Source of the DNA: a phage
Length of the DNA: 43,346 bases
Direction: 5' to 3' (one strand)
Assembly (NCBI GenBank): GCA_031490115.1
Contig: GCA_031490115.1_4355.1
Shown: positions 1 to 43,346 of the stretch, in pieces
How positions within the stretch are numbered: the first letter of the stretch is position 1
Layout of the letters: each line of letters begins with the position of its first letter
Position numbers and translations under genes: made by a program
Notes under the pieces: generated by a model
What the model was told of the DNA's origin: nothing
The model's database searches: none
The model's input: the letters and a program-made list of their open reading frames with translations, nothing else

Positions 1-31
1 AAAAAAAAATCCCGGCTGGGTCAGGGCCGGG
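1..31 (-). terminator. rho-independent terminator closing the leftward lysis operon
   Basis: Hairpin CCCGGC-N9-GCCGGG at 11-31; A9 at 1-9 on the plus strand gives a U run after the hairpin on the minus-strand transcript, 67 nt past the endolysin stop. Confidence 0.6.
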
Positions 32-97
32 ATAAAACTGGAGAGCAGAGGGATGGGGCAGGAGGTGATTTAAGTATCGTCGGATTAGTCTTAGGTG

Positions 98-586
98 TCA
101 ACCTTTCACCGCGCGCCCGATAGCCTCTGCCTCTTGCCACGGTTTACCGTCGAACAGCGCCAGACGACCGGCGGTACGACGACGCAGTCCAAGTATCGGT
201 TTGCCGTTCTGGTTGATGAACAGCGCCAGCTTAGCCCGCAGAGTCGTGACGTCACCAGAACGCAGTGCCTTACCTGTGCCAGTAGTAGCCGCAATCACAC
301 CGGCACCCGCGTTATACACCAGGTCGCACACTGCGTCGAACTGTGCCTGTGTCAATGAATGGTGTGCTGCTGCGTCAACCGCAGCTACGGCCTTAGCCAT
401 ATCACGATTCAGTAACAGGAGTCCTTGTCCCGGGGTGATGGTCTGCCCCGCCTTAACATGCGGGCCATAGCTTCCATACCCAATAGTCAGGTACTTCTCA
501 TTCGGTGTAGCGCGATACGCGGTTCCGCGGAATCCCTCGAACGCGGCAGTGAATTTGATGCCATTATCTGAAATATTTCGAGACAC
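98..586 (-). CDS. endolysin (phage lysozyme, P22 gp19 / T4-lysozyme-like fold)
   Basis: Translation has the lysozyme N-terminal motif EGFRGTAY...TIGYG and the C-terminal ...LGLRRRTAGRLALF typical of P22-type lysozymes. Probable GTG start at 584-586 behind GGAGGA; the longest ORF extends to 637. Confidence 0.8.
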   Translation of the reverse strand: MSRNISDNGIKFTAAFEGFRGTAYRATPNEKYLTIGYGSYGPHVKAGQTITPGQGLLLLNRDMAKAVAAVDAAAHHSLTQAQFDAVCDLVYNAGAGVIAATTGTGKALRSGDVTTLRAKLALFINQNGKPILGLRRRTAGRLALFDGKPWQEAEAIGRAVKG

Positions 587-836
587 GCTTATGTCCTCCG
601 TACGACAGCCACGCCTGACGAATCTGACGCAGCGCAACTAATGTGATTAATGTCTCAGGCAGCGTCGATGACATGCTGCCCTGTAACAGGTGGATACATC
701 CGGCGGCGCAGACAATAGCAGTCAGAATATAAAGCACACGCCCGAACAGGCCATCATCTACGCTGGGGTGGTATACGTTAAACAGCGATGTGCTCCCGAT
801 TGCGAGCATACCACCAAACCAGAATAACTCATTCAT
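564..836 (-). CDS. small two-TM membrane protein (second holin or antiholin candidate)
   Basis: ATG at 834-836 overlaps the stop of the upstream holin; two hydrophobic helices; sits between holin and endolysin. Confidence 0.45.
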   Translation of the reverse strand: MNELFWFGGMLAIGSTSLFNVYHPSVDDGLFGRVLYILTAIVCAAGCIHLLQGSMSSTLPETLITLVALRQIRQAWLSYGGHKRVSKYFR

Positions 837-1137
837 TACCACCTCCGCGACGTGCGATGTATTCTCCGGCGACAATGCCAGAGAGACGGGAATAAATTGG
901 CATCCAGAGAATAGCAATGATGAATCCAAGGCCCGCTATTTCGCGTTCACCTGCGATACCGAACCATTGAGCGGCGAGAGGCGCACCGAATACGGCGCAC
1001 GCAAAGCCAGTGGCGAAAAAACAGAGAGCATCGACAGGGCCGGTAATAGCGGCTTTGTGTTGCCGTAAGCATATTACCCCACCAGCTAATGCGGCAGCGA
1101 GAAGCCACCCCGTCACAGTTTCAGTAAATTTATCCAA
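829..1137 (-). CDS. holin-like membrane protein
   Basis: 102 aa with three predicted hydrophobic segments and a charged C-terminus, immediately upstream of the endolysin. Confidence 0.55.
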   Translation of the reverse strand: MDKFTETVTGWLLAAALAGGVICLRQHKAAITGPVDALCFFATGFACAVFGAPLAAQWFGIAGEREIAGLGFIIAILWMPIYSRLSGIVAGEYIARRGGGNE

Positions 1138-1212
1138 GATGAATCCTCTAGGTGCGTATTAAGTATGCAGTAACTGGAGGATAGCACGGTTAGGGATTAT
1201 CTTAATAACGGT

Positions 1213-1506
1213 TTATTTATGACGCCAGATGTATTGTCGTCTCTGCGGTTTAGTCGGAATATCATCGTATCCGAGCGATTTCCAGTAATTAAATAACCGA
1301 TTAGCGATTGCCGCGCGTTCCTGTGTTTTAAACTCTCCTAGATTCACGGCCTTTCCGTTCTGGAATCCACAGGCGCGGATAGCTTTACGCCGTTCTTGTA
1401 TCTCTGGGTACAGCACGTTACGGCGACGCTTGTGTATACGTGTCTTCGCTCTCGGTGACAGTGGCGCAAGGCCGCTTCGTTTCAGGATGTCAGTTGCAAG
1501 AGACAT
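1213..1506 (-). CDS. hypothetical basic protein
   Basis: ORF with GGAGG upstream of the ATG at 1504-1506; lysine/arginine rich; no recognisable domain. Confidence 0.45.
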   Translation of the reverse strand: MSLATDILKRSGLAPLSPRAKTRIHKRRRNVLYPEIQERRKAIRACGFQNGKAVNLGEFKTQERAAIANRLFNYWKSLGYDDIPTKPQRRQYIWRHK

Positions 1507-1694
1507 CACTCCACCCCCTCCACATGTGTAACTGACCCACAGTTCGCGCACTCAACGTAATCAGGAAACTGGTCCTTGTATTTCTGTAACTCGGCTTCAA
1601 GTTTCGCGTAATCTTCGTAAAGCACTAACACGCCCTCAACATCAGGAGTAAACCCGAATATCTGGTCGTAGGTATATCTCTGCACCATAATCAC
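1506..1694 (-). CDS. hypothetical small protein with C-terminal CxxC
   Basis: 62-aa ORF packed head to tail with its neighbours. Confidence 0.4.
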   Translation of the reverse strand: MIMVQRYTYDQIFGFTPDVEGVLVLYEDYAKLEAELQKYKDQFPDYVECANCGSVTHVEGVE

Positions 1695-1894
1695 TTCTCC
1701 TGTTTACCAAGTCGCTTAGGTGAGCAGATAGCGCGTACCTCTGAATCGTTGGGCTTGTCACCCTGAAACAGAAAGTGCGCGTTCTCTGCGGCGCGTGCCG
1801 CTGACTGGCACGCCTCCATTGAGTAAAACGTTTCTGACGCCGCTAGTTGCATCTGGCCCGCCGACAATACCCAGATAAATAAGATGCTGGTCAT
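1691..1894 (-). CDS. hypothetical small protein with N-terminal signal-like hydrophobic segment
   Basis: 67 aa; hydrophobic N-terminus MTSILFIWVLSAGQMQLAAS; 4-nt overlap with the upstream gene. Confidence 0.4.
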   Translation of the reverse strand: MTSILFIWVLSAGQMQLAASETFYSMEACQSAARAAENAHFLFQGDKPNDSEVRAICSPKRLGKQEK

Positions 1895-2334
1895 TCGGTT
1901 ATAGCTCCACCACAGTTATCACAGACTACAGTGTTGCCGTAGTAAGTTCCGCAGTGAGCCGGAATGCACGAGCATACAGGTAGTTGAGCGTCTTCCTTTC
2001 GGCAACCGGATTGTTCTGGCGCATCCTTACATCCGAGTTCCTCAAGTGCTTTGCTAAGGTATTGGCGGCGCAGGGTGTCAGTCATTGCACTATTTGCCCG
2101 CCGGATGTACCCAATCGCGCCTTTAGGGTCCAGGTCAACGATTGAACGAAGACACATAACCTCGTTTTCAGCGCAATCCAGCGCACAGGTTAGTTCCTTA
2201 ATCTGCGCCGACGCGTTACGTAACTGATTCTTTAGTGACTGCACTTCATGCACCAGGTCTTCGCACTGGTTGCTGTTTACCTGCTGCCGTAGTCGGTCAA
2301 TCAGGTACTCGAATACTTCGTTTTTGTTACTCAT
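1891..2334 (-). CDS. hypothetical protein, N-terminal coiled coil and C-terminal Cys-rich (zinc-finger-like) tail
   Basis: 147 aa, first gene behind the promoter at 2365-2393; C-terminus CSCIPAHCG...CDNCGG. Confidence 0.45.
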   Translation of the reverse strand: MSNKNEVFEYLIDRLRQQVNSNQCEDLVHEVQSLKNQLRNASAQIKELTCALDCAENEVMCLRSIVDLDPKGAIGYIRRANSAMTDTLRRQYLSKALEELGCKDAPEQSGCRKEDAQLPVCSCIPAHCGTYYGNTVVCDNCGGAITE

Positions 2335-2364
2335 CTTCTGTCTCTCCTCTCGTCTGTGTAAATG

Positions 2365-2393
2365 AATAGTAGCCTATTCTATCTTAGTGTGCA
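2365..2393 (-). promoter_or_regulatory. sigma70-like promoter (TTGCAC-N17-TACTAT), leftward
   Basis: Minus-strand reading: -35 TTGCAC (2388-2393), 17-nt spacer, -10 TACTAT (2365-2370); same architecture as promoters at 3501, 26218 and 35065. Confidence 0.6.
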
Positions 2394-2551
2394 AGTAAAT
2401 TTTATTGGTGTTTGTATTGTTGCATCTCCTGCAATAGTCGCTTGGATTGTTGCGTTTGGTGAAAGTGTCGCCTTTTGACGACACTAAGTTAAAGTTGTAC
2501 GCTGCTGTGTAGCAGCGTAAGTCACTCAGTAAAATCCCAAACTATTGAACA

Positions 2552-2737
2552 TCACACCTCCGGCGGCTCAGGTAACGGCATCCAGTGCGTTATATCACCG
2601 TGATATAAACTCTTTGCGGGCCCCCAGTAGCCATCTGAATTAACACGCATAACCTCACAGCCAACAAAACAATCAGTTACAAGAACGTATTCATAAGGCT
2701 CCGGCATCCGCCCACTACACTTAATCCACTTGCTCAT
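2552..2737 (-). CDS. DUF551-like phage protein
   Basis: 61 aa ending ...ITHWMPLPEPPEV, the C-terminal signature I associate with DUF551 prophage proteins. Confidence 0.5.
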   Translation of the reverse strand: MSKWIKCSGRMPEPYEYVLVTDCFVGCEVMRVNSDGYWGPAKSLYHGDITHWMPLPEPPEV

Positions 2738-2895
2738 AAATCGCCTCTCTTCTCAAATGCGCCAGCCATTACATTCGCACCAGCTTTCCACGCCCGCCAC
2801 GCGAGACGCGTCTTAACGTTCAGGTACTCTTTCTTCGAACCCTTATTAACCGGCAGACCCTCGACGATGGCCCACCGTTCGAATGCTTCTCTCAT
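2734..2895 (-). CDS. hypothetical small protein
   Basis: 53-aa ORF (MREAFERWAIVEG...) not in the six-frame list; ATGA start/stop overlaps with both neighbours. Confidence 0.35.
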   Translation of the reverse strand: MREAFERWAIVEGLPVNKGSKKEYLNVKTRLAWRAWKAGANVMAGAFEKRGDL

Positions 2896-3047
2896 ACCAG
2901 AACCTCGCATTCATCCCGATACACGAACAATAATGACCCTTTGTACTCAACCATAAAACCATAATGGTTGCTGCTGAACGCCAGAAAAACATCACCTACC
3001 GAGATACCGAAATCTATAAGCCTGCGGTCAGTTATTCGAATTTTCAT
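2892..3047 (-). CDS. hypothetical small protein, paralog of the next gene
   Basis: 51-aa ORF MKIRITDRRLIDFGISVGDVF... shares the KIxITD...G(I/V)xVGDVF pattern with the 3047-3283 product. Confidence 0.4.
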   Translation of the reverse strand: MKIRITDRRLIDFGISVGDVFLAFSSNHYGFMVEYKGSLLFVYRDECEVLV

Positions 3048-3283
3048 TAACGGCAACCTCCCTCAGAGTCGTCGGCACGAGCATCATGATTAGATGCCGT
3101 TGTGTATACCTTCGCTTCTGCCTTAGTTACCGGGATTGTGTATCTTCCTGTCTTAATCCACCAGCCATCCTCACAGGAATCCAGTACATTGAAAACATCA
3201 CCCACATTTACGCCTATTTTCTCGAGAGTATCACCATCTTCTTCGTAGATAACGGTGTTATCTGTAATTATGATTTGCATCAC
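3047..3283 (-). CDS. hypothetical small protein
   Basis: 78-aa ORF MQIIITDNTVIYEEDGDTLEKIGVNVGDVF... Confidence 0.45.
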   Translation of the reverse strand: MMQIIITDNTVIYEEDGDTLEKIGVNVGDVFNVLDSCEDGWWIKTGRYTIPVTKAEAKVYTTASNHDARADDSEGGCR

Positions 3284-3474
3284 TTCACCCCTTTGAATTT
3301 AAAATTGTTGCCGATGAGTGTTAAATTATCTCTGAAAGCGTAACCATGTTTCTTTCGTACAAGACCCCATACGTCTACAGCGGTACTATATTCATCCTCA
3401 TTCTGGGTAACTATTACGTACTGTCCGCCGCGTTTTGTTTTAACCAACTGACCCTTCTTAAACATAACCCTCAC
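3280..3474 (-). CDS. hypothetical small protein
   Basis: 64-aa ORF, first gene after the promoter at 3501-3529. Confidence 0.45.
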   Translation of the reverse strand: MRVMFKKGQLVKTKRGGQYVIVTQNEDEYSTAVDVWGLVRKKHGYAFRDNLTLIGNNFKFKGVK

Positions 3475-3500
3475 TCCTTATGTCTCGTTTCGATAAGTGA

Positions 3501-3529
3501 ATAGTATCCTATTATGTTGGGGTGTGCAA
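3501..3529 (-). promoter_or_regulatory. sigma70-like promoter (TTGCAC-N17-TACTAT), leftward
   Basis: -35 is the reverse complement of 3524-3529, -10 the reverse complement of 3501-3506, 17-nt spacer. Confidence 0.6.
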
Positions 3530-3588
3530 GATAATAGTTACGTTGCCGTTGTGATTCTTTCGTTTCTTAAAAGAGTACGCAACGCAGC

Positions 3589-3608
3589 GGGTGGGCTTTA
3601 GCCCACCC
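3589..3608 (-). promoter_or_regulatory. strong GC hairpin in the leader of the left operon
   Basis: GGGTGGGC-ttta-GCCCACCC, nested inside a longer AGAGTAC...GTACTCT dyad; about 200 nt downstream (leftward) of the copy-A promoter. Confidence 0.45.
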
Positions 3609-3691
3609 CAGCGGAGTGAAGTACTCTCTACCTTGCTTACGGCAACTATAGAAACTTTTAATTATCAGTGACTTGGATATTTAGGCGGGAT

Positions 3692-3838
3692 TAACAATAG
3701 ACTTTGACCCTTCCGAAAGCGTCAGCGGAACTACACTCAAGTGCCTAATGGCACGCGTTGCGTTCCCTGCCGCTCCGCGGTCGCTTGCGATATCTCACAA
3801 GCTCAGTGAAGCTTAGCATATTTTCAAGTAAAAGTCAA
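3692..3838 (-). repeat. copy A of a duplicated promoter-plus-leader element
   Basis: About 80 percent identical to 34856-34998. Minus-strand -35 TTGACT (3833-3838), 17-nt spacer, TGn-TAAGCT -10 (3810-3815), then a conserved leader with hairpin GTGCC-taat-GGCAC (3741-3754). Confidence 0.6.
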
Positions 3839-3885
3839 TACCAGTAGCATCTTTTGTATTTTAGTAACTTTGCGTGGTGTTTTGG

Positions 3886-3914
3886 TTGCTTTTACAAAGT
3901 TACCGCCTTATACT
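3886..3914 (+). promoter_or_regulatory. candidate sigma70-like early promoter, rightward
   Basis: TTGCTT-N17-TATACT, 30 nt upstream of the first plus-strand gene. Confidence 0.4.
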
Positions 3915-3943
3915 TCGATACATATTACACAGGAGAGCGCGAG

Positions 3944-4114
3944 ATGACTATCAATGAAGTTGCAGAATTAATCGGCGTCACCCGCCAGACGATCAATAAC
4001 TGGATTAAGAGTGGAAAGTTTCCTGATTGCAGCGTTAAAGTAATGGGGCGCCGTTTACCAGGAACATTTGACCGTAATAAAGTTGAAGCATGGATTAAGG
4101 AGAACGTGAAATGA
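3944..4114 (+). CDS. HTH DNA-binding protein (AlpA/Xis-like)
   Basis: MTINEVAELIGVTRQTINNWIKSGKFP... matches the AlpA/excisionase-type HTH pattern; AGGAGAG 8 nt upstream. Confidence 0.6.
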   Translation: MTINEVAELIGVTRQTINNWIKSGKFPDCSVKVMGRRLPGTFDRNKVEAWIKENVK

Positions 4115-4342
4115 TTGGGCGTATGGGTTGTTACTTTGAAAACGGTAAAGTTAAATACGAACGGTAAAGTTAAATACGGGTTTAAGTTTGCGTCGGAAAT
4201 TACTGACAGCGGATTCTATGCGGAAATATGTAAGCCTAATAATTTGTCGGAACCTACGCGCATTATTAAGATGTCAGCAGACGTGTTAAGTAAATGCCGC
4301 TTCTATGATTCCGAGCACGCGTGGTTTTCTGGTTGTAAATAA
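4115..4342 (+). CDS. hypothetical protein (uncertain start)
   Basis: Six-frame ORF with a TTG start; the tandem repeat at 4141-4179 lies in its 5' end. Confidence 0.3.
   Translation: MGVWVVTLKTVKLNTNGKVKYGFKFASEITDSGFYAEICKPNNLSEPTRIIKMSADVLSKCRFYDSEHAWFSGCK
4141..4179. repeat. tandem direct repeat, two copies of AACGGTAAAGTTAAATACG
   Basis: 19-nt unit at 4141-4159, one base, then the unit again from 4161. Confidence 0.7.
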
Positions 4343-4410
4343 AAGAAACCCCAACGCCAGAACGTCGGGGCTAAAGTACAAATCATCAAAGTAAGCATAA
4401 GGATTATACA

Positions 4411-4539
4411 ATGACAAAGTTAATAGTTCCACAGCTACGCCGCCAGAAACACGGCGCTGACTTCTTCGCACCGGTAAAGATGAACCGCGCAATGCGCCGT
4501 ATGCAGGAAGCCTTAGAACGTGCGGAGAAAAAGAAATGA
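4411..4539 (+). CDS. hypothetical small basic protein
   Basis: 42-aa ORF behind AAGGA; its TGA overlaps the ATG of the primase-helicase gene. Confidence 0.4.
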   Translation: MTKLIVPQLRRQKHGADFFAPVKMNRAMRRMQEALERAEKKK

Positions 4540-6788
4540 ATATTGTTTTTGCAACGCTGCGTAACACATTCGATAAAAACCCTGTAGCGCGTGAAATGCC
4601 GCTGGAGCAGTTCGTAGAGTATGTCTGCGATACATCGAAGCGTTTATCCGTGGACCCGTCATGGACTAAGGAAGAGTACGACGCGGCCAAGATTAAACAG
4701 AAAGCTATTGCGCCTGTTGGCGGTCGCCGTAAGAACGCTATTCTGGAAGACAGTGTGGTTAAGTTCGATTTTGACCATCTCAACCGTACTCAGTACCGCG
4801 ACCTTACCCGCAAATTCAAGAACGCACCGTTCTTCAATATTCTGCATACAACGGCATCGCATCAGCATGTGTGTAAAAACGGTGATTACGCCTTCCGCGT
4901 TCTCGTACCGGCTCGCACGCCGTTTAACTCTAACGACGCGTGGATGGTCCAACGGGCTATTTGTGCAGAGTTAGAAATAGATGAAGCCTTGCGTGACCAC
5001 TGCACGGAAGACGGCAACCGCCTTATCTATCTGCCACATAGAGAGTCAAAGATAACGGTTACAGAAGGGCGTGTTATCCGTGCCGAGCGGTACATCAAGA
5101 AAGCCGAAGAGATGGGGTTGAGTAAACGTGAAGTTAAGACACTTGCCGCCGATGAGTATGGGCTTAATGCTGATATAGCGCATTTCTGCGAAGCCGAGCT
5201 TGGCCTTGACGCTTTATCTTCCGGGCGCGGGTACGAAGTCCCATGCCCTAACGAACATCTGCATACAGGCAAAGGCTCCACAAGCATCATGCTTGATGGT
5301 AAAGAAGTGCGCTTTGTGTGCCGGCATACAAACAACGGCGCTTGCACCGAGCTTAACCGCCGACAGCATTTGGCCCTGCGTATGTGCGGCCTGCCAGACG
5401 AGCTTAACGTAGACAAGCAACCTATCAGTATTAACAGCATTCGTGCGGCTCTGCCTGATTTACCGGATGAAGAGATTGAAGAACTGCACCGCACAGAGAA
5501 CGAGGAGCCTGTAACTTGCACGCTGGAAGACCTTGAAGAAGAGGACGAGTTACCAGAACCGGTAAAGGCTGATTTCATCGTAGAAGGGTACATGCCGTCA
5601 GATTGTATCTGGGATATTGTCGGGGAATCCGGCACGTACAAATCATTCTATACGCTGGGGATGATGTACCTTAGCGCCGCCGGATACCGGTTTGCGGGGG
5701 CTGACACCCAACGTTGCCACCATTTCTATATTGACGGCGAGGGTGGTGCAGCTACACGAACACGTATTGATGCACTCGCGGCTAAATATGGCGAGGAAGG
5801 TAAAGATTATGTACATGTCATCGATATGGGCGAAATACTCGCTACGCATGGTGATAAAAAAATTCCAGCTCTAATCCGCAGGATGCGCGAAACCGCAGGG
5901 GATGAACCTATTGGCATGGTTGCCTTCGACACCCTTAACCAGACGCTGGCCCTGACGATTGATAAGTTCGACGAGAACAGTTCATCAACGGCAATCGGTA
6001 TGGGTAAAGTTATCGCCATCCTGAAAGAAGTGCGCGATGCAACTAAAGCCGCTGTCGGTGTCGTTCACCATACTCCGAAGGGCGGAAAGAAAGCCCGCGG
6101 CAGTGGAGCATTGTATGCGGGTGTCGACGTGGAACTGACAATCGAACGCGCTACCGACCGTCAGATAAACGTATACCACTCTAAATTTAAGCACGGTCCG
6201 CAACAGAAGACGGTTGGCATGGTACTGGAGTCTGTACAGTTCCGTGAAGCACCGCCGCCGAAAGAGTACCGCGCGGTTGAGTTCCTCGGTAGCACAGAGG
6301 AATACGGCACAATAGTAAACCTCGACCTGCCTGAGCCGCACAAGGCGCTTGTATTGATGCCGTGGGGCTTCGAGCCATTCAAGACCGACGAGGAGAAAGA
6401 GAGGGAAGAAGGGTTAACTAACGAAGGTAAACAAAATGTACGTAAAACCATAGAGAACGCCGTCAACAGTTCCGAGGCCACGATACTCGCGGCGTTTGAA
6501 CTGGCGGAGGGGACCTACAACGGCAACGAGGGCATCACGGTATCCGCAGCGAATAAGCTCGCGCAGTCTGGCCCCAACGCAAAGGCGTTTAACTCCAAAG
6601 AAGCCATAGAACGCGGGAAGATTAAGAAAATGGTTGAGGCTGGGTATCTTGTTCCGGGTACTGACGAAAACAATCAGATAATCCCAGGCCGTTACAGACT
6701 GAACACCATGATAACAGATAACAAGATTCCGAAGACAATATACGAACCGAATGAAATGCTGACAGTGACCGAGGAGGATTTGGAATGA
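4536..6788 (+). CDS. putative primase-helicase (RecA-like/AAA_25 ATPase domain)
   Basis: 750 aa; Walker A GESGTYKS, DnaB/RepA-like motifs (FDTLNQ, VGVVHHTPKGG), Cys/His cluster CPNEHLH...C...C upstream. Confidence 0.65.
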   Translation: MNIVFATLRNTFDKNPVAREMPLEQFVEYVCDTSKRLSVDPSWTKEEYDAAKIKQKAIAPVGGRRKNAILEDSVVKFDFDHLNRTQYRDLTRKFKNAPFFNILHTTASHQHVCKNGDYAFRVLVPARTPFNSNDAWMVQRAICAELEIDEALRDHCTEDGNRLIYLPHRESKITVTEGRVIRAERYIKKAEEMGLSKREVKTLAADEYGLNADIAHFCEAELGLDALSSGRGYEVPCPNEHLHTGKGSTSIMLDGKEVRFVCRHTNNGACTELNRRQHLALRMCGLPDELNVDKQPISINSIRAALPDLPDEEIEELHRTENEEPVTCTLEDLEEEDELPEPVKADFIVEGYMPSDCIWDIVGESGTYKSFYTLGMMYLSAAGYRFAGADTQRCHHFYIDGEGGAATRTRIDALAAKYGEEGKDYVHVIDMGEILATHGDKKIPALIRRMRETAGDEPIGMVAFDTLNQTLALTIDKFDENSSSTAIGMGKVIAILKEVRDATKAAVGVVHHTPKGGKKARGSGALYAGVDVELTIERATDRQINVYHSKFKHGPQQKTVGMVLESVQFREAPPPKEYRAVEFLGSTEEYGTIVNLDLPEPHKALVLMPWGFEPFKTDEEKEREEGLTNEGKQNVRKTIENAVNSSEATILAAFELAEGTYNGNEGITVSAANKLAQSGPNAKAFNSKEAIERGKIKKMVEAGYLVPGTDENNQIIPGRYRLNTMITDNKIPKTIYEPNEMLTVTEEDLE

Positions 6789-7099
6789 ATATTTACGATT
6801 TTATAGATAACCCGTTTAAAGCAGTGAAGGCAGGATACCGCCCGTCATACCTGACATGTGTTTCCGCTGTAAGCAACAACTGGTGGACTTTTTGTGTGTA
6901 TGCAGCGGGGATTTTTGCGGAGTTTAAAGACATTTTAGACATGACGCTGGCAGAGATTATAAAGTGCCTTTTCAAATTAATTATATCGATAACTATTGTT
7001 ATAAGTTTTCCTGTAAGTGCGTGGTTTCTCGCCTGGATTCAGTACCTGAACGTGCAACACACTATTAAGAATTTGGAAGAACTCGATAAGTTGCTATAA
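6785..7099 (+). CDS. hypothetical membrane protein (AT-rich gene)
   Basis: 104 aa, two hydrophobic helices, coupled to the upstream gene through GAGGAGGATTTGGAATGA; visibly lower GC than its neighbours. Confidence 0.5.
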   Translation: MNIYDFIDNPFKAVKAGYRPSYLTCVSAVSNNWWTFCVYAAGIFAEFKDILDMTLAEIIKCLFKLIISITIVISFPVSAWFLAWIQYLNVQHTIKNLEELDKLL

Positions 7100-7102
7100 A
7101 AA

Positions 7103-7125
7103 GAAAGGGGCTTTAAGCCCCTTCA
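7103..7125. terminator. bidirectional hairpin terminator between convergent genes
   Basis: AAGGGGCTT-t-AAGCCCCTT, a perfect 9-bp stem, between the 6785-7099 gene and the convergent XRE gene. Confidence 0.6.
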
Positions 7126-7328
7126 CCTAACGCCAGCCACTTGGCGTCTACTTCCAGAACTTCCGCCAGTTTGAACAGCGTTGCCGGGCGGACGTCCTGA
7201 GTTACTCCAAGTGCCAGTTGGTTAATCGCGCCCTGGGAAACGCCGGTCAGGGCCGCCAAACGGCGCTGGGAGATGCCGAGTTCTTTACGGCGTTGTTCTA
7301 CACGGATACCTAGTTCAGATGGTTGCAT
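7113..7328 (-). CDS. XRE-family HTH transcriptional regulator (Cro/CI-like)
   Basis: 71 aa, RRKELGISQRRLAALTGVSQGAINQLALG is a classic XRE HTH; AAGGAG 8 nt upstream. Confidence 0.8.
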   Translation of the reverse strand: MQPSELGIRVEQRRKELGISQRRLAALTGVSQGAINQLALGVTQDVRPATLFKLAEVLEVDAKWLALGEGA

Positions 7329-7359
7329 GTCAGTTACTCCTTAGTCAGTTGATATGTGA

Positions 7360-7388
7360 ATAGTACCATATTAATTATTTTAGAAAAG
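7360..7388 (-). promoter_or_regulatory. candidate promoter of the XRE regulator gene
   Basis: -10 TACTAT (reverse complement of 7360-7365) with a poor -35; contains the GAATAG/TATT dyad. Confidence 0.4.
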
Positions 7389-7392
7389 CCCA

Positions 7393-7421
7393 TTGACATG
7401 TGAATAGTTCGCTATTATAGT
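7393..7421 (+). promoter_or_regulatory. sigma70-like promoter (TTGACA-N17-TATAGT), rightward
   Basis: TTGACA 7393-7398, 17-nt spacer holding the GAATAG-N4-CTATT dyad, TATAGT 7416-7421. Confidence 0.65.
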
Positions 7422-7449
7422 TAGCCCATACCAAACGAGAGGGGCAGAT

Positions 7450-7677
7450 ATGAACACAATCACTGGGGCCATAGCTAAAGGTTTTCGAGCAATTTTCGGC
7501 GCTCCGCAAGAAGTGTGCACAAAACATAAATTTGTACTTTCTTGCGTAGTAGGGGATGAGTTTGATGGGTTCGATAAACTTGTTGTCTGTGACCATTGCG
7601 GGCAAGAAGCTATTCAACACTCAAACGGTAAATTTGAACTAATAGACGATAGCCTTACAGAAGGCGACGGTGAGTAA
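7450..7677 (+). CDS. hypothetical small Cys-containing protein (zinc-ribbon-like)
   Basis: 75 aa with C...C...CDHC. Confidence 0.45.
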   Translation: MNTITGAIAKGFRAIFGAPQEVCTKHKFVLSCVVGDEFDGFDKLVVCDHCGQEAIQHSNGKFELIDDSLTEGDGE

Positions 7678-7701
7678 CTTACACAAACAGGAGAGAAACA
7701 A

Positions 7702-8211
7702 ATGTTAGAACAATTCTTAAAATTACTGGAGCGTTTCGTAGTTGCACATGAACTGATTGCTGCGAACAGTGCACGCCGTACCGAACTGCCGAAGGCTATC
7801 ACGGCGCCATATGGTAAAGACGTCGACAGTGGTGTCGCAGAAACTGCAACAATCACGCCTACTGTTGTAAAAGAAGAAACAAAAGAAATCCCGGTTGAAG
7901 GTGAAGACGTCGTTGACACCAAACCAGCAGAAGAAGAGAAGCCGAAACGCAAGCCGCGTAAACCTAAAGTAGAGGAGTCTACGCCAGAACCGGAAGAAGA
8001 GGTCGATTACAAGTCTCTGCGTGACCAGATTCAGGCCATCGACGATGCAATTAATGAAGGTCCTAGCGATGCCGCGTGCGACGATTCTGATGAACTGCTG
8101 GAAGAGTTCACTGGTAAGAAAATGAAGATTGCAGCGATTAAAGACGAAGACCTGGCTGAATACCTGGAACGCCTGACAGCAATCAAGAACAAGTATTTCG
8201 AAGAAGAATAA
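7702..8211 (+). CDS. hypothetical highly acidic protein
   Basis: 169 aa, Glu/Asp-rich with one basic patch KPKRKPRKPK; SD AGGAGAG upstream. Confidence 0.5.
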   Translation: MLEQFLKLLERFVVAHELIAANSARRTELPKAITAPYGKDVDSGVAETATITPTVVKEETKEIPVEGEDVVDTKPAEEEKPKRKPRKPKVEESTPEPEEEVDYKSLRDQIQAIDDAINEGPSDAACDDSDELLEEFTGKKMKIAAIKDEDLAEYLERLTAIKNKYFEEE

Positions 8212-8254
8212 CTATCAGGCGGCCTTCGGGCCGCTTTAACGGAGGGGCGGAAAT

Positions 8255-8527
8255 ATGATTTACCAACTCTACCGCGCCGTAGACAGGCGGGATAACACAG
8301 AGGCGTTGTGGCTGTTGCGTGCGCCGTCCGGTGCGCACCAGATGGAAGAGATGGCGTACTTAGGCAAAGTACCGCGTCCTAAAGATATAGGTCGTCACGT
8401 GTCGCAGATTAAGCGCACGACATTCGCCAAGCCCGACTTTTATGTCTTCGAGTCGATGTATGGATGGGCCTTACATTGCGACCACAAGACACGGCATTTA
8501 ATTGACCAGTGGGAGAACAGAGCATGA
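8255..8527 (+). CDS. hypothetical protein
   Basis: 90-aa ORF behind GGAGGGG; ATGA overlap with the nuclease gene. Confidence 0.45.
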   Translation: MIYQLYRAVDRRDNTEALWLLRAPSGAHQMEEMAYLGKVPRPKDIGRHVSQIKRTTFAKPDFYVFESMYGWALHCDHKTRHLIDQWENRA

Positions 8528-9765
8528 TTCTAAAAGAACGCGGTGGCAATAATGATGTGCACGCCTTATTGTCGCCGTCAGGTGCTAAGAAGTGGCTGAC
8601 GTGCAGTGCATCACTGGCCTGTGAAAAAGATATCCCTAACACGTCGGGTAAAGCCGCTGTATTAGGAACCGCCATGCACACCATAGCTGAGGTCCATCTC
8701 AACGCCTATATACGCGGCACTGCGTTGCCGTTGGAGCGTGAAGTCGGCGCTTACGTACTGGATGAAGGCAAAGGTCAGATTAAGGCGCTAATCAGCCCGA
8801 TGAAAGGCGCGGTACTGATTACGGCGGACATGATTGAGCAGGTGCGCAAGTACACCGACTACTGCAAAGCGATTATAGACGTAGCGACTTACGCCAAGCT
8901 GGAAATGCGTGTCAATCTTACTGAGGTATTGCATCCGGGGTATGAAGGCGTTGAGACGTTCGGAACCGCTGATCTCGTTGCTGTCCAGGAACTGGCAAAC
9001 ACCGACGAGCACATGCTCATTATCGGCGACCTGAAAACCGGGCGGCATCGCGTCGAAGCGAAAGAAAACAAGCAGCTTATGCTTTACGCTCTCGGTGTTT
9101 ATCGTCGACTCAAGAGACGTTATAACATAACAACCGTTCGTCTGGTCATCTTCCAGCCTTACGCTGGGGGTGCGACAGAGTGGGGCATCTCGGTTGAAGG
9201 ACTGGAACTGTTCGCTAAGTTCGCACAGAAACGCGCGCTGTTAGCGCTTGATGCGTATTTCCGTGGCAAGAAGAACCTGAAAGCGTCGGACTTCAAGCCA
9301 TCGGTAGATGGTTGTCAGTGGTGCCGGTTCTCTGAACAATGCGCTGCGCGTACAAAGACGGTTAATTCTGTACTGGCGGAAGAACTGGAAGACGACTTTG
9401 TGCTGGAACTGACGCCGGAGCAACTCGTAGCTGAGTATGAGAAGTTGCCGCTGTTGCGCCAGCACATCGACAAGGTTGAGAAAGCTATGGCGGCCGCGTT
9501 GCATTCAGGTAAGAAAGTTCCTGGTTACAAGTTGGTTGAGGGCCGCCCGGGCAATCGTGCGTGGAAAGACGCAGAGAAAGTGGCTGGCAAGTATGGCATA
9601 GCGCTAATGAAGCAAGTGCTCATGACGCCAACCGAAGCGGCTAAAGTCATACCGGAAGATGAACTGAAAGACTTCATTACCCGTAAGCCAGGCGCACCAT
9701 GTGTTGCAACGGCAGACGACAAACGTCCTGAGTGGAATAGGGTAACAGAGGAGGATTTAGAATGA
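8524..9765 (+). CDS. PD-(D/E)xK nuclease, Cas4-like (DUF2800-type)
   Basis: N-terminus HALLSPSGAKKWLTC, then GTAMH, DLKTG, and a C-terminal Cys cluster CQWCRFSEQC, as in Cas4/DUF2800 phage exonucleases. Confidence 0.7.
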   Translation: MILKERGGNNDVHALLSPSGAKKWLTCSASLACEKDIPNTSGKAAVLGTAMHTIAEVHLNAYIRGTALPLEREVGAYVLDEGKGQIKALISPMKGAVLITADMIEQVRKYTDYCKAIIDVATYAKLEMRVNLTEVLHPGYEGVETFGTADLVAVQELANTDEHMLIIGDLKTGRHRVEAKENKQLMLYALGVYRRLKRRYNITTVRLVIFQPYAGGATEWGISVEGLELFAKFAQKRALLALDAYFRGKKNLKASDFKPSVDGCQWCRFSEQCAARTKTVNSVLAEELEDDFVLELTPEQLVAEYEKLPLLRQHIDKVEKAMAAALHSGKKVPGYKLVEGRPGNRAWKDAEKVAGKYGIALMKQVLMTPTEAAKVIPEDELKDFITRKPGAPCVATADDKRPEWNRVTEEDLE

Positions 9766-9965
9766 TTCAAGTAAATGAAATGCCCACAGATAAAGATTTT
9801 GTGATGATATGGCGCTGGGGCGGTTATATCCATTCGGAATCGTTTACGTTCCTGAACGGCACGATGGTGCGATACAACCATGTGGAGGATGAATTCGAAC
9901 CCGTTGATATGAATGATTTCGAGAACATAGTCCGTATTGCGAAATTTTATTTGACACCTGAATAG
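9762..9965 (+). CDS. hypothetical protein
   Basis: 67 aa, coupled through GAGGAGGATTTAGAATGA. Confidence 0.45.
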   Translation: MIQVNEMPTDKDFVMIWRWGGYIHSESFTFLNGTMVRYNHVEDEFEPVDMNDFENIVRIAKFYLTPE

Positions 9966-9979
9966 TTAGCTATTATAGT
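9951..9979 (+). promoter_or_regulatory. sigma70-like promoter (TTGACA-N17-TATAGT)
   Basis: TTGACA 9951-9956, spacer with GAATAG-ttag-CTATT, TATAGT 9974-9979. Confidence 0.65.
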
Positions 9980-10038
9980 TCTAATCACTGACCGGGCAGC
10001 TTCCCGGAGTAAACGAAACTTAAAAGCGAGAAATTAAG

Positions 10039-10665
10039 ATGGGTATTAAACTGAATCTGCGTAAAGTAAACACTGCTTGGGTTAACGTATTTGAACGTGA
10101 AAAAGACCGTGAAAACGATGATGGCTCAATCACTAAAGGCCAGTACAGCGCGACTATCATCCTGCCGTCTGACCATGCTCAAATCGATGCACTCTACGAC
10201 ACCGTTTACGCTGTAGTTGAAGAAGCGTTAGGCGCAGCCGCTGCCGAGAAATGGATGAAGTCCAACTACGGTGAAGGTAAGCACATGGATAAATGCGCGA
10301 TTAAAGACATTGCCGAGCGCGACAATCCGTTTGAAGACTTCCCGGAAGGCTTCTACTTCAAAGCGAAGGCACAGAAACAGCCGCTGATTGTAACCTCTAA
10401 AAAAGGTGAGACTCAGGTAGAGCAGGACTTCAACGTAGACGGCGAACAGATTGAAGGTGAACAGGTTTACAGCGGATGCTTAGCTAACGTAAGCGTTGAA
10501 ATCTGGTTCAGCCAGAAATACAAAGTCCTCGGCGTTAACCTGCTGGCGATTAAATACGTTGGCGAAGGCAAAGCGTTCGGCGGTTCTAAAGTCGCCGCGA
10601 GCGTCAATGACCTGGAAGATGACGAAGAAGATGAAGTACCGCGCCGTGAACGTCGTCGCCGCTAA
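10039..10665 (+). CDS. putative ssDNA-binding protein (DUF2815-like)
   Basis: 208 aa with an acidic C-terminal tail DLEDDEEDEV; lies between the Cas4-like nuclease and the DNA polymerase, as in the DUF2800-DUF2815-PolA module. Confidence 0.5.
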   Translation: MGIKLNLRKVNTAWVNVFEREKDRENDDGSITKGQYSATIILPSDHAQIDALYDTVYAVVEEALGAAAAEKWMKSNYGEGKHMDKCAIKDIAERDNPFEDFPEGFYFKAKAQKQPLIVTSKKGETQVEQDFNVDGEQIEGEQVYSGCLANVSVEIWFSQKYKVLGVNLLAIKYVGEGKAFGGSKVAASVNDLEDDEEDEVPRRERRRR

Positions 10666-10685
10666 TATCTGAATCAATTTTAACT

Positions 10686-10708
10686 AAGGCCCTTCATTGG
10701 GCCTTTTT
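10686..10708 (+). terminator. rho-independent terminator
   Basis: GGCCC-ttcatt-GGGCC followed by TTTTT. Confidence 0.65.
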
Positions 10709-10725
10709 ACTAGGGGTCAAAAATA

Positions 10726-12906
10726 ATGAGTTACCTGTTCTTAGACTTTGAAACATTCTCAGAAGCCGATTTGAAGAAAGTCGGTTCTTACGCTTACGCC
10801 GAACACCCGTCAACCGAAGTGCTTATCTGTACATATGCTTTTGACGACGAACCTGTGCGGGTATGGGATTGCACCGACGGCAGCGACATGCCGGTGGGTT
10901 TACACCGCGCACTGCGCCGCCTTGTTAAGCCCAACAGCCGCATCAAGATGGTGTGGCACAACGGCTCAATGTTCGACAGGCTCATCATGAAACACTGCTG
11001 GGGCTTTGATATTCCCGTAAGCAACACCATTGATACGATGATTTGGGCGTTTCGTCACGCGCTGCCGGGTTCACTTGACGCATTGTGCGAAGTGCTTGGC
11101 GTGTCCGCCGACAACGCGAAAGACAAACGAGGCAAGGCGCTGATTCAGCGTTTCTCTAAACCGACGCCGAAGAACTACAAAATCCGCCGCTACACCGCTG
11201 AAACACATCCCGATGAGTGGGCGCTGTTCATCAAGTATGCCGTTAGCGACATTACTGCGATGCGTGAAGTCTTCCATAAGCTGCCGCGGTGGGGTAACTC
11301 GGAGTTCGAAGACCGTGTACTGGAACTGGACCAGTTAATCAATGACCGTGGGTTTAAGGTTGACGTCGCGCTGGCGGAAGCTGCAATTGAAGCTGTGGAG
11401 AAACACAAGGCGCAGTTACAGGAAGAAGCCCAACGCAATTACGGCGGCTCACTTACCGGTAAAGACTTTCTGCCTATTCTGCGTGAACTCGCCCCCGCGC
11501 ACCGCATCCACAATGCACAGAAGTCGACGCTGAATGACCTTCTTGCTGATGATGATTTACCGGACGACGCCCGGATGATTATCGAAATGCGCCTCGGGGC
11601 CGCGTCAACAGCGTCAACGAAATATACCCCGCTGCTGCTGGGCCGCTCTTCGGACGACCGCCGACGCGGTTGCATACAGTATGGTGGAGCTAAGCGTACA
11701 TTACGATTTGCCGGTAAAGGCTTCCAGCCGCAGAACCTGGCGCGCGGGTACTATCATGATGATGAACTGGATAAAGGCATTTCTGCGTTACTTAAGGGCC
11801 GTGCGCACCGCCGATTTGACGTAGCCAAGCTAACGGCATCGACGGTTCGCAGTTGCATCATACCGGAAGCAGGGCATAAGTTTGTCGTCGCCGATTACTC
11901 TAACGTTGAGGGTCGCGGGCTTGCGTGGCTGGCAGGCGAAGAAACCGCGCTAGATACGTTCCGCGCCGGGCTGGATATTTACTGCGTAACAGCGGGTAAG
12001 ATGTTCGGCATGGAGCCGGATTACATTAAGAAGGAACGTAAAGACTTACGCCAGATTGGTAAGGCCTGCGAACTTGGACTCGGCTACGCCGGGGGTGTTG
12101 GTGCTTTCGTTCAGTTTGCTAAGAACCTCGGCCTCGACCTTGTTGATATGGCTAAAACAATGGACGGGACATTCCCCGACCACATATGGGCTTCTACCGC
12201 GCGCGGGTACGAGTGGGCGCGTATTCAGGAAGCCAAGCGACCACCGCGTCCGGGTGAAAAGGATGACCGACCATCATATATTCTTGATAAGAAAGTCTGG
12301 CGTACATGCGACGCAATTAAGCGTATGTGGCGGGAGTCCCACCCGGAAACAGTAGCTTTCTGGCGTGATATTGAAGACGCAGCTATGGCAGCAATCCGTA
12401 ATCCGGGGAAAGAGTTCACCGCTGGCCCTCGCGGGGTTAAGTTTTCTCGCAACGTAGAAACGGACAACAACGGCAACAAAGTCGCTGGTTGGTGGTTGCG
12501 CATGACGTTGCCGTCAGGTCGCGTTATGTCATACCCGGGCGTCGGGTTGAGCGTGTCAAAAGAGACAGACGAAGACGGAAAAGTTTCTACTAACGTGCGC
12601 ATCAAGTATCAGGGTGAAAATCAGTTAACCAGGCAGTGGGGCTTCCAGTACACCTACTCCGGTAAACTGGTGGAAAACTGCACTCAGGCACTGTGCCGTG
12701 ACTTGCTGGCTAATGCGCTACTTAACGTTGAAGCAAACGGCTACCCGATTGTACTTCACGTACACGATGAGATTATCTGCGAGACACCAGATTTACCAGA
12801 ATACAATGTTGCAGAGCTTGAGCGATTGATGTGCGAATTACCAGAATGGGCGGAGGGGTTCCCTCTTGTAGCGGAAGGTCAGGAGTTAAAACGCTATGCT
12901 AAGTAA
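10726..12906 (+). CDS. family A DNA polymerase with 3'-5' exonuclease domain
   Basis: 726 aa; Exo I LDFETFS, O-helix-like RQIGKACELGLGYAGG, motif C VHDEII. Confidence 0.9.
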   Translation: MSYLFLDFETFSEADLKKVGSYAYAEHPSTEVLICTYAFDDEPVRVWDCTDGSDMPVGLHRALRRLVKPNSRIKMVWHNGSMFDRLIMKHCWGFDIPVSNTIDTMIWAFRHALPGSLDALCEVLGVSADNAKDKRGKALIQRFSKPTPKNYKIRRYTAETHPDEWALFIKYAVSDITAMREVFHKLPRWGNSEFEDRVLELDQLINDRGFKVDVALAEAAIEAVEKHKAQLQEEAQRNYGGSLTGKDFLPILRELAPAHRIHNAQKSTLNDLLADDDLPDDARMIIEMRLGAASTASTKYTPLLLGRSSDDRRRGCIQYGGAKRTLRFAGKGFQPQNLARGYYHDDELDKGISALLKGRAHRRFDVAKLTASTVRSCIIPEAGHKFVVADYSNVEGRGLAWLAGEETALDTFRAGLDIYCVTAGKMFGMEPDYIKKERKDLRQIGKACELGLGYAGGVGAFVQFAKNLGLDLVDMAKTMDGTFPDHIWASTARGYEWARIQEAKRPPRPGEKDDRPSYILDKKVWRTCDAIKRMWRESHPETVAFWRDIEDAAMAAIRNPGKEFTAGPRGVKFSRNVETDNNGNKVAGWWLRMTLPSGRVMSYPGVGLSVSKETDEDGKVSTNVRIKYQGENQLTRQWGFQYTYSGKLVENCTQALCRDLLANALLNVEANGYPIVLHVHDEIICETPDLPEYNVAELERLMCELPEWAEGFPLVAEGQELKRYAK

Positions 12907-13027
12907 ACTGATTATCGCGGTACTGGCGGGATTTGCCGCAGGTGTCTACTGTCACGAGGGTCAATACGGCATGATGGTTGCCATATTGGGCATGTTCATC
13001 GCAATTTATCTGTGGGTGCTGGAATGA
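12896..13027 (+). CDS. tiny hydrophobic peptide (43 aa)
   Basis: First of three ORFs chained by ATGA overlaps; single predicted TM helix. Confidence 0.3.
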   Translation: MLSKLIIAVLAGFAAGVYCHEGQYGMMVAILGMFIAIYLWVLE

Positions 13028-13113
13028 AAATTTACCGGTTCTACGAAGAAGACTGCCGAATCTGTCCGCGCTGCGGGATTGAGCATACGAAACGTGAGGG
13101 GTGTGTATTATGA
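13024..13113 (+). CDS. tiny Cys-rich peptide (29 aa)
   Basis: CRICPRCG motif; ATGA-coupled on both sides. Confidence 0.25.
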   Translation: MKIYRFYEEDCRICPRCGIEHTKREGCVL

Positions 13114-13262
13114 CAATGTTTGTATTTAGGACCATAGTAACCATGCTCGCACTGTTACTCGGCGCGGGAATAGCTGCGATGTTCTGTTACGGCCTGTTCT
13201 TTCAGTTTGCCGGTGTTGCCCTTCTAGGCGGGGCTTTCCTTACCTGGATGCTGCGGTCATGA
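13110..13262 (+). CDS. tiny hydrophobic peptide (50 aa)
   Basis: Two hydrophobic stretches; TGA overlaps the VRR-NUC start. Confidence 0.3.
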   Translation: MTMFVFRTIVTMLALLLGAGIAAMFCYGLFFQFAGVALLGGAFLTWMLRS

Positions 13263-13543
13263 CTAAAGAGGGCCGCATCCAGAAATACGCAAAAGAGCGA
13301 TTTGAGGCCATCGGGGGCCTCGTCCGTAAACTGTCTTATGAGGGGCGCTCCGGCGCTCCCGACCTGCTGGTAATTCTCCCGGGCGGCATCGTCTGGTTCG
13401 TCGAGGTGAAGAAAGACGAAAGCACGAAGCCTGACCCACACCAGTTACGAGAGCATGAGCGGATGCGTAAACGTGGTGCGAATGTTTTTGTCGTCGGGTC
13501 GTTCAAACAGGTTGACGACCTAGTAGCGAGCTATTATAGTTAG
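13259..13543 (+). CDS. VRR-NUC domain nuclease
   Basis: 94 aa; PDLLVILPGG...FVEVK is the PD-(D/E)xK core of VRR-NUC proteins. Confidence 0.75.
   Translation: MTKEGRIQKYAKERFEAIGGLVRKLSYEGRSGAPDLLVILPGGIVWFVEVKKDESTKPDPHQLREHERMRKRGANVFVVGSFKQVDDLVASYYS
13512..13540 (+). promoter_or_regulatory. sigma70-like promoter (TTGACG-N17-TATAGT)
   Basis: Lies in the 3' end of the VRR-NUC gene; same spacer dyad family. Confidence 0.55.
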
Positions 13544-13573
13544 TCATACACCAACAATATAAGGAATTGAGAA

Positions 13574-13768
13574 ATGAAACACGAATATGACCGCAAACCA
13601 GCACGTGACATCGTACCTGGCGACATGATTTTCAACGTTAAGACCCGCCAGCCTGTTGCCGTTGATACTGTGTTCGTCGAGTCAAACGGTAAACTGGTTA
13701 TCGAAGATGTAACAAGCAACGTTACCGCGTTCGGGCGTAAAGAGCTGGTACTCTACGTTAAGGATTGA
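13574..13768 (+). CDS. hypothetical protein
   Basis: 64-aa ORF behind AAGGAA. Confidence 0.45.
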   Translation: MKHEYDRKPARDIVPGDMIFNVKTRQPVAVDTVFVESNGKLVIEDVTSNVTAFGRKELVLYVKD

Positions 13769-15195
13769 ACATGTCTAAATTTATCCGTCGAGAGTACCAG
13801 AAGCTCATGACCTCGTTCATGCTGCAACACCCGCGCTGTAATATCTGGTGCGGAATGGGGGGAGGTAAAACCTCCTCCACTATGTGGGTGCTCAACCGCC
13901 TGTTCCGCAACGGGCAGCTTACGGAAGAGGACCGCGTGTTAATCCTTGCCCCGTTACGTGTTGCGTCCGGTACGTGGCCCGCTGAACAAGAGAAATGGCA
14001 ATTCCCTTGTCTGCGTGTCGTAGATGCAACTGGTTCGGAGAAGCGCCGCATCGCAGCGCTGGAGTCAGATGCTAACGTGGTGTGCACTAACTACGAAGTT
14101 ATCGAGTGGCTAATTGACTACTACGGCAAAGACGACTGGCCTTTTACGGTTATCGTTGCCGATGAAAGCACGAAGCTTAAATCGTTCCGCAGCCGTTCGG
14201 GTGGTAGCAAGCGGGCAAAGGCGCTCAGCAAGGTTGCGTTCGGAAAGGTTAAGCGTTTCATCAACCTGACAGGCACACCGTCACCAAACGGCCTCAAAGA
14301 CTTGTGGGGTCAGAACTGGTTTATCGACGCTGGCGAGCGCCTCGGCTCTTCGTACACAGCATTCACCGACCGCTGGTTTAACTCGGTACAGAAAGGTAAA
14401 TCGGCCATGGCCCGCGAGTATCATGCACGACCGGGTGCGGATAATGAGATTCATCAGAAGATGAAAGACATCAGCCTGACCATAGACCCTGCCGAGTGGT
14501 TTGGTTGTGAAGCGCCTGTTATCGTACCGGTGGAAATAGACCTGCCGAAGAAAGCGCGTCAGGCGTACATAGATATGGAGGAGAAGTTATTCGCAGAACT
14601 GGAGAGCGGGGAAGTTGAAGCGGCTAACGCTGCGGCGAAGACCTCAAAGTGCTTGCAGATTGCATCTGGTGCTGTATATGTAACCGGGCCAGACGGCGAA
14701 GCAACCAAAGAATGGGAGAAAGTGCACGACACGAAACTGGATGCGCTCGAGTCGATTGTTGAGGAGTTGCAGGGTGCGCCGTTGCTGGTAGCCTATCAGT
14801 TTAAACACGAACTGGAGCGTATCCTTAAGCGATTCCCACAGGCACAGGCGTTCGCCAAAGGCGCTAGGGGGAACAAGCAGATGGAAGCGTGGAACCGTGG
14901 GGAAATCGAGATTTTATGCGTGCATCCTGCGTCAGCCGGGCATGGTTTGAATTTACAGGACGGGGGTCATCATCTGGCGTTCGTCTCGCAAGGCTGGAAC
15001 CTTGAGCACTATTTGCAGGTTGTCGAGCGCATAGGTCCAACACGCCAGAAACAGGCGGGTCACGAGCGCCCGGTGTTCCTTTATCACATCGTTGCTAAAG
15101 ACACTCTGGACGAGGTTGTCGCCGCGCGTACCGACGAGAAGAAATCGGTACAGGAAGAGTTGCTTAATTACATGAAGAGACGAGGTAAGAAATGA
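13765..15195 (+). CDS. DEAD/DEAH-box (SNF2-like) DNA helicase
   Basis: Walker A GMGGGKTS, motif II VIVADESTKL, motif III LTGTPSPN, C-terminal helicase domain. Confidence 0.8.
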   Translation: MNMSKFIRREYQKLMTSFMLQHPRCNIWCGMGGGKTSSTMWVLNRLFRNGQLTEEDRVLILAPLRVASGTWPAEQEKWQFPCLRVVDATGSEKRRIAALESDANVVCTNYEVIEWLIDYYGKDDWPFTVIVADESTKLKSFRSRSGGSKRAKALSKVAFGKVKRFINLTGTPSPNGLKDLWGQNWFIDAGERLGSSYTAFTDRWFNSVQKGKSAMAREYHARPGADNEIHQKMKDISLTIDPAEWFGCEAPVIVPVEIDLPKKARQAYIDMEEKLFAELESGEVEAANAAAKTSKCLQIASGAVYVTGPDGEATKEWEKVHDTKLDALESIVEELQGAPLLVAYQFKHELERILKRFPQAQAFAKGARGNKQMEAWNRGEIEILCVHPASAGHGLNLQDGGHHLAFVSQGWNLEHYLQVVERIGPTRQKQAGHERPVFLYHIVAKDTLDEVVAARTDEKKSVQEELLNYMKRRGKK

Positions 15196-15707
15196 TGGAT
15201 TTCGAAGAGTTTCTACTTAAAGCTCATCTGCTGGCGCGTGGGTTTGACGCTGACCGTCTCCAGGTAGTCTTAGCCCCTGGAGTAGCTACGTTTTACCTGT
15301 GGGGGTTTGACGGTAGGCTTCGCGGATACCAGCATTACAAACCACATGCCGAAAAGAACTGTAAAAACCCTAAAGACGCGCGGTACTTTACCAGAACAAC
15401 AAGGCCGTGTTTATGGGGGCTTGAGTATTTGCCGGAAAGCGGGGTGGTATTTGTTACCGAAAGCATATTCAAAGCCGTAGCCTTGATGAATTGCGGGTTC
15501 AATGCTGTAAGCGCACTGGGGTCAAATATATCAACAGACCTACGGCAGCAAATGTCACTTTTGCCGTATGACTGGGTGTGCGCTGGCGACAATGATAAAG
15601 CTGGATTAAAGTTCAGCAAAACATTCACCAGAGGATTTGTATCTAACGACCTTGATGAACTTTGTGAAGAAGAAATAACGTATCTTGCGAGGAAATTTAC
15701 CAGATGA
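15192..15707 (+). CDS. Toprim-domain protein (primase-like)
   Basis: VVFVTESIFKAVAL (conserved Glu) and CAGDNDKAG (DxD) fit a Toprim fold. Confidence 0.5.
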   Translation: MMDFEEFLLKAHLLARGFDADRLQVVLAPGVATFYLWGFDGRLRGYQHYKPHAEKNCKNPKDARYFTRTTRPCLWGLEYLPESGVVFVTESIFKAVALMNCGFNAVSALGSNISTDLRQQMSLLPYDWVCAGDNDKAGLKFSKTFTRGFVSNDLDELCEEEITYLARKFTR

Positions 15708-15841
15708 ACATCATAGCCCCAATTCCGGCATTGCAAAAACGTATCAAGGAACTCGAAGAAGAGGTTCTGCGGCTACGTCAGCAAAGAGACGCCGCTAATG
15801 CGCAACTGGCGTTTGTACTGGAGAAGTTATCAGAAGAGTAG
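15704..15841 (+). CDS. small coiled-coil protein (45 aa)
   Basis: ATGA-coupled ORF, heptad-like KELEEEVLRLRQQRD. Confidence 0.35.
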   Translation: MNIIAPIPALQKRIKELEEEVLRLRQQRDAANAQLAFVLEKLSEE

Positions 15842-15844
15842 AGA

Positions 15845-15872
15845 AAAGGCCCCGTTTGGGGCCTTAGTTTAT
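15845..15872. terminator. bidirectional terminator between the replication module and the tail genes
   Basis: GGCCCC-gttt-GGGGCC flanked by A-rich and T-rich runs. Confidence 0.65.
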
Positions 15873-18209
15873 TTAACTGTTTGTCAGGGTAGCCACTAAT
15901 GTCTCAAGCGCTATAATCCTTTTCTCTAACTGAGCTGCTTTACGTCGCTGTAACGCAGCCTCTAATATCAATACCTCATCATAACGAATACCATACCGCT
16001 CCCCTGCCGCCGTAGCTTTTGTTAATACTTCCCCAGATTCCTCATCAATAATTTCCGGAGACGCTTCCCACTTATCGTAGCACAGGAAACCGTACTTAGT
16101 CGCGTCCAACCCGTGCCGGGTAAACGCCTCAATTGCTCGTTGGGCTACTACTCCAAAGTGCCACCTAGCTGCATCCTCCCCCTTCTCTGCAACCCTATCC
16201 AGGTACTTATATTGAACTAAATTAACTTCAGCCCAAGCGTCTAACATAGTGTCAGTTAATTCCAGGGGTAGTGTCTTGGTTCTCTCGTCAGACGTAACCG
16301 TAAACGCTGTTTGAGTGAATCCGCCGGACAAAGCGCGATTTGCCGACCCGATAGCGACGGTGTTTGCCCTGGATGGTGTAATAGCCGTCGGGGCTATTTG
16401 AATATACGCCGATGCGTCAGAGGCTAAGCGTAAATCACCATTAACCAGAGAAATAGTTCGAGAAGTACCATCAGATGTGAGTAATTTTATCTGAGAGGTC
16501 GTACCTCCACCAATAGCCAAAGATGTAGCCCCATCGGAAATTAGTCTGAATTTATCAGCTGTCACAAAAGGCAATGCAGAAGTATTTATATACTTAGTGA
16601 ACCACTCAAACCTACCGGACATGGACCCTATGTATTGTCCTATAGCGGGGGCGTGTACCACGTTACTGGTGGTAGTACCATCAATGCTAGAGACTCCGGT
16701 TATAGTAGATAGTGAACTAAGAAGACTGTTCTTGGGTCCAGGGTGCTTTACTTCCACAAAGTTACGGGTAGTCCCTGTCTCTAGTGTAACAACCCCGGAA
16801 GCACTATACATAGGGAAAACCGATGCGTAGTTATTACTAGCTCTGTCTAAAAACCTAATAGAAGTCGCGGTTTGCGTTTGCCCTAAACTATTAGTTCCGC
16901 TGCACCCAACCATTAGAATATTATCAGCGGCATTATAGTTGCCTTGTAATGTAACGCCGTGTGCTTGCGTGGCCTCGGAGGAGGAGTAATCAGCTACAAC
17001 ATTTGTCACCAGATTACCTGAACCCTTGCCGGTGACCACAGCGGCATACTTAGCGTTATTAGCAACAACATTACTGATAATATTACTGCTAGGGGCATTG
17101 GTCGTATTGGTGCCATTATAAACAACGTGCTGACAGCTTTGCCCAATGACGCCACTAACAACATTACATTTAGCATCTGTTTTCAACTCAACCGCCCCGA
17201 ATTGGGGGTAGTTTCGGGCGATAACATCGTTGATTATAGTATTACTTGCGGACTCAAACAGCACGCACCCCGCTGTTTTATTTGTAGCATACCCGGAGTA
17301 GTCGCCCCGTATGCCGCTTACAATGTATCCAGACGGACCCCCATTATTAGGGTATGCTATTAAACTAAATCCAGTTCCCTTTGCATTTTTAAAATCAATA
17401 CCTTTAATAGTAACGTCCTGCCCACCGGCGAAGGAAACCTGCTGACCCTGTGTGAGGTCCGTTGCCTTATTTCCTACAATACTCAGGGTGCTAAGTAGCC
17501 CTCCTGCAGGTTTATCAAAGATTAAGTGGTTTCCAGAATCGTTTGATTGTTTTAAAACCCCACCCCCTGTTCCGAATAGAGAGCATGTCGGGTGGGAGAG
17601 TAGCGACGTACTATACTCCCCTTGCGGTACAAGCACCCCGTTACTAGCTGTAAGCGCTCGGTTAAGGGCGTTTGTGTAATCAGGGTCAGTACTTAAATAG
17701 AAGTCCAGAACGGAAACTACTTCTCTATTTTTATCGTGTTGCGTCCTGCCGACAGCGTCGGTAAATGGTTGTCGGACGCCGACCATGGCATCACCTAATG
17801 TCGCATTGTCTGTGCTGGATAAATCATTCCGTAAATCAGGGTCTGTCTGCGGCTTCCAGTTAGCGTTACCGACTGGATTAAAACTCGCGGGAACAACAAC
17901 CGGCAACGTACCCGCATATGAGTACCACGTCTTGCTTACGGGGTCATACACCACTTTGTCGCGGTCATTAACTGTTAACGTACCGCCGGTGGAAAAGCCC
18001 CACGATACGGGAGAAAAACCGGCATCACGCAACACAGCAGGAAGCGTCTTCTGGGTCTGCCCGGTAACAGGGTTGGTCGCGTAATCAATATCGGCGCCAC
18101 CAGCAACCCCGCCGGATTTACCGGTGATAACCTCGGCTTCAAAAATTTGGTGTTTCTTGGCGGTTTGTAAATCCGCCAGGCTTAAAACGTCACCGCATCC
18201 GCTTGACAT
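15873..18209 (-). CDS. tailspike/tail fibre with C-terminal intramolecular chaperone (peptidase S74-like)
   Basis: 778 aa; central Gly/Ser/Thr/Asn-rich beta-helix-like region; C-terminal block ...DERTKTLPLELTD...WHFGVVAQRAIEAF... resembles the endosialidase-type autocleaving chaperone. Confidence 0.7.
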   Translation of the reverse strand: MSSGCGDVLSLADLQTAKKHQIFEAEVITGKSGGVAGGADIDYATNPVTGQTQKTLPAVLRDAGFSPVSWGFSTGGTLTVNDRDKVVYDPVSKTWYSYAGTLPVVVPASFNPVGNANWKPQTDPDLRNDLSSTDNATLGDAMVGVRQPFTDAVGRTQHDKNREVVSVLDFYLSTDPDYTNALNRALTASNGVLVPQGEYSTSLLSHPTCSLFGTGGGVLKQSNDSGNHLIFDKPAGGLLSTLSIVGNKATDLTQGQQVSFAGGQDVTIKGIDFKNAKGTGFSLIAYPNNGGPSGYIVSGIRGDYSGYATNKTAGCVLFESASNTIINDVIARNYPQFGAVELKTDAKCNVVSGVIGQSCQHVVYNGTNTTNAPSSNIISNVVANNAKYAAVVTGKGSGNLVTNVVADYSSSEATQAHGVTLQGNYNAADNILMVGCSGTNSLGQTQTATSIRFLDRASNNYASVFPMYSASGVVTLETGTTRNFVEVKHPGPKNSLLSSLSTITGVSSIDGTTTSNVVHAPAIGQYIGSMSGRFEWFTKYINTSALPFVTADKFRLISDGATSLAIGGGTTSQIKLLTSDGTSRTISLVNGDLRLASDASAYIQIAPTAITPSRANTVAIGSANRALSGGFTQTAFTVTSDERTKTLPLELTDTMLDAWAEVNLVQYKYLDRVAEKGEDAARWHFGVVAQRAIEAFTRHGLDATKYGFLCYDKWEASPEIIDEESGEVLTKATAAGERYGIRYDEVLILEAALQRRKAAQLEKRIIALETLVATLTNS

Positions 18210-18221
18210 ATAGAGTCCTCT

Positions 18222-20789
18222 TTAATTAAAACCATTGCTGAATCCGTCGGAGAAACCGCTGCCGTATGGCGCGACGCCGTCGTATTTATAGAATCCGTCA
18301 TCATAGTTGTAGCCCGTAATCTTGACCGTGCGGTCGTCGCCGGGGTCGATTGAAGAAACAACTATCTTCTGAGCATTATGCCTTGCTTCGTTGCCGAATG
18401 AAAACTCAGTTTTTAGCGCACTATTCCCCGTGTAGATTGCCTCCTCCGGCGCGGAGAGCATAATCACTTCGCGGTCGTGGCTTCCTTTGATAACGGAGAT
18501 ACTCTGTACAGAGCCATCGCGCTTCTTAAGAATGATGGAATGGTCATCACCAGGAGTAAACGTAACAGGCTGAGACAGCGTCAGCGTAAGGCCATTGACG
18601 GCAACAACATAACCATCCTGCGGCGCGATACGCGAGCCTTTAACTACACTGATTACGCCGCCGGGAGTAGCGAGAGCGCCTTCTTCGGTAGCTTCGAACT
18701 CTACGACAACTTTACTTAACGTGTTGCGCTGGTAGCGACGCCACGCCAGCCAGTACGCTTGCTGATAGTTACGTACACCCTTCGATTCGTATTCCTCAGT
18801 GTTTGCGCCGAGTTCTTCCGGGATATAAATCGTTTCCTGTACGTTAGTATCCGGGTCGATGTACGAGAACGACAGGCTATCGTAGGTTGTCGAATCGTTG
18901 AACGTGCGCGTCCATTTCTCCGTACCGGTCGTTTTGCTGCGGTGGGTGAAAACCATCTCAGGCCCCGCAACAGGACGGTCGAATCGCAGCATAATATCAG
19001 CACCTTTACGGTATGCCGTACAAAACACGGCTTCCGCGATGGTCTGAACGATGTCTTGCATGGTTGTGTCGTAGTCGTCGAATGTGTAGCAGAACTGCCC
19101 GGCTAATTCACTGTCAAAATACGACTCAATTTCTTCCTGCACGGCAAGTAACTTGTCCATATTTGCCGTTGTCAGTTCCAGATTACCCACCACAGGGTCA
19201 CGCGCCAGCCTGATTAGCGACTGCACGGCCTGAGTGTTCGGTGTCATTACCGTATCGAATACGCCGTTACCTAAGTATTTGTAGCACATCTCGGTTGCAA
19301 TCATGCGCAGTTCCGGTTCGGACACCTCGGCTGCACGTGGGGTTTGTTTACGGGCGCAGTGTACGGTAGTACGGTTGCCGTAGTGGGGGGTTGTGTCCAG
19401 CGACTGCCCATACAGATTAGTGAAAGTAACCTCGTCGCTAACAGTACCTTCAAAATCTTTATCGGTGTCCGAAACACGACGCATACGGGCGCGGAATCTG
19501 GAAGCAGTTGGTAAACTTCCGTAAAGAGTAATCCCTGTGTAATCGGTGTTTCTCCCTGTAACAGTGCCTTGCACGGTGAATATGCCACCAACGGGCTGTT
19601 TCAATTCGTCCACCATCTGGTATTGCAGTTCCACCGTAACGGAGGCACGGTTATAATCGCCGTTATATTTATACATGCCGTTGCTGGCGGCGACATTGGC
19701 TACAACACGGTTGACCGTACCGCGGGTGATGTACGCCCATTCAGAGAGGGAAGCCGCGTAAGTGTCCGCCGGACCTATGAGATGGTTACCCTCTTCACCT
19801 ATAAACCATACAGATGTTCCTAGCTGGCTCCATGTAGATTGATTAGGGCTGATATCTACCGTTAGCGTGGTTTCACTAACCGAAAGGACAGTGTACCTCC
19901 CGTCCAGGTTAACCTCATTACCTAAAGACCCTGGGGTTGTATCTGCATATACGTTATCGAAGTATGCCAGGTCCCCGACCGCCAAAAACTCATCGAAACC
20001 AGCGTCATCGCCTACTACAACGCCGGTTGTTCCCCGCCGCTGGACAGTGTAGTCCTGCACGTCTATAGCGATATCATTAGGGGCGGGAAGAACAGCGCCA
20101 TCGACATCGGCGTTTTTAAATGTAACGTACAATTTCTGGTCTATAGGGTCGCCGATATGCAATTGTGGTGTGCTGGTGTTATTCGGCGAAGTGTAAGGAG
20201 AATACACCGTCACCGACGAGCCAGTTATCTCGCTGATTCGGGTATCTGCCTCAGTTACACCGTCTTCCTCAATATGCAGATACCCTCGACCGACGTCATA
20301 GTACGCATATTCAATAAGCGCCCCCGTGGCGTTAAACACCTTATACGTCTGCATCAGGTCATTGGGTATAGTCTGCACTGTCCCGCAGATGTCATAAGAA
20401 CGTTCATAAGGACGTGGCTTGTTCGAGCGGTCAGTAAGACTGTTGTTAGGCGACGTAGCCTGATTGTTGGTAGCGGAATAATTAGCGTTAGCTGCTGTGT
20501 TTAGCCCGAACAATTTGGCAATTGGCTTAAGGATGAAACTGAATACACTACCGATAGCGTCGCCGATACCACCGCCTGCACCCTCGATAATGTGGTACAC
20601 GGCGTCCTCGTCTTTGAGCGCATTGAAGTCGTCTGTTACATCTGTATCATCGCCAATCTCACCGAGATAGACGCGCACAGGCACGCCGTAGGGAATACGG
20701 TTAACGACAAACTCCATCGGCATCCCGACGTGTTTTGTACGGTCGAAAGCGCCTTCAGCGTTTCGCGTGTAGTGCAGGATTATCGCCAA
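18222..20789 (-). CDS. tail tip / host-specificity protein (gpJ-like)
   Basis: 855 aa, downstream of the NlpC/P60-like tail gene; position matches the central tail fibre. Confidence 0.55.
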   Translation of the reverse strand: MAIILHYTRNAEGAFDRTKHVGMPMEFVVNRIPYGVPVRVYLGEIGDDTDVTDDFNALKDEDAVYHIIEGAGGGIGDAIGSVFSFILKPIAKLFGLNTAANANYSATNNQATSPNNSLTDRSNKPRPYERSYDICGTVQTIPNDLMQTYKVFNATGALIEYAYYDVGRGYLHIEEDGVTEADTRISEITGSSVTVYSPYTSPNNTSTPQLHIGDPIDQKLYVTFKNADVDGAVLPAPNDIAIDVQDYTVQRRGTTGVVVGDDAGFDEFLAVGDLAYFDNVYADTTPGSLGNEVNLDGRYTVLSVSETTLTVDISPNQSTWSQLGTSVWFIGEEGNHLIGPADTYAASLSEWAYITRGTVNRVVANVAASNGMYKYNGDYNRASVTVELQYQMVDELKQPVGGIFTVQGTVTGRNTDYTGITLYGSLPTASRFRARMRRVSDTDKDFEGTVSDEVTFTNLYGQSLDTTPHYGNRTTVHCARKQTPRAAEVSEPELRMIATEMCYKYLGNGVFDTVMTPNTQAVQSLIRLARDPVVGNLELTTANMDKLLAVQEEIESYFDSELAGQFCYTFDDYDTTMQDIVQTIAEAVFCTAYRKGADIMLRFDRPVAGPEMVFTHRSKTTGTEKWTRTFNDSTTYDSLSFSYIDPDTNVQETIYIPEELGANTEEYESKGVRNYQQAYWLAWRRYQRNTLSKVVVEFEATEEGALATPGGVISVVKGSRIAPQDGYVVAVNGLTLTLSQPVTFTPGDDHSIILKKRDGSVQSISVIKGSHDREVIMLSAPEEAIYTGNSALKTEFSFGNEARHNAQKIVVSSIDPGDDRTVKITGYNYDDGFYKYDGVAPYGSGFSDGFSNGFN

Positions 20790-21145
20790 AATTCAATCTC
20801 CGTGTACGTGTCTCCGAGGTCCACCAGCCTGTCAAGCCGTACCTGACGGGATGCAAGCTCGCAATGACTCACCATCCCGTCGAAGTAAACTCCAGCGTGC
20901 CACACGATACGACCCCCGCGGCGATAACCCATAAGCACCGCGCAGAAGTTTTCAGGCTTATCAATTTTTGTAAGCCCCTTCGTGTCACGGTGGCCTTCGT
21001 CAAACGCTTCGTTAATTGCCGTTGGGCTTGTAACGTCGAACGCAGGGGTTTCTAACCCGGCATCCGCGCGGACAATGCGCACGTGATGCCAGCAATTGCG
21101 CTTGCGAAAGTCGTAAGGTATGCCCGTGTAGTCGTTAATATTCAT
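20780..21145 (-). CDS. tail assembly protein, NlpC/P60-like (lambda gpK-like C-terminal domain)
   Basis: 121 aa with Cys...His...His spacing (NCWHH...WHAG...SHC). Confidence 0.5.
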   Translation of the reverse strand: MNINDYTGIPYDFRKRNCWHHVRIVRADAGLETPAFDVTSPTAINEAFDEGHRDTKGLTKIDKPENFCAVLMGYRRGGRIVWHAGVYFDGMVSHCELASRQVRLDRLVDLGDTYTEIEFWR

Positions 21146-21657
21146 GTGGTCAACAGGCCGCGTAATAACGGTATCTCTTTAGGTGTCATCAGTATACCAG
21201 TGCTTCGCTGGTTCAGCATAGGTGTACCTACATCCGCGGAGAACTCGCCCTTCTCCTGGTTGATGGCCTGTAACTCGTACACGACAGGACCGTCAGCCGG
21301 ATAAGACAGGTCTGTGCTGACATAACGACGGAAGACGAACTTAGGCAACTCAGTATTGCTCATCGGGATTTTATCCATCTCATCATCCAGTTGATTGAGG
21401 ATATCCGGTAAAGTAAACGTCGTAGTCTGGTCCATATCACTGTTGTTAGCCGCTCCCGACGCCTCCATCGGGGTTGGCTCGAATGTTATTGTTTCGCCTG
21501 TCTCCAGTGTTGCCGTGAGTTCCTGTAACCCGCGCACAAGATAGTACGTCTTAGACAGCAACGGGTGGCTGATTTGCAACGTGATGTAGTCCATCTCGCC
21601 GTCGGGGTTGGAGGCCAGCTTACGGCGATAGGCGGCTTCTACTGATTCCTGGCTCAT
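21142..21657 (-). CDS. minor tail protein
   Basis: 171 aa, position equivalent to lambda gpL. Confidence 0.45.
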   Translation of the reverse strand: MSQESVEAAYRRKLASNPDGEMDYITLQISHPLLSKTYYLVRGLQELTATLETGETITFEPTPMEASGAANNSDMDQTTTFTLPDILNQLDDEMDKIPMSNTELPKFVFRRYVSTDLSYPADGPVVYELQAINQEKGEFSADVGTPMLNQRSTGILMTPKEIPLLRGLLTT

Positions 21658-21660
21658 AAG

Positions 21661-23058
21661 TTAACTGTCCACATTAAAATCAATACGGGTGATGTACTTG
21701 CTTCCCCACGCAGAGTCTGCTTGAGGGATGGCGGCGTAACCGTCAACAGACGGAACGTTTACCACAGAGCCGTCTGAATATGTAATATCAATGCTTGTTG
21801 CACCGTTCATTACTACTTTTGCCGATGCCGTCGTTCGGGTTACCGGTGACGATTCGGTTACTATTGGCGACGTGGCAAAAGGTGATTTTTCTATTTGCAT
21901 CGCGCACACTAATATCCCACTAACCCCGTCACCGACAAATGAACCAACGGCGGAGTTGTTGTACACCCGTGACGCTAAAACCAGAGAAGATGCGCCGCCC
22001 TGGCGTATAGCTACCGTTTCTGTAAATCGATACCAACCATCGCCAAGCTCTGCTATATCGCTGCCGGGGGCGCCCGCGTAAATACCCCCTGTCGATAAGT
22101 TAGCAACACAATCCGCGATAAACTTAGCATCACCAGAGGCGCGAAGTCTCGCATAATTATAACCATATGCCTTAGCAACGTAACTGAGAGTGTATACATC
22201 ACCCTCCGCAAAAGCGGAAGACACCGATTGATATACGAGATGGCTGCCGTTTGTCTGGTTCGGGACTAGCGAGAACGTACCACCGTTTAGAAATCCGTCA
22301 ACTGCATCCGACACTGTTGTTCTAACTTTAGTCCACGATGCGTCAGATAATTTCGACGATTTAATCAGGATATTACTGGACGCGGATTCCGGCGGAACAC
22401 GTCCAACAGCAACCCCATCAATAAACGTAAGAGGCCATTCATTAGCGGCGGACTGCACAAGATTGCCGTTGCGGTTGATGTAATAAACCTGCGGCGCGTC
22501 ATACACAATGCGGCTATCAAGAGTCGACGCCAGAAGGTTAATCGGTGGATACCCGGCAGGCCCTTCATTGCTCCAGATGCGCGGGAACGTTGTCTCATAG
22601 TTCGCGTATATTTTCAGGAAACTGCCCAGGCAATCACCATAACAGCCATACAAATCTGGCAGATTGTTAATCAGACACTGGTTCTCGAGGTCCTGGAACG
22701 GCGATTTCTCGGCGGTTGCCGTGAAAGTAATTGTCCAGTTAATCCCGTCTTCGGTGGACTCGGCGATAGTGGACGTAATGGTTACCTGGTAATCCTCAAT
22801 ACCCATGCCGAAGTCGTGCGCCATCCAGAAACTTGACGCGCCACCATCGACTTTCTCGAGGAACGACAGAAACGCCTGCCGTCCCAGTGCCGATGTAATC
22901 AGAGTTACGCTTATCGGAAACACGTCGTAATACGTGTCGCGGCCCTGACGCACCCCGCCGCCGGCTAAATCGACACTCCAGACGTTGTTACGTCTGGTCA
23001 TTGAGTAGCCTTTTGATACCACCGGCTTAAGGCTACGTGGGAAATATAATTCGGTCAT
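21661..23058 (-). CDS. distal tail / minor tail protein
   Basis: 465 aa, immediately after the tape measure protein. Confidence 0.45.
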   Translation of the reverse strand: MTELYFPRSLKPVVSKGYSMTRRNNVWSVDLAGGGVRQGRDTYYDVFPISVTLITSALGRQAFLSFLEKVDGGASSFWMAHDFGMGIEDYQVTITSTIAESTEDGINWTITFTATAEKSPFQDLENQCLINNLPDLYGCYGDCLGSFLKIYANYETTFPRIWSNEGPAGYPPINLLASTLDSRIVYDAPQVYYINRNGNLVQSAANEWPLTFIDGVAVGRVPPESASSNILIKSSKLSDASWTKVRTTVSDAVDGFLNGGTFSLVPNQTNGSHLVYQSVSSAFAEGDVYTLSYVAKAYGYNYARLRASGDAKFIADCVANLSTGGIYAGAPGSDIAELGDGWYRFTETVAIRQGGASSLVLASRVYNNSAVGSFVGDGVSGILVCAMQIEKSPFATSPIVTESSPVTRTTASAKVVMNGATSIDITYSDGSVVNVPSVDGYAAIPQADSAWGSKYITRIDFNVDS

Positions 23059-25346
23059 TATTTAAACCCCGGCGCATTTCTTGTGGCCTTGCGGGCCTTG
23101 CTAATCTTACTGTTACTGTTCTGCAAAGAGGCAGCCACTTGCTCCTCGATGATGATACGCAAACGGCCTTCATCATCTTGCTCAGTGGATACGTTGCCGA
23201 TTTGAGAACTCGTGTTGTTTACGATAGTAACATTAGACGGTCCGGAAGAAGACCCGTTTTGCCCCATAATTTCTTTCATCTGCTGTGCGGTGCGTACACG
23301 TGACGCACCAGCGGGCATGATAACTTCTGGTTTACCGCGTTCGGCGATGGTTGAAGCCTGCCCCGCGGATAACTGTCCGCCCTGTTCACGTGCGGACCTG
23401 ATAGCGGAAATCTGCGCCATACCCGCCCCAACGGCAGCAGCGGCAGCTACAGGAGCCAGGAACGGGCCAACTACAGGGATAGCCGCTGTTGACTTATACG
23501 CCTCAATAGCCGCGGTGTACGTGGCTATAGTGGCCTGCACGATAGCGAATGCCTTGTACGCGCCAGAAGCCTCGCCCAAAGCCGAACCGATGTTTGAGGC
23601 CATGTTACCGAAGGCCGTTGCCGTTGCGTCGGCACGCTTCGTGGCGTACTGCGCGTTGATGGCATTAAGCGCAGCCTGATACCGCTTCTCACTAATCAAA
23701 CCCTGCTCGCGGTACTTATCTGCTACCGACAGTTTCTGCTGTTCCTGGATGTCGAGAAGCTCAAGCTCAGTAGCGTTCTGACCCATAATCTGAGCCATGA
23801 AGTCGTCGCCTTTCTGCTGCTTTTCCTGGGCTTCTTTCTGGCGTTTATCCAGTTCATCTTGTCGTTTTTGCCCTGCTTCGAGGACAATAGCCGTTTTTGC
23901 TTGCTCGTATTCTTTCAGTGACAGCGCGCCCTGGCTGTAGAACTCTTTTGCTTTAGCCAGTTTCTGCTGTTCCTGAGCGTCAATAGCCTTTAACTCGTCG
24001 TTGTTCTGGCGGGCCAAAGTGTCGAGGTAATCTTGCGCCTGATTCCGCAATTGTTCTGCTTTCTTGGCGGCGGCTTTTGCCGCTTTATCGTCAGCGTTTC
24101 CGGTGCCGCCAGTTCCACCCTTTTTATTAACAAGGCTGGCTAAGTCAATTTCTTGCTTCTTGCGCTCGTCGTACTGCTTGCGCTGTTCCTCAATTTCTTT
24201 CTTACGCTGCTTAGACCGGTCAGTTATGGCCTGTGATTCGGCCTCTGCGCGTTTTATGCTGGCGGCGTACGCGGCGTCGGCCTCTGCGGTCAGGTTTTTA
24301 AAAGTGAGCGCTGCCGTTTTGCTCGGGTCAAACACGTCAGCAAGGGTCTGACCTAACGCTACGGCGTAATCGTCAATGCGCTGGAACCACGCAATAACCT
24401 CGTGGAATGTCTGCTGGATGTCAGGCAACCACTCTCGGATGGCGTCAGGGATAGTTCCCAGCGAGTCTGACATGTCCGCGGATTTGTCCTCGGTGTCGTA
24501 TGCCAGGTCGTTCAAAGCGTCAGAAATAAACTTGAACGACTCATTGAACAGTGTCGCCCAATCCTGGAGCGTGGCGGCTATCTCATTAGATGCGATGGCG
24601 TCGGTAAGCGCCGTCACTGCGTCTTCTGCCATCGCGGCTTGCTCACCTACGGCATCGCCAAAACCGGATTGTGCTACCGCAAGAACAAGACCATCGAAGG
24701 AGTCGGCGAGGCTCGACAACTGACCGTCTAAGGTCTTCGAACGCGTCTCCATCGCTCCGGCGAAATCTGTGTTACCGATGTTTAACAGGTATTTCTGAAT
24801 TTCTTCGGAGTTCTTTTTAACCGTGGTGGTAACACCGCGGAACGTGAAAGAAACTGTATCCGCCTGCTGTGACGACTTGATACCGAACTCTTTTAAGCGC
24901 TCAAACTCAAAGGTACTGGCGTCCGCCACCGCCTCAATCATTTGATTAAGGTCTTTACCCATAGCCGCCGCGGTGTTGCCGTAGGAAATCAGCGCCTCTT
25001 TGCTGGGGTTCAGACCGAGGGCTACAAGTTTAGTGAAGCCCTCGACCGCCTGATTTAGACCATACGGGGTTTCTTTTGCGAACTGTTGCAGGACGCTGAA
25101 AGCCTTAGCCGCGTTCTCTGCGCTTCCAGTCATTGTGATGAGGCCGGAATTCAGCTTATCGAAGTTGCGCTGGGAGTCCACCAGTGCGCTGAACACCCGC
25201 TTAGCGGTTTCCAGACTAACAACGGCAGCAGCGGCAGCGCCAGCCGCTTTGGTAAGGCCGTTCAGTTGCGATGTGGTTTTATCGACGCCGGTCGAGGATA
25301 CTCGTACTATCAAGCTAGCGGTATCAGCCATGATTTCTACCTTCAA
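23058..25346 (-). CDS. tail tape measure protein
   Basis: 762 aa, extensive Ala/Gln/Glu/Lys-rich coiled coil, placed after the G/T chaperone pair. Confidence 0.85.
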   Translation of the reverse strand: MKVEIMADTASLIVRVSSTGVDKTTSQLNGLTKAAGAAAAAVVSLETAKRVFSALVDSQRNFDKLNSGLITMTGSAENAAKAFSVLQQFAKETPYGLNQAVEGFTKLVALGLNPSKEALISYGNTAAAMGKDLNQMIEAVADASTFEFERLKEFGIKSSQQADTVSFTFRGVTTTVKKNSEEIQKYLLNIGNTDFAGAMETRSKTLDGQLSSLADSFDGLVLAVAQSGFGDAVGEQAAMAEDAVTALTDAIASNEIAATLQDWATLFNESFKFISDALNDLAYDTEDKSADMSDSLGTIPDAIREWLPDIQQTFHEVIAWFQRIDDYAVALGQTLADVFDPSKTAALTFKNLTAEADAAYAASIKRAEAESQAITDRSKQRKKEIEEQRKQYDERKKQEIDLASLVNKKGGTGGTGNADDKAAKAAAKKAEQLRNQAQDYLDTLARQNNDELKAIDAQEQQKLAKAKEFYSQGALSLKEYEQAKTAIVLEAGQKRQDELDKRQKEAQEKQQKGDDFMAQIMGQNATELELLDIQEQQKLSVADKYREQGLISEKRYQAALNAINAQYATKRADATATAFGNMASNIGSALGEASGAYKAFAIVQATIATYTAAIEAYKSTAAIPVVGPFLAPVAAAAAVGAGMAQISAIRSAREQGGQLSAGQASTIAERGKPEVIMPAGASRVRTAQQMKEIMGQNGSSSGPSNVTIVNNTSSQIGNVSTEQDDEGRLRIIIEEQVAASLQNSNSKISKARKATRNAPGFK

Positions 25347-25719
25347 AGATTGCTTCTAAGCCCATGATAATGTCTATCTCGAACAGGCTAAGCTGTTTTT
25401 GCGTAACATCGAGATAGGCTTTCAGGTCTTGCCACGTAACGGATTCTCTTGCGAACAATACTACAGCGTCCTCGCGCACGTGTCGCGTAAACTTAATGTC
25501 ACAGTACGTCTCAAAGGTGGATATAAAAAGGGGCGGGCATTCTGGCCCACCCCGTCGCGCTGCACGTTTTTTCTTATCGATTACACCCATCGCGATAAGC
25601 GCCTGTTCGTGTCCGTCAGCTATAGAATCAAACTCTCTGATTTTATGCTTATCCACAAACTCGTAGGTGGCGAACCTGTACAGCGCGTCTACTTTTCCTG
25701 TAATGCTTTGCGCTCGGCG
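25324..25719 (-). CDS. tail assembly chaperone T segment (candidate -1 frameshift extension of G)
   Basis: Reading frame open from 25719 and in the -1 frame relative to the G ORF; overlaps the last ~10 codons of G, where the mRNA reads CAG GAA AAG TAG. Confidence 0.5.
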   Translation of the reverse strand, partial: RRAQSITGKVDALYRFATYEFVDKHKIREFDSIADGHEQALIAMGVIDKKKRAARRGGPECPPLFISTFETYCDIKFTRHVREDAVVLFARESVTWQDLKAYLDVTQKQLSLFEIDIIMGLEAIFEGRNHG

Positions 25720-26108
25720 TTATGGAACGCTGCAACCTGGGTTCCAAGCCCTTTGAACTGGTCGAGCAATTTGTTAAACGCTTCCTTAGAGAAAGGCTCG
25801 TCGTCAAAGCTCCAGCCGTTTACGACTTCTGCCGCGAGTTGTCGGTTGAGGTCTTCCGCCAGTTCATTAACCGCCAGGTTATATTCAGTATAGTCGCCGG
25901 ATTCTTTGGCGGCTTTTTCCAGTTCTTCAAAACGCGCCAGCCCGCGGCGGTACGCGATAATGAAAGCACGCCCCGCTTTAACGGCGACATCGGCATCTGG
26001 ACTTACAACATTAAGCCACTCACCGGAGTCTTCGCCGTTTGGTAGCAGAATCGGCATCTTCTTGCCTACCAGTGCTTTCTCTTCGAAATAGAAATCAGAA
26101 AGTTTCAT
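25689..26108 (-). CDS. tail assembly chaperone (gpG-like)
   Basis: 139 aa, acidic, between major tail and tape measure genes. Confidence 0.6.
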   Translation of the reverse strand: MKLSDFYFEEKALVGKKMPILLPNGEDSGEWLNVVSPDADVAVKAGRAFIIAYRRGLARFEELEKAAKESGDYTEYNLAVNELAEDLNRQLAAEVVNGWSFDDEPFSKEAFNKLLDQFKGLGTQVAAFHNAERKALQEK

Positions 26109-26217
26109 TCTTTAATCCTTTGGTTAAGAGGTTACGGGTTAACGATAAATGCGCCAGACGGGAACCACCCGCTTTTCGTGTGCGACACTAGGCGCAAAAA
26201 TTATTCTACCACAATAC

Positions 26218-26246
26218 TTGCACACCCCAATATAATAGGGTACTAT
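26218..26246 (+). promoter_or_regulatory. sigma70-like promoter (TTGCAC-N17-TACTAT), rightward
   Basis: Same element as 35065-35093; 30 nt upstream of the Imm-like gene. Confidence 0.6.
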
Positions 26247-26276
26247 TCACTTACACCAACAATGGAGGGGTTTAAA

Positions 26277-26468
26277 ATGTCCAGTTTACCAGTTTCCTTA
26301 ATTCTGTTTGCACTGCTCGCTTATTTCGCGCCTTTCCTGGTTGCGTATTTCCGTAACCATAAAGCGAAATTAGCGATATTCATGGCTAATCTGTTTCTTG
26401 GATGGGTTCTGCTGCCGTGGGTATTTATTTTAATCTGGGCTTGCAACTCGAATGTCAAAGAGAAGTGA
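26277..26468 (+). CDS. superinfection immunity (Imm)-like small membrane protein
   Basis: 63 aa from the ATG behind GGAGGGG; YFAPFLVAYFRNHKAKLAIFMANLFLGWVLLPWVFILIWA fits the Imm-type two-TM pattern (YF.P...R.H...AIF..N.FLGW). Confidence 0.6.
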   Translation: MSSLPVSLILFALLAYFAPFLVAYFRNHKAKLAIFMANLFLGWVLLPWVFILIWACNSNVKEK

Positions 26469-26505
26469 GCTAGTATAGGACAAATCCTAAGCACGAGGAA
26501 TAAAC

Positions 26506-26787
26506 ATGGCCCGGAAGAAAATAACCGACGAACAGTTGCAGGAAGAATTGAACGCCGGTATGAAGAATGTAGATATCGCCCGTAAATACGGCATCTCAGA
26601 CCGCGTAATTCGTATCCGTAAAGCGAAGCTGGCTAAGAAAGGCGTGGGCCACGGGCGCGACGTTAGCCACCTTGTGCCAGACGGCTACAAGATTAAAGGA
26701 ACGTCGTCACTTGTGGACGAGTTCGGCAACACTAAGTTGCAATGGGTTAAGACTGATACCGACGCCGAACGTCGGGTTGAATTGTAG
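26506..26787 (+). CDS. putative HTH DNA-binding protein
   Basis: 93 aa; NVDIARKYGISDRVIRIRKAKL is HTH-like. Confidence 0.45.
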   Translation: MARKKITDEQLQEELNAGMKNVDIARKYGISDRVIRIRKAKLAKKGVGHGRDVSHLVPDGYKIKGTSSLVDEFGNTKLQWVKTDTDAERRVEL

Positions 26788-26798
26788 AAAGCCGTAAC

Positions 26799-26951
26799 AT
26801 GATTGTTGAGCAACACCGCACCTTAGCGGCTAAAGACGCCTACGCCTCTCGCGGCGGATGGATGTCGGGCCGCAGTGCAAATGTAATTACTTATAGCGCC
26901 GAATATGGCGAGGTCGCACGTTTAACTATTTCACCGGAGATGCTGGGATGA
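26799..26951 (+). CDS. hypothetical small protein (50 aa)
   Basis: ORF not in the six-frame list; TGA overlaps the ATG of the phosphatase gene. Confidence 0.3.
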   Translation: MIVEQHRTLAAKDAYASRGGWMSGRSANVITYSAEYGEVARLTISPEMLG

Positions 26952-27436
26952 AAGATATTGTAATTTTCGATTTAGACGGGACATTGGCTGACGGTACCCA
27001 TCGCTTACACCTGTTACCAAAAGATAACTACGGAGAAACGTGGGCGTGGAAGCCATTTAACATGGCCTGCAAAGATGACGCTCCGATATACGACAATATC
27101 CATTTGTGTAGCGTACTGTGGCATTCCGGACTTACTATAATTATCCTTACCGGGCGAAGTGATGACGCTGAGGAGGAGACTCGCGAATGGTTACGAGAGA
27201 ATAACGTTAGGTTTGACACGCTAATCATGCGCAGCAAACACGACAACAGAAAAGACATCGTAATTAAAGAAGAGGTGTTGCGTGCTTTCGGACTGGAAAG
27301 AATCTTGTGTGCGTTCGACGACTCTCCAGCGGTAATAAAGCATTTCCGTGACCTCGGCATAACCGCACACGCAGTTACCGAATACGACTGTAACGGGAAC
27401 TCTACACACTTAAAACCACACGGGAGCGATAAATAA
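26948..27436 (+). CDS. HAD-family phosphatase resembling the 3'-phosphatase domain of T4 polynucleotide kinase
   Basis: Motif I IVIFDLDGTLADG, motif II ILTGRSD, motif III DNRKDIVIKEEV and a C-terminal FDDS acidic motif parallel the T4 Pnk phosphatase domain. Confidence 0.65.
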   Translation: MKDIVIFDLDGTLADGTHRLHLLPKDNYGETWAWKPFNMACKDDAPIYDNIHLCSVLWHSGLTIIILTGRSDDAEEETREWLRENNVRFDTLIMRSKHDNRKDIVIKEEVLRAFGLERILCAFDDSPAVIKHFRDLGITAHAVTEYDCNGNSTHLKPHGSDK

Positions 27437-27990
27437 TGGCTAAGGTAATTATTCTTAATGGCCCCGCGGGTTGCGGGAAAGACACGCTTGCTATGGCGCT
27501 GGTAGAAATGGGCTTTGCGAAAGGAACTACCAGTTTCAAGAATCCAATGTTCAATATTGCTTTGGCAGCGTTAGGCCAGGATGCTTACCACGAATTTCTC
27601 GACGGCTACGACGACCGGGCGCGGAAAGAAAAACCCGAGGGTTTTCTTAATGGGTTGTCCCGCCGCCGGTTAATGATTGCCATTTCTGAGCAATTCATTA
27701 AACCGGTATTCGGCGATGATTATTTCGGTAAGTATCTTGCTGAAAACTTGCCTGACGGCGACGAAGTTTTTGTAGTGTCCGATGGTGGATTCGCCAGTGA
27801 AGTTGCCCCTATCGTCGCCGCGGGGCATGACGTGCGAATCGTCCGCCTCCATCGTGACGGCTATACGTTCATCTGCGATAGCCGTGGCTATCTGTACGAT
27901 ATTGATGGTGTAAAAGATTACGACACCTACATCATACCGGGTGACGTTAAATCGAACGTTATAGACATTGCTTTAAAATTAGGTTTGTAA
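27436..27990 (+). CDS. P-loop kinase, dNMP-kinase-like (T4 gene 1-like)
   Basis: Walker A GPAGCGKDT (the G...GKDT variant of T4 dNMP kinase), then SRRRLMIAISEQ and VVSDGGFASE blocks. Confidence 0.55.
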   Translation: MAKVIILNGPAGCGKDTLAMALVEMGFAKGTTSFKNPMFNIALAALGQDAYHEFLDGYDDRARKEKPEGFLNGLSRRRLMIAISEQFIKPVFGDDYFGKYLAENLPDGDEVFVVSDGGFASEVAPIVAAGHDVRIVRLHRDGYTFICDSRGYLYDIDGVKDYDTYIIPGDVKSNVIDIALKLGL

Positions 27991-27994
27991 GAAA

Positions 27995-28020
27995 AAGGCC
28001 CCGAAAGGGGCCTTAGTTTT
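27995..28020. terminator. bidirectional terminator
   Basis: GGCCCC-gaaa-GGGGCC followed by TTAGTTTT; overlaps the major tail gene stop. Confidence 0.65.
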
Positions 28021-29191
28021 ATGCGTAGGTGATACGTTGAATTACGATAGACGACTGGTACTGATTGCCGGTAGCCTGGCCTTCAATGGACTGAGTGATT
28101 GACTCAGGCCCACCAATCTCTGGTGTTACTGCTGTAAGCTCTGCGCGTTTCAAACTGAAAGACATCGCCCCGTTTACCCCAGCCAGAATAGAGTTAATCT
28201 CTACCTGCTGCTCGTTGATAAACTTCTGAATCATAGCCATGTCGTACAGCTTGCCGGAGATGGAGAAGGTGTTAGCCGCGCGGCTACGTTCCACAAACGC
28301 TACGTTAGTGTTGCCGAGTTCGAACTGTGCGGACGCGCTGTTGTCGTTGGTGATGGTAAGGCTATCGCAACGCAACGGGGTAGAACCGTCGAACACGGAA
28401 ACGTCAACCGAAGAGAACGGCTCATCACCAAAAGTAACAGATGAGAAGTTGGAACCGGTCGGCCGCGTAGTGAGAATCTCCTGACTGCGACCGATGAATG
28501 GGAAGCTGCCAGTTACCATCGCGTTAACAGCCTGTTCGATGGTAAAACCAGAAACTTCCACGCCTTTGGTTAACGTGTACGCGTCAGTACCGCCGCACTG
28601 GCCTTTGTACCAGGTAAGGATAGAGAACGTCTTACACGTGTTACCAGTTTCCAGCTTGTCGCCGGTTTTAGCCTTACTAGTTTTTGTCTCGGGGGTCAGG
28701 GTGTGTTGGATGCCCGCACCAGTAACAACCGTAGCCGTCACTGCAGTAACAATAAATGGTTTTGCGTTATCGCCTGTTAAATCGGTAAATGCAATCAGGT
28801 CGCCTATCTCAACTCCGTCAGTGATAAAACTGCCGGTAGCGCGTGTGAACGTCTTGCCTGCAGGCGCGACGGTAATTGATAGCTTGGTCAGAGAACTACC
28901 GGATCGCCATGTAGAGCCTAAAGCACCCGCCAGCCAGTCGTCCTGGCTTTTCGAGCTAAGCTCAATAGCGTATTCTCCGCTAACCTGCTTGTTACCGGTG
29001 CGGATTGACGTAGTTTCACGGCTGCCGTCCAGTTCGTTGGAGGTCAGCGTGTCGCGGGTAATGGCAGGAACGCCACCTGTGTTACGCAATGGCGACCAGA
29101 CCGGGTTAGTCGGTGTTACGCCAGGGGTAGTTTCTGCCACATAGAATTGCGCAGTATTCGCGCCCTTAAAAGGAGTTGTAGCCATATTCAC
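28019..29191 (-). CDS. major tail protein
   Basis: 390 aa, directly upstream (in operon order) of the G/T chaperones and tape measure. Confidence 0.65.
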   Translation of the reverse strand: MNMATTPFKGANTAQFYVAETTPGVTPTNPVWSPLRNTGGVPAITRDTLTSNELDGSRETTSIRTGNKQVSGEYAIELSSKSQDDWLAGALGSTWRSGSSLTKLSITVAPAGKTFTRATGSFITDGVEIGDLIAFTDLTGDNAKPFIVTAVTATVVTGAGIQHTLTPETKTSKAKTGDKLETGNTCKTFSILTWYKGQCGGTDAYTLTKGVEVSGFTIEQAVNAMVTGSFPFIGRSQEILTTRPTGSNFSSVTFGDEPFSSVDVSVFDGSTPLRCDSLTITNDNSASAQFELGNTNVAFVERSRAANTFSISGKLYDMAMIQKFINEQQVEINSILAGVNGAMSFSLKRAELTAVTPEIGGPESITQSIEGQATGNQYQSSIVIQRITYA

Positions 29192-29604
29192 AGCCTCTTG
29201 GTGAATGCAATAAAGTTAATTGACAATGGTCGTTTGGCCCATCCGTTTTCTACAATCAGCGGCCCCAGGCTAACCGATTGAACCTCGGCGCAGATGTCGT
29301 TACGTGAAAATGACTTACCTGCTTTAAACGCCGTGTTAAGTAAGTCTGCCATTTTATTGATTGGCGCGCTACCTTTCACCGATGCGTAGTTAATGTCGAC
29401 CTGATAAACACCTGAGCGTTGTTCCGTGAAGAACAAATCAGCCTGCTCGGTATCCGCCAGCAACATATAGCTCGACAGATACGGCGTATTAGTTGACGTC
29501 GGCGCATCAATGTTTTCAAGCGCAACCTTGATGCCGTTGGTGGTTCCGAAGGCTACCAGCGGCACATCAAACGCTTTGGTTAAGTCTTCAAAGTAGCCCA
29601 TCAC
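29188..29604 (-). CDS. tail terminator / tail completion protein
   Basis: 138 aa, position immediately before the major tail gene. Confidence 0.45.
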   Translation of the reverse strand: MMGYFEDLTKAFDVPLVAFGTTNGIKVALENIDAPTSTNTPYLSSYMLLADTEQADLFFTEQRSGVYQVDINYASVKGSAPINKMADLLNTAFKAGKSFSRNDICAEVQSVSLGPLIVENGWAKRPLSINFIAFTKRL

Positions 29605-29996
29605 TTCACCTTGTTGGTTTCTTCGTTAATGAGTTGCTGGAAACGTGATATATTAGTCCTTACCATACCTTGCGGCGCTTGCTGCGACCAGCCATACTCC
29701 AGTCGTTGTGCATACGGCAGATTATTTGTCAGCGTAAACTCGCGCCAGTCGGAGGCGTTCAGTACAAAACCTGTAGCGTTTCCGGTTGCTGTGTTTCCTG
29801 ATTTATCCGTAGCATCCGTAATCCCGGAAGCAGGAGTACCGCCAGATGCCATCCAGTTCATGCGAAACCGACCAGTATCTACCGGACTCGCCTTTATAAT
29901 AGCGGAAAACAGCTTGATAGACACCTGACGCATCACCTTCTCAGGGTTCTTCTTCGCCTTTTCCACGAACTTAGAGACGTCCAGCGCGAAACTCAT
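29601..29996 (-). CDS. neck protein, HK97 gp10-like
   Basis: 131 aa; PVDTGRFRMNW matches the DTGxLRxxW signature of the HK97 gp10 family. Confidence 0.55.
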   Translation of the reverse strand: MSFALDVSKFVEKAKKNPEKVMRQVSIKLFSAIIKASPVDTGRFRMNWMASGGTPASGITDATDKSGNTATGNATGFVLNASDWREFTLTNNLPYAQRLEYGWSQQAPQGMVRTNISRFQQLINEETNKVK

Positions 29997-30352
29997 TTTC
30001 TCACCTGAATAAAGTAGGCCACAACATCATCGTTAACCACCTTTTTCTCAATGGCTACGACGGACCATTGCTCGCCGCCGAATTGCACTTTGTCTTCCAT
30101 CTTAGGAACGACGCTGTAATCGGCTTTAACAATCATGTCACCAGCCTGAATCGTCGTACCGTTCACCAGACCCGCATTAACAGGAACCGGAACGGCCTTC
30201 AACGGCAACACTTCATCCGCAGACCAGACGTACTCACCGAGAACTTCATCCCACACTTTCGAGCCAGCGCGAATCAGAGATACCGTGCTACCGAATTTGG
30301 TTAACAGGCGTGTACCTACGCCTTGCATACGTTTACTGAAAGCTGTGCTCAT
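29993..30352 (-). CDS. head-tail joining protein
   Basis: ORF in the neck gene block; start taken at the internal Met to avoid a 55-nt overlap. Confidence 0.4.
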   Translation of the reverse strand: MSTAFSKRMQGVGTRLLTKFGSTVSLIRAGSKVWDEVLGEYVWSADEVLPLKAVPVPVNAGLVNGTTIQAGDMIVKADYSVVPKMEDKVQFGGEQWSVVAIEKKVVNDDVVAYFIQVRK

Positions 30353-30966
30353 CAGGCGGCCTCCAGTCTCGAGATAACCAGTAGCGCGGATGGTGCTGTA
30401 CCCCATGCGGTTACGGTAGCCGCTTGCGGGTATACGCCGCCGAAGTTGCTTCCGGCGCTATCCCGCATAATCTGAACGGCAAACGTCTGGCCTGCTGTTG
30501 GGTTAATAACAACGCGAGATTCAATCTGGATTGTGGTGTCCGCGCTTACCAGTTTCGTGGCGGCAGGTGAGCCGTACTGAGCACCGTTCAGAAGAATGCG
30601 TGATAACAGGATAGACGTTCCGCTGGCACCTGTGCGGCCTGCCTGTAACTTGATGCGAACGGCGTAGTTACCGGCGGTGTTGAATGTAACCAGCCCCGCA
30701 GCATTAATCATTACCGGGTCGGATGCACTACCCTGAGCTGCACCGAACGATACCTGCAACGCCGTATCTACTGCGGTAGGCGCTTGCGCTACTGTCGACG
30801 CAGCGCGGAGAACTTCAACCTCTTTAACACCCGGAGTGGCGTAAATAGGTGAGTCAGCCATCTGGGTTAATACCCCGCGCAACTTCGCAGGCGTAATAAG
30901 TCCGGTCGTGTTGTCCGGTAGCTCGGAACCGATTAGCGTGAATATCTCTGATTTAGTCTTCGCCAT
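30352..30966 (-). CDS. structural protein (neck/tail)
   Basis: 204 aa, in the neck gene block. Confidence 0.4.
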   Translation of the reverse strand: MAKTKSEIFTLIGSELPDNTTGLITPAKLRGVLTQMADSPIYATPGVKEVEVLRAASTVAQAPTAVDTALQVSFGAAQGSASDPVMINAAGLVTFNTAGNYAVRIKLQAGRTGASGTSILLSRILLNGAQYGSPAATKLVSADTTIQIESRVVINPTAGQTFAVQIMRDSAGSNFGGVYPQAATVTAWGTAPSALLVISRLEAA

Positions 30967-30968
30967 TT

Positions 30969-31481
30969 TTAACCCCGGTACACGTTAAACGAGAAACCAT
31001 TGTTAAGACCGCCACACAATAACGGGCGTAAAGCGTCGTCAGCAGCGGTAATCGCGGTCGTAGCGCCACTGTTGCCATTGTTGAAGTAGGTAACTGTTAC
31101 CGCACCCTCTACACGCTCGGTCTGCACGGAACGTCCATCGGAGTTAGCCCGAACATCAGTGCCCGCTCCATACGTAACAGCGGCGATTACCTGCGCCCGG
31201 ATTAACTGCGGTGGGATAACATTATCAGCTACGGTGAAGCCGTTTAGTGTTGTTCCCGTACGTGGGTACGCCAGGGACTGCTCGGCGGATACGCGGTGGC
31301 CACACATCTGAGGTTCTGCAAGCCCGACATAAGTAGCACCGTTGCGCAGTGCCACCTCTGCGGCAGTATCGTCTGCGGGTAACTCAAGACCGTAATTAGC
31401 CGCTAACGCGCGGGCGTCAGCCAGACTAATGTAACTGTCGGCGTTAGGTACTATCGACCCGTCTTCCACGATTAGCGGCAT
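30969..31481 (-). CDS. head-tail connector protein
   Basis: 170 aa, first large gene after the capsid and decoration-like genes. Confidence 0.4.
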   Translation of the reverse strand: MPLIVEDGSIVPNADSYISLADARALAANYGLELPADDTAAEVALRNGATYVGLAEPQMCGHRVSAEQSLAYPRTGTTLNGFTVADNVIPPQLIRAQVIAAVTYGAGTDVRANSDGRSVQTERVEGAVTVTYFNNGNSGATTAITAADDALRPLLCGGLNNGFSFNVYRG

Positions 31482-31484
31482 AAA

Positions 31485-31664
31485 TTATTCCTCTGACTTA
31501 CGGCGACGACGCTTAGCACCACCGCCGTTGTTGTGCGCTTCTTCGTTGTCCGGTTGAGTCGCAACCAGTTCATCCGCTTCTACCACACCGCGAACAGGCA
31601 TCACCTGACCGTCAACAACATCAACGTGGGTGTACTTTTCGCGGATTACATAATTATCTGCCAT
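31485..31664 (-). CDS. hypothetical small protein (59 aa)
   Basis: ORF behind AAGGAAAGG; basic C-terminus; not in the six-frame list. Confidence 0.35.
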   Translation of the reverse strand: MADNYVIREKYTHVDVVDGQVMPVRGVVEADELVATQPDNEEAHNNGGGAKRRRRKSEE

Positions 31665-31700
31665 GACCTTTCCTTATTACGGCCCCGAAGGGCCGTTGTA

Positions 31701-32042
31701 TTAAGACACAGTTGCTACAGTGCTGCTGGAGATAATATTACCATACACATCGTGAACAACCACTTTATACGTACCAGAGTCGGCGGTAGTGGTCGACGCT
31801 TTAGCATAGGTGGCTGCGGTAGCCCCCGCGATGGCGTTGTTGTTCTTGTACCACTGATAGGAATATGGCGCCAGACCGCCGGTTACGGTTACGGTCAGTG
31901 ACATAGTTCTACCTGCGGCTACTGCGGTAGTGGCCGCCGGTGCGGATGGGAAAGACGCAGGAGAAATAGTCTCCATATCGATTTTAGCACCTACGGTATC
32001 GGCGGACATACCGGTAATACGACGTTTGATTACATCAACCAT
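31701..32042 (-). CDS. Ig-like domain protein (possible decoration protein)
   Basis: 113 aa; YSYQWYKNN...DSGTYKVVVHD is an I-set/Big-type Ig signature. Confidence 0.55.
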   Translation of the reverse strand: MVDVIKRRITGMSADTVGAKIDMETISPASFPSAPAATTAVAAGRTMSLTVTVTGGLAPYSYQWYKNNNAIAGATAATYAKASTTTADSGTYKVVVHDVYGNIISSSTVATVS

Positions 32043-32054
32043 TTTTAAGCTCCT

Positions 32055-32354
32055 TTAGCTTACAGTTCCTGCATTTTTAAGCGCGGTTAATAGGTTTGCT
32101 ACGGTAGTGCGCAGCGCGGTAACATCAGTTCGGAGTTTGTTGTACTCCGCTACAAGAGCACCGAACTCGGCCTTAGTTGGAGCGTCAGCAGACCTGTACC
32201 CCTCACCAGCGGTAATGGCCGCGGGCGCTGCTACAGTAGCTGACTTTCTAACCCCACCAACTACGCTGGTAGTAGCAGGCGTGACTGGGATATCAAAGTC
32301 ACCGAAGTCGACATTCTGAAGGCTGCGCGGCAAGCCTTTTCCGGTCTTAGCCAT
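32055..32354 (-). CDS. hypothetical structural protein
   Basis: 99 aa, directly downstream of the capsid gene. Confidence 0.4.
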   Translation of the reverse strand: MAKTGKGLPRSLQNVDFGDFDIPVTPATTSVVGGVRKSATVAAPAAITAGEGYRSADAPTKAEFGALVAEYNKLRTDVTALRTTVANLLTALKNAGTVS

Positions 32355-32413
32355 AATTTACCTCTTAGTAAATGAAAAGAGGGACCGAAGTCCCTCTCGA
32401 TTATAGCTTAACC

Positions 32414-33463
32414 TTAAGCACCGACACCAGTTACCAGGAAGGCAATCGGTACGTGCTTACGTTCAACCACACGGTTCCAGTTGGAGGCGTTTGCCAGGTC
32501 CTGCCAGGAAGCAGAGCGGGCTACAGTCTCGGTGCCGTTGCCAGTGATTACCGCGCTGGTGAAGCTGTAACCAAACGGATGCAGCAACCAGGTCTTACGG
32601 GTCCACAGAGTTTCGACACCACCACCGTTACCGCGAGACGCTTCGCGCTCGTATTCCAGCGGGTTGGACGGAGAACCTTCACCGTAACCGATAGCGCCGT
32701 TGCCGAAGATGATGGAGATGAACTTATGGCGGCCGCTAGTACCGACTACAGTCATGCTGTCGTCAACAATCACGCGGTAGCCCTGGTAGGTGGCGAACAT
32801 GGTGTTGTTGTCGGCGTCACGGATAAAGTCGATAAGCTGCTGCTTACGGGCCTGCGCATAAACGAAGCTGTGCATCGCAATAGCACCAAGCACTTCACCA
32901 CCGTTACCCATCAGCGCATCACCCATAGTCTGGGTAGCGTCGATGAACGCACCGGAGTCGAAGCCCAGAGTAGTGGACACGTCGATTACCATGTCATTCC
33001 GCTCGTGGTAAGCATCGGTAGCGGCTACGTTGTCGTTGTACAGACCGAGCGCGGTAGCAATCAGACGGCGTTGCACCTGGCGCTGCCAGAAGTTATCCAG
33101 ACGGGACGCTACAGATTGCAGCGGGTTCTGGCTGGTCAGTTCTACAGTCAGGTCCGCCTGGCCAAAACCTTCGTTCAGGTACGCAACGCGCGCCATCATC
33201 TCGCCGGTCTGCACGTTACGCGGGGTGGCGATGTCCTGGTATACGTCGTTCGAGTAGTTCGGCTCGATAGATGTATCAATCGCTTTCCAGAAAGGAATAT
33301 TAGCGACGTTGGACGGGCCGCGGGCAATCTCGGCGGCGTATGGGGTCGGGGTGAGAATACCAGACTGGAAGAACGCGGTTTTTTCTACCGGGTCCTCGGT
33401 CATATAAGACGCCAGGACCGGGATGTTGCCAGTTACGATATCGCCGATAGTGGTAATTGCCAT
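32414..33463 (-). CDS. major capsid protein
   Basis: 349 aa, directly downstream of the scaffold gene; size and position typical. Confidence 0.7.
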   Translation of the reverse strand: MAITTIGDIVTGNIPVLASYMTEDPVEKTAFFQSGILTPTPYAAEIARGPSNVANIPFWKAIDTSIEPNYSNDVYQDIATPRNVQTGEMMARVAYLNEGFGQADLTVELTSQNPLQSVASRLDNFWQRQVQRRLIATALGLYNDNVAATDAYHERNDMVIDVSTTLGFDSGAFIDATQTMGDALMGNGGEVLGAIAMHSFVYAQARKQQLIDFIRDADNNTMFATYQGYRVIVDDSMTVVGTSGRHKFISIIFGNGAIGYGEGSPSNPLEYEREASRGNGGGVETLWTRKTWLLHPFGYSFTSAVITGNGTETVARSASWQDLANASNWNRVVERKHVPIAFLVTGVGA

Positions 33464-33465
33464 TA

Positions 33466-34167
33466 TTATTTCCTCAGGGCTTTAAGTTGCCGTTCAAATT
33501 CGGCAGGGTTCGATTTATACAGGGCTAAACGCTCTGCTTCACTCATGTCTTTAAACGCTGGTGCGGCCCCGCCGCCTTTGCTACCGGAAGCCCCGCCGCC
33601 GGAAGCTGCATTTGCTTTGATCAAATGCGAAAACGCCTTGTGTTCGCGCAGGTATTTGCGGAACTGTTCCGGGTCAGTCGTGATTACGTTACCGTCTGCA
33701 CCAACAAACTTAGTAACCACATCATCACCTTCGAACTCAGTCTTAACGAACGGCGCAAGAATGTCCACTGCTTCTGGGGTAATAAAGTCACCCGCGAAAG
33801 AGCCTAGCACCGCTTTACGTTCGCTGCCGAGGATACGCTCTGCCATTCTGGAGATGCGACCGTCTTTCTCGGCTAACACCGGGTCATACTGGCTACGAAT
33901 CGTCTTTTCGAACTCATCCATCTTACCAGCGGCTTTTAACGCCTCCTGGTGCGCGCGCTGCCGTTCTTCTTCGGCCTCTTTTGCTTTGCGAGCGGCTTCT
34001 TTCTTCTCCGCCAACAATGCTTCCTGATTAGCCTTAAGCCCGGCAACTTCTTTCTCAATCAGCGCCTGAACTTCTTCAGCGGTGAACATTTTCGGCGCGT
34101 CACCGCCACCAGCTTTATCTTCTGCCCCAGCCTCTTCCTGGAACGGATAACGTAAAAAACGATTCAT
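33466..34167 (-). CDS. scaffolding protein
   Basis: Ala/Glu/Lys-rich coiled coil, followed by the capsid gene; start taken at MNRFLRYPF (the ORF extends to 34221). Confidence 0.65.
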   Translation of the reverse strand: MNRFLRYPFQEEAGAEDKAGGGDAPKMFTAEEVQALIEKEVAGLKANQEALLAEKKEAARKAKEAEEERQRAHQEALKAAGKMDEFEKTIRSQYDPVLAEKDGRISRMAERILGSERKAVLGSFAGDFITPEAVDILAPFVKTEFEGDDVVTKFVGADGNVITTDPEQFRKYLREHKAFSHLIKANAASGGGASGSKGGGAAPAFKDMSEAERLALYKSNPAEFERQLKALRK

Positions 34168-34249
34168 AGTCAGTATGCCCCCTGGACGTTGGAACCCGGG
34201 CCACCCGGATTTACATGTCAAGAATAAATTATCCCAACATGCAAGGCAA

Positions 34250-34513
34250 CTATTCCAGAATATTCCTCACGTAATCCTGCAACATGAACACTTTCAGTCT
34301 CAGTTGCCGTACACATTCTGCGTTCTGAACGTCGATAGCCAAATCCTCGTCGGCGTCGCTACTTGGCAGCGCCAGTTTGCACGGCGGCTGCATCATCGTC
34401 GTATCCGGGGATGGAATTGGCGTTTGCGACTGCGCGGGACTTGAGCTGCACGCGCTCAGGGTCAAAAGTGCACACGCTGCGACCAGGCGTTCTAATGTAC
34501 TTAACGACTTCAC
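34250..34513 (-). CDS. o-spanin (Rz1-like lipoprotein), overlapping the i-spanin gene
   Basis: Lipobox LLTLSAC, Pro-rich mature region with MMQPP (compare lambda Rz1 IMQPPP); in the +1 frame across the 3' end of the Rz-like gene. Confidence 0.55.
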   Translation of the reverse strand: MKSLSTLERLVAACALLTLSACSSSPAQSQTPIPSPDTTMMQPPCKLALPSSDADEDLAIDVQNAECVRQLRLKVFMLQDYVRNILE

Positions 34514-34745
34514 GGGTAATCACCTCTGATTTCGTCTTGCCTTCGTTGTCGGCGGCGGCGGCCTTTGATTCGTCCTGCTGCTGCCGTTGTGTTTTCTTCG
34601 CTAACTCAGCCTGCGCTTTCTGCTGTTGCTGCGAAACGAGATTCGCCCGGCCTTCGCTCCAGCCGCTGCGGTACTGATAAATGCCGTGTGTGTAAGCCAG
34701 GATGATGAAACATGCTCCCGCTACGACAGTTGCTTTAAGATTCAT
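34359..34745 (-). CDS. i-spanin (Rz-like)
   Basis: 128 aa; N-terminal TM helix, Gln-rich coiled coil, embedded lipoprotein ORF. Confidence 0.55.
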   Translation of the reverse strand: MNLKATVVAGACFIILAYTHGIYQYRSGWSEGRANLVSQQQQKAQAELAKKTQRQQQDESKAAAADNEGKTKSEVITREVVKYIRTPGRSVCTFDPERVQLKSRAVANANSIPGYDDDAAAVQTGAAK

Positions 34746-34761
34746 GTTTCCCCTTTCTCGA

Positions 34762-34789
34762 TAAGTAAAGCCCCGCCTTAAAGCGGGGC
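34762..34789 (-). terminator. terminator-like hairpin in the leader of the late operon
   Basis: GCCCCGC-N6-GCGGGGC followed on the minus strand by UUUACUUAU, about 185 nt downstream of the copy-B promoter and 25 nt upstream of the Rz start. Confidence 0.45.
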
Positions 34790-34855
34790 GCTAGTCCTTA
34801 TCATTTAAACATAGAAACGGCGTAATCTCAGTAAATCAGTTACTTTTTACACAAG

Positions 34856-34998
34856 CAATAGAGCACGGCCCTTCAGAACGCGTCAGCGTAACTACACTCA
34901 GGACTTACGTCCCGCTCCGTTACCTGCCCGCGCCGCGGTCGTTTGTTCATACTTCACAAGCTCAGGTGGAGCTTAGCACATTTTTAGTGAAAAGTCAA
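34856..34998 (-). repeat. copy B of the duplicated promoter-plus-leader element
   Basis: Minus-strand -35 TTGACT (34993-34998), 17-nt spacer, TGn-TAAGCT (34970-34975); conserved leader; hairpin GGAC-ttac-GTCC (34901-34912) replaces copy A's GTGCC-taat-GGCAC. Confidence 0.6.
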
Positions 34999-35064
34999 CT
35001 ATTCGAATAGTTTATTCCAACATTTACAATTCGGTGGAATAACTGGAATACGTAAATAAATAGT

Positions 35065-35093
35065 TTGCACACCCCAATATAATAGGGTACTAT
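35065..35093 (+). promoter_or_regulatory. sigma70-like promoter (TTGCAC-N17-TACTAT), rightward
   Basis: A 28/29-nt match to the promoter at 26218-26246. Confidence 0.6.
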
Positions 35094-35120
35094 TCATTCT
35101 ATCGAACCGAGGAGGCCGTC

Positions 35121-35174
35121 ATGTTAGTCGTTATTTCAGTAGTAATTGCAGTTGATGCGGTGATGTTTCTTTAG
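35121..35174 (+). CDS. 17-aa hydrophobic mini-ORF (leader peptide candidate)
   Basis: GAGGAGG 6 nt upstream of ATG; MLVVISVVIAVDAVMFL. Confidence 0.25.
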   Translation: MLVVISVVIAVDAVMFL

Positions 35175-35218
35175 GCTTGTAGTGGTATTGGTGAAATTGA
35201 CACGGGTAATGGTGAACT

Positions 35219-35563
35219 ATGAAATATATTAAATTAGCAGTAGCGGGTGTTGTAGCCGTCTGTTTGAGTGGTTGCGTAAGGTCGTTGCCAGACCCAGCTT
35301 TACAGGTTTATCAGGCGGGGGATACAACGGCAACATGTAATCAGTTACTATCGAGAATCGCCACGACAAAACAAGCTCAAGCCAACGCTACGCACCGTGT
35401 TAATAAGCAAATAGGTACTAACGTTGTACTCGGTGTTACAGGCGCATTCCTGATTGTTCCGCTGTTCTTTATGGACACAGGCGCTGGGCCTTCTATGGAC
35501 GAGATGGCAGCCGGTAATCGTCTGTCGCAGTTACAACAAACATACGACGAGAAATGCAAATGA
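35219..35563 (+). CDS. lipoprotein (superinfection-exclusion candidate)
   Basis: Signal peptide with lipobox LSGC, plus a C-proximal hydrophobic segment; own promoter and terminator; opposite strand to the surrounding structural genes. Confidence 0.55.
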   Translation: MKYIKLAVAGVVAVCLSGCVRSLPDPALQVYQAGDTTATCNQLLSRIATTKQAQANATHRVNKQIGTNVVLGVTGAFLIVPLFFMDTGAGPSMDEMAAGNRLSQLQQTYDEKCK

Positions 35564-35631
35564 CAAATAGTGTGATGTTTTATGTTGTTTTGTGGGTATC
35601 GGCTGCGGTTATCACCGCGATGTTCATATAA
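35560..35631 (+). CDS. 23-aa hydrophobic peptide
   Basis: ATGA-coupled to the lipoprotein gene. Confidence 0.25.
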   Translation: MTNSVMFYVVLWVSAAVITAMFI

Positions 35632-35635
35632 AAAT

Positions 35636-35658
35636 AAAGCCCCGTAAGGGGCCTTTTA
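35636..35658. terminator. bidirectional terminator
   Basis: AGCCCC-gtaa-GGGGC followed by CTTTT. Confidence 0.6.
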
Positions 35659-36120
35659 TCATTCTGGCTTAGTTACCTTCGCCGCTTTACTGACGGCCTC
35701 TACCCCATCGGCATCAGTAACTTTAACGAAGTATTCGCCGACCGCATTAACCGTCAGAGACAGAGCCTCCTCAGGCGCATTCACCACTTCCTTACCGTCT
35801 TTGTACCAGGTCAGAGAATACGGCGCTTTGCCTGCCTTAACCTCGACAGTGATGGTTGCGCTGCCGCCCGCCAGTTCAGCGTCCTGCGGTTGCGCGGAGA
35901 AATACACGTCGCCAGCGTCCGCCAGATACGGAATTTCATAAAGCATACTGGCGGCGGGCAACGCAATACCGGTTTTATCTGCAAACGGCATATCATCTAC
36001 CGGTGTACCGAGTACACTTTCGTCCCCAATAAATACCACGTTCTCGCCAGAGCCAGACACGCGGGCGTACTGGACTACGCGACGAGACGGTACGTCAGTT
36101 ACTTTGAAAAAGCCCATCAT
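35659..36120 (-). CDS. Ig-like domain structural protein
   Basis: 153 aa; YSLTWYKDGKEV...GEYFVKVTDADG is an Ig I-set-like motif shared with the 31701-32042 product. Confidence 0.5.
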   Translation of the reverse strand: MMGFFKVTDVPSRRVVQYARVSGSGENVVFIGDESVLGTPVDDMPFADKTGIALPAASMLYEIPYLADAGDVYFSAQPQDAELAGGSATITVEVKAGKAPYSLTWYKDGKEVVNAPEEALSLTVNAVGEYFVKVTDADGVEAVSKAAKVTKPE

Positions 36121-37163
36121 TATTCCCCTTTCAGATAATCAGCAACACGTTTATCGAGTTCCGCCATCTGCTTAAGCGTGAGCGGATTCCCGAAACCATC
36201 TACAGATATTACGCGAAACTCTTCCGGCGATATACCGCTGTTACGGAAAATCTTACCTCGCACCGGGCCGAGCGCCTGGTCCTGAAACCACGCCGGTTGT
36301 TGTTTCAGGAACTCGTAATAGGTGGTGTCTGCGCTTACCTGAGTACCGCCGTCCGCACCCTTAGCCGCACGTTTTGCGCCTTTATCGAGGAAGTCGAACT
36401 CGGAACTGATTACCGGAGCCGTGCACGACCGGCAGTTCGGATGGGCTGGTGGCATCGGACCTTTACCGATTTCCCACGTCATTCCGTCTCTGGTCCTGCA
36501 AGTCGTGCTGGTACGGCTGTCCAGCGTCGACACCCACTCGTATTTCTCGATGATGTCGTCGTTCTGGCGGTACGTCTCGTTACGTGCTTCGTTGGACACG
36601 TGGGACAGCGCAGTACGGATTACTGTAGCCGCGTATTTCTCCGATACGTCAGCCAGCCCGCCTTTACCGACTACTTCCGTAACAATCTGCCGTGTTGTCT
36701 TACCCTGAACAAAGCCCATCTTAACGCCGGTTACAAGACGTGCTACTTCCGTTTCACCCCAGCCCGACATCAGCTTGGTGAAATCAACGGGCTTGTCGCT
36801 CAATGATAATGGTTGAAACTCGGCAGCGGCCCATACCTGTTCTGCTGTAGGCGTAACAAATTCCGCGTCTACGTTGGCGGTCAGTGTCTTTACGTTCCAC
36901 TCAGCCTCATACGCCGCCAGTTCCTTAAGGTCTTCTGTCAGCTTTGTCTGCCAGTCGCCCGTAAGCCCCACCAGTGCTTCTTCAAGGTCGCGTAACAATT
37001 TATTCAGTCGGGCAGTGCTTCGCCCGTCGTCACCGAATAACAGCACCTGCCGTTTTATTTCGTCCCGCATCTCCTGAATGAACGGTGCTAGGTCTTTCAC
37101 TTCACCAGATGCGGTGCGTTGCAGCCAAATCTGGTGGCTGATTAGTGATGTCAGTAAGCTCAT
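36120..37163 (-). CDS. head morphogenesis / minor head protein (Mu gpF / SPP1 gp7 family)
   Basis: LDSRTSTTCRTRDGMTWE...HPNCRSCTAP is the hallmark motif of this family; lies downstream of portal. Confidence 0.75.
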   Translation of the reverse strand: MSLLTSLISHQIWLQRTASGEVKDLAPFIQEMRDEIKRQVLLFGDDGRSTARLNKLLRDLEEALVGLTGDWQTKLTEDLKELAAYEAEWNVKTLTANVDAEFVTPTAEQVWAAAEFQPLSLSDKPVDFTKLMSGWGETEVARLVTGVKMGFVQGKTTRQIVTEVVGKGGLADVSEKYAATVIRTALSHVSNEARNETYRQNDDIIEKYEWVSTLDSRTSTTCRTRDGMTWEIGKGPMPPAHPNCRSCTAPVISSEFDFLDKGAKRAAKGADGGTQVSADTTYYEFLKQQPAWFQDQALGPVRGKIFRNSGISPEEFRVISVDGFGNPLTLKQMAELDKRVADYLKGE

Positions 37164-37244
37164 ATACCCTCCTGTTTCGATATGACAATCATATCAGTCG
37201 GTAACGTATTGGCATAATCATACGCATTTAAGGTTAAAAAGAGC

Positions 37245-37276
37245 TTGATTAAATTCTACATTCAAATGTAGAATTT
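37245..37276 (+). promoter_or_regulatory. promoter with embedded 26-bp palindromic operator
   Basis: TTGATT (37245-37250)-N18-TAGAAT (37269-37274); perfect 12-bp inverted arms AAATTCTACATT/AATGTAGAATTT at 37251-37276 around a CA centre. Confidence 0.55.
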
Positions 37277-37305
37277 AAACGTACACTTAAACAGGAGAAA
37301 TACAC

Positions 37306-37959
37306 ATGAAACTGCAAACATTAGAGTTCCCTTATGGAGAAATCACTTTTGACCGTGAAAACTTTATTAACGTAAACGAGCTGGTTGACCAGATGAACCG
37401 TTGGCGTTTAGACAACGGCATGGGGGCCAGAGAGCTTCGCCAGGTCATGGCAACGGATGGCTTCAAGATTTTCAAGGAGGAATGCGAAAAACAACTCGGA
37501 ATCGAGAATGCCATAAGGGCGACGAAAGGCCGAAACGGTCGCACCTTTGCATGTCTCCATCTGGCAGTATATATTGCTGAGCAATACAGCGCCTATTTCC
37601 ATTTCCTCGTTATCGACCGCTTTATCACACAACGGCAGGTAGAACTACGAAACATTGGCGCGGTGAGCTTTGTCGAGCTTAACGCTGCCGTTAGTCGAAT
37701 GATCGAGCGCACGGAGGGAAGAATTGGCCACAGTGGACACTTCATACAGGTGGCTAAAGCGGTAAAGGAATCCGTAGATATCCGCGACGTAACGGGTTTC
37801 GATACATGGGACTCTCAGGATGCGAAGACCAATCAGTTGCGAAGTGACATCCAGAAAGCTCTGGTGACGCTTCTTGACATGGAGGCCGTTAATACATGGG
37901 GTGAACTGAAAGAGGCGATACCTCGGGTTGTGCGTAAATGTGCGGCTAATATACGTTAA
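37306..37959 (+). CDS. KilA-N domain protein
   Basis: 217 aa; N-terminal region (...NGRTFACLHLAVYIAEQYSAYFHFLVIDRF) fits the KilA-N/APSES-type fold; AGGAGAAA upstream. Confidence 0.55.
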   Translation: MKLQTLEFPYGEITFDRENFINVNELVDQMNRWRLDNGMGARELRQVMATDGFKIFKEECEKQLGIENAIRATKGRNGRTFACLHLAVYIAEQYSAYFHFLVIDRFITQRQVELRNIGAVSFVELNAAVSRMIERTEGRIGHSGHFIQVAKAVKESVDIRDVTGFDTWDSQDAKTNQLRSDIQKALVTLLDMEAVNTWGELKEAIPRVVRKCAANIR

Positions 37960-37963
37960 AACT

Positions 37964-37990
37964 AAGGCCCCTAGCGGGGCCTTTCTATTT
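37964..37990. terminator. bidirectional terminator
   Basis: GGCCCC-tagc-GGGGCC followed by TTTCTATTT; overlaps the portal stop. Confidence 0.6.
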
Positions 37991-39458
37991 ACTCCTGTTG
38001 TTGCGCGGACTGCGGAATTTCTCCTGCTACCTGAGCAACCGCACCCAACGGCAGCGGTGCGTCCCTAATAGCGTTCTGAATGTCCTCATCGGTCCAGTCG
38101 GTTACGCCAGCCTTACGCAACGCGGCGTAGTAAGCAGTAGCTGGTAGCAGGCCTGCGTTAATGTCCGTCATCCACTGAGCGCGGTCCTGAGCTGTCATCG
38201 GTTGCAGGAAGAACTCCATGTTCAGCTTGAATTCAATCTCTGTGTCTTCGCGCAACCCTAGCATCGCCGCTACCCAGCGCAATGCATCGGTATACGCCAT
38301 ACTTACGTTACGTGCGATTGTCGCCATAACAGACGTATCCGCGCCACGTTGCAGGCGGGCGGATTCGGCGGTGATTTGCTGCGTCGGGGTGATAAGCTGC
38401 GCACCAATCTGAATGGCCTGATTCTCTTTATCCAGCATATTCTGTTTGGCGAGGTTGTTCTCTCCTGCCTGAACAAGAAATGCATTGCCGCCGTAACCGA
38501 TGTTATGGCCCGAACGCGACCCCATGCGCACGCCGTGAGGGTTGGCTTCTTTCCACTGTTCCATGCTCATGTTCTCGCCAGGGGCGATGAACAGAGTAGG
38601 CTGGCCTACAACGAAGCTGGATTCCTCGTTGTCCGCGCTGTTGCGGAAATGCCCGATATTAAGCTCAGCTAACGGCAGCAAAGGTGCATCATCAATGGTC
38701 ACATCGTTGTTGCTTGCCCCAATGAACGTGAACGGGATTTTGCCCCGTAACTGTTCGCCAAGTTCCGGGAATATTTCGATTACATCATCCTGAGCGCCAC
38801 CTTCGGCATCGAAGCGATAGATTCGCTGGCGGTAGCGCCCGTCAATCAAATCGAGAACGCGGTATTGCTCGCCGAATTTTGTTTCAAACTCAGCGCCTGG
38901 TTCCGAGTATTCCCATGCCTCACGCAATACAACCATCGTCACGCGGTTCACTGAACCGATGCGGGTGAGTCTCCAGTTGATAATGTTCTCCGCGGTATAG
39001 AATGCGATTACCGGGTTTAATAATCCCGCGTTCTGCTCTGCCGCCGTTGCTGCGGCTGTTTCCGGGGCGTCCACCAGCAACCCGCCACGACCCACCGAAT
39101 CAATCTCCATTAGCGTATCCTGTGCGTGCTGCCACAGCCCGACACCAGAACCGTCCGCGTTACGTAACAGGTACTCCAGTTCAGGCGGTATAATCTGCTC
39201 GGGGTCTTTGCGCATGACACTGCCGACCATCCCCACCAGCGTTCTCTTGGTGAAGTTGTAGCAGATAGCGCCGTTCTCGTATTCTTCCTGTCGCTGTGCT
39301 GCGTAGGTCTGGTCAGGCTCGTTCTTCCCGACGTTGCGCAGATAGCGGATAAGGTCGCCTTCAAGAGCGTGGCGTACCTTCTGCCATTTATCGGAGTGAC
39401 GCAGCCATTCCCGGTGTTTTGTCTTAACACCCTGATTCTGACCGTTCATAGTTAACAT
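37989..39458 (-). CDS. portal protein
   Basis: 489 aa, between the large terminase and the head morphogenesis gene. Confidence 0.75.
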   Translation of the reverse strand: MLTMNGQNQGVKTKHREWLRHSDKWQKVRHALEGDLIRYLRNVGKNEPDQTYAAQRQEEYENGAICYNFTKRTLVGMVGSVMRKDPEQIIPPELEYLLRNADGSGVGLWQHAQDTLMEIDSVGRGGLLVDAPETAAATAAEQNAGLLNPVIAFYTAENIINWRLTRIGSVNRVTMVVLREAWEYSEPGAEFETKFGEQYRVLDLIDGRYRQRIYRFDAEGGAQDDVIEIFPELGEQLRGKIPFTFIGASNNDVTIDDAPLLPLAELNIGHFRNSADNEESSFVVGQPTLFIAPGENMSMEQWKEANPHGVRMGSRSGHNIGYGGNAFLVQAGENNLAKQNMLDKENQAIQIGAQLITPTQQITAESARLQRGADTSVMATIARNVSMAYTDALRWVAAMLGLREDTEIEFKLNMEFFLQPMTAQDRAQWMTDINAGLLPATAYYAALRKAGVTDWTDEDIQNAIRDAPLPLGAVAQVAGEIPQSAQQQE

Positions 39459-39470
39459 TGAATAATCCTC

Positions 39471-40742
39471 TTAAAGTGCGAAAGTCACCGGGACGTTAAT
39501 AACTGGTTTGCGAATCGGCATTTCATACGCGATAGGGTATGTGGTTCCATCATTCTGGTGGTCCACACCGCCTGATTTATCCGGTTCGCCGTTCTTGTCG
39601 TAAGCCTGTTGCTCCAGGCATCGTGCGGTAACAGGGCAAGCCTGTTCATTAATCATGACCATACCAGATTCAAGCGCCTTATTCATCGCCGCTACGCGGT
39701 CTTTAACCGGTGGGTTTGTCGATTTAGCGCGCACTTCGAAGCCGGCCTGCTGTAACTGGGCAATATCAGATGTGCTGGCGTTGTTACTTTTACGGTTTTT
39801 ACCGCTTGCGTCGGGGTACATAACGATATAGTGGCCCTTACTTTTCCAGCGCTCTGTTACGGCTCTCACCACATCGGGCGTATCGAACATATCCACCAAC
39901 TCGGCGACTGCATGCCAGACTTTGCCACGTTGCACGTAAACTGTACTAGCCATGTGGCCTACGTTAAAGTCCTGCCCGATATACAGAGTCTCGCCTGGTT
40001 TTATTGTTTCGCGGCTGCTGTTTTTCCCGCGGTCATAGGCGTAATAGACAGTCCCCGCCGTCAGGTTGACGAACTCGCCGTTGATGTAGGCGTCAATCAA
40101 CTGACCTGGGTATGTGTCGCGTAACGACTGCACATAATCTTCTGGCAGGAACGGGTTAGACAGGGTGGACGCCTGAATCATCTCGTAGCCTGGATTCTTT
40201 TTGACTACCCAGCGGTCATGTACGAAACGGAATCCTTCCGGGGTAGTGAACACGGAAACGGTATTAGCAGGTTTCGGTGTAATAGGTTTATATGTCCGCG
40301 GCAACTGGCGGTTACGGGCGATGACTTTGTTCCACGCGTGCTCGGCGTGCTCCATGTTAAGGGTGTCCAACTCGTCGATTTTCGCACGAAACGATTCGTA
40401 GCCAACGATTCGTGCTGGATTATCAAGTGTACGCAGAACAAAATCCCCAAATTGCCCGGAAGACGTATAGATTATGTTGTCAGACTTGTTGTATTTGTAC
40501 CGGATACCCCAGTCGGTGAGCTTTTCTTCCATACGCGGTGCAAGGATGAGGCGCACCAGGTCATAAGTCGGCTCATACATGGCGATGATAGAATCGCTAC
40601 CACCTTCCATGCTGTCGAGTAGTGCAGAGTTGCACATAACTTCGGATTTACCCGTACCGAAGCCAGCTACGAATGCCGGAAACTTGCAATGCATACCGAG
40701 AAACGCGCCTTGCGGCTCCGTTGCCGTGATATTAACGTTCAC
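39471..40742 (-). CDS. terminase large subunit
   Basis: 423 aa; Walker A AGFGTGKS near the N-terminus, nuclease-like acidic motifs C-terminally. Confidence 0.85.
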   Translation of the reverse strand: MNVNITATEPQGAFLGMHCKFPAFVAGFGTGKSEVMCNSALLDSMEGGSDSIIAMYEPTYDLVRLILAPRMEEKLTDWGIRYKYNKSDNIIYTSSGQFGDFVLRTLDNPARIVGYESFRAKIDELDTLNMEHAEHAWNKVIARNRQLPRTYKPITPKPANTVSVFTTPEGFRFVHDRWVVKKNPGYEMIQASTLSNPFLPEDYVQSLRDTYPGQLIDAYINGEFVNLTAGTVYYAYDRGKNSSRETIKPGETLYIGQDFNVGHMASTVYVQRGKVWHAVAELVDMFDTPDVVRAVTERWKSKGHYIVMYPDASGKNRKSNNASTSDIAQLQQAGFEVRAKSTNPPVKDRVAAMNKALESGMVMINEQACPVTARCLEQQAYDKNGEPDKSGGVDHQNDGTTYPIAYEMPIRKPVINVPVTFAL

Positions 40743-41240
40743 CGGACACCACCTTAATTGTTACTTCGCTGATTGGCTCGTCGCGTACTTCTTCGGCGGC
40801 AACAGTTTTATTCAGGCCCAGTTTCGCGGCAGCAAACGTAGCAGAGATGCCCGCGGCCCCCGTTTCAGTGAAGTATGCCTCTTCCAGCGCCTGTGCCGTT
40901 TCATAGGCTTCTGCAAATGCGGGAATCTCGCGCAGCCACAGCTTAATAATCGGGATAGTGGCACCGATGTGTAAGGCGAAGCGAGCCAGTGATGGCGGTT
41001 TATCCTGAATCCGCGGGCGTTCATCACCCTTTGACGTAGGCACAAGCTCCCACGACGTGCGGTCGAAGAACTCGATTAGTGCATCGCAATAGCCCGGGTC
41101 CCACAACGCGGCGGAATTACGGGATGATTGATAAAGGCTCTGTTTACCGCGCGGTCGTTTACGGCGACGGTTTGCGCTAACAGCTTCTTCATGTGCAGCT
41201 TGTACCACCTCTGGCGATGGCTGCTTAAGTTTCAGCTTCA
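40732..41240 (-). CDS. terminase small subunit (putative)
   Basis: About 169 aa from the ATG at 41238-41240 (AAGGGG SD); basic N-terminus; 11-nt overlap with the large terminase start. Confidence 0.5.
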
Positions 41241-41332
41241 TAGAATCCCCTTGCATATGCGTCTGACCATCAGAGCGCACCAGACGCGCCCTACGCGTCT
41301 AAAGGGATTATATAAGGGGATTGGGCGGGATG

Positions 41333-41360
41333 TACAGAAAAGCCCTCCGTAGAGGGCTTG
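41333..41360 (-). terminator. rho-independent terminator ending the right-end small-gene operon
   Basis: Minus-strand AAGCCCTC-tacg-GAGGGCTT followed by TTTCTGT. Confidence 0.6.
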
Positions 41361-41417
41361 TATCAGTTATATAGGCCGTGGCGTGGCGCTCGTTTACCGT
41401 CGCCGCCGTAATGGTCG

Positions 41418-41690
41418 TTAGCTACCGCTATAACCCAGGCATTCGGAAAGACTAAAAGTTGCATTAAATTCCTCAAGGTCTATTTTACGAATACATGGTG
41501 AAAGGCAATCAGCGAAAACCAACTCACCAGAATCAATAACGACGAATCGCCAGCCTTTGAATATGTTCTCGGAAATACCCTCCGCAACTTCGCGTACATT
41601 AGGCATGTGTTCTGGGAAATCGTGGAAGTTTCTGGACAAAAATTCAAGGGCCTCACACCGGTTTATGTGGTAGTTATCATATCCAATCAT
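41418..41690 (-). CDS. hypothetical protein
   Basis: 90-aa ORF, last gene of the right-end operon. Confidence 0.4.
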   Translation of the reverse strand: MIGYDNYHINRCEALEFLSRNFHDFPEHMPNVREVAEGISENIFKGWRFVVIDSGELVFADCLSPCIRKIDLEEFNATFSLSECLGYSGS

Positions 41691-41923
41691 TCCCCGCTCT
41701 CCTCTTTAGCGATGCGTTGCTCTGTTTTAGTGATACCGCGGCGCGTGAATAACACCGGGCTTGTCTTAACGTGCGTCATAAGACGGTTGTTATAAATTAC
41801 GTGGCGCTCGCAATCAACATCTTTGCTGTACTTCGCAATCGTCATTTCGTTGATGCCAGTTTGTCGGCATGTCTCCGCCATCGTGCCAAATTCTTTAATC
41901 AGGTTCGGAATGCTGGTAATCAT
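41687..41923 (-). CDS. hypothetical protein (possible HTH)
   Basis: ATGA overlap with the upstream gene if the internal Met is used; the longest ORF extends to 41947. Confidence 0.4.
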   Translation of the reverse strand: MITSIPNLIKEFGTMAETCRQTGINEMTIAKYSKDVDCERHVIYNNRLMTHVKTSPVLFTRRGITKTEQRIAKEESGE

Positions 41924-42090
41924 CCTAAGAAATTCCTCGTTGTCCACATCGCATTCGGATATTTGTTATCGCGGTCCTGCACTACGGCGACCATGTTGCC
42001 GCGTTGCACCAGGCAGAAGTGCCGCTGCTGCTCTCCGTTGTAGCGGCGCCAGATTGCCTCTTCGATTGCTGCGTTGATGTCACTGAACAT
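41920..42090 (-). CDS. hypothetical protein
   Basis: ORF beginning MFSDINAAIEE; the longest form has a GTG start at 42105. Confidence 0.35.
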   Translation of the reverse strand: MFSDINAAIEEAIWRRYNGEQQRHFCLVQRGNMVAVVQDRDNKYPNAMWTTRNFLG

Positions 42091-42173
42091 TAGTATCTGC
42101 CCCACAGAAACCCAACCAATAGTCCGATAAAATAACCTGCTGCTACAAGGCCAATAACCACCTCGAGACTCAT
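42090..42173 (-). CDS. 27-aa hydrophobic peptide
   Basis: MSLEVVIGLVAAGYFIGLLVGFLWGRY, a single TM helix. Confidence 0.25.
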   Translation of the reverse strand: MSLEVVIGLVAAGYFIGLLVGFLWGRY

Positions 42174-42177
42174 ACTC

Positions 42178-42360
42178 TTACCCCACTATCTCATCACCGA
42201 GCCACGCCGTTTCTCGTATATCGTCTACCACACAAGCGGCGTGCTCACGGCTAATTGCAAAAATGTAGAAGCTAAACTTCTTCCCGTCGGCGTCGATGTG
42301 GTTAACCGAGTATGGTTTCCACAGGACGCCATCGATAACTACAGGTTCAGGCGCTTTCAT
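42178..42360 (-). CDS. hypothetical protein
   Basis: 60-aa ORF. Confidence 0.4.
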   Translation of the reverse strand: MKAPEPVVIDGVLWKPYSVNHIDADGKKFSFYIFAISREHAACVVDDIRETAWLGDEIVG

Positions 42361-42646
42361 CTTCTGGCCTGACTACATTGTCGTACAGCGGGATTATTAC
42401 GTCGGCCCCGTTCTTTAAGGCCTCGTTTGCAGTGGTGTAATAGGCCAGTGACGAGCCACTCTCACCGACGAACAACCCCGCGTACACGTTTGGTTCTTGC
42501 GTCTTAATAGCCAGTAGCTCTTTAAACGCCTCCAGCTGAAACTCACCATTAATCGACAGTTGCCCGCCTAACGTCTGTTTCTCTGACTCAAGCACCAGGA
42601 TACGGCGCTCGAGTGATGCGATTGTGATTTTAGGCATTGGTATCAC
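42347..42646 (-). CDS. hypothetical protein
   Basis: 99-aa ORF. Confidence 0.4.
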   Translation of the reverse strand: MIPMPKITIASLERRILVLESEKQTLGGQLSINGEFQLEAFKELLAIKTQEPNVYAGLFVGESGSSLAYYTTANEALKNGADVIIPLYDNVVRPEDESA

Positions 42647-42815
42647 CTTTGTTCAGGTTGAAGCGGTTGATCAGTTCACGGCGTGTCTCATAGAGCGATT
42701 CCACCATCTGCTCCGCTACTGCGATTTTAGTATTCAGGACATGCATCACGTGGCTGATGTCTACGCCGCCGTTGGCAGCCTCTACCATCATCTTTTCATA
42801 TTCACGGTCAGTCAT
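42630..42815 (-). CDS. hypothetical protein
   Basis: ORF beginning MTDREYEKMM; the longest form has a GTG start at 42830. Confidence 0.4.
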   Translation of the reverse strand: MTDREYEKMMVEAANGGVDISHVMHVLNTKIAVAEQMVESLYETRRELINRFNLNKGDTNA

Positions 42816-42967
42816 TTCTTCTCTCCCCACATGCGATTGAGATACTTGTTCTTGTCTGGCCCAGGGAAACTGTTACGTTTCATCAGTTCCTCGCGTGTCG
42901 GGAACGGGGTGTGACTGACTTTACGGCCTACTCGTGATGGTTGGCTTACTTGACCTTGTTCGCTCAT
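42812..42967 (-). CDS. hypothetical small protein (51 aa)
   Basis: ATGA-coupled ORF not in the six-frame list. Confidence 0.3.
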   Translation of the reverse strand: MSEQGQVSQPSRVGRKVSHTPFPTREELMKRNSFPGPDKNKYLNRMWGEKK

Positions 42968-43116
42968 TGTTGTACCCCCCATTCTGTGACAAAGATAAAG
43001 TCGTAAGTACCTTGCTCCATGTCTACAAAGTGCTTTGCAGACTCCTGAGTACCAAATACGCCCAATACTTCCGGGTCTTCGTACTCATTGCGGCCTTCTA
43101 CAATATAGACTTTCAT
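42964..43116 (-). CDS. hypothetical small protein (50 aa)
   Basis: AGGAGAGAAGGA upstream; ATGA overlaps on both sides. Confidence 0.35.
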   Translation of the reverse strand: MKVYIVEGRNEYEDPEVLGVFGTQESAKHFVDMEQGTYDFIFVTEWGVQQ

Positions 43117-43262
43117 TCCTTCTCTCCTGCATAGGCTGTTTTCAGTGCCTGCATTGCCGCGGCCCAGAACGCGTCAGCCGGGATATTGCTGCTCAGGTTA
43201 TTGACGGCGATGCGCGCCATCAGTTGTGCGTCTTCGAATGCTTCGGTATCTGTGATTTTCAT
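43113..43262 (-). CDS. hypothetical small protein (49 aa)
   Basis: First gene behind the promoter at 43296-43324; GGAG SD. Confidence 0.35.
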   Translation of the reverse strand: MKITDTEAFEDAQLMARIAVNNLSSNIPADAFWAAAMQALKTAYAGEKE

Positions 43263-43295
43263 TTTCTCTACTCCGTTCTCGTTGTCGATGAAGTA

Positions 43296-43324
43296 AATAT
43301 AATAGGGTCGAGGATAATAGTCAA
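43296..43324 (-). promoter_or_regulatory. sigma70-like promoter (TTGACT-N17-TATATT), leftward
   Basis: -35 is the reverse complement of 43319-43324, -10 the reverse complement of 43296-43301. Confidence 0.55.
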
Positions 43325-43346
43325 CTAGTCATCACAGAAAATAGAT

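Follow-up and report, generated by a model that had tools for sequence, protein, structure and literature searches.

Two copies of a promoter-proximal sequence stand at the head of two blocks of late genes in the phage DNA considered here, and the question they raise is whether the transcribed part is conserved as RNA and, if so, what such a leader does for the genes behind it. The window, that is, the whole stretch of 43,346 bp that was analysed, corresponds to the complete genome of an E. coli siphophage that belongs to Kagunavirus (Guernseyvirinae). A first-pass annotation had described the two copies as a duplicated promoter followed by a structured leader and a strong hairpin, a layout that recalls antitermination-controlled late operons.

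Two promoter-linked copies ahead of the late genes

Copy A (3838-3693) and copy B (34998-34854) lie on the minus strand and are 76-78% identical. When the copy A region was compared with the whole window by blastn, copy B (34998-34856) was retrieved with 76% identity over 147 columns (E 4e-21), the next-best match having an E value of 0.04, and a global alignment of the two copies gave 115 identities in 147 (78%). The location and strand initially reported for the pair are therefore correct, the identity of 80% being slightly high. The copy A region is also 99% identical to phages vB_Eco_K-01, phiEc3 and phiEc4.

Both copies open with TTGACT-N17-TGCTAAGCT, with the N17 spacer ending in TGn, and a pattern search of the window for TTGAC-N15-TGNTAAGCT returned exact matches only at 3838-3810 and 34998-34970. 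The first reading of these sites as a near-consensus -35 with an extended -10 holds for TTGACT and TGn, but the -10 hexamer itself is weak: TAAGCT matches TATAAT at three of six positions (A2 and T6 being kept) in addition to the TG extension, which is why a generic promoter scan missed both promoters. Among homologues, TG and TAAGCT are invariant and the n of TGn can be C, A or G, the pattern expected of an extended -10 promoter. Both predicted promoters display the sigma-70 extended -10 features (TTGACT, 17-bp spacer, TGn, A2, T6), and the corresponding transcripts would start at about 3804-3803 (A) and 34963-34962 (B). The spacer is AT-rich, moderately conserved and devoid of a dyad. The palindrome next to promoter B (Table 1) has no counterpart at copy A and may be bound by a regulator.

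Table 1. Features of the two copies and of the sequences around them, in window coordinates.
Feature	Position	Strand	Details
Predicted promoter A	3810-3838	minus	-35 TTGACT (3838-3833); 17-nt spacer ending in TGC; -10 TAAGCT (3815-3810)
Copy A P1	3783-3802	minus	5'-terminal hairpin GCUUGUGA-GAUA-UCGCAAGC; minimum-free-energy fold and covariance model
Copy A P2	3713-3780	minus	CCG/CGG, bulged C, GGAGC/GCUUU (two G.U), CAG/CUG, GGAAC/GUUCC, internal loop, apical GUGCC-AUUA-GGCAC
Copy A tail	3693-3712	minus	conserved, single-stranded, AAGGGUCAAAGUCUAUUGUU
GC hairpin, copy A leader	3589-3609	minus	GGGGUGGGC-UAAA-GCCCACCC; -22.2 kcal/mol, z -3.4
Second promoter-like site	3501-3529	minus	TTGCAC-N17-TACTAT; operator-like dyad AATAG-N4-CTATT; repeat families D1, D2
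Holins	1137-829 and 929-564		lysis cassette, copy A side
Endolysin	637-98		lysis cassette, copy A side
Palindrome	34999-35010		perfect palindrome CTATTCGAATAG; adjoins the -35 of promoter B; kept in B-type copies
Predicted promoter B	34970-34998	minus	-35 TTGACT (34998-34993); spacer, TGC; -10 TAAGCT (34975-34970); kept in all B-type copies
Copy B P1	34941-34961	minus	GCUUGU-GAAGUAUGA-ACAAAC; private C.A mismatch; relatives' consensus ACAAGC
Copy B P2	34874-34938	minus	apical CGGGAC-GUAA-GUCCUG (34914-34899); private C.U mismatch at base
Copy B tail	34854-34873	minus	conserved, AAGGGCCGUGCUCUAUUGCU
Terminator-like hairpin, copy B	34761-34789	minus	GCCCCGC-UUUAAG-GCGGGGC (34789-34770) followed by UUUACUUAU; terminator scan; -17.4 kcal/mol, z -3.0
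Further co-oriented terminators	32398-32377; 28014-27995		after the capsid gene; after a tail gene; terminator scan

Each copy stands before a run of late genes that, like it, read along the minus strand. A small HTH_17 gene (3923-4114) and a helicase-primase gene are divergent from copy A, which is followed downstream by small ORFs, two holins and the endolysin (1137-98). The lysis cassette anticipated on this side was thus located, but it does not close the operon as had been proposed, since co-directional genes go on: with the genome taken as a circle, the block runs past the endolysin into terminase, portal, head morphogenesis and a Hoc-like gene. Copy B sits after a strong terminator (35655-35636), itself 3' of the Hoc-like gene, and reads into Rz (34745-34359), scaffold, the major head protein and tail genes. 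A search of the window for tRNA and tmRNA genes was negative. The leader RNA is currently missed by genome annotations, and some genome records carry spurious small ORFs over it.

A conserved RNA fold in the Guernseyvirinae

Sequences drawn from GenBank phages, IMG/VR and metagenomes yielded a set of 26 distinct A-type and B-type variants, plus a divergent class C. Single-sequence folds and RNAalifold agree on one architecture, which takes up the first 95-110 nt of the transcript and begins, in every copy and class, at +2/+3, that is, 2-3 nt past the predicted start. It consists of a hairpin (P1), a GA (or A) linker, a long irregular hairpin (P2) and a tail, GGAAGGGYC-N5-UCUAUUG. From a CCG/CGG base, P2 continues with a bulged C, GGNGC/GCN'UU with two G.U pairs, and one or two G-C pairs; further up come CAG/CUG, a bulged G, GNAAC/GUUN'C, an internal loop with GGAG opposite AGUGUA, and a variable apical hairpin whose loop can be GUAA, GUUA, AUUA or CUCG. 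In classes A, B and C the tail segments GGAAGGGYC and YUAUUG are near-invariant. The hairpin first noticed for keeping its shape and not its sequence between copies (GUGCC-AUUA-GGCAC at 3754-3741 and (CG)GGAC-GUAA-GUCC(UG) at 34914-34899) is real, and turned out to be the tip of this much larger conserved fold.

Copy A folds at -45.2 kcal/mol (z -2.87), with none of 200 shuffles being as stable. The window's copy B folds no better than its shuffles (z -0.17) because of two private pair-breaking substitutions, CAAACG for CAAGCG in P1 and CUG for CGG at the P2 base; the best database match to its 261-nt region is 98.1% identical, and the full set of differences occurs in no record. The covariance model R1, built on the fold, recovers both copies, with 121.7 bits and E 4.5e-30 for copy B (34965-34854) and 93.7 bits and E 1.5e-22 for copy A (3806-3693).

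Counting compensatory pairs on such a model was the check originally suggested for the leaders, and it gave a signal well beyond shuffled sequences. In 39 distinct sequences of the A and B types, 95.0% of the cells are paired (31-41% in slid controls) and double changes affect 12 of 30 pairs; in the set of 35 distinct sequences that adds class C, the values are 93.4% (slid controls 26-42%) and 19 of 30, these figures deriving from mutually related sequences and from alignments that, being fitted to the model, are biased toward structure. For each set, none of 500 shuffles did as well, whether in percentage paired, compensatory pairs and cells, or covariation score. Single pairs pass through three Watson-Crick types (C-G, U-A and A-U at P2b position 3; U-A, A-U and G-C in P2d), and double changes are seen at four of the six pairs of P1. 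The low pairing in slid controls and the variety of pair types argue that the covariation signal is real despite the fitted alignments and the kinship of the sequences. A local hairpin CCGC-GGN-GCGG was considered as a separate stem and rejected in favour of the long-range P2b pairing, as covariation (C-G, U-A, A-U) ties the third base of its loop to a distant position.

The first-pass annotation had left the choice between RNA structure and a dyad binding site. Selection on RNA stands, with compensatory changes over about 30 bp, and the DNA dyad does not: two adjacent G.U pairs are present in 32 of 34 sequences, and as the opposite strand would have A.C mismatches in their place, selection acts on the minus-strand transcript. 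A recent neutral duplication, or an operator acting at the DNA level with no RNA function, is accordingly scarcely credible. A duplication did occur, copy A being restricted to some lineages, and palindromic operator-like sites are common at other promoters of this phage. Nevertheless, the differences between copies and between homologues are compensatory far beyond both shuffle and slide controls, and class C keeps the fold, along with the P2 base and the tail, while P1 is replaced by an unrelated hairpin (ACGCU-UUC-AGCGU) and the middle of P2 is swapped for a different 12-bp helix.

B-type copies were found in 181 records of phages of Escherichia, Salmonella, Raoultella and Shigella, 177 of which are 95-99% identical over 261 nt. 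Copy B is more conserved than the capsid gene. Identity to Jerseyvirus FSL SP-101 is 97.9% in the RNA core, 94.8% in the linker that follows it and 97.1% in the terminator hairpin, against 72-84% for the Rz, scaffold, capsid and head-morphogenesis genes (72-86% for flanking genes overall), although leader classes ignore genus boundaries, so that the high identity of B leaders may partly reflect recent module exchange and not purifying selection alone. This conservation would fit a host partner common to Escherichia, Salmonella and Raoultella. A-type copies are confined to some Kagunavirus lineages and are more diverse than the B-type, and element A is dispensable in many relatives. In K1G and FSL SP-101 the A locus has another promoter and the element is missing, yet the leader sequence downstream is shared; promoter and RNA thus travel as a single cassette. 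Upstream of Rz, other Guernseyvirinae carry class C, the structured leaders of classes D and E, or, in class F, a promoter with DNA palindromes. The leaders of classes D, E and F are not reliably alignable and were left as possible distant relatives or replacements.

Relatives outside the Guernseyvirinae were found neither in metagenomes nor in E. coli genomes, Rfam 15 or HK022. The whole window gave no Rfam 15 match at the gathering score, and the permissive mode applied to 3300-4100 produced a sole match with an E value of 1.2, as expected by chance. Copy B had no blastn match in 5,426 E. coli genomes, so that a host origin is not visible. A core-pattern scan of metagenomes returned 70 loci; 38 of them held 39 covariance-model matches, mostly on Guernseyvirinae-sized contigs of about 44 kb, and the other 32, with no model match at E up to 1, were treated as chance. 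Literature searches found no prior description of the leader RNA, and the single Kagunavirus transcriptome found is at gene level, with nothing on leaders; public RNA-seq reads exist for vB_Eco_K1B4 (PMC12645636). By these sequence comparisons, the element defines a new RNA family, well supported and confined to Guernseyvirinae, whose function is a matter of prediction.

Hairpins behind the leaders and the fate of the transcript

The two leaders differ in what follows them. The copy B RNA is succeeded by a conserved AU-rich linker of about 60 nt and then by the hairpin 34789-34770, which, with its GC stem and U tract, has the makeup of an intrinsic terminator and for which one compensatory variant, GCCCUGC/GCAGGGC, is present among relatives. 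Only 25 nt separate this hairpin from the Rz start codon (34745), leaving no room for another promoter, and polymerases leaving promoter B consequently reach the head and tail genes only by passing it. In the copy A leader, a strong GC hairpin had been noticed, and it is indeed stable; what finds no support is a terminator role, because the hairpin (3609-3589) is followed by GCUGCGUUGCG with no U tract. It is absent from the list of the terminator scan and, judged by its sequence, is not a canonical terminator. It sits within a long-range helix formed by GUUGCCGU (3646-3639) with ACGGCAAC (3549-3542), and it is common to phage K1G even though K1G lacks element A. The second promoter-like site lies between this hairpin and the first gene (ATG 3465). 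Within the window no strong intrinsic terminator was found in the copy A gene block, which carries internal promoter-like sites of its own. The layout of promoter, structured leader and hairpin likened to lambda pR'-tR' therefore applies to copy B and not to copy A, with its missing U tract, enclosing helix and separate promoter-like site. The equivalent hairpins of class C and D leaders have poor U tracts, which, together with copy A, indicates that a leader terminator is not a constant partner of the RNA. A boxA-like UACUCUUUUAAGAAA occurs at 3577-3563, outside the element.

Our preferred reading of this arrangement, held tentatively and with less than even confidence, is that the element is a cis-acting antitermination leader, put-like in action and not a homologue of put. 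Each copy would be a portable module in which a sigma-70 extended -10 promoter is fused to a structured leader RNA, the copy A module driving the small genes, the lysis cassette, terminase and portal, and the copy B module driving Rz, scaffold, capsid and tail genes. In the manner of HK022 put, the nascent leader would work in cis on the very host RNA polymerase from which it emerges, and the modified polymerase would resist pausing and termination, reading through the leader hairpin/terminator 34789-34770 and the terminators within and between the late gene blocks (32398-32377, 28014-27995 and 35655-35636). Any contact of the leader RNA with the polymerase, and any effect on termination, are inferred, as are the start sites. 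Cis-acting antiterminator RNAs made of irregular stem-loops just past a promoter are known in put (PMC9378689) and canT (PMC11658703).

Several observations bear on this proposal. The RNA is tied to the transcript start and not to a ribosome-binding site, and the first gene lies about 110 nt (B) or 230 nt (A) away with other elements in between, which speaks against translational control of that gene. Its portability with the promoter argues for action in cis, and the P2 base and tail, being invariant whether the phage infects E. coli, Salmonella or Raoultella, point to a sequence-specific partner that these hosts have in common. The position of essential late genes, among them all head and tail genes, behind a terminator-like hairpin makes read-through a requirement and counts in favour of the proposal, as do the strong co-oriented terminators after the Hoc-like and capsid genes and the lack of any known protein antiterminator domain in about 40 ORFs. 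Against it count the lack of homology to put, the copy A hairpin without a U tract, the copy A block without a strong terminator, the dispensability of element A, and the two pair-breaking substitutions in this phage's own copy B.

The same hairpins could be given a different meaning if promoter, RNA and hairpin together made up an independent gene, about 200 nt long, for a small RNA that acts in trans on host or phage targets, with the late genes expressed by leak-through. In both copies the series of promoter and structured RNA is completed, about 170-215 nt downstream, by a strong hairpin; over the entire unit of copy B, linker included, conservation is 95-98%; and lambda pR' makes an analogous terminated transcript, the 6S RNA. 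This reading is nonetheless very unlikely: the conserved unpaired segments show complementarity to the phage genome no better than chance, the copy A hairpin is not a terminator, and read-through must be the main outcome at copy B since no separate promoter for the capsid and tail genes lies past the hairpin.

A more serious contender, if still a somewhat unlikely one, is a 5'-UTR module for mRNA stability and processing, in which P1 would guard against 5'-end-dependent decay, P2, an irregular duplex of about 25 bp, would be a site of the RNase III type, RNase E would cut the AU-rich linker and the GC hairpin would cap the mature mRNA. In T7 RNase III sites an asymmetric internal loop separates a lower from an upper stem, and P2 has the same organization. 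The T7 sites are likewise long and irregular, located in non-coding phage stretches and repeated in one genome, but they are intergenic and do not mark a transcript start, they have no invariant single-stranded tail, and cleavage of the present element is a prediction. The module is cis-acting and portable, every class has a 5'-terminal hairpin, and in classes A-E a strong GC hairpin, with or without a U tract, stands just 5' of the first ribosome-binding site, which fits a 5' cap better than a terminator. On the other hand, stabiliser hairpins and RNase III sites tolerate wide variation, while the P2 base, the G.U pairs, the bulged C and the tail are near-invariant over 181 genomes. Moreover, the separate promoter-like site between element and genes in copy A would make those genes independent of the 5' end of the leader.

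Relation to known elongation-control systems

Antitermination by a leader RNA in cis, the reading preferred above, has its closest parallel in HK022 put. There are also two put copies per genome, each past a strong sigma-70 promoter of a long gene block and each composed of two adjacent irregular stem-loops 1-2 bases apart (here 3802-3713 and 34961-34874); putL begins at the 5' end of the transcript, HK022 likewise infects E. coli, and put has no known requirement for a phage protein. Its factor-independent action in cis goes through the beta-prime zinc-binding domain, where rpoC mutations can abolish it. The two elements nevertheless share no similarity in sequence or by covariance model, the HK022 genome giving no match to model R1 at E up to 10. 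Where putL was located in HK022, inspection by eye revealed a likeness that is superficial and limited to GC richness, the pairing partners being different. The present RNA measures 95-110 nt versus about 72, and its second hairpin forms one extended rod (about 65 nt). Furthermore, put belongs to early operons, those of a temperate lambdoid phage, and the present element to the late blocks of a virulent siphophage, where its role is predicted.

The lambda nutL and nutR sites, which function with N and Nus factors, are likewise duplicated promoter-proximal RNA signals heading two operons that contain terminators. A nut-like variant of the mechanism would have a phage or host protein bind the leader RNA and then modify the polymerase or control the leader terminator, tying late expression to an early product. 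The invariant internal-loop and tail sequences (AACG..., GAGUG.AG, GGAAGGG) resemble a sequence-specific binding surface, the early region includes several small basic ORFs of unknown function, and the small early HTH_17 protein is encoded divergently beside copy A by a gene conserved in the relatives examined (Pfam E 3.7e-10; its Phage_AlpA match is weak and sub-threshold, E 0.01). AlpA-type proteins are antiterminators at promoters with leader terminators (PMC7969949). We consider such loading unlikely all the same. The element has neither a boxA consensus nor a boxB-type pentaloop hairpin, its apical loop is variable, and no N homologue was found; its tail has CUCU, GUCU, AUCU or UAUA at the relevant place (CUCUAUUG, GUCUAUUG, AUCUAUUG, UAUAUUG), a variation that sets it apart from boxA (CGCUCUUA / GCUCUUUAACAA). 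Across the roughly 40 ORFs scanned, no domain of Q, N or another known antiterminator was detected, N-like and Q-like domains included. Finally, HTH_17 is a DNA-binding fold, and AlpA and Q load via DNA sites and not via RNA.

The lambda pR'-6S-tR' region with Q and the Pseudomonas AlpA system do resemble copy B in having a constitutive-looking promoter, a short leader and a terminator-like hairpin ahead of lysis or structural genes, and the parallel with AlpA extends to the small HTH_17 protein of a related fold class encoded beside copy A. Both proteins, however, are loaded via promoter DNA elements and need no conserved leader RNA. The phage also differs from the lambda Q system in that it has no Q gene, no conserved -10-like pause signal and, at copy A, a hairpin that is not a terminator. 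A -10-like pause element, AAGTAT, was noted in copy B only and was discarded as not conserved, and a search of the early transcribed region disclosed no conserved element of this kind. Other candidates were rejected as well. Inspection by eye found no K-turn, sarcin-ricin loop, RfaH ops element, CsrA GGA pair or boxA tail conserved across classes, and a mini-ORF (GGAAGGG with UUG 10 nt further on) proved to be of random length, from 1 to 19 codons, its UUG being lost in variants (UUA, CUG).

In Gram-positive bacteria, Tn916 canT, the Bacillus EAR element and pLS20 conAn2 are structured RNAs past the main promoter of a long operon that act in cis and processively on unrelated terminators, a general design to which the Guernseyvirinae leader would conform. 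They differ from it in their hosts, in their larger size (about 450 nt for canT) and in sequence, which is unrelated; EAR is represented in Rfam, and the Rfam scan of this window gave no match.

To our knowledge, only a handful of RNAs that reprogram RNA polymerase in cis have been described, and the only one that is well understood in E. coli is put. That the Guernseyvirinae leader is a structured RNA can be answered with a yes, and antitermination by it is plausible in the light of the analysis. A further-reaching idea, which we regard as somewhat doubtful, is that it represents a second, independently evolved class of factor-free, polymerase-binding antiterminator in coliphages, unrelated to put, driving the late genes of virulent Guernseyvirinae and exchanged as a promoter-plus-RNA cassette. 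Should the leader prove to be an antiterminator, a second unrelated RNA acting on the same polymerase would permit a direct comparison of how nascent RNA controls elongation, and would provide synthetic biology with a compact, portable read-through part. Even if its role were mRNA stabilisation or factor loading, it would still constitute a well-supported new RNA family, and one that is among the most conserved stretches of the Guernseyvirinae, phages that are widely isolated for therapy against E. coli and Salmonella.

The 3' part of the leaders and its relatives

The table collects the elements next to the GC hairpin in the copy A leader together with other features discussed here. The boxA of rrn operons has the sequence UGCUCUUUAACAA, to which the UACUCUUUUAAGAAA of the copy A leader is similar, with one U more; the same UACUCUUUUAAGAAA was also found in phage K1G, and the counterpart in the relative L047 reads UACUCUUUAAAGAAA. 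The two words of the long-range pairing are shared with the leaders that precede Rz in the class D and class E Guernseyvirinae, where they pair as a local hairpin, and this suggests that the 3' parts of the copy A, class D and class E leaders contain a second conserved structural module.

Features and genes of the window
Feature	Position	Strand	Remarks
112-aa protein	1213-1551	-	Immediately precedes the holins; phrog_9632, of unknown function
AATAG-N4-CTATT dyads	2365, 3500, 7403, 9961, 26234, 35081		+ strand coordinates
Long-range pairing, GUUGCCGU with ACGGCAAC	3542-3549 with 3639-3646	-	8 bp; encloses the GC hairpin in the leader of copy A
boxA-like UACUCUUUUAAGAAA	3563-3577	-	11 nt past the GC hairpin in the same leader
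HTH_17 protein, 63 aa	3923-4114	+	Divergent from copy A; Pfam E 3.7e-10
Palindrome CTATTCGAATAG	34999-35010		Perfect; adjoins the -35 of promoter B, centre near -41.5
ORF in the insert of about 570 bases	35219-35563		Divergent; phrog_13472, function unknown

At the A locus of K1G (L065, about 36775-36805) the B-type terminator hairpin is present in inverted orientation (AGCGCCCCGCTTTATGGCGGGGCTTTA, opposite strand), a sign of module shuffling between both regulatory regions. Upstream of Rz, the class F relatives L104, L088 and L095 lack a structured leader, and this region carries instead repeated TTGCGAGT words and the palindrome ACTCGCAAAATTTTGCGAGT, which looks like a protein-operator substitute for the RNA module.

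Surroundings of copy B

The palindrome adjoining promoter B is kept in B-type copies and missing at copy A, and class D relatives present GGAATAAATTATTCC upstream of their promoter. The palindrome at promoter B may bind an activator or repressor of this late promoter. The copy B of the window carries two private substitutions that break base pairs, producing a C.A mismatch in the 5' hairpin P1 (34941-34946) and a C.U mismatch at the base of the long hairpin P2 (34874-34876). No exact match to this copy B region was found among database records, and the substitutions could represent genuine drift or errors in sequencing. The stretch that separates the Hoc-like gene from promoter B (34999-35658) is longer by about 570 bases in the window than in K1G and FSL SP-101, and the phrog_13472 ORF in this insert has its own TTGCAC-type promoter-like site.

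Repeated dyads and small genes near the elements

The inverted repeat AATAG-N4-CTATT occurs in six copies in the window, against about 0.04 expected, and every one sits within a promoter-like site. These sites are of two types, TTGACA-N17-TATAGT upstream of + strand replication genes and TTGCAC-N17-TACTAT upstream of small gene blocks. The dyads look like a set of operators for an early or middle regulator, separate from both RNA-leader promoters.

Small hypothetical proteins are annotated on the strand complementary to element A in the GenBank records of phages Schulenburg and Shashou (L001 4050-4325, L044 433-540); the RNA covariation makes it probable that these ORFs are spurious. In the phrog_9632 protein, a basic stretch precedes a segment resembling, by eye, an AP2-type DNA-binding motif.

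The HTH_17 protein also gave a Phage_AlpA match, below threshold, and in the relatives examined the A locus is flanked by an equivalent small HTH gene. In the published Kagunavirus transcriptome (vB_Eco_K1B4, PMC12645636), the sole functionally annotated early gene encodes a helix-turn-helix protein, which may be the one described here. The 63-aa protein is a candidate for the control of the late promoters.

Follow-up and report, generated by a model that had tools for sequence, protein, structure and literature searches.

A dyad repeated in the promoters of a Kagunavirus-like phage as a putative operator for a Cro-like XRE protein

Results

Organization of the genome around the XRE gene

The window, meaning the whole stretch of 43,346 bases analyzed here, is the complete, circularly permuted genome of a lytic, Kagunavirus-like E. 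coli siphophage of the subfamily Guernseyvirinae. Over 7 kb, it shares 94.6% identity with Escherichia phage vB_EcoM_SHAK7858, and its identity to BASEL phage Bas70 is about 94%; the 453 related records are chiefly those of Salmonella and Escherichia phages. Genes were identified from the annotations of three relatives, Bas70, K1G, and Jersey, and by tblastn searches of these genomes with the window ORFs (Table 1). The five ORFs of at least 700 aa encode the helicase-primase, the DNA polymerase, the tailspike, a tail protein, and the tape measure protein, so that none in the window is left for an RNA polymerase. Neither a repressor nor an integrase is annotated in Bas70, K1G, or Jersey. The leftward XRE gene is separated from the convergent gene at 6785-7099 (+) by a hairpin terminator. 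On its other side, a 121-bp region leads to the rightward operon, which begins with a divergent gene for a 75-aa protein with no assigned function and continues with the replication genes.

The XRE protein matches Pfam HTH_3 (PF01381) over residues 11-65 (E 3.9e-13; 49.7 bits against a cutoff of 23), and its closest PDB sequences are 434 Cro and the 434 repressor, both aligned end to end with an E value of about 1e-5. An AF2 model of the protein (pLDDT 77) contains helices at residues 5-17, 21-28, 32-39, 48-57, and 62-66. Its top Foldseek match is 2cro (40% identity, TM 0.75-0.81), followed by the 434 repressor, P22 c2, SinR, and C proteins, and the existing database labels on the protein are "cro", "repressor", and "DicA". 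A large protein search returned relatives of 77-97% identity, mostly on phage-sized contigs of about 28-45 kb, and the homologues were confined to Guernseyvirinae-like contigs. In RNA-seq of the Kagunavirus K1B4, in which phage reads peaked at 8.9% of the total and the time classes are coarse, an HTH gene was among the four early-peaking genes (PMC12645636); from its position in the gene order, we infer that this gene is the XRE homologue.

A suitable palindrome of 14-18 bp adjoins the XRE gene. However, no CI-type repressor (HTH plus S24 peptidase) is encoded divergently from it, with S24 relatives occurring only in unrelated contigs (L058-L062), and the palindrome is present beside the gene in only two copies, at 7359-7372 and 7403-7416. 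Therefore, lacking both a CI partner and a tripartite operator, the locus is not a lambdoid immunity switch.

Table 1. Genes, promoters, and operator-like sites of the window. Ranges written with "to" run leftward.
Feature	Position	Strand	Details
Leftward small genes and lysis cassette	3474 to 98	-	
HTH_17 and helicase-primase operon	3925-7099	+	
HTH_17 (Xis/MerR-like), 60 aa	3925-4107		Within ORF 3854-4114
Terminator hairpin GAAGGGGCTTAAAGCCCCTTT, then T-run on minus strand	7104-7124		Terminator scan
XRE gene, 71 aa	7113-7328	-	
Replication genes	7450-15707	+	
Tail, head, and packaging genes	26108 to 15873, 34745 to 28019, 41280 to 35659	-	Small rightward cassettes in between
O-left, AATAGTACCATATT	7359-7372		One mismatch; over the -10 TACTAT (7365 to 7360) and the extended -10 TGG (7368 to 7366) of the leftward XRE promoter
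Class A promoter, TTGACA-N17-TATAGT	7393-7421	+	O-right (7403-7416) in spacer, center about -18.5
Class A promoter	9951-9979	+	Operator 9961-9974; upstream of Gp2.5-like ssDNA-binding protein and DNA polymerase genes
Class A promoter, TTGACG-N17-TATAGT	13512-13540	+	Upstream of 13574-15707 (helicase operon)
Degenerate operator, AGTAGCGAGCTATT	13522-13535		Matrix score 16.4
Class B promoter	2366-2394	-	Operator 2365-2378 overlaps -10, center about -12.5
Class B promoter	3501-3529	-	Operator 3500-3513; putative targets, leftward small genes 3474 to 2552
Class B promoter	26218-26246	+	Operator 26234-26247; putative target, rightward cassette 26178-27990
Class B promoter	35065-35093	+	Operator 35081-35094; putative target, 35219-35563 (114 aa, no assigned function)
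Promoter, TTGACT-N17-TATATT	43296-43324	-	Putative targets, leftward small genes from 42982
Operator with one mismatch, ACTAG-TTGA-CTATT	43329 to 43316	-	Over -35, center about -33.5; matrix score 16.9
Weak operator-like site, AATAG-TTGA-CTTTT	34990-35003	-	Over -35 TTGACT (34998 to 34993); matrix score 14.5
Promoter without dyad, TTGCTT-N17-TATACT	3887-3915		Upstream of HTH_17/primase
Promoter without dyad, TTGACT-N17-TAAGCT	3838 to 3810	-	
Promoter without dyad, TTGATT-N18-TAGAAT	37245-37274		

A dyad repeated in sigma-70-type promoters

The original prediction, made from this region, was that the same dyad recurs in promoters across the genome, and the counts agree with it. The motif GAATAGNNNNCTATT has seven exact matches over both strands at six loci (2364/2365, 3499, 7402, 9960, 26234, and 35081), compared with a chance expectation of 0.01 from shuffled sequences, none of 100 of which reached seven. 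Terminator hairpins aside, AATAG-N4-CTATT is the commonest 5+5 inverted repeat of the genome, and it likewise outnumbers every other inverted repeat of K1G and of Salmonella phage Jersey. When the window was scanned with a half-site weight matrix trained on eight of its sites, ten sites scored at least 14.5, the next best scored at most 10.8, and all ten fell within sigma-70-type promoter-like regions. Two of the ten, at 43316-43329 and 34990-35003, were outside the training set, and each lies over a -35 hexamer TTGACT. The former copy, whose promoter is the best sigma-70 match in its half of the genome, is kept in K1G and also, with the imperfect half swapped, in Jersey. The latter belongs with a leftward TTGACT-N17-TAAGCT promoter upstream of head and tail genes and is present in K1G and absent in Jersey; its membership in the dyad set is uncertain.

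Both promoter classes named in the original prediction were recovered. TTGCAC-N17-TACTAT (class B) occurs four times, compared with 0.24 expected, and TTGACA-N17-TATAGT (class A) occurs twice, with a TTGACG variant as the third member. Class A promoters have the arrangement TTGACA-nn-TGAATAG-nnnn-CTAT/TATAGT, in which the dyad fills the spacer with its center near -18.5, and class B promoters have the arrangement TTGCAC-N9/10-AATAG-nnnn-CTATTCA, in which the -10 is TACTAT and the dyad is centered near -12.5. Downstream of all class B copies and of the XRE promoter, TACTATTCAYHTAYC, a ribosome-binding site, and a start codon follow within about 35 nt, which fixes the direction of these promoters. 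The putative targets of the class B promoter at 2366-2394 are the leftward genes from 2334 to 98, which include holins and the endolysin according to the Bas70/K1G annotation, and the cassette at 26178-27990 contains, among others, a superinfection-immunity-like gene (phrog_1039, immunity to superinfection).

The copies differ in quality. At one extreme, a perfect 16-bp palindrome, GAATAGTAGCCTATTC, at 2364-2379 encloses the operator of the class B promoter. The dyad had been said to lie in both of the back-to-back promoters beside the XRE gene; the rightward copy is exact, whereas the leftward copy (7358-7372, GAATAGTACCATATT) carries one mismatch. O-left has a matrix score of 20.7 and is nearly invariant across Kaguna-type genomes. 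Its mismatch, AATAT for AATAG, is the same G-to-T change that makes the extended -10 TGG-TACTAT, which fits the absence of any -35 (TTGCAC) from the XRE promoter. The centers of O-left and O-right are 44 bp apart within the 121-bp region, and the -35 of a further leftward promoter-like site, TTCACA-N16-TAAAAT, overlaps O-right as well. A copy claimed for the promoter at 13512 does exist at 13521 but with two mismatches to the 15-mer (TAGTAGCGAGCTATT); in most relatives, the corresponding promoter has an exact AATAG.

As had been suggested, the dyad is a separate element within the RNA polymerase footprint of many promoters, in three registers here (centers at -33.5, -18.5, and -12.5) and in a fourth among relatives (near -15.5, at Jersey 16957 and SE1 32106). 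The -35 hexamers of the promoters at 43324 and 34998 begin with the four-base center of the dyad, TTGA. With four registers, the dyad therefore has no fixed contact with sigma. All ten sites lie within about -40 to -6 of a -35/-10 pair, counted from predicted transcription starts, and all four registers are inside the polymerase footprint, the classic position for repression by occlusion. The term "global switch" used in the original prediction goes too far; it suits the early and middle genes, but at least three promoter-like sites carry no dyad, including one of the two units upstream of late genes.

Conservation of the half-sites

We compared 59 loci around XRE homologues from viral contigs as well as the complete K1G, Jersey, and SE1 sequences. 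Exact dyads were present in 39/39 Kaguna-type loci (2-6 each) and 12/12 Jersey-type loci (2-4 each) and in 0/5 SE1-type loci. In the rightward promoter adjacent to XRE, the TTGACA hexamer, the TG+AATAG half-site, and the CTATT half-site were each retained in all 39 Kaguna-type genomes, while the central 4 bp occurred in six forms and the 2-3 nt between the -35 and the dyad in eleven, an indel included. Invariant half-sites around a variable center are the pattern of a dimer footprint in which the center would not be contacted, and the dyad pattern as a whole points to an operator for a dimeric repressor that would block RNA polymerase. The best form of the putative operator in this genus is TGAATAG-N4-CTATTCA.

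Part of the conservation across genera reflects recent shared ancestry, since the replication module proteins are 84-97% identical between the window and Jersey; this applies to the two promoters that lie within the module. Moreover, the two XRE-proximal copies are the most degenerate ones in Jersey-type genomes. In SE1-type genomes, the dyad survives only as remnants (for example, AATAG-TAAA-GTATT and GATTAG-TTTA-GTATT), and a pattern search, a repeat finder, k-mer counts, and a reading of all intergenic regions revealed no repeated dyad that could be a replacement operator.

Shared ancestry also enters an explanation that needs no regulator, in which the dyad is intrinsic to a duplicated promoter family and is kept by promoter function and common descent. 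The A/T-rich half-site CTATT could supply -10-like hexamers, and the right half indeed always merges with such a hexamer (CTAT/TATAGT, TACTAT, or TATTAT); three class B sites additionally have CTATTATRTT, which includes a -10-like hexamer, on the opposite strand. Additionally, a long block common to the class B promoters, TTGCACACCCCAAYAT, suggests duplication. However, in both promoter classes the second half-site is in the spacer, a region that sigma-70 does not contact base-specifically, and it is still invariant, while the neighboring spacer bases and the central 4 bp vary around it. Dyad symmetry is kept at all sites, the element occurs in four registers, one of them over the -35, and a genus-specific change of the flanking base, described below, is found in two promoter classes at once. 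We therefore consider it improbable that the dyad is kept without a regulator. The related possibility raised in the original prediction, that the dyad is merely part of the promoter consensus, is disfavored by the invariant half-sites and the variable central 4 bp and flanks.

Candidate binding proteins

Pfam and PHROGs identified two clear sequence-specific DNA-binding proteins in the window, XRE (HTH_3) and the 60-aa HTH_17 protein; a NinH-like protein (41687-41947) and a KilA-N-like protein gave weak matches, both below the Pfam cutoff. Two operators lie in the control region of XRE itself, and autoregulation is implied because O-left covers the -10 of the XRE promoter.

The base flanking the half-site provides a further link to XRE. 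Immediately 5′ of AATAG, Kaguna-type genomes have G (34/34 for the 9951 promoter and 39/39 for the XRE-adjacent promoter), and all 12 copies of the 9951-type promoter in Jersey-type genomes have T; the class B flank is CTATTCA in Kaguna-type and CTATTAC in Jersey-type genomes. At the promoter of the ssDNA-binding protein gene, the two genera otherwise differ hardly at all over the surrounding 50 nt. The XRE recognition helix reads SQGAINQ in the Kaguna type and SQSLITH in the Jersey type, with 48% identity between the proteins overall. The G/T change follows the XRE type and not HTH_17. Several observations stand against XRE as the binder or against strict co-variation. First, the helix (Q32-Q37) differs at four of six positions in Jersey (QGAINQ and QSLITH), yet the AATAG core is unchanged. 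Second, SE1-type genomes encode an XRE orthologue at the same locus (41% identity, helix TQSAISH), yet none of the five loci has an exact dyad. Third, the 13512-type promoter has T in both genera. Fourth, as noted above, the XRE-proximal copies of Jersey-type genomes are the most degenerate.

These observations leave some room for another phage protein as the binder of an operator, namely HTH_17, the NinH-like protein, or one of the many small ORFs without a detectable family, such as a small early protein of no known function. A more conserved binder would explain the constant AATAG core despite the diverged XRE helix, and the phyletic pattern of HTH_17, which is present in Kaguna and Jersey genomes at 64-80% identity and absent from dyad-free SE1, fits the dyad better than that of XRE does. 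However, two Kaguna-type loci (L016 and L026) have three and six exact dyads but no HTH_17 in the stretch searched; an unrelated 149-aa protein and a different primase N-terminus take its place. The HTH_17 helix also varies within Kaguna (VTRQTINNW, VTRRTLNNW, and VSPMTLNRW), with one form shared by Jersey, while the dyad is constant, and the HTH_17 promoter at 3887-3915 has no dyad nearby. As the main candidate, HTH_17 was rejected because it is missing from the stretch searched in these two dyad-bearing loci and its helix varies independently of the dyad. K1G lacks the KilA-N-like protein, and dyad-free SE1 also has NinH-like proteins, the match to which is weak in the window. Overall, we regard binding by a phage protein other than XRE as unlikely. 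XRE is the best candidate binder, because HTH_17 is dispensable, K1G does without the KilA-N-like protein, and NinH-like proteins occur where the dyad does not.

Alternatively, a DNA-binding protein of the host (E. coli or Salmonella) might recognize the dyad and tie the phage promoters to host physiology, as phages of two host genera with nearly the same global regulators have an identical AATAG-N4-CTATT core. We know of no host regulator with an AATAG half-site at N4 spacing. The ArgR box (TGAAT-N4-ATTCA), the OxyR motif (ATAG-N7-CTAT), and the CRP and Fis sites differ from the dyad in spacing or sequence, and these four proteins were set aside. Moreover, SE1-type phages infect Salmonella but lack the dyad, and the flanking base differs by phage genus, which argues against a host factor. 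A host protein as the binder is accordingly very improbable.

Discussion

Overall, we think it somewhat more probable than its opposite that AATAG-N4-CTATT is an operator bound, most likely, by a dimer of the 71-aa XRE protein, which would repress the early genes. The analysis establishes the sites, their positions and conservation, and the predicted fold of the protein; the binder, its repressive effect, and the timing are inferred, and we propose the following putative mechanism. XRE would be made early, for which the coarse K1B4 RNA-seq is the single line of support, from its own extended -10 promoter, and its dimer would sit on the dyad in the way that 434 Cro sits on its 14-bp operators, each half-site receiving one recognition helix. 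Because every copy overlies a -35, a spacer, or a -10, a bound dimer would exclude the host RNA polymerase. As it accumulates, XRE would turn down about ten promoters, its own included. Its targets would be the three strong, near-consensus promoters of the replication genes; the four promoters of small early or accessory genes, whose operons include the superinfection-immunity-like gene and one of which has the lysis cassette lying further downstream; and one or two others, among them the 43324 promoter. Site quality, ranging from the perfect palindrome at 2364-2379 through the single mismatch at the XRE promoter to the degenerate copy at 13522, would set the order in which the promoters are shut off. 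In contrast, the units without the dyad, namely the HTH_17/primase promoter (3887-3915), one late-gene promoter-plus-leader unit (3838 to 3810), and the promoter at 37245-37274, would run on.

Several known systems resemble the proposed circuit. In the 14-bp pseudo-palindromic operators of phage 434, the outer 4-5 bp are conserved, whereas the center varies and is not contacted. XRE shares its length (71 aa), its five-helix fold, and 40% of its residues with 434 Cro; the operators share the 14-bp pseudo-palindromic, 5+4+5 layout (the 434 center is 4-6 bp), and in both phages they overlap divergent promoters beside the regulator gene. However, the window phage has no CI partner and no lysogeny module, its half-site is AATAG and not ACAA, and it has two operators 44 bp apart instead of a tripartite OR, with eight or so further operators in the promoters of distant operons. 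The Cro proteins of lambda and P22 have the role proposed here for XRE, that of a small, early, dimeric repressor that lowers early transcription (PL and PR) during the lytic cycle, although lambda Cro has a different fold, and these proteins act at only two operator regions in competition with CI, whereas the window phage is strictly lytic and has approximately ten promoters with the dyad. The C proteins C.AhdI and C.BclI, which ranked high in the fold search, are likewise small XRE-fold dimers that bind palindromic boxes in their own promoter and autoregulate. Nevertheless, their action is limited to their own operon, where they combine activation and repression from adjacent boxes; neither trait is indicated for XRE. 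The circuit most likely works as Cro of 434, lambda, or P22 does in the lytic cycle and would be a real phage circuit of a rather ordinary type.

The repeated 20-mers were already known from PHIRE output. Papers on the Kagunaviruses fBC-Eco01 and Golestan give the same element, TGAATAGTACCCTATTATAT, and related 20-mers, seven per genome, as phage-specific promoters; both treat the repeats as promoters, and for fBC-Eco01 they are assigned to a phage-encoded RNA polymerase. We give this assignment almost no credence. Although the same 20-mers were returned as phage promoters for two phages, the window contains no RNA polymerase gene, for which reason we rejected this explanation, and every site sits inside a sigma-70 -35/-10 pair with good spacing. 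Furthermore, the element is a palindrome, unlike the promoters of single-subunit RNA polymerases. The dyad symmetry, its varying register in sigma-70 promoters, and a binding protein are absent from both papers, and the literature searched contained, beyond the PHIRE lists, no described operator or regulator in Jersey-like or Kaguna-like phages. The observation of the repeated dyad is solid, and repression by XRE is a plausible candidate mechanism for it.

Although phages of the genera Kagunavirus and Jerseyvirus are widely isolated for use in therapy and in food biocontrol, their transcription program is essentially unstudied. If the proposed mechanism holds, it would give a concrete regulatory map of one small repressor, about ten operators, and defined promoter classes, and the operators and repressor would be possible parts for engineering these phages. 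In addition, the gene content corrects the published attribution of the repeats to a phage RNA polymerase. A Cro-type protein would then have been kept for genome-wide early shut-off in a phage without lysogeny, which extends a well-known mechanism and does not reveal a new one.

A broader speculation, which we hold to be doubtful, is that the strictly lytic Guernseyvirinae use a complete lambdoid-style timing circuit without lysogeny, with a Cro-without-CI shutting off approximately ten early and middle sigma-70 promoters from operators in several registers and the late genes under antitermination. In such a circuit, one class B operator would control -10-like hexamers on both strands. Expression of the late genes for head, tail, and lysis would start from promoter units that each have a conserved, structured leader RNA of about 110 nt, followed in at least one copy by an intrinsic terminator, and antitermination could be put-like or Q-like.

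The leader units were observed separately from the dyad. The genome contains two leftward promoter-plus-leader units that are about 78% identical over about 150 bp, each consisting of a TTGACT-N17-TAAGCT promoter (3838 to 3810 and 34998 to 34970) and a GC-rich leader approximately 110 nt long; a diverged counterpart exists in Jersey. No Rfam family matched anywhere in the window, the conserved leader included. Folding of the single leader sequence gave a stability no better than that of shuffled sequences (z = 0.09), so that support for a structure comes solely from covariation: the same long, irregular stem was predicted independently across 18 leader sequence variants, with an apical hairpin that has a conserved GAGUGUAG loop and at least six different stem sequences, and compensatory changes occur at columns 38:97 (CG/UA/AU), 48:86 (AU/UA/GC), and 50:85 (AU/GC). 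In the second copy, the leader is followed by a strong intrinsic terminator (34789 to 34770) just before the first late gene. This layout of late promoter, leader, and terminator looks like one that would need antitermination, and the leader units may be the more novel feature of this genome.

Proposed read-through of strong terminators, and paired leader RNAs

Operons that run in the same direction have strong hairpin terminators within them or between them (see table); one, for example, separates the ssDNA-binding protein gene from that of DNA polymerase, and another lies on the 3′ side of the major capsid gene. Therefore, judging from the sequence, the expression programme must include read-through or antitermination. 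In the window, each of the two promoter-like TTGACT-N17-TAAGCT copies is followed by a conserved and structured leader RNA of approximately 110 nt. Comparison of 18 variants revealed compensatory base changes that back the leader structure, and the apical hairpin was represented by at least six different stems. A search of the leader against Rfam matched no family. We consider this arrangement to be a candidate late-gene antitermination unit, either put-like or Q-dependent. Beside the second copy, positions 34993-35008 form a perfect 16-bp palindrome, AACTATTC|GAATAGTT, in which the half-sites of the dyad (AATAG-N4-CTATT) are everted. It is centred at about −41.5 relative to the 34998 promoter, and of two related phages, K1G has it and Jersey does not.

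Promoter-associated and comparative features
Feature	Position	Strand	Context
TTGACT-N17-TAAGCT, promoter-like, with leader, copy one	window 3700-3838	−	upstream of leftward small genes and lysis cassette
TTGACT-N17-TAAGCT, promoter-like, with leader, copy two	window 34860-34998	−	upstream of head/tail genes
Strong intrinsic terminator	34789-34770	−	downstream of the 34860-34998 unit
Strong hairpin terminators	8212-8254, 10686-10710, 28014-27995, 32398-32377, 35655-35636		inside or between co-directional operons
TTGCTT-N17-TATACT	3887-3915	+	upstream of HTH_17/helicase-primase operon; dyad absent
TTGATT-N18-TAGAAT, promoter-like	37245-37274	+	upstream of 37306-37959
SE1-type regions compared	L003/L006 (Salmonella phage SE1) 6781-7147, 10141-10227, 32090-32125
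Swapped module	L016 1323-4073; L026 10234-13008		counterpart: window 3925-6788

Dyad-bearing and dyad-free promoters

At three class B sites, where the dyad covers the −10 element (3500-3513, 26234-26247 and 35081-35094), CTAT|TATATT or CTAT|TATGTT occurs on the opposite strand in the register of the class A promoters, which carry the dyad in the spacer; therefore, back-to-back promoters may share a single operator there. TCGATA lies 17-18 nt ahead of the opposite-strand −10-like sequence at 3490 and 35105. The opposite-strand copy at 26234 points toward the tail operon, for which no other promoter was recognisable. With the exception of 2394, the class B promoters in the window (three out of four) have the spacer block ACCCCAAYAT in common, and the Jersey counterparts of these three carry a variant form of it.

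The dyad regulon was missing from the SE1-type phages, in which only the remnants GATTAG-TTTA-GTATT and GAATTA-TTAA-ACTATT were found. Their orthologue of the XRE regulator does not stand alone but is the first gene of the helicase-primase operon, and one of their promoters bears a 20-bp palindrome, AACAATAGTAAAGTATTGTT.

The 3887-3915 sequence, near copies of which occur in a subset of Kaguna-type loci, is a candidate promoter escaping the proposed XRE-mediated shut-off. HTH_17, a Xis/MerR-like protein, is a rival candidate for binding the dyads. In some Kaguna-type phages, the HTH_17 gene and the N-terminal part of the helicase-primase are both missing, and their place is taken by an unrelated protein of 149 aa and another primase N-terminus; this joint replacement points to a role of HTH_17 alongside the primase, in control of the origin or the operon, and not at the dyads.

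Accessory and truncated genes

The promoter-like sequence at 37245-37274 has its own 12-bp palindrome, AAATTCTACATT..AATGTAGAATTT, which differs from the dyad. The downstream KilA-N-like gene (217 aa) has a homologue with 89% identity in Jersey and none in K1G; it seems to be an independent accessory gene that regulates itself. Within 26506-26947, the DNA-repair exonuclease gene is shortened to 93 aa, which align with residues 1-93 of its K1G equivalent (376 aa) at 97% identity, and a non-coding stretch of 160 bp comes after it; this implies a deletion of approximately 0.7 kb relative to K1G.

What the first reader, a model, noticed from the sequence alone, without database searches (positions are those of the whole stretch)
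25640..25730. Candidate programmed -1 frameshift joining the two tail chaperone ORFs (G and G-T)
The downstream ORF is open in the -1 frame across the last ~10 codons of the gpG-like ORF. The overlap mRNA reads CAG GAA AAG UAG, where tRNA-Lys on AAG can slip to AAA next to the stop codon. A conserved G/G-T frameshift is an established feature of tail assembly chaperones in long-tailed phages.
Basis: partly seen in the sequence, partly recalled or inferred. Interest (0 to 1): 0.45.

Follow-up and report, generated by a model that had tools for sequence, protein, structure and literature searches.

The report
Tail chaperone G/GT frameshift site
This is the expected ribosomal -1 frameshift that lets a K1G-like E. 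coli phage make a short and a long tail-assembly chaperone from one start codon; close relatives already carry the same annotation, so it is real but ordinary.

Summary
On the minus strand a 139-aa chaperone ORF (26108..25689) ends CAG GAA AAG UAG. The -1 frame is open from 25719 for 9 codons before that stop and 122 codons after it, ending on the tape-measure start. The window is a Kagunavirus, 96-98% identical to K1G-like phages. The same fusion (…LQEK|VDALY…) is already deposited for K1G, fKuEco01 and Salmonella phage Shelanagig.

I compared 95 related loci (about 88 unique sequences, down to 41% amino-acid identity). Every G gene ends NNA AAG UAR. In two loci a -1-frame stop leaves only the last two G codons for the shift. 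Codon periodicity switches to the -1 frame exactly at the junction. No start codon is conserved in the first 34 downstream codons. Synonymous sites are frozen from A_AAG through the next four codons. No RNA structure follows.

Most likely tRNA-Lys slips from AAG to AAA next to the stop, giving a 261-aa, 29.7-kDa GT protein. Nothing has been tested experimentally. The only mildly new points are that the signal is a non-canonical, stop-adjacent tetramer and that databases annotate it inconsistently.

The parts
25689..26108 (-). Gene G: tail assembly chaperone, 139 aa, 15.6 kDa, made by normal translation and terminating at UAG 25691..25689
   Evidence: ORF list and translation. Pfam Phage_TAC_4 22.4 bits against a cut-off of 21.1; all 8 diverse relatives also match, best E 2.2e-08. 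PHROG 15027 E 4.7e-69.
25692..25695 (-). Shift site A_AAG: last base of GAA plus the final sense codon AAG. tRNA-Lys re-pairs from AAG to AAA.
   Evidence: It is the only in-frame A_AAG in G. NNA AAG precedes the stop in 95 of 95 related loci. The Lys codon is AAG in 88 of 88 unique sequences, although Lys is AAG only 37% of the time elsewhere in these genes.
25692..25698 (-). Heptamer G_GAA_AAG. It resembles lambda's G_GGA_AAG but is not of the X_XXY_YYZ form.
   Evidence: Sequence. In relatives the codon before AAG is GAA, GCA, GUA, GGA or AAA, and the base before that is G, C or A. Re-pairing of the P-site tRNA is therefore not conserved.
25689..25691 (-). Zero-frame stop UAG directly 3' of the shift codon (candidate 'shifty stop'). 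It overlaps -1 frame codons GUA and GAC.
   Evidence: The stop touches AAG in every locus. It is UAG in 60, UAA in 28 and UGA in 0, although UGA would keep Val (GUG) in the -1 frame. The next base is only A or C.
25681..25688 (-). 3' context ACGCGCUG, with synonymous sites frozen in the -1 frame codons GCG (Ala3) and CUG (Leu4). Role unknown.
   Evidence: GCG in 88 of 88 and YUG in 88 of 88, against 35% GCG and 39% G-ending Leu codons elsewhere. This is the lowest third-position diversity in the whole fused gene: 0.29 bits against a mean of 1.42.
25692..25719 (-). Overlap where the -1 frame is open inside G (RRAQSITGK plus the first base of GUA)
   Evidence: Translation. In relatives this overlap shrinks to 5 codons in 12 loci and to 2 codons in L056 and L057.
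25324..25692 (-). T extension: 122 codons in the -1 frame (VDALYRF…GRNHG) plus stop UGA 25326..25324. Made only as the C-terminal part of GT (261 aa, 29.7 kDa).
   Evidence: Pfam Phage_TAC_18 67.5 bits. PHROG 15027 positions 134-259. Coding periodicity in this frame starts right after the G stop. The fusion sequence is already deposited for relatives.
25588..25590 (-). Internal AUG (Met35 of the T part), used by some annotators as a separate start
   Evidence: It is ATG in 62 of 71 unique sequences and Ile in 9. Seven invariant residues lie upstream of it.
23058..25331 (-). Tape measure protein gene. Its AUG overlaps the T stop (AUGGCUGA).
   Evidence: PHROG 1538 E 1.3e-192. Same arrangement in K1G.
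28019..29191 (-). Tail tube-like protein gene (context). It is separated from G by a block of opposite-strand genes at 26277..27990.
   Evidence: PHROG 290 E 1e-80. The homologue in Shashou is annotated as tail tube protein with a T5 pb6-like fold.

Best explanation
Genes G and T of this K1G-like siphophage are expressed as in phage lambda. Most ribosomes translate G (139 aa) and terminate at UAG. A minority shift one base backwards at the very end of G and continue in the -1 frame, producing a 261-aa GT fusion (…ALQEK-VDALYRF…) that ends where the tape measure gene starts.

The shift is a single-tRNA slip. The one E. coli tRNA-Lys (anticodon UUU) decodes AAG, lets go, and re-pairs with the overlapping AAA (A_AAG). 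This most likely happens while the slowly decoded stop codon UAG sits in the A site. The next codon read is then GUA (Val).

No RNA hairpin or pseudoknot is involved. The stop codon, and perhaps the roughly 8 bases after it, act as the only stimulators, so the yield is expected to be low (a few per cent).

By analogy with lambda, the G part would coat the tape measure protein and the T part would recruit the tail tube protein.

Shown here: the sequence anatomy, the conservation, the use of the -1 frame from the junction onward, and the absence of a start codon or structure. Inferred: the slip itself, its timing relative to the stop, its efficiency, and the roles of the proteins.
For: Anatomy.

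Identity of the proteins and neighbours.

Comparative evidence from 95 loci forming 21 clusters at 90% and 15 clusters at 70% amino-acid identity, with a minimum of 41%:
- NNA AAG UAR ends G in all 95 loci.
- The -1 frame is open 119-122 codons after the stop in every complete locus.
- -1 frame stops lie 2 codons (L056, L057) or 5 codons (12 loci) before the G stop, which places the shift in the last two codons.
- Third-position variability switches from the G frame (1.58 against 1.03 and 0.91 bits) to the -1 frame (1.36 against 0.55 and 0.68) at the junction.
- Invariant residues V1, A3, L4, F21, D22, I24 and H28 lie before any possible conserved start. Leu4 is CTG in 59 of 71 sequences and Met35 is Ile in 9 of 71.
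- Synonymous sites are frozen at AAG, GUA, GCG and YUG, while other invariant residues vary freely.

Literature:
- A_AAG is the most shift-prone tetramer in E. coli, and E. coli has a single tRNA-Lys (PMC4066793, PMC5009743).
- Curators reached the same junction for K1G, fKuEco01 and Shelanagig.
Against: - No experiment exists for this phage group in the papers I could search.
- Without a stimulator, tetramers were at background in E. coli reporters (0.147% against 0.112%, PMC4066793).
- A slow A-site codon is said to matter more for +1 than for -1 shifts (PMC5009743).
- So either the efficiency is very low, or an unidentified stimulator (perhaps the frozen 3' bases) is needed.
- One published note on a Kagunavirus with the same junction stated there is 'no canonical slippery sequence' (PMC6776780).
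- An AGGA 12 nt before a CUG/UUG codon leaves a small opening for separate initiation.
Confidence: 0.85

Rival explanations
1. Same fusion product, but made by a lambda-type tandem slip on the heptamer G_GAA_AAG. tRNA-Glu in the P site would move from GAA to GGA and tRNA-Lys in the A site from AAG to AAA, before the stop enters the A site. This is a sub-variant of the main explanation, not an alternative to frameshifting.
For: In the window, GAA to GGA keeps G:C, a G:U pair and A:U. Most relatives have G at position -7. One locus has G_GGA_AAG and two have A_AAA_AAG, which are true heptamers. Lambda uses G_GGA_AAG five codons before its stop.
Against: Twelve or more loci have C_GCA_AAG or A_GCA_AAG, and some have G_GUA_AAG, where the P-site tRNA cannot re-pair well. 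The stop is adjacent in 95 of 95 loci, which a pure tandem slip does not need.
Confidence: 0.2
2. T is made as a separate protein. This could be by re-initiation after termination at the CUG/UUG codon 5 nt past the stop (using AGGA inside CAGGAAAAG as a ribosome binding site), from GUG at 25656, or from the internal AUG at 25590.
For: Many GenBank records annotate it this way: Bas74, Golestan, Ent1, Shashou with an RBS feature, and others from the internal AUG. AGGA lies 12 nt before the CUG.
Against: - Codon 4 is CTG in 59 of 71 unique sequences and is never ATG or GTG, so it behaves as a Leu codon.
- Loci ending AAC GCA AAG or TCA GCA AAG have no AGGA.
- Val1 and Ala3 upstream of it are invariant.
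- Met35 is Ile in 9 of 71 sequences, and 34 codons upstream of it show coding periodicity and seven invariant residues.
- The GUG at 25656 is present in only 10 of 71 sequences.
Confidence: 0.08
3. The frame change is made by RNA polymerase slipping on the A run (GGAAAAG), which would yield an mRNA one base shorter.
For: None beyond the presence of four A's.
Against: Four A's is far shorter than the runs known to support transcriptional slippage (established knowledge). The invariance of G after the A's and of the adjacent stop points to decoding, not transcription.
Confidence: 0.02

Closest known systems
Escherichia phage K1G ORF22A/ORF22B (YP_009168805 / YP_009168804; GenBank ADA82267, deposited 2010). 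Likewise fKuEco01 KE1_022/023 and Salmonella phage Shelanagig gp26/gp25 ('tail assembly chaperone frameshift product').
   Same: Orthologous genes at about 96% nucleotide identity for K1G. Same CAG GAA AAG UAG junction, same K|V fusion point, same position before the tape measure gene.
   Different: The window's G has one extra Asp (139 against 138 aa), so its exact 261-aa fusion is not in the protein collection. In K1G an extra -1 frame stop shortens the overlap to 7 codons.
Phage lambda G / GT (G_GGA_AAG, -1 frameshift, G:GT about 30:1)
   Same: Two tail chaperone products from one start. The -1 shift uses tRNA-Lys on AAG near the end of G. No RNA structure is needed. The junction reads K-V in both. 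The genes sit directly before the tape measure gene.
   Different: There is no detectable sequence similarity (hhalign probability 0.5%). Lambda's site is a true heptamer five codons before the stop. Here it is a tetramer touching the stop. Here the tube gene is separated from G by opposite-strand genes.
NNA_AAG / Z_ZZN -1 frameshift sites: Bacillus subtilis cdd (A_CGA_AAG), IS1222 (G_CGA_AAG), and synthetic A_AAG constructs in E. coli
   Same: Single tRNA-Lys slip from AAG to AAA. The identity of the 5' codon modulates the level. Efficiency is low (PMC5009743, PMC4066793).
   Different: Those sites use an upstream Shine-Dalgarno-like sequence or a downstream structure as stimulator (my recollection for cdd and IS1222; shown for the synthetic constructs). 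Here neither is conserved, and the stop codon is adjacent.
Burkholderia phage KL1 gp18/gp19 (GGGAAAC immediately upstream of the TGA stop)
   Same: Predicted tail chaperone -1 frameshift with the slippery sequence touching the stop codon (PMC3483164).
   Different: KL1 has a canonical heptamer, a different protein family, and an extra gene before the tape measure gene. It is also only predicted.

Membership tests
Tail assembly chaperone pair expressed by programmed frameshift (class defined by Xu, Hendrix & Duda 2004) | Two overlapping ORFs between the tail tube gene and the tape measure gene, directly upstream of the latter | tested here: met
   G 26108..25689, T to 25324, tape measure AUG at 25331. 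Caveat: an opposite-strand block at 26277..27990 separates the tube gene from G, as in K1G.
Tail assembly chaperone pair expressed by programmed frameshift (class defined by Xu, Hendrix & Duda 2004) | Second ORF in another frame, overlapping the end of the first, with no conserved start of its own, and translated from the junction | tested here: met
   -1 frame. No conserved start in codons 1-34. Periodicity switches at the junction.
Tail assembly chaperone pair expressed by programmed frameshift (class defined by Xu, Hendrix & Duda 2004) | A slippery sequence inside the overlap that is conserved in relatives | tested here: met
   A_AAG in 95 of 95 loci. In some loci the overlap shrinks to 2-5 codons that still contain it.
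Tail assembly chaperone pair expressed by programmed frameshift (class defined by Xu, Hendrix & Duda 2004) | Both the short and the fused protein are made at a fixed low ratio, and both are needed for tail assembly | not testable with these tools
   Needs proteomics, a reporter and phage genetics. No such data were found in the searchable literature.
Pfam Phage_TAC_4 (PF08748) for G and Phage_TAC_18 (PF23812) for T | Score at or above the Pfam gathering cut-off | tested here: met
   G scores 22.4 bits against 21.1 (marginal). T scores 67.5 against 27. All 8 diverse relatives match both families, best E 2.2e-08 and 9.3e-19.
Lambda gpG / gpT sequence families | Detectable sequence similarity to lambda G-T | tested here: not met
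   hhalign of the 8-sequence profile against lambda GT gave probability 0.5%, E 0.13. The relation to lambda is by position and strategy only.
Known tail assembly chaperone fold (solved structures) | Structural similarity of G to a solved chaperone | tested here: inconclusive
   The single-sequence AlphaFold model has pLDDT 66. Foldseek against the PDB gave no match with E below 1. A profile search of PDB sequences found nothing significant.
Canonical bacterial -1 frameshift cassette (X_XXY_YYZ heptamer plus downstream structure and/or upstream SD, as in dnaX and IS911) | Heptamer of the form X_XXY_YYZ | tested here: not met
   The window has G_GAA_AAG. Relatives have C_GCA_AAG and similar. 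Only 3 of 95 loci have true heptamers.
Canonical bacterial -1 frameshift cassette (X_XXY_YYZ heptamer plus downstream structure and/or upstream SD, as in dnaX and IS911) | Conserved stimulatory RNA structure 5-9 nt downstream | tested here: not met
   Window fold z-score -0.10. Consensus fold of 17 sequences -0.59 kcal/mol, 3 pairs, no covariation. No Rfam match.
Z_ZZN tetramer -1 frameshift sites (A_AAG type) | In-frame A_AAG allowing cognate re-pairing of tRNA-Lys in the -1 frame, in a host with one tRNA-Lys | tested here: met
   Sequence. The phage carries no tRNA gene. The single tRNA-Lys of E. coli is from PMC5009743.

The most novel reading that the evidence does not exclude
The signal may not be a weak copy of lambda's heptamer but a distinct cassette: a structure-free, termination-coupled -1 frameshift signal of about 17 nt, A_AAG_UAR_(A/C)NG_CGY_UG. 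In this reading, competition between release factor and slippage at a deliberately weak stop sets the G:GT ratio, and the frozen bases after the stop act in the mRNA channel or on termination efficiency. It is conserved across the whole Guernseyvirinae subfamily. Stop-adjacent stimulation is regarded as typical of +1 rather than -1 shifts, so a conserved natural case would be a useful model.
Probability: 0.3. Interest if true: 0.45.

Novelty: already known. Interest (0 to 1): 0.2.

Why it matters
For this genome the practical result is a correct annotation: one joined CDS (26108..25692 joined to 25692..25324) plus the short G, rather than two ORFs or an ORF starting at an internal AUG.

More broadly, database records for this phage subfamily disagree. 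Three of the 16 annotated Guernseyvirinae records I examined carry a joined CDS. One paper denies a slippery sequence in a phage whose junction matches, across the slip site and stop, one that the same group annotated as frameshifted in another phage. The comparative data here settle the site.

K1G-like phages are used in K1 E. coli therapy models. The shifty tRNA is the same tRNA-Lys whose thiolation state alters lambda G/GT frameshifting and phage yield (PMC3296357 abstract). Host tRNA modification could therefore affect these phages too. That last point is inference.

Tried and rejected
- RNA stimulators. Folding 111 nt from the slip site gave z = -0.10. A consensus fold of 17 diverged sequences gave three invariant pairs and no covariation. 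Rfam found nothing in the whole window.
- Upstream SD-like stimulator. AGGA inside CAGGAAAAG is too close to the site and is absent in loci ending AAC/TCA GCA AAG. I rejected it as a conserved element.
- G at position -7 as an invariant base. It looked invariant in the first 17 loci, but C and A appeared in the larger set, so I dropped it.
- Structure. The single-sequence AlphaFold model of G was mediocre (pLDDT 66) and Foldseek against the PDB was uninformative. The PDB sequence profile search was empty.
- The search for homologous proteins with the fusion returned only 4 hits, too few for an alignment-based model.
- hhalign against lambda GT found no similarity.
- Literature. No experimental paper on this frameshift in Guernseyvirinae turned up. 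Anany et al. 2015 (PMID 25663216), cited in the Shashou record, is not held.
- Other slip sites in the overlap (CGC AAA GCA and similar). None allows re-pairing, and relatives exclude them through -1 frame stops.
- Locus L033 at first looked like an exception (G of 100 aa). It has indels inside G but an intact junction.

Full report
**What is in the sequence**

The genes around the finding lie on the minus strand. A 139-aa ORF runs from AUG 26108 to the stop UAG at 25691..25689 and ends …AFHNAERKALQEK.

In the -1 frame a UAA lies at 25722..25720. From 25719 that frame reads RRAQSITGK, then GUA (25692..25690), and stays open for 122 codons to UGA at 25326..25324. That stop overlaps the AUG of the next gene (AUGGCUGA, AUG at 25331).

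A -1 shift on the last codon gives a 261-aa protein of 29.7 kDa.

**What the genes are**

The window is a Kagunavirus (subfamily Guernseyvirinae). This 831-nt stretch is 96-98% identical to K1G-like E. coli phages.

- The upstream ORF matches Pfam Phage_TAC_4. The score is marginal in the window (22.4 against 21.1 bits), but all eight diverse relatives match, best E 2.2e-08.
- The downstream part matches Phage_TAC_18 (67.5 bits).
- PHROG 15027, 'tail assembly chaperone', has a 259-position profile. The first ORF covers positions 1-138 and the second covers 134-259, so fused proteins of this kind are already in phage databases.
- The next gene is the tape measure protein (PHROG 1538, E 1.3e-192). 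A tail terminator and a tail tube-like protein lie upstream.
- One departure from the lambda order: about 1.7 kb of opposite-strand genes (26277..27990) sits between the tube gene and G. This block is also present in K1G and Jerseyvirus.

**Prior annotation**

K1G (RefSeq and the original 2010 GenBank entry), fKuEco01 and Salmonella phage Shelanagig carry a two-piece joined CDS over exactly this span. An exact-sequence look-up confirms that the deposited proteins have the junction …LQEK|VDAL… that I derived independently. The Shelanagig announcement states that the phage contains the slippery sequence for a G/GT-type frameshift (PMC6763656).

The other 13 annotated Guernseyvirinae records I examined do not. 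They call two ORFs (with CUG, UUG or an internal AUG as the start) or miss the second ORF altogether. The announcement of the Kagunavirus Shashou says there is 'no canonical slippery sequence' (PMC6776780). Its junction, TTG CAG GAA AAG TAG, is identical to Shelanagig's.

**Is it more than chance?**

The local motif alone is not significant. AAAGTAR occurs 17 times in the window against 11.75 +/- 3.3 expected. The case rests on comparison.

I collected 17 GenBank loci and 80 IMG/VR loci; the junction could be scored in 95 sequences. They give 87-88 unique G-T sequences, forming 21 clusters at 90% and 15 clusters at 70% amino-acid identity, with a minimum pairwise identity of 41%. The findings are as follows.

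1. Ninety-four of the 95 G ORFs end NNA AAG UAR. The apparent exception, L033, has indels inside G but the same intact junction.
2. The -1 frame is open for 119-122 codons after the stop in every complete locus and ends at the tape measure start.
3. The upstream extent of the open -1 frame varies from 68 codons down to 5 (12 loci) and 2 (L056 and L057, where the -1 frame reads UAA CGC AAA GUA). The shift must therefore occur within the last two codons of G.
4. Third-position variability marks the frame in use. Before the junction it peaks at G-frame position 3 (1.58 against 1.03 and 0.91 bits). In the 34 codons after the stop it peaks at -1 frame position 3 (1.36 against 0.55 and 0.68).
5. No start-like codon is conserved in those 34 codons. 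Leu4 is CTG in 59 and TTG in 12 of 71 sequences, and never ATG or GTG. The internal Met35 that several annotators use is Ile in 9 of 71. Seven residues upstream of it are invariant.
6. Synonymous sites are frozen at the junction. The counts are AAG 88/88, GUA 88/88, GCG (Ala3) 88/88 and YUG (Leu4) 88/88. Elsewhere in the same genes these codons make up 37%, 26%, 35% and 39% of their amino acids, and other invariant residues vary freely.
7. The five-codon window EKVDA/KVDAL has the lowest third-position diversity of the entire fused gene (0.29 bits against a mean of 1.42 +/- 0.50). Only the overlap with the tape measure start comes close.
8. The window's G ORF contains exactly one in-frame A_AAG, at its last codon.

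**Mechanism**

What is conserved is A_AAG followed at once by UAG (60) or UAA (28). UGA never occurs, although it would keep Val in the -1 frame. The base after the stop is only A or C.

The codon before AAG is GAA, GCA, GUA, GGA or AAA, and the base before that is G, C or A. Re-pairing of a P-site tRNA, as in a lambda-type heptamer, is therefore not conserved. This favours a single-tRNA slip of tRNA-Lys from AAG to AAA.

Published work fits this. A_AAG is by far the most shift-prone tetramer in E. coli (5.6% with a pseudoknot), and E. coli has a single tRNA-Lys that pairs better with AAA (PMC4066793, PMC5009743). The phage encodes no tRNA.

Against a high yield, tetramers without a stimulator were at background in those reporters. 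I found no stimulator of the usual kind:
- no fold beyond shuffled controls (z = -0.10);
- no conserved helix;
- no Rfam match;
- no conserved upstream SD-like element.

The invariably adjacent stop is the obvious candidate stimulator: peptidyl-tRNA-Lys in the P site would slip while the A site waits for release factor. The review notes, however, that slow A-site codons matter more for +1 than for -1 shifts. I therefore hold the stop-coupled timing at roughly 60:40 over an A-site or tandem slip. Both give the same protein.

The frozen GCG YUG after the stop is unexplained. It could weaken termination or act in the mRNA channel. Sequence-specific 3' stimulators that act without pairing are known for Ty3.

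**Rivals**

- Separate initiation of T is contradicted by points 4 to 6 above and by loci that lack the AGGA.
- Transcriptional slippage is implausible on four A's.
- A tandem slip on G_GAA_AAG is possible in this window (GAA to GGA keeps a G:U pair) but cannot be the conserved mechanism.

**Comparison with known systems**

In function and layout this is the lambda G/GT arrangement: a -1 shift on AAG near the end of G, a K-V junction in both, and no RNA structure. Lambda's ratio is about 30:1.

It is not a sequence relative of lambda G-T (hhalign probability 0.5%), and it is not a canonical heptamer cassette. The shift site belongs to the NNA_AAG / Z_ZZN class known from B. subtilis cdd and IS1222. 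A stop-adjacent slippery site in a tail chaperone has also been predicted for Burkholderia phage KL1.

Distant homologues of G use other sites. Vibrio phage 1.117.O has U_UUU_UUC eight codons before the stop, and Serratia phage Opt-155 has a CGA_AAG.

**Verdict**

The same frameshift at the same junction has been annotated in near-identical phages since 2010, so a specialist would not be surprised. What this analysis adds:
- the shift is placed within two codons by comparative data;
- the signal is shown to be a stop-adjacent tetramer with frozen flanking bases rather than a heptamer with a structure;
- a contradiction in published annotations is resolved.

No step of the mechanism has been tested experimentally. 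Interest 0.2.

Noticed in passing
window 26506..26960 (+), junction at 26781..26797: Compared with K1G, about 0.68 kb is missing inside the metallophosphoesterase / 'DNA repair exonuclease' gene. The two flanking alignments overlap by 17 nt in the window, which suggests a deletion between short repeats. What remains is a 93-aa ORF (26506..26787) matching only positions 2-106 of the 390-position PHROG 704 profile.
   Followed up: partly
window 26277..27990 (+): A block of opposite-strand genes is inserted between the tail tube gene and chaperone gene G. It holds a superinfection immunity (Imm-like) gene, the truncated exonuclease, a polynucleotide kinase-like gene and a dNMP kinase-like gene. 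G therefore starts a new leftward unit after a 168-nt divergent intergenic region (26109..26276). K1G and Jerseyvirus have the same layout.
   Followed up: partly
window 25681..25691 (-): The bases after the shift site are frozen at synonymous positions across the subfamily (GCG and YUG in every unique sequence). The stop is never UGA and the base after it is only A or C. No RNA helix explains this.
   Followed up: partly
window 25785..25800 (-), G residues about 101-105: The window's G protein has one extra Asp (WSFDDEPF against WSFDEPF in K1G, Bas74 and fKuEco01), giving 139 rather than 138 aa. The closest record (Kagunavirus BCH953P1, 99.3% over 139 aa) appears to share it.
   Followed up: no
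L098 (Shashou) 14800..14818; L014 (PhiSTP2) 1727..1939; L033: Public records handle this region inconsistently. Shashou annotates an RBS (AGGA) and a UUG start inside or just after the slip site. PhiSTP2 has no T ORF and has a wrong-strand ORF instead. IMG genome 638275545 (L033) has several indels inside G that look like sequencing errors.
   Followed up: partly
L015 (Vibrio phage 1.117.O) about 1850..1890; L016 (Serratia phage Opt-155) about 1900..1935: Distant homologues of G (28-33% identity) also have a long -1 frame ORF before the tape measure gene, but with different candidate slip sites: U_UUU_UUC eight codons before the stop, and CGA_AAG.
   Followed up: no

Follow-up and report, generated by a model that had tools for sequence, protein, structure and literature searches.

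Why does a siphophage carry a block of non-structural genes within its tail module, oriented against the structural genes that surround it? The window, by which we mean the whole 43,346-nt stretch of DNA analyzed, is a genome of the Kagunavirus type (Guernseyvirinae), and the block in question occupies 26218–28014 of its plus strand. The initial annotation had described five plus-strand genes, equipped with their own promoter and a bidirectional terminator, and had proposed a moron-type host-interaction or anti-defense locus. Its account of the position and of the strand switch was confirmed, the block lying between minus-strand genes for the tail assembly chaperone and the tail tube (Table 1), and no structural gene was found among the products. 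The orientation of the block is the same as that of the replication genes at 4536–15707. Over this region the window shares 90–92% identity with Kagunavirus genomes whose annotated block encodes a superinfection immunity protein, a DNA repair exonuclease (metallophosphoesterase), a polynucleotide kinase, and a dNMP kinase. The block is already annotated in dozens of GenBank phages, and the sole new point is a 685-bp deletion that destroys one of its enzyme genes. By content the block consists of four genes: imm, a helix-turn-helix (HTH)-metallophosphoesterase gene, a PNKP-type HAD phosphatase gene, and a gene for a T4-gp1-like dNMP kinase. At 26948–26951 and at 27436, the stop codon of one gene overlaps the start codon of the next, consistent with translational coupling. 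The imm, HAD, and kinase genes of the window have kept their conserved residues and are under purifying selection.

Table 1. Coordinates of the block, its control elements, and the flanking tail genes in the window.
Feature	Position	Strand	Description
Tail assembly chaperone gene	25689-26108	minus	
Minus-strand control element	26134-26211	minus	Extended -10 and int-alpA-like RNA; leads into chaperone gene
Cassette promoter (predicted)	26218-26246	plus	-35 TTGCAC 26218-26223, 17-nt spacer, -10 TACTAT 26241-26246
imm	26277-26468	plus	63 aa, two-transmembrane, superinfection-immunity family
5' remnant, HTH-metallophosphoesterase gene	26506-26787	plus	93 aa, residues 1-93 of 376
Deletion junction	26781-26797		Surviving hybrid copy of imperfect 17-nt direct repeat
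3' remnant, metallophosphoesterase gene	26799-26951	plus	50-aa ORF, residues 327-376
PNKP-type HAD (DxDxT) phosphatase gene	26948-27436	plus	162 aa, without kinase domain
P-loop small-molecule kinase gene	27436-27990	plus	184 aa, closest to T4 gp1 dNMP kinase
Bidirectional intrinsic terminator (predicted)	27995-28014	both	Common to cassette and convergent tail tube gene
Tail tube gene	28019-29191	minus	

The count of four genes rather than five follows from comparison with relatives, which carry a single 376-aa metallophosphoesterase gene at the position where the window has two short ORFs. The 93-aa ORF matches positions 2–106, and the 50-aa ORF positions 341–389, of the 390-position phrog_704 profile, and the former can be aligned to the complete genes of EM1, K-02, and UTI89UKE1. 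What had been taken for a stand-alone HTH gene is therefore the N-terminal stump of a deleted gene, and the small ORF that follows is its other end. The stump encodes a helix-turn-helix and a β-hairpin and terminates at a TAG created by the deletion; the evidence for the HTH is weak to moderate (GerE, E = 0.014; LrpA, E = 0.019; Sigma70_r4_2, E = 4.7e-6 in one homolog). The 3' remnant reads as an ORF only because residue 327 is a methionine, and it still overlaps the start of the HAD gene in ATGA. In intact relatives the breakpoints are marked by 17-nt direct repeats, ATTGATGAAAGCCGTAA on the left and ATTGTAGAAAGCCGTAA on the right, which match at 15 of 17 positions. The two BLAST pieces overlap at query positions 682–698 and are separated by 685 bp in L001, L002, and L003. 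A 685-bp deletion between the repeats removed residues 94–326 and with them all five catalytic motifs. The metal-binding motifs DxH, GDxxH, GNH[DE], H, and GHxH are present in seven intact homologs and absent from the window; the residues D130, H132, D179, H182, N236, H237, H282, H315, and H317, invariant in the seven diverse homologs, all fall within the deleted span. The 3' remnant is 100% identical in nucleotide sequence to the intact genes of K-02, Golestan, phiEc3, phiEc4, and others, and the remnants display no excess of non-synonymous change, indicating that the deletion is recent.

A deletion that ends in a short repeat could in principle be an artifact, the real gene being intact and the 685-bp gap arising from a collapse between the 17-nt repeats during assembly or sequencing. 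The junction does lie exactly within a short direct repeat, a kind of site at which both assemblers and polymerases may slip, and it recurs in no other record of four large collections: as one contiguous piece it was found in 0 of 672 phage records, and its exact pattern had no matches in IMG/VR, the JGI metagenomes, or the GTDB genomes. However, a repeat matching at 15 of 17 positions is far too short to make a modern assembly collapse, and the same deletion allele was recovered in a Logan contig (L011, run SRR24751124) that has an identical junction and matches the window at 100% identity over 3568 nt, although this run is possibly the window's own source. That such deletions occur in this gene is demonstrated by another Kagunavirus contig (L008), which has an independent 786-bp in-frame deletion between perfect 11-nt repeats. 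We therefore regard an artifact as highly improbable. A further lesion, a 1-nt frameshift found in three samples (L009 and L010), comes from short-read assemblies and is possibly a sequencing error. Disruption of the gene is rare: it is found in 2041 phage records, 1958 of which hold at least 80% of it. When the 93-aa stump was used as query in a large protein search, only 12 short fragments and no full-length proteins came back, and other truncated alleles were thereby revealed; truncated products number about a dozen against 3578 homologs.

The biochemical identity of the lost enzyme was approached through its intact homologs. These fall below the Pfam gathering thresholds (21.7 bits against 27, and 18.9 against 21.5) for calcineurin-like metallophosphoesterases (PF00149, PF12850). 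Searches of the PDB by sequence and by profile gave no significant match, the best being SbcD (E = 0.13) and Mre11 (E = 2), and in an hhalign comparison with T5 A1 the GNHD motif alone was aligned, with a probability of 3.5%. An AlphaFold2 model of the full-length protein was discarded due to its low confidence (pLDDT 41.3); its alignment held near-identical sequences only (A3, 97–99% identity). With no significant solved relative, no demonstrable kinship to T5 A1, and a poor structural model, the designation of this protein as a nuclease is a guess.

Of the surviving genes, imm is alone in carrying a signature of host interaction or exclusion. The initial annotation had recognized an Imm-like product with two transmembrane segments, and this assignment holds: the protein scores 47.4 bits with PF14373 (Imm_superinfect), where the cut-off is 27.9 (E = 1.7e-12), and matches phrog_1039, 'immunity to superinfection', at E = 1.6e-24. 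Two hydrophobic segments, defined by 19-residue windows with a Kyte-Doolittle mean above 2, span residues 4–24 and 32–56, with the basic loop RNHKAK between them. The start codon is the ATG at 26277, which is preceded by a Shine-Dalgarno sequence, GGAGG, at 26265–26269, 7 nt upstream. The GTG at 26178 was rejected as the start in favor of this ATG. Values of dN/dS against relatives range from 0 to 0.075, and tblastn searches with imm reach the imm genes of T4-like Proteus phages. As with T4 Imm, the product is a small predicted inner-membrane protein that matches PF14373 above the curated threshold. It differs from T4 Imm in being 63 aa long and encoded within a siphovirus tail module, and its role in exclusion is putative.

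The HAD gene, which has its own GGAG ribosome-binding site, encodes the PNK-like phosphatase expected from the initial annotation. A profile search matched the protein to HAD_PNKP (PF25109) at 73.1 bits against a cut-off of 27.6 (E = 3.3e-20) and to phrog_415 at E = 3e-64, and among solved structures it is closest to Pnkp1 (4xrp) and the phosphatase domain of T4 PNK (5uj0, 1ltq). It aligns with the DxDxT phosphatase domains of T4 Pnkp and Capnocytophaga Pnkp1, and the catalytic motifs DLDGT, TGR, RKD, and FDD are all present. Unlike those proteins, it has no fused 5'-kinase domain, and no ligase partner was found. The GenBank label 'polynucleotide kinase' is misleading, because the protein lacks a kinase domain and the kinase encoded next to it is not PNK-like by fold. 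A dN/dS of about 0.06 was obtained for the HAD gene.

For the last gene, the proposal of a dNMP-kinase-like product holds, given a match to phrog_139 (E = 1e-44), a PHROG family named dNMP kinase, and a predicted structure. The AlphaFold2 model (pLDDT 94.3) found its best PDB fold match in 1DEK, the T4 gp1 dNMP kinase (E = 2.7e-5, TMq 0.66), with a silkworm phosphomevalonate kinase scoring almost equally; T4 PNK was absent from the top 50 PDB fold matches. T4 gp1 and the cassette kinase share an NMP-kinase fold with a GxxGxGKD P-loop, but they are only 20% identical (TM 0.66) and differ in length (241 aa and 184 aa, respectively). T7 gp1.7 is a functional parallel to T4 gp1. The window retains the P-loop GPAGCGKDT and 18 invariant residues, and the gene has a dN/dS of about 0.1. 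No Pfam or NCBIfam model reached threshold for the kinase, nor did the NCBIfam search yield anything above threshold for the cassette proteins.

The block had also been credited with its own σ70-like promoter, and conservation supports such a prediction. In an alignment of about 48 distinct relatives, the hexamers and spacer length of TTGCAy-N17-TAnTAT are kept while the spacer sequence varies, a clear phylogenetic footprint for a predicted σ70-type promoter whose support comes from this conservation and not from its consensus score. Only 7 of 12 consensus positions match, which is why a consensus scan missed it. The numbers of promoter-like and terminator-like sites returned by the scan in this region were not above those in shuffled sequence (8 against 5.2 ± 2.0 and 10 against 8.1 ± 3.3, respectively). 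The scan's sole plus-strand promoter match nearby, at 26250–26278, was rejected, as its -10 overlaps the imm start codon. A perfect TATAAT at 26231–26236 was likewise not accepted as the main -10; it has no -35 and is kept only in Kagunavirus-type relatives, being absent in Jersey-type relatives, and so was demoted to a possible second start. At the other end of the block, a G+C-rich stem of 8 pairs (AAGGCCCC/GGGGCCTT) has a folding energy of -15.4 to -19.9 kcal/mol (a range also quoted as -15 to -20). An A-run precedes and a T-run follows the hairpin, so the terminator is predicted to work on both strands, as had been claimed. With one exception, the relatives checked all keep it, irrespective of the gene that precedes it, and its loop alternates between GAAA and TTTC. 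The conserved promoter and terminator support the view of the block as an oppositely oriented, independent transcription unit within the tail module.

A control element was also found on the other strand, leading into the chaperone gene. It consists of an extended -10, TGnTAGAAT (26211 down to 26203), in which the TG and TAGAAT are kept among relatives while the middle base varies, followed by an int-alpA-like RNA (26198 down to 26134). The extended -10 promoter interleaves with the cassette promoter. In a local search, the window's RNA scored 31.9 bits against Rfam RF02996 (E = 4e-5), where the gathering threshold is 35.8, and the homologous element of K-02 scored 36.6 bits, which is above gathering. 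Among 16 distinct sequences, 95% of cells were paired and compensatory changes occurred in 6 of 15 pairs. The covariation score of 0.322, compared with 0.142 in shuffles, was reached by 0 of 500 shuffles and collapsed when pairing partners were slid. These data support an int-alpA-like three-helix structure. We also considered the intergenic hairpin as a plus-strand terminator, and rejected this because the G-U pairs and the Rfam match favor the minus strand.

Comparison of synteny among relatives bears on whether the block is a moron. The blocks of other Kagunavirus phages (K1G, K1ind1-3, EM1, vB_Eco_K-02, UTI89UKE1, RP180, Golestan, and others) have the same position, strands, promoter block, and terminator, and their imm, HAD, and kinase products are 85–100% identical to those of the window at the protein level; they differ in that their 376-aa HTH-metallophosphoesterase is intact, where the window has fragments of 93 and 50 aa. 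The whole unit occurs in each of 45 flanked IMG/VR relatives, which were retrieved with the metallophosphoesterase as query. Among these, the first slot holds imm in 29, an unrelated 108-aa signal-peptide protein in 11, and neither in 5; the last slot holds HAD and kinase genes in 16 and a 76-aa ORF in 24. All four pairings of first and last slot occur. The region is a gene-exchange hot spot, mosaic around a metallophosphoesterase anchor. Further afield, the order metallophosphoesterase-HAD-kinase recurs in Webervirus 1513 outside any tail module, and podovirus J8-65 has the metallophosphoesterase followed by HAD. Many lineages that have the metallophosphoesterase lack the HAD and kinase genes, and the absence of these two in Jersey-type relatives indicates that the three enzymes need not occur together.

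Morons of lambdoid phages were defined by Hendrix and colleagues. The block resembles them as a unit with its own predicted promoter and terminator within a late operon, but it comprises several genes, the central one of which occurs in all the relatives examined, and only its flanking slots behave as exchangeable. The proposal of a moron-type host-interaction or anti-defense locus, made up of five separate genes including a stand-alone HTH regulator, accordingly stands in part. The promoter and terminator, the opposite orientation within a conserved operon, the presence of an Imm-family gene, and the differences among relatives in the first and last slots all agree with it. The count of five genes is refuted by the assignment of two ORFs to the ends of one gene, and the enzymes belong to nucleotide and nucleic-acid-end families. 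No PADLOC model matched any cassette protein or the proteins of the alternative slots. The metallophosphoesterase gene, which also served as the search query, occurs in all the relatives examined as well as in the 2041 phage records, arguing that the block is not simply a dispensable moron. As a description of the whole block, we consider a moron locus quite unlikely.

We consider it probable that the block is instead a Guernseyvirinae accessory operon, placed between the chaperone and tail tube genes and antisense to the structural genes, that serves in nucleotide salvage and has recently had one gene destroyed. Judged by their families, the cassette enzymes look like participants in nucleotide or DNA-end metabolism. 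Host RNA polymerase would transcribe the block together with the early/middle DNA-metabolism genes of the same strand. Imm would insert into the inner membrane of the host and, like T4 Imm, keep the genomes of later phages from entering, while the enzymes would process the nucleotides and DNA ends that infection sets free. In phages that carry the intact gene, the metallophosphoesterase may act as a nuclease or phosphodiesterase, the HAD enzyme would take off 3'-phosphates, and the kinase would turn (d)NMP into (d)NDP, together supplying phage DNA synthesis. The first step of such salvage would be lost in the window phage, implying that the phage can do without it, at least for a short time. 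Several observations fit less well. The solved structures closest to the HAD protein are of enzymes whose substrates are RNA or DNA ends and not free nucleotides, and the match of the kinase to T4 gp1 is moderate (TM 0.66, 20% identity). One transcriptome paper classes a Kagunavirus imm gene as late (PMC12645636), a poor fit with an early/middle operon. In the literature on this block in Kagunavirus-type phages we found annotation only and no experiments.

A phage operon of related composition is T5 dmp-A1-A2, in which a metallo-phosphatase that drives host DNA breakdown is paired with a nucleotide phosphatase (bioRxiv 10.64898/2026.04.02.716235). Both this pre-early operon and the cassette combine a predicted metallo-phosphatase, a DNA-binding function, and a nucleotide phosphatase. 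In contrast, A1 has no detectable homology to the metallophosphoesterase beyond GNHD, and T5 Dmp dephosphorylates dNMPs for export where the cassette has a kinase. The parallel may be taken as an analogy only.

The kinship of the HAD protein to the RNA-repair enzymes Pnkp1 and T4 PNK raises the alternative of a split RNA end-healing system. According to this model, host anticodon nucleases cut tRNAs, whose ends are healed by the HAD phosphatase, the kinase, and, in intact phages, the metallophosphoesterase, acting as a 2',3'-cyclic phosphodiesterase, and then sealed by a host ligase, much as for T4 and bacterial Pnkp. The three genes are translationally coupled, and bacterial Pnkp (PMC2190708, PMC3675462) joins a kinase to a metallophosphoesterase that heals cyclic-phosphate ends. 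Guernseyvirinae are also sensitive to the tRNA-cleaving HEPN defense Ec2ApeA (bioRxiv 10.64898/2026.01.26.701840). The kinase points elsewhere, however: in fold it comes closest to T4 dNMP kinase, a small-molecule enzyme, with T4 PNK outside the top 50, and both its GKDT P-loop and the database names 'phosphomevalonate kinase' and 'dNMP kinase' indicate small substrates. The lineages that have the metallophosphoesterase without HAD and kinase also speak against such a system, and the lack of tRNA genes in the window and of an annotated RNA ligase in the close relative EM1 argues against T4-style RNA repair. We consider RNA end-healing unlikely.

The lesions in the metallophosphoesterase gene could be adaptive, if the enzyme or its products are toxic or trigger a defense, with the 93-aa HTH stump retaining a regulatory role. 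Lesions have arisen independently three times (the deletion in the window, the 786-bp deletion, and the frameshift), and the N-terminal HTH part is translatable in every one of them. T5 A1, also a metallo-phosphatase, is toxic if expressed alone (bioRxiv 10.64898/2026.04.02.716235), and ApeA senses dinucleotides from DNA breakdown in a defense to which Guernseyvirinae are sensitive (bioRxiv 10.64898/2026.01.26.701840). Yet the lesions are rare, as expected from sporadic loss of any non-essential gene, ApeA yielded no escape mutants (bioRxiv 10.64898/2026.01.26.701840), and the frameshift is known from short-read assemblies alone and may be a sequencing error. Adaptive loss is for these reasons very unlikely. 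An extended form, in which the HTH-metallophosphoesterase would process host DNA or nucleotides and be sensed by immunity, the lesions would represent escape, and the interleaved promoters with the int-alpA-like RNA would act as a switch between the cassette and the tail operon, we regard as speculative and very doubtful.

For annotation, a short HTH ORF accompanied by a tiny ORF in a conserved block should be compared with relatives before a regulator is named, and GenBank records that name the 162-aa protein 'polynucleotide kinase' are partly wrong, since it is the phosphatase half only. The int-alpA-type RNA, positioned at the 5' end of the tail chaperone/tape-measure transcript, gives a concrete context in lytic phages to an orphan Rfam motif. 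The window phage is a natural knock-out of a metallophosphoesterase known from approximately 2000 phage genomes of several families, and near-identical phages with the intact gene, K-02 and Golestan, are at hand for a comparison that would reveal the role of the enzyme. Finally, the slot-wise exchange of genes around a fixed anchor provides a natural swap design for exclusion and nucleotide-salvage functions.

The 43.3-kb window is essentially the complete genome of a Kagunavirus-type siphophage (Guernseyvirinae), with 90–94% identity to phages such as SHAK7858, EM1, K1G, and K-02. Its replication genes lie on the plus strand and its structural genes on the minus strand, in agreement with an annotated relative. 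The plus-strand ORFs described in the initial annotation are present where they had been placed, between the two minus-strand genes for the tail assembly chaperone and the tail tube. As is usual, the tail assembly chaperone is arranged in two reading frames. From 25719 the downstream frame is open, overlapping the final 10 codons of the 139-aa ORF; a candidate -1 frameshift site, G GAA AAG (25698 down to 25692, minus strand), directly precedes the TAG stop, and phrog_15027 covers both frames as one protein.

The cassette had been described as five genes, one of them an independent helix-turn-helix (HTH) gene. It contains four, of which one is broken. The products of two small ORFs, ORF2 and ORF3, match the two ends of a single profile, phrog_704 (named 'DNA repair exonuclease'), and the HTH ORF is not a gene in its own right, being instead the N-terminal end of a metallophosphoesterase gene that has suffered a deletion. 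In all annotated relatives this site is occupied by one 376-aa gene, encoding an N-terminal HTH followed by a calcineurin-like metallophosphoesterase. Pairwise BLAST of the window against the relatives gave two collinear pieces; these share 17 nt in the window and are separated by 685 bp in the relatives. The intact genes contain an imperfect direct repeat (left copy, ATTGATGAAAGCCGTAA; right copy, ATTGTAGAAAGCCGTAA), of which one hybrid copy is left in the window. As 685 is not divisible by three, translation from the left side terminates at the TAG of the right repeat copy; the 50-aa 'gene' is the old C-terminus of the metallophosphoesterase, with an internal Met as its chance start codon. 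All five metallophosphoesterase motifs, which are invariant in seven homologues with identity down to 31%, fall within the deleted residues 94–326.

We also examined the distribution of the deletion allele. The junction was found as one contiguous piece in none of the 672 phage records matching this stretch, and its pattern was not found in IMG/VR, the JGI metagenomes, or the GTDB genomes. The same allele was found in a Logan assembly made from run SRR24751124, where it lies in a stretch of 3568 bases that agrees fully with the window. Based on these searches, including the Logan match, we accept the 685-bp deletion as real and leave a small probability to an artefact. The event is recent, since the 3' remnant shows 100% nucleotide identity to the intact genes in at least 14 GenBank phage records and neither remnant has an excess of non-synonymous change.

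Coordinates of features in the window and in the comparison loci (L008–L010, Logan contigs; L012, Bas72; L013, Jersey)
Feature	Position	Strand	Description
Tail assembly chaperone	25689-26108	minus	PF08748, phrog_15027
int-alpA-like RNA	26198 down to 26134	minus	Rfam RF02996, full model length; 5' leader of tail assembly chaperone gene
Extended -10 TGnTAGAAT	26211 down to 26203	minus	Conserved, middle base free to vary; directly upstream of int-alpA-like RNA
Cassette promoter	TTGCAC 26218-26223; TACTAT 26241-26246	plus	17-nt spacer; conserved footprint
ORF2, 93 aa	26506-26787	plus	phrog_704 positions 2-106
ORF3, 50 aa	26799-26951	plus	phrog_704 positions 341-389
Kinase, 184 aa	27436-27990	plus	
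Terminator hairpin	27995-28014	both	Stem AAGGCCCC/GGGGCCTT
Tail tube gene	28019-29191	minus	PF18906
108-aa alternative in imm slot	L012 2601-2927; L013 2601-2930; L008 2610-2936		phrog_14165
76-aa ORF in HAD/kinase slot	L013 4120-4350		phrog_2452
KilAC-domain Ant-like protein in HAD/kinase slot	L013 4551-5162		PF03374, E 1.6e-9
786-bp in-frame deletion	L008 3001-3345		25-kb contig, Logan SRR24987873; perfect 11-nt repeats TCCGTAAAGCG; product P0107, 114 aa
1-nt deletion, gene position 198	L009 3001-4130; L010		32-kb contig and second contig, three samples; Logan ERR13245413, ERR13245596

Lesions of the metallophosphoesterase gene independent of that in the window were found in other Kagunavirus contigs, one being a larger in-frame deletion and the other a 1-nt deletion that splits the gene into parts with 92-aa and 283-aa products. 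The HTH end stays translatable in all three lesions. The metallophosphoesterase is found in 2041 phage records, 1958 of which hold at least 80% of the gene. Set against a total of 3578 homologues, the frequency of lesions fits the sporadic loss of a dispensable gene; adaptive loss, for instance to evade a defence triggered by the metallophosphoesterase or its products, is possible but unsupported. A 507-nt ENA contig encodes a 116-aa product that fuses metallophosphoesterase residues 1–85, the HTH end, in frame with the last 31 residues of Imm. The fusion probably arose as an assembly chimera, although a rearrangement inside the cassette could also account for it.

The assignments proposed for the other three products were borne out. 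The imm gene starts at the ATG at 26277, with GGAGG 7 nt upstream, and encodes 63 aa as annotated in EM1 and K-02. The protein passes the Pfam cut-off for the T4 Imm family and has two hydrophobic helices with a basic loop between them, and a tblastn search with it reaches the imm genes of T4-like Proteus phages. The 162-aa HAD phosphatase matches the HAD_PNKP profile (E 3e-20), with the DxDxT, Arg, Lys, and Asp-Asp motifs all in place; among solved structures it is closest to Pnkp1 and to the T4 PNK phosphatase domain. Since it contains no kinase domain, the name 'polynucleotide kinase' given to it in databases says too much. The 184-aa kinase has the P-loop GPAGCGKDT and 18 invariant residues, and gave a confident AlphaFold2 model (pLDDT 94.3) for which the best solved fold is the T4 dNMP kinase 1DEK (E 2.7e-5, TMq 0.66). 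In this search a phosphomevalonate kinase from an insect was likewise among the high-ranking matches, and T4 PNK was not in the top 50. With dN/dS values of 0–0.12, the imm, HAD, and kinase genes are under strong purifying selection. Successive genes overlap (ATGA at 26948–26951; one common base at 27436), and since each of HAD and kinase has a Shine-Dalgarno sequence of its own, their translation could continue despite the deletion. In the window, two substitutions in the kinase, Q78R and G147C, set it apart from 41 close homologues and adjoin the invariant residues R77 and D148, respectively. Its dN/dS rises to 0.34–0.73 against the closest relatives, values that rest on very few changes. 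Chance could account for these features, as could a relaxation of constraint once the neighbouring enzyme was lost.

The proposal that the cassette has its own promoter is supported by conservation and not by a consensus scan. The promoter matches 7 of 12 consensus positions. When about 48 distinct relatives are aligned, ranging from Kagunavirus through Jersey-type to more distant loci, the two hexamers and their 17-nt separation are preserved and the sequence of the spacer varies; this pattern at 26218–26246 is the classical footprint that would be expected of a real promoter. The consensus scan alone is no proof of a promoter, because promoter-like and terminator-like sites were not commoner than in shuffled sequence. 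Its sole plus-strand promoter match by the cassette, at 26250–26278, overlaps the imm start codon and was rejected. The predicted terminator was also found, as a hairpin with a folding energy of -15 to -20 kcal/mol that is retained in essentially every relative regardless of the gene preceding it. An A-run before the stem and a T-run after it would allow termination on both strands. The loop is GAAA in some relatives and the complement TTTC in others, with the stem unchanged, which suggests that the palindrome has been inverted repeatedly.

A second conserved element, a structured RNA resembling int-alpA, lies in the 168 bp that separate imm from the chaperone gene. Its score in the window (31.9 bits) is just below the gathering score of 35.8, and the same element in K-02 scores above it (36.6 bits). 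In 16 distinct Guernseyvirinae sequences, pairing in the three-helix structure reaches 95%, compensatory changes are seen in 6 of 15 pairs, and the observed covariation score was equalled by no shuffle. Judging from the position of the extended -10, the chaperone/tape-measure transcript would start at the first base of this structure. The divergent promoters are interleaved (26203–26246), the plus-strand -35 lying just behind the minus-strand -10; due to this interleaving, we infer that occupancy of one may exclude the other, and the pair may form a switch that selects either the cassette or the tail operon.

To compare cassettes, we used the intact metallophosphoesterase as a query and retrieved 73 IMG/VR loci, all of which therefore contain this gene by construction; 45 of the 73 have the chaperone-tube placement. 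The first slot of these 45 is occupied by imm in 29, by a 108-aa signal-peptide protein in 11, and by neither in 5. The last slot holds HAD and kinase in 16 and a 76-aa ORF in 24, to which, as in phage Jersey, an Ant-like protein with a KilAC domain is sometimes added. The two slots were seen in all four pairings, and several loci have additional spacing suggestive of more small inserts. GenBank counts agree, with 368 phage records matched by the Imm protein and 99 by the 108-aa protein. The latter is unrelated to Imm, has an N-terminal signal-peptide-like segment (MRKLIIALGLISFCAVGS...) and no Pfam match, and may be a different exclusion protein. HAD and kinase at 80% identity or more are found in only about 55 records, the other approximately 1500–1800 matches being in Drexlerviridae and other families. 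The metallophosphoesterase occurs without companions in Dhillonvirus and Vibrio phages, is followed by HAD and kinase far from any tail gene in Webervirus 1513, and is followed by HAD in podovirus J8-65. This slot variation, together with the contexts of the metallophosphoesterase elsewhere, identifies the region as a recombination hot spot around a fixed anchor gene, the metallophosphoesterase. In the window, the dead gene is the anchor gene itself.

Literature searches turned up annotations only for this block and no experiments on its genes. In the best reading, imm would be a superinfection-exclusion gene, swappable for another gene in the same slot, and the enzymes would form a nucleotide or DNA-end processing pathway supplying phage DNA synthesis, with the metallophosphoesterase as a nuclease or phosphodiesterase, the HAD enzyme as a 3'-phosphatase, and the kinase as a (d)NMP kinase. 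The chief alternative would be a split system for healing RNA ends, which the nearest solved relatives of the HAD enzyme suggest. We rate it lower because T4 dNMP kinase is the nearest fold to the kinase and a ligase is missing, no RNA ligase being annotated in the close relative EM1. These same observations, the lack of tRNA genes in the window, and the orientation of the cassette, which is that of the replication genes, favor the processing pathway. The T5 dmp-A1-A2 operon, in which a nucleotide phosphatase is paired with a predicted metallo-phosphatase that drives host DNA degradation (bioRxiv 10.64898/2026.04.02.716235), offers a precedent by analogy only, as hhalign finds no real similarity between T5 A1 and the cassette metallophosphoesterase. 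The earlier interpretation holds for imm and for a separate transcription unit, and fails where it counts the HTH ORF as an independent gene and reads the block as a whole as anti-defence. The block is a known feature, already annotated, of a well-sampled phage genus, and what the window newly contributes is a private loss-of-function allele.

Follow-up and report, generated by a model that had tools for sequence, protein, structure and literature searches.

We report that the phage genome analysed here (the window, 43,346 nucleotides) encodes a two-component spanin, consisting of an i-spanin and an o-spanin lipoprotein, an identification backed by its topology signals, by matches to family profiles, by conservation and by a published classification. 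The pair is real and ordinary, and it sits where phages of this lineage normally carry it. Very probably, it is a Kagunavirus member of the Jersey overlapped family that acts according to the lambda/T4 spanin model and whose position was inherited. Judged by similarity, the window is a Kagunavirus (Guernseyvirinae) siphophage: it is approximately 97% identical to the Kagunavirus Golestan across the spanin locus (97.0% over a 2-kb region against Escherichia phage VB_EcoS-Golestan), where the two genes carry spanin annotations, and sequence similar to this 2-kb region is present in 483 phage records.

The overlapped i- and o-spanin genes

The two genes and the putative signals around them are as follows.

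34359..34745, minus strand: i-spanin gene, 128 aa (ORF list, phrog_2536, hydropathy)
34250..34513, minus strand: o-spanin gene, 87 aa, GTG start (ORF list, phrog_1267, phrog_5672, third-position bias)
34521..34526, minus strand: Shine-Dalgarno GAGGTG, 7 nt 5' of the o-spanin GTG and within the i-spanin coding sequence
34750..34755, minus strand: Shine-Dalgarno-like AAGGGG, 4 nt 5' of the i-spanin ATG (read from the sequence)
34770..34789, minus strand: GC-rich hairpin GCCCCGC-TTTAAG-GCGGGGC, followed by CTTTACTTAT (terminator-like match, ~25 nt 5' of the i-spanin start)
34970..34998, minus strand: candidate sigma-70 promoter, TTGACT, 17 nt, TAAGCT, with TGn before the -10 (found by eye)

The i-spanin protein begins MNLKATVVAGACFIILAYTHGIY. 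A sequence-only reading had described it as an Rz-like ORF with an N-terminal TM helix, and this description holds for the 128-aa ORF. A hydrophobic segment occupies approximately residues 3-21 (Kyte-Doolittle 15-residue maximum of 2.17 at residues 3-17), the hydropathy scan revealed no second hydrophobic segment in the protein, and the phrog_2536 profile (“Rz-like spanin”) matches the protein over its full length (E 1.4e-56). The TM segment is followed by a polar, Q/A/K-rich helical stretch; the protein also carries a conserved EVVKYIRTPGRSVCTFDPERV motif and a sole periplasmic cysteine, C92. The AF2 single-sequence model showed a continuous helix at residues 3-64 and an unconfident C-terminal half (mean pLDDT 59.4). 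Because of this low confidence the model was rejected for a fold search, and it supports only the long N-terminal helix. A helical character is thus supported by modelling, and of the “Gln-rich coiled coil” proposed earlier the Q/A/K-rich helical region stands. The coiled-coil part is weak: the best heptad register (residues 28-66) places strong hydrophobics at 18% of a/d positions, versus 53% in lambda Rz, and the pLDDT is 59. The i-spanin is 98.4% identical in amino acid sequence to that of Golestan, 96.1% to that of K1H and 63-78% to those of the sampled Jerseyvirus records.

The o-spanin protein begins MKSLSTLERLVAACALLTLSACSSSP and later contains MMQPPCK. Its signal peptide, MKSLSTLERLVAACALLTLSA, has a basic n-region (K2, R9) followed by a hydrophobic core and ends at the lipobox L-S-A-C, with the predicted lipidated residue at Cys22. 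Residue +2 is Ser23 and not Asp, and because of this serine the lipoprotein is predicted to be sorted to the outer membrane. A proline-rich linker, Cys45, Cys67 and a conserved C-terminal helix region complete the protein. Two “Rz-like spanin” profiles match it, phrog_1267 at residues 10-86 (E 7.9e-20) and phrog_5672 at residues 41-87 (E 2.4e-30), and it is 92% identical to the Golestan o-spanin. The out-of-frame lipoprotein ORF with MMQPP that had been noticed before is therefore borne out, as an 87-aa ORF in the +1 frame with a signal peptide, the lipobox LSAC22 and MMQPPC. The topology and lipobox predictions that had been proposed as a check likewise gave the expected result, with an N-terminal TMD in the i-spanin and the lipobox LSA-C22 in the o-spanin. 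A second lipobox-like match, VAAC14, lies inside the signal peptide; C22 is preferred as the probable lipidation site, because VAAC14 would leave too short an h-region.

The o-spanin frame is +1 relative to the i-spanin frame, the genes overlap by 155 nt, and past the i-spanin stop at 34359 the o-spanin reads on for 109 nt to its own stop at 34250. The pair therefore has the “overlapped” architecture, and the earlier statement that the lipoprotein ORF is contained in the Rz-like ORF was incorrect. In the terms of the generic two-component spanin definition (Summer 2007; Kongari 2018), the i-spanin is small, with a predicted type II topology, a single N-terminal TMD and a largely helical periplasmic domain, and the o-spanin has a signal peptide, a lipobox of the form [LVI][ASTVI][GAS]C and no Asp at +2. 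Periplasmic cysteines for intermolecular disulfides are present in the predicted topology (C92 in the i-spanin, C45 and C67 in the o-spanin), and the genes are adjacent in one of the three accepted arrangements (embedded, overlapped or separated). Linkage to holin and endolysin, which is usual for spanins but does not define them, is lacking here, the endolysin being 8.7 kb away.

Kongari et al. (2018) defined a “Jersey” overlapped family and reported for it a 155-bp overlap and constant o-spanin Cys45 and Cys67; its members include Jersey, SETP3, K1G, K1H, K1ind1-3, wksl3, HK578 and SSL-2009a, among others, and its i-spanins are described as having, between two helices, a linker in which beta strands are predicted. 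The window pair shares the similarity of both proteins, the 155-nt overlap, o-spanin Cys45/Cys67 and the helix, beta-prone linker, helix organisation of the i-spanin (96% amino acid identity to K1H). Nothing material sets it apart, and it is a near-identical member. General family databases added little: Pfam and NCBIfam gave only sub-threshold matches for the spanin ORFs (DUF2514 at 16.3 bits versus a cut-off of 26, P2_Rz1 at 14.7 versus 27, and LppU), and a PDB sequence search with either protein returned nothing at E < 0.4.

The comparison with lambda, which the earlier reading had drawn in the words “as in lambda Rz1”, is valid for function and topology only. The predicted topology is the same: a type II inner-membrane protein is paired with an outer-membrane lipoprotein whose gene uses the +1 frame of the same DNA. 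Both pairs also have periplasmic cysteines and a presumed role in outer-membrane disruption, and both o-spanins are rich in proline and carry an (I/M)MQPP motif. However, BLASTP gave no alignment between the i-spanin and lambda Rz, and between the o-spanin and Rz1 it gave an 11/29 patch over the lipobox and the proline-rich/MQPP stretch (E 0.009 in a single comparison). At E <= 0.1, Pfam returned no Rz or Rz1 family. Homology to lambda Rz/Rz1 was consequently discarded as evidence of family membership, with nothing for Rz and a short proline-rich patch for Rz1. The gene architecture differs as well: lambda Rz1 is wholly embedded in Rz, whereas the window o-spanin extends 109 nt past the i-spanin stop; mature Rz1 has 40 aa, whereas the mature window o-spanin has 66 aa with a conserved C-terminal helical segment; and the lambda pair directly follows S and R, whereas in the window terminase, portal and head genes intervene and the pair lies approximately 8.7 kb further downstream. 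P2 LysB/LysC share the overlapped architecture but belong to a lysis cassette, and the o-spanin scores only 14.7 bits against the NCBIfam P2_Rz1 model (NF038368), which has a cut-off of 27. T4 PseT.3/PseT.2 have the “separated” architecture and belong to another sequence family.

Position on the circular map and conservation in relatives

The window is best read as one arbitrary linearisation of a circularly permuted genome, because its ends are contiguous in another phage (base 43346 and base 2 are adjacent in SHAK7858, at record positions 41571/41570), a search of both window ends found no terminal repeat, and headful packaging is predicted for Kagunavirus Sciku, a relative of the window phage. 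The minus-strand gene order was taken from direct profile searches on the window, which gave the following features.

829..1137, minus strand: holin gene 1, 102 aa (phrog_2359 holin, E 1.8e-28; annotated as holin in relatives)
564..929, minus strand: holin gene 2 (phrog_2508 holin, E 2.8e-33; the Golestan homologue has 273 nt)
98..637, minus strand: endolysin, phage-lysozyme family, longest ORF (PF00959, E 1.7e-25, above the curated cut-off; PHROG endolysin families)
40732..41280, minus strand: small terminase
39471..40742, minus strand: large terminase
37989..39458, minus strand: portal
37306..37959, plus strand: insert between portal and head morphogenesis
36120..37163, minus strand: head morphogenesis
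35659..36120, minus strand: decoration protein
35219..35563, plus strand: insert between decoration gene and spanins
33466..34167, minus strand: scaffold
32414..33463, minus strand: major head protein

The window junction and small ORFs lie between the endolysin and the terminases, and the spanins lie between the decoration protein and the scaffold; the gene order of Golestan is the same. The profile matches place the holins and the endolysin at 98-1137 on the minus strand, in agreement with the earlier reading. The true start of holin gene 2 is probably internal, near 836, as its profile match starts at residue 32, and that of the endolysin is probably internal too; no N-terminal hydrophobic SAR segment is apparent in the endolysin translation.

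On the circular map, the short arc from the endolysin stop to the i-spanin start measures 8,699 nt; the spanins share the strand of the endolysin and lie downstream of it, with terminase, portal and head-morphogenesis genes in between. The earlier figure of about 33 kb between the spanins and the holin-endolysin cassette is an artefact of linearisation that counts the long way round; the true distance is ~8.7 kb (~9 kb). The separation itself is real, but it is far smaller than had been stated, lies on one strand, is conserved in the lineage and had already been reported. Likewise, the spanins precede the scaffold, capsid and tail part, as the claim that they head the structural operon implied, but terminase, portal, head-morphogenesis and decoration genes lie upstream of them on the same strand.

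We compared 12 loci, comprising the window and 11 others from Kagunavirus, Jerseyvirus, Cornellvirus, unclassified Klebsiella/Serratia Guernseyvirinae and Dhillonvirus. The order head morphogenesis (with decoration), variable reverse-strand insert, i-/o-spanin, scaffold and major capsid protein was found in every locus examined: in Kagunavirus Golestan, Bas73 and Sciku, in Jerseyvirus S103, LSPA1, PIZ SAE-01E2 and wksl3, in Cornellvirus VSiA (with a “separated” 8-nt-overlap variant of the spanin genes), and in Klebsiella phage VLCpiS11a, Serratia phage Otaku and Dhillonvirus SSL-2009a. As judged from this gene order, Guernseyvirinae and Dhillonvirus alike keep the spanins in the slot that lies between head morphogenesis/decoration and scaffold. 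The Jersey spanin family, its overlapped architecture and its separation from holin and endolysin are already known from the literature and GenBank annotations. The fBC-Eco01 paper explicitly notes that the spanins lie apart from holin and endolysin, and the Golestan and SeF1 papers give the same split numbering of the lysis genes.

Alternative readings of the pair and its position

An extremely improbable reading is that only the i-spanin-like ORF is a gene, and that the 87-aa +1 ORF is a chance frame or yields just the annotated 47-aa product. Many GenBank records do show only a 41-48-aa ORF from or after MMQPP, or nothing, and PHROG 5672 is a 47-position profile. In all 12 loci, however, the +1 frame is open at the same place and starts with a signal peptide ending in Cys, even though a codon-by-codon alignment with three Jerseyvirus loci gives a signal-peptide identity to the window of only 36-50%; relatives keep the lipoprotein signal, some of them as the LNGC variants that Kongari listed. 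In the 109-nt part read in the o-spanin frame only, differences from Jerseyviruses at the three codon positions number 7, 2 and 14; 8, 2 and 15; and 7, 2 and 17 (the last for PIZ SAE-01E2), a third-position bias which argues that the o-frame is translated and under purifying selection. By such sequence comparison we show that both spanin frames are under purifying selection. Moreover, the window has a strong Shine-Dalgarno, GAGGTG, 7 nt before the GTG; Golestan, Bas73 and Sciku share these letters, GGAGG stands at the same place in S103 and PIZ SAE-01E2, and wksl3 has an ATG at the codon homologous to the GTG. The phrog_1267 profile aligns from residue 10, the long form appears in curated annotations (K1G as cited in the Sciku record, and the manually curated Sciku itself, which annotates the same start and length with an RBS), and a signal-less 47-aa product could not reach the periplasm. 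On these sequence features, the correct o-spanin gene is the 87-aa ORF from the GTG at 34513. It is also highly unlikely that the pair has no lysis function and serves as an envelope-located accessory of head assembly or of superinfection exclusion. Its location between the decoration and scaffold genes, a neighbouring slot that receives accessory “moron” genes, and the fact that the lysis role of the Jersey family is predicted from sequence would fit such an accessory. Yet a type II inner-membrane protein with an overlapping +1 lipoprotein and periplasmic cysteines is the spanin signature, and the pair is universally kept in the lineage whereas the true moron slot beside it varies. In Enterobacter phage Mulvp2, unannotated and overlapped genes encode distant homologues of the two proteins (pairwise E 2e-14 and 7e-13), which keep the VVKY..P.R..C.(F/Y)DPE motif and have the lipobox ISGC; they lie directly downstream of the lysozyme gene, the canonical lysis-cassette position, and this adjacency independently supports a lysis role for the pair. 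Without the pair, moreover, the genome would have no candidate for an outer-membrane disruptor. The genome-wide lipobox scan flagged three ORFs, two of which were taken as credible, the o-spanin and 35219-35563(+), and it revealed no other spanin candidate, including next to the lysis cassette.

The remaining candidates were rejected individually. In the lipobox ORF 20869-21003(-), the Cys comes as late as residue 34, and the would-be signal contains three charged residues. The ORF 35219-35563(+) has the lipobox LSGC19 and one TMD (approximately residues 67-85), with some 48 residues between them and a 30-aa tail after the TMD, and is present in only 11 Kagunavirus records; its geometry, opposite strand and patchy distribution rule it out as a unimolecular spanin of the T1 gp11 type, which needs a periplasmic domain able to bridge the envelope and is encoded with lysis or late genes. 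The ORF 37306-37959(+), an “amidase” by PHROG 6095, was discounted as a lysis gene, having no amidase domain, only a sub-threshold KilA-N match in Pfam and no PDB relative. A check of the small ORFs at 1213-1894, which had been proposed earlier, found no spanin features: 1213-1551, 1506-1694 and 1691-1894 all lack a lipobox and match PHROGs of unknown function, and the one ORF among them with an N-terminal hydrophobic stretch, 1691-1894, encodes 67 aa and has no partner ORF.

The sequence-only reading had further suggested that the separation may affect lysis timing. We consider it unlikely that a place at the front of the scaffold-capsid unit gives the spanins their own expression schedule or dosage and thereby tunes lysis timing or efficiency. 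Several observations could be read in favour of such an effect. The position is conserved across two phage groups, and the 34770-34789 hairpin 5' of the i-spanin, a by-product of this analysis, can still form its stem in Bas73, Sciku, PIZ SAE-01E2 and wksl3, where both sides have changed; it would be a terminator-like element or a leader stem-loop. The candidate promoter at 34970-34998, which adjoins the palindrome CTATTCGAATAG, might serve the spanin-scaffold-capsid unit; it is weak, and the consensus promoter scan did not return it because its -10 hexamer matches the consensus at only 3/6 positions. Conservation extends up to ~35096 among Kagunaviruses whose adjacent inserts differ, and a bidirectional terminator-like hairpin at 35636-35655, after the decoration gene, parts the spanin locus from the upstream head genes. 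These signals make a weak case that the spanins may be the first genes of a scaffold-capsid transcription unit. Against a timing effect, peptidoglycan in the accepted model keeps the spanins inactive until the endolysin acts, with the holin as the timer; the spanins share strand and direction with the lysis cassette and the head genes and are thus probably expressed late in any case; and the stretch from the endolysin to the minus-strand genes that follow it yielded no terminator-like site. T4 also functions with unlinked spanin genes: Kongari et al. (2018) noted that they are not near the T4 holin and endolysin genes, which indicates that linkage is not required for function, although the T4 lysis genes are all dispersed whereas holin and endolysin are still clustered in the window. 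Inheritance explains the conserved position equally well. There is similarly little likelihood that the placement is an adaptive form of regulation, in which a weak promoter and the covarying leader hairpin would couple spanin dosage to capsid-gene expression or attenuate it; if this were true, outer-membrane lysis competence would be tied to morphogenesis and not to the holin-endolysin cassette.

A model for lysis and the meaning of the locus

For the two-component Jersey spanin that we favour, we infer the membrane topology, the lysis role, the formation of a complex and late transcription together with the scaffold and capsid genes. The N-terminal TM segment would hold the i-spanin in the inner membrane and leave the C-terminus in the periplasm. 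The o-spanin would be translated from the internal +1-frame GTG, exported, lipidated at Cys22, cleaved by signal peptidase II and placed in the outer membrane. The two proteins would bind via their C-terminal periplasmic parts to form a complex that spans the periplasm, probably stabilised by disulfides (C92 of the i-spanin; C45 and C67 of the o-spanin), and such complexes would build up harmlessly during late expression. Once the holin triggers and the endolysin removes the peptidoglycan, the freed complexes would fuse or disrupt the inner and outer membranes. This follows the model of Kongari et al. (2018), in which the spanin complexes are inert within the peptidoglycan meshwork and become active only after endolysin has removed it, and in which the holin sets the lysis time. 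The literature that we searched contained no experiments on any Jersey-family spanin.

The position of the spanin genes is not expected to alter lysis timing, because the holin is the clock, the wall restrains the spanins and the genes lie on the same late-transcribed strand. We regard the position as an inherited feature of the lineage, from which no particular functional consequence is expected.

Taken together, the pair itself adds little for discovery, and the locus is an example of how distances read off a linearised, circularly permuted phage genome can mislead. Its practical value lies in annotation quality, as the o-spanin start is widely mis-annotated: most of the public Guernseyvirinae records inspected give the o-spanin as a 41-48-aa fragment without the lipoprotein signal or omit it, one record has the i- and o-spanin labels swapped, and PHROG 5672 was built on the truncated form.

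Region upstream of the spanin genes

The stretch on the 5' side of the i-spanin gene (34359-34745, minus strand) contains the following features:

34770-34789, minus strand: conserved hairpin, about 25 nt 5' of the i-spanin ATG and flanked by GATAAG/CTTATC pairing
34970-34998, minus strand: candidate promoter TTGACT-17-TAAGCT, upstream of the small ORF 34873-34950 (minus strand)
34999-35010: perfect palindrome CTATTCGAATAG, adjoining the candidate promoter
35219-35563, plus strand (divergent): 114-aa ORF with a lipoprotein signal (LSG|C19), an internal TM segment at about residues 67-85 and a 30-aa tail

Across Kagunavirus and Jerseyvirus, the hairpin stem carries compensatory changes, with the variants CCCCGC/GCGGGG, CCCTGC/GCAGGG, CCCAGC/GCTGGG, GCCCGGC/GCCGGGC and GCCCGAC/GTCGGGC. 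Over the 90 nt preceding the i-spanin ATG, the window matches Jerseyvirus S103 at every position and LSPA1 at all but two, despite i-spanin identity of only 74-78% to these two phages. The hairpin may act as a terminator or attenuator, or it may be a leader element that stabilises the mRNA. Further upstream, the palindrome may serve as an operator. The small ORF that follows the candidate promoter encodes 25 aa in the window; its counterparts in Sciku and Bas73 encode 36 aa.

The divergent ORF belongs to PHROG 13472 (unknown function) and was found in only 11 Kagunavirus records; Aeromonas phages have distant relatives of it (28-31% identity). The ORF sits in a variable "moron" slot, where S103 carries a methyltransferase and LSPA1 an endonuclease VII. 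Its product may be a superinfection-exclusion lipoprotein.

Spanin genes in public records

In public records, as seen at loci L001, L002 and L006-L009 of the related phages compared, the o-spanin (34250-34513, minus strand, in the window) is mostly absent or given as a fragment of 41-48 aa that has neither signal peptide nor lipobox, its start lying at MMQPP or beyond it. PHROG 5672, a profile of 47 positions, was built from this truncated form. The full 87-aa gene appears only in curated records such as that of Sciku; the records of wksl3, VLCpiS11a and Otaku omit the o-spanin altogether, and in the PIZ SAE-01E2 record the i-spanin is labelled as the o-spanin and vice versa. Distant homologues of the window's pair, overlapped and with an ISGC lipobox, lie at about 3450-3960 in Enterobacter phage Mulvp2 (OR508996.1, locus L014), directly 3' of a lysozyme-like gene, where the record has no annotation.

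Surroundings of the lysis cassette

1691-1894, minus strand: 67-aa ORF with an N-terminal hydrophobic, signal-like segment, MTSILFIWVLSAGQMQLAAS
101-73, minus strand: good sigma-70-like promoter match, TTGACA-17-GATACT, just 3' of the endolysin gene
43324-43296, minus strand: good sigma-70-like promoter match, TTGACT-17-TATATT, also just 3' of the endolysin gene

The sequence-only reading had raised the question of spanin features near 1213-1894. The 67-aa ORF, a member of PHROG 3766 (unknown function), lies about 550 nt 5' of the holin genes, from which ORFs 1506-1694 and 1213-1551 separate it; it lacks a lipobox and does not qualify as a candidate spanin. The promoter matches 3' of the endolysin gene fall within 1-101 and 43261-43324 (minus strand) of the window, and the interval from the lysis cassette to the small genes and terminase downstream of it showed no terminator-like site.

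A gene labelled as an amidase

37306-37959, plus strand: reverse-strand gene of 217 aa, between the portal and head-morphogenesis genes

This gene matches PHROG 6095 (E 9e-121), which is labelled "amidase" in the lysis category. Pfam showed no amidase domain, only a KilA-N match below threshold (20.4 bits vs 23.8), and no PDB relative was found; therefore, the label looks unreliable. Nearly all records with the gene (335 of 342) are Salmonella Jerseyviruses, and just three are Escherichia phages, among them EcoPhCCP1 (99.5% identity to the window's gene). This distribution suggests that the gene has been exchanged between the genera.

Follow-up and report, generated by a model that had tools for sequence, protein, structure and literature searches.

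Organization of the copy B locus

The stretch of Kagunavirus phage DNA analysed here, referred to as the window (43,346 nt; GenBank assembly GCA_031490115.1, contig GCA_031490115.1_4355.1), encodes on its minus strand a promoter, a leader and a terminator-like hairpin ahead of the head and tail genes (Table 1). This order had been put forward in a preliminary description, and we found it to be present at the locus, duplicated in the window and kept in relatives. The copy B leader extends for ~220 nt from the promoter and closes with a GCCCCGC-N6-GCGGGGC hairpin. As the preliminary description stated, this hairpin and its U-rich tract lie shortly before the start codon of an Rz-like spanin gene; the gap is 24 nt, and no promoter fits into it. 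The spanin ORF (34745-34359) is the first gene of the head/tail operon, which is ~6.7 kb long, and the spanin, scaffold, major head and tail genes proposed to lie downstream are so annotated in relatives. Because the stretch from the hairpin to the first late gene has no promoter, transcription of the late genes must pass through the hairpin. For the tail operon (start at 26108), there is a separate promoter and a leader that lacks the RNA element described below.

The copy B promoter is composed of a -35 hexamer TTGACT (34998-34993), a 17-nt spacer, a TG dinucleotide (34978-34977) and a -10 hexamer TAAGCT (34975-34970), with a predicted transcription start near 34963. TTGACT, TG and TAAGCT are invariant over ~65 loci, and the single base separating TG from TAAGCT is C, A or G. 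The conservation of TG and the two hexamers supports an extended -10 promoter, which the consensus scanner overlooked because TAAGCT matches the consensus at three of six positions. In the record of phage fBC-Eco01, a host promoter is annotated at the equivalent site. The preliminary description assumed a constitutive promoter; immediately upstream of it there are a conserved 16-bp palindrome and TATTCC/GGAATA repeats. The structured core of the leader begins 0-3 nt from the predicted start, and promoter and core are kept as a single unit.

Table 1. Features of the two leader loci and of the operon headed by copy B
Feature	Position	Strand	Details and basis
Leader promoter, copy B	34998-34970	-	Extended -10 sigma-70 type; read from sequence, conserved over ~65 loci
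Structured leader RNA core, copy B	34965-34851 (~115 nt)	-	Covariance model R1, 126.8 bits
A+U-rich spacer, leader B	34850-34790	-	Alignments
Terminator-like hairpin, leader B	34802-34760	-	Terminator scan; ARNold terminator annotated in fBC-Eco01
Ribosome-binding site and Rz-like spanin ORF	34759-34359	-	AAGGGG 34755-34750, ATG 34745; ORF list, annotation of relatives
Internal terminator-like hairpin	32398-32377	-	Directly after major capsid gene; -14.9 kcal/mol, tail score -3.57
Bidirectional terminator, end of head/tail operon	28014-27995	-	Repeat and terminator analysis
Promoter, copy A	3838-3810	-	-35 TTGACT 3838-3833, 17-nt spacer, TG 3818-3817, -10 TAAGCT 3815-3810
Structured leader RNA core, copy A	3806-3690	-	R1, 104.5 bits; single-sequence fold z = -2.9
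Long composite hairpin, leader A	3629-3569	-	AGAGUAC...GGGGUGGGC-UAAA-GCCCACCC...GUACUCU, then UUUU; -32 kcal/mol
Second promoter downstream of leader A	3529-3501	-	TTGCAC-17-TACTAT; AATAG-N4-CTATT in spacer

The leader core is a conserved structured RNA

The core folds into a 5'-terminal hairpin (P1) followed, after 2 nt, by a long irregular hairpin (P2). P2 has a bulge and internal loops as well as an asymmetric loop that is conserved (GGAGC/GAGUGUAG), and its apical hairpin is variable; beyond P2, the core continues as a single-stranded GGAAGGGCC...UCUAUUG tail. Single-sequence folds of ten sequence types concur on this arrangement, and copy B itself carries two substitutions that break pairs of the consensus. 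RNAalifold, run on the raw MAFFT alignment in which the apical hairpin is misaligned, returned a structure without P2, and a hand-drawn structure with a model-based alignment was used. In the unfitted MAFFT alignment, 92% of cells pair, compared with 33-40% when the partners are slid, and there are 28 compensatory cells compared with 10.5 in shuffles (the observed value was reached in none of 500). When the alignment is fitted to the model and includes the J-type, both sides have changed at 15 of the 29 pairs (2 of 500 shuffles), with 140 both-side-changed cells versus 38 in shuffles, and 95% of cells pair. The G-U pairs in the stems make the fold specific to the transcribed strand. The core is a conserved structured RNA, and compensatory changes preserve its fold among the phages of the Guernseyvirinae.

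In each of the three classes, P1 forms the extreme 5' end, with a class-specific sequence. The stems covary, and the invariant nucleotides are found in the asymmetric internal loop (GRAGC/AGYGUA) and in the GGAAGGGCC and UCUAUUG tails. The apical loop varies freely (GUAA, AUUA, GUCA, UGUAG or UCACAA).

A search of the whole window against Rfam 15 at gathering thresholds gave no match, and a permissive E-value search of 34700-35100 returned a single chance hairpin (14 bits against a threshold of 35). No tRNA or tmRNA was found. A kink-turn in the core was rejected because the tandem G-A geometry is unfit, while a loop-E or S-turn-like arrangement of GUA/GRA is possible. We also rejected an ops/RfaH site, since comparison by eye with the ops consensus gave agreement at 8 of 12 positions in the J-type loop, 5 of 10 in the B-type and none in the A2-type.

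The spacer and the terminator-like hairpin

The spacer of leader B contains ACUGA, GCCGU and AUGUUUA motifs that are common to copy A and the J-type. It also contains a weak second promoter-like site (TTTACT-16-TATGTT), where a second host promoter is annotated in fBC-Eco01. A mini-ORF in this spacer (AUG-UUU-AAA-UGA) was dismissed, as it is not a conserved feature in A and has no Shine-Dalgarno sequence.

The upper stem of the leader B hairpin, GCCCCGC-UUUAAG-GCGGGGC (34789-34770), is followed by the tail UUUACUUAU (34769-34761), which pairs with an A-rich run upstream to form a lower stem (GAUAAG/CUUAUC). The terminator scan, which found seven terminator-like sites in a 2-kb region where 2.2 were expected, recovered this hairpin with eight pairs, seven of them G-C. 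Its stem energy is -15.8 kcal/mol, and its U-tail score of -3.99 is within the range of the operon-end terminators of this phage (-3.3 to -4.2). As a G+C-rich hairpin directly before a U-rich tract, it is a predicted intrinsic terminator. The hairpin is conserved with compensatory variants, such as GCCCTGC/GCAGGGC at locus L010. The J-type, which is the commonest form in Jerseyvirus, has the tail UUAGCGUAU with a poor U tract (score -3.04); therefore, the hairpin may not always terminate efficiently. The "U tract" of B, J, A1 and A6 takes part in an irregular hairpin of ~17-25 bp, the lower stem of which has a class-specific sequence. The stem CCCCGC/GCGGGG equals the repeat stem of type I-E CRISPR systems, but the loop, the flanks and the J-type differ, and we judged the likeness to an RNA anti-CRISPR (solitary repeat) to be due to chance.

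A second copy heads the early operon

Copy A is a paralogue of copy B. The preliminary description had assigned the same promoter and leader to both copies, which holds for the promoter and the first ~115-147 nt (BLAST, 76% identity over 147 nt, E = 5e-21), whereas the remaining leader and the hairpins differ. Copy A heads the early/lysis/packaging operon, where its own hairpin comes next and a second promoter after that; members of this second-promoter family recur at 26217-26253(+) and 35065-35096(+). Because the same RNA also heads the early/lysis/packaging operon and a second promoter follows it there, the element is not a late-specific switch. Copy A is optional, being present in ~40 of 181 relative records, and the R1 model found no third copy in the window, Golestan or Bas70.

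Distribution and modularity

The RNA is present in ~450 related phage genomes (Kagunavirus and Jerseyvirus), with the divergent J-type in 269 Jerseyvirus genomes. Across the loci of both genera, the non-coding leader is 95-98% identical, compared with 60-80% in the 200 nt upstream. A match to the RNA was not obtained in 5,426 E. coli genomes. A motif scan of 100,044 species genomes (bacterial and archaeal) gave 39 pattern hits, of which 38 were chance occurrences, almost all in G+C-rich genomes; the remaining hit, on a contig of 738 bp, is a J-type element and probably represents contamination. The single "plasmid" match is a 44-kb phage genome. The RNA is thus restricted to phages.

Five unrelated downstream hairpins (B, J, A1, A2 and A6) occur in combination with one core family, and at loci L056 and L034 the B slot holds A-type cores. 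SETP13 and SETP7, whose genomes are collinear and ~90-95% identical, nevertheless differ in their cassettes, which are B-type in the former and J-type in the latter. The combination of one core with five unrelated hairpins and the swapping of core types between slots speak against a riboswitch and are compatible with a mechanism that does not depend on the terminator. A processive mechanism that is independent of terminator sequence would tolerate such mixing of hairpins, and one based on alternative pairing would not. The late leaders of two distant relatives, St162 and Klebsiella phage VLCpiS11a, gave no R1 match. Unrelated structured leaders lie in the same slots in Bas70, St162 and the A slot of SETP7, and in the latter two cases a UCUAUU-type motif is again found behind the leader domain.

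Comparison with known antitermination systems

Kagunaviruses and Jerseyviruses are among the most often isolated therapy phages of E. coli and Salmonella and, to our knowledge, encode no RNA polymerase, no Q and no N. Literature searches on these phages yielded genome papers with computational predictions and found no experiment, transcript map or description of this RNA. In agreement with the preliminary description, we recognized no Q homologue, and likewise no N or other antiterminator, among 10 small proteins searched against Pfam and PHROGs or in the annotations of Golestan, Bas70, SETP13 and SETP7, and a scan for N-like arginine-rich motifs found none in any real gene.

The locus resembles lambda pR'-tR' (6S RNA) and StxS in having a promoter, a ~200-nt leader and an intrinsic terminator just upstream of lysis or structural genes, and in that a short terminated transcript is expected as a by-product. 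In Q systems (lambda, 82 and 21), however, the promoter contains a Q-binding site, and a -10-like element that is transcribed early causes a sigma-dependent promoter-proximal pause; by eye, the alignments showed no such element conserved across the B, A and J types. Additionally, Q recognizes DNA and a paused polymerase, whereas conservation here lies in a covarying RNA fold. Lambda N/nut and rrn boxA share with this leader a hairpin and adjacent conserved single-stranded motifs ahead of long operons; the boxB loop is conserved in N/nut, in contrast to the apical loop here. A boxA in the UCUAUUG region was unconvincing, agreeing at 6-7 of 12 positions by eye with the rrn boxA consensus. The Bacillus eps EAR RNA and other processive antitermination leaders are alike in being structured leaders of ~120 nt proposed to make the polymerase resistant to terminators over the length of a long operon. 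EAR differs in that it occurs in other organisms, and no Rfam family was matched here and no shared sequence is evident.

In layout, the locus also resembles the put sites of phage HK022. The put RNAs (putL and putR) are cis-acting, protein-independent antiterminators that suppress pausing as well as termination, the latter independently of the terminator sequence (PMC9378689). Each is ~70 nt long and forms two stem-loops in a V shape that binds the zinc-binding domain of the RNA polymerase beta-prime subunit (PMC9378689). Like put, the leader RNA is placed directly after a sigma-70 promoter and ahead of terminators, has two stem-loops with irregular internal loops, occurs as two diverged copies per genome that each precede a different operon (the second being optional here), and has no dedicated antiterminator protein encoded with it. 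In contrast, it is ~115 nt long with a different helix layout, lacks the put signature motifs GAACGGC and GGCGGGUUCAGGAUGAACGGCAAU, and belongs to virulent Guernseyvirinae rather than to lambdoid temperate phages. Rfam has no put model, and the HK022 put region gives no match in it. A covariance model, R2, built from seven put sites with conserved GAACGGC, GUCGG and GGCGGGUUCAGGAUGAACGGCAAU blocks, gave HK022 putL 96 bits and putR 57 bits but scored both window leaders at no more than 4.2 bits, even with filters off; the reciprocal search of HK022 with R1 found nothing. BLAST for put returned 21 records only, none from Guernseyvirinae. Membership of the put family is ruled out by these reciprocal covariance models, and as the leader RNA is unrelated to put, the analogy is one of layout only. 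The earlier suggestion of a Q-like or put-like switch thus stands insofar as a covarying RNA lies where a put-like device would sit; its Q-like part is unsupported, and the put family itself is not matched.

A putative antitermination model

Overall, we favor, as a tentative explanation, a put-like leader RNA that would act in cis to let host RNA polymerase read through both the leader terminator and the terminator behind the capsid gene. The need for such read-through is inferred from the leader B hairpin, which scores like the terminators of the phage itself, and from the further predicted terminator behind the capsid gene. As HK022 put does, the RNA would act in cis on the polymerase that has just made it: it would fold on leaving the exit channel, remain with the elongation complex and reduce pausing and termination. 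The polymerase would then cross the terminators at 34789-34770 and 32398-32377 and finish the ~6.7-kb head/tail operon. Copy A would have the same effect on polymerases that start upstream of the early/lysis/packaging operon. Transcripts that stop at the leader B hairpin would yield a ~195-nt RNA as a by-product, and late timing would be set at the promoter, where the palindrome and the repeats lie upstream, and not by the RNA. We speculate further, with still less confidence, that the core represents a second, structurally unrelated family of RNA-only processive antiterminators acting directly on E. coli or Salmonella RNA polymerase. Such a family would have arisen in the virulent siphophages of Kagunavirus and Jerseyvirus and would spread as a promoter-plus-RNA cassette that can be exchanged and set before any operon.

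Several points weigh against the put-like model. With an RNA-only antiterminator, the adjacent terminator seems to have no purpose and there is no timing. The tail, which in all forms pairs with an A-rich run upstream into a long hairpin and is poor in the J-type, also fits an RNase III site or a stabilizing hairpin. Copy A is optional, and its layout, with its own hairpin and then a promoter, is that of a self-contained small-RNA gene. Relatives such as Bas70 and St162 have unrelated structured leaders in these slots, and the spacer is conserved as well, which a purely put-like model does not require. A conserved, covarying leader RNA ahead of the structural operon offers a concrete handle on late transcription that is easy to test. 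Should it act like put, only one other RNA family would be known that reprograms enterobacterial RNA polymerase without the help of proteins; structural work would gain a new natural interface of RNA polymerase, and synthetic operons would gain a part for antitermination that is both compact and portable. In the case of a free small RNA or of a site for protein binding, it is nonetheless an RNA family without annotation.

Alternative explanations

It is rather unlikely that the ~195-nt (B) and ~240-nt (A) transcripts are free small RNAs that act in trans, with the late genes expressed by leaky read-through. A promoter, a structured RNA and a terminator do make a complete small-RNA gene, all the more so for copy A, an optional cassette with its own promoter and hairpin before another promoter. 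Moreover, the whole leader including the spacer is highly conserved, the 5'-terminal hairpin would shield a free RNA, and the arrangement resembles lambda 6S RNA and StxS from pR'-tR'; one report (PMC7547250) describes the short pR' transcript of Stx phages as a functional small RNA. However, the three U residues after the hairpin make a poor Hfq-type 3' end, and the A and B spacers differ and recombine apart from the core, leaving no evident conserved seed. The hairpin of the B slot stands 24 nt ahead of the first start codon in an essential operon, where termination, if efficient, would also starve the late genes. We consider it unlikely that the RNA is a loading site at which an unrecognized small phage protein or host Nus factors relieve attenuation or termination there, in the manner of nut/N or rrn antitermination. 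Such a factor would supply the delay expected of late genes, candidates would be available among the many small early proteins without known function, and invariant loop and tail nucleotides between covarying stems are the usual look of a protein-binding RNA; the recurrence of a UCUAUU-type motif behind the unrelated leaders of St162 and of the A slot in SETP7 also points in this direction. Nevertheless, no candidate of the Q, N or arginine-rich kind emerged from annotations and scans, the apical loop, in contrast to boxB, is free to vary, and the agreement of UCUAUUG with rrn boxA is poor. In addition, B and J cassettes swap between near-identical genomes without a linked swap of a neighboring gene, and the same RNA heads both an early and a late operon.

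A stabilizing or processing 5' UTR, in which the fold guards against 5'-end-dependent decay and Rho loading and the long hairpin is a stabilizing site or a site of RNase III/RNase E processing rather than a terminator, is quite unlikely in our view. It would agree with the position of P1 at the extreme 5' end in three classes despite sequence differences, with the pairing of the "U tract" into the long hairpin in B, J, A1 and A6, with the poor U tract of the J-type and with the unrelated structured leaders that fill the same slots in relatives. However, a simple stabilizer needs no 115 nt with invariant loop nucleotides and would not be expected to retain 93-98% identity across two genera, and the hairpin in the window scores equal to the real terminators of the phage. 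A riboswitch or other sensor, with an aptamer that senses a ligand or condition and governs terminator formation, seems very unlikely. Although the order of an aptamer-like RNA, a terminator and a ribosome-binding site fits and conservation is concentrated in loops and junctions, folding of the full-length B and J leaders gives the hairpin a probability of ~1 and reveals no antiterminator pairing that competes with it. The joining of one core to five unrelated hairpins over a variable spacer of 60-90 nt rules out a conserved, mutually exclusive pairing; in addition, no Rfam family matches and no matching motif was found in the bacterial genomes scanned. We give hardly any credence to the idea that the conserved block is a small protein-coding gene or a site acting at the DNA level. 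Very short hypothetical CDSs have been placed on this block (Bas70_0007, fBCEco01_09 and SETP7 gp07), but indels of 1, 2 and 4 nt separate the sequence types, the substitutions pair up across stems and do not fall at codon third positions, the transcribed strand has no ORF of at least 40 aa here, and the G-U pairs are strand-specific. The RNA is mis-annotated as tiny hypothetical genes in at least three examined records (Bas70, fBC-Eco01 and SETP7), and "hypothetical protein" features underlie the match in many more.

Architecture of the two leaders

The genome is that of a Kagunavirus (Guernseyvirinae) with ~97% identity to phiEc4 and Golestan over the query region, and its copy B element is read on the minus strand (see the table of features). 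A simple promoter scanner misses the copy B promoter because TAAGCT fits just three consensus positions. Over ~65 related loci, the −35, the TG and TAAGCT are invariant and the single base separating TG from the −10 is variable; by this conservation signature, the promoter is of the extended −10 type. A terminator scan detected the hairpin; at −15.8 kcal/mol for the stem and −3.99 for the U tail, it scores within the range spanned by the terminators that end this phage's operons. The annotation of fBC-Eco01 independently puts a host promoter and an ARNold terminator at these two places. Because these three lines agree, the promoter, leader and terminator-like hairpin proposed in the preliminary description are confirmed.

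Self-BLAST of the window aligned copy A, in the same orientation, at 76% identity over 147 nt (E = 5e-21). The two copies had been described as having the same promoter and leader; this holds for the promoter and the first ~115 nt of the transcript (the core), beyond which they have only short motifs in common. In the Golestan annotation, the copy A operon comprises small early genes, holin and endolysin, terminase, portal and head morphogenesis genes, and the copy B operon runs from spanins to scaffold and major head protein and on to tail protein.

Features of the window and of related loci (window coordinates unless a locus is named)
Feature	Coordinates	Strand	Remarks
Copy B −35, TTGACT	34998-34993	−	followed by 17-nt spacer
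Copy B TG-c-TAAGCT	−10 at 34975-34970	−	predicted start near 34963
Copy B core	34965-34851	−	G+C-rich, ~115 nt
Copy B spacer	34850-34790	−	A+U-rich
Copy B hairpin	34789-34770	−	GCCCCGC-UUUAAG-GCGGGGC, tail UUUACUUAU
Ribosome-binding site, then Rz-like spanin ORF	ATG 34745	−
Palindrome AACTATTCGAATAGTT	34997-35012		16 bp, perfect
TATTCC...TTATTCC...GGAATA repeats	35013-35060		divergent intergenic region
Copy A	3695-3838	−	self-BLAST match
Copy A composite long hairpin	3629-3569	−	with UUUU
Promoter 3′ of copy A hairpin	3529-3501	−	TTGCAC-17-TACTAT
Hairpin directly 3′ of capsid gene	32398-32377		terminator-like; copy B operon
End of copy B operon	28014-27995		bidirectional terminator
Bidirectional terminator family	15844-15870, 27993-28019, 35634-35660, 37957-37989		AAAAGGCCCC-N4-GGGGCCTT
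Early-promoter family	3490-3530, 7349-7422, 9951-9980, 13512-13541, 26217-26268, 35065-35115
Strong terminator-like hairpin	25530-25553	−	9 pairs, 8 G-C, then UUUUUAUAU
Exonuclease-like ORF	26506-26787	+
Unrelated structured leaders	L079 36258-36560 (Bas70); L065 1090-1260 (St162); L087 36460-36760 (SETP7)		own promoters, hairpin 3′
Core annotated as hypothetical protein	34851-34965; L079 5282-5392; L080 474-590; L087 5775-5894
J-type element, Taishania contig	L091 409-510		36.6 bits
VLCpiS11a late-operon leader	L067 1330-1600
(CTCA)n run	L045 ~7700; L062 ~4350		A2-type copy-A leaders

A structured RNA restricted to phages

On strong comparative support from sequence, the core is an undescribed, phage-restricted family of structured leader RNA. 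Folded singly, all ten sequence types gave one common shape. A hairpin (P1) occupies the extreme 5′ end and, after two linker bases, is followed by a long irregular hairpin (P2) built of CCG/CGG, a bulged C, a 6-bp helix, CAG/CUG, GNAAC/GUUNC, an asymmetric internal loop (GGAGC facing GAGUGUAG) and an apical hairpin of 5-6 bp with a variable loop. The 3′ tail, GGAAGGGCC...UCUAUUG, is single-stranded. The fold contains several G-U pairs and is therefore specific to the strand that is transcribed. Fitting to R1, our covariance model of the core, biases an alignment towards the structure; the unfitted MAFFT alignment by itself already supports the fold.

Support for the core fold (fitted alignments are biased towards the structure)
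Alignment	Cells paired	Paired, partners slid	Both-side changes	Compensatory cells, observed vs shuffled
MAFFT, unfitted	92%	33-40%	4/29 pairs	28 vs 10.5 (0/500 shuffles)
R1-fitted, 40 distinct sequences	95.9%	32-39%	7/29 pairs	81 vs 19 (0/500 shuffles)
Fitted, with Jerseyvirus class	95.1%	30-44%	15/29 pairs (2/500 shuffles; slid controls ≤4)	140 vs 38 (0/500 shuffles)

Relative to the consensus, two substitutions in the window's copy B disrupt base pairs; its R1 score is 126.8 bits, against 140.8. Several GenBank/RefSeq records annotate the core as a small hypothetical protein. Such tiny coding sequences are ruled out because the types differ by indels of 1, 2 and 4 nt, and the calls are almost certainly spurious.

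BLAST matched the B-type core to 181 phage records; the copies in E. coli Kagunaviruses are 93-98% identical to those of 65 Salmonella phages. The 224 match places imply a second copy in roughly 40 records; this copy A is far more variable. R1 also picked up a diverged version of the core in Salmonella phage GE_vB_M4, at 38.7 bits, and a search with that version retrieved another 269 records, Jersey, SETP3, SE2 and SS3e among them. This J-type has a different P1 hairpin (ACGCU-UUC-AGCGU) and CGCG/CGCG in place of the middle helices, and retains the P2 base, the internal-loop motif and the GGAAGGGCC tail. Together, the two types occur in ~450 of the 496 records with a gene for a homologous scaffold protein. 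None of 5,426 complete E. coli genomes contained the core, and no Rfam family matches core or leader. When 100,044 species genomes were scanned for the motif, the hits were chance matches, nearly all in G+C-rich genomes, and one 738-bp contig of the Taishania pollutisoli CZZ-1 assembly bearing a J-type element, most likely a Jerseyvirus contamination.

Modular arrangement of the core

One core family is combined, through variable spacers, with five unrelated downstream hairpins (classes B, J, A1, A2 and A6). Two IMG/VR phages (L056 and L034) carry A-type cores ahead of the head-tail operon (the B slot). SETP13 has a B-type and SETP7 a J-type element; the two genomes are collinear, with 90-95% identity, and their alignment breaks exactly at the promoter-plus-core cassette and resumes within the spacer. 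In some relatives, an unrelated structured leader occupies the early-operon A slot (Bas70, SETP7) or the B slot (St162), with the hairpin kept; the St162 and SETP7 leaders contain UCUAUUC, and those of Bas70 and SETP7 have UGCCG in common. Across loci, the non-coding leader is 95-98% identical, whereas the 200 nt upstream are just 60-80% identical.

Possible function of the core

Every late transcript must cross the copy B hairpin because no promoter fits between it and the start codon. The earlier interpretation as an antitermination switch is partly supported. An antitermination role for the core is reasonable but unproven. We tentatively rank first a mechanism in which the leader RNA would act in cis to modify host RNA polymerase, and the modified enzyme would read through both the hairpin of the leader and the terminator behind the capsid gene. 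The proposed function resembles that of HK022 put RNA (PMC9378689). Membership in the put family was rejected: a covariance model of seven put sites recovers putL and putR and scores both window leaders at ≤4 bits, and the reciprocal search of HK022 with R1 was empty.

However, a terminator right behind a constitutive antiterminator seems purposeless, and the J-type U tract is poor. The layout of copy A is moreover that of a self-contained small-RNA gene, which favours a free small RNA with late genes expressed by leaky read-through; we rank this second, at a somewhat lower probability. Ranked below it is a core that would serve as a loading site for a protein or Nus factors. Searches for Q, N or another antiterminator were negative in the annotations of three relatives, in ten small proteins scanned against Pfam and PHROGs, and in an arginine-rich-motif scan. 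In all classes, the tail and an upstream A-rich run pair into a long hairpin, which counts against polymerase modification in that processing or stabilisation would explain it just as well; a leader with such a role has a lower probability still. A sensor is very improbable. A riboswitch-type device is unlikely because the hairpin has a probability of ~1 in full leaders and a conserved competing pairing is impossible with five unrelated hairpins.

Upstream DNA sites and other elements

The promoter had been called constitutive, which is doubtful. The palindrome AACTATTCGAATAGTT abuts the −35, shares its first two bases and is centred ~41.5 bp upstream of the predicted start; nearly invariant in B-type loci and not present upstream of copy A or in the J-type, it is a possible regulator site. 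The TATTCC/GGAATA repeats are kept ahead of the leader promoters of the B-type as well as the J-type, which suggests a DNA-binding regulator common to the two. With these sites upstream, timing may be set at the promoter. In Klebsiella phage VLCpiS11a, the equivalent late-operon leader lacks the core and contains several TTGCGAG copies, suggestive of a different, DNA-based control.

The early promoters form a family (TTGACA or TTGCAC, then TATAGT or TACTAT) with an AATAG-N4-CTATT inverted repeat within the spacer. The fBC-Eco01 paper names this motif 'phage RNA polymerase promoter'; annotations of the relatives examined contain no RNA polymerase gene. Near-identical bidirectional terminators lie at junctions of convergent operons, and the strong hairpin at 25530-25553 lies within the tail-assembly-chaperone region, directly upstream of the tape-measure gene. 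The ORF at 26506-26787, previously taken for an HTH product, matches no Pfam HTH family. Its hit is to the N-terminal part of a family of phage DNA repair exonucleases (phrog_704, E = 9e-23), and the ORF may represent an exonuclease gene that has been split or truncated. Just 5′ of the leader hairpin in two A2-type copy-A leaders, a (CTCA)n run differs between phages, with three versus six repeats.
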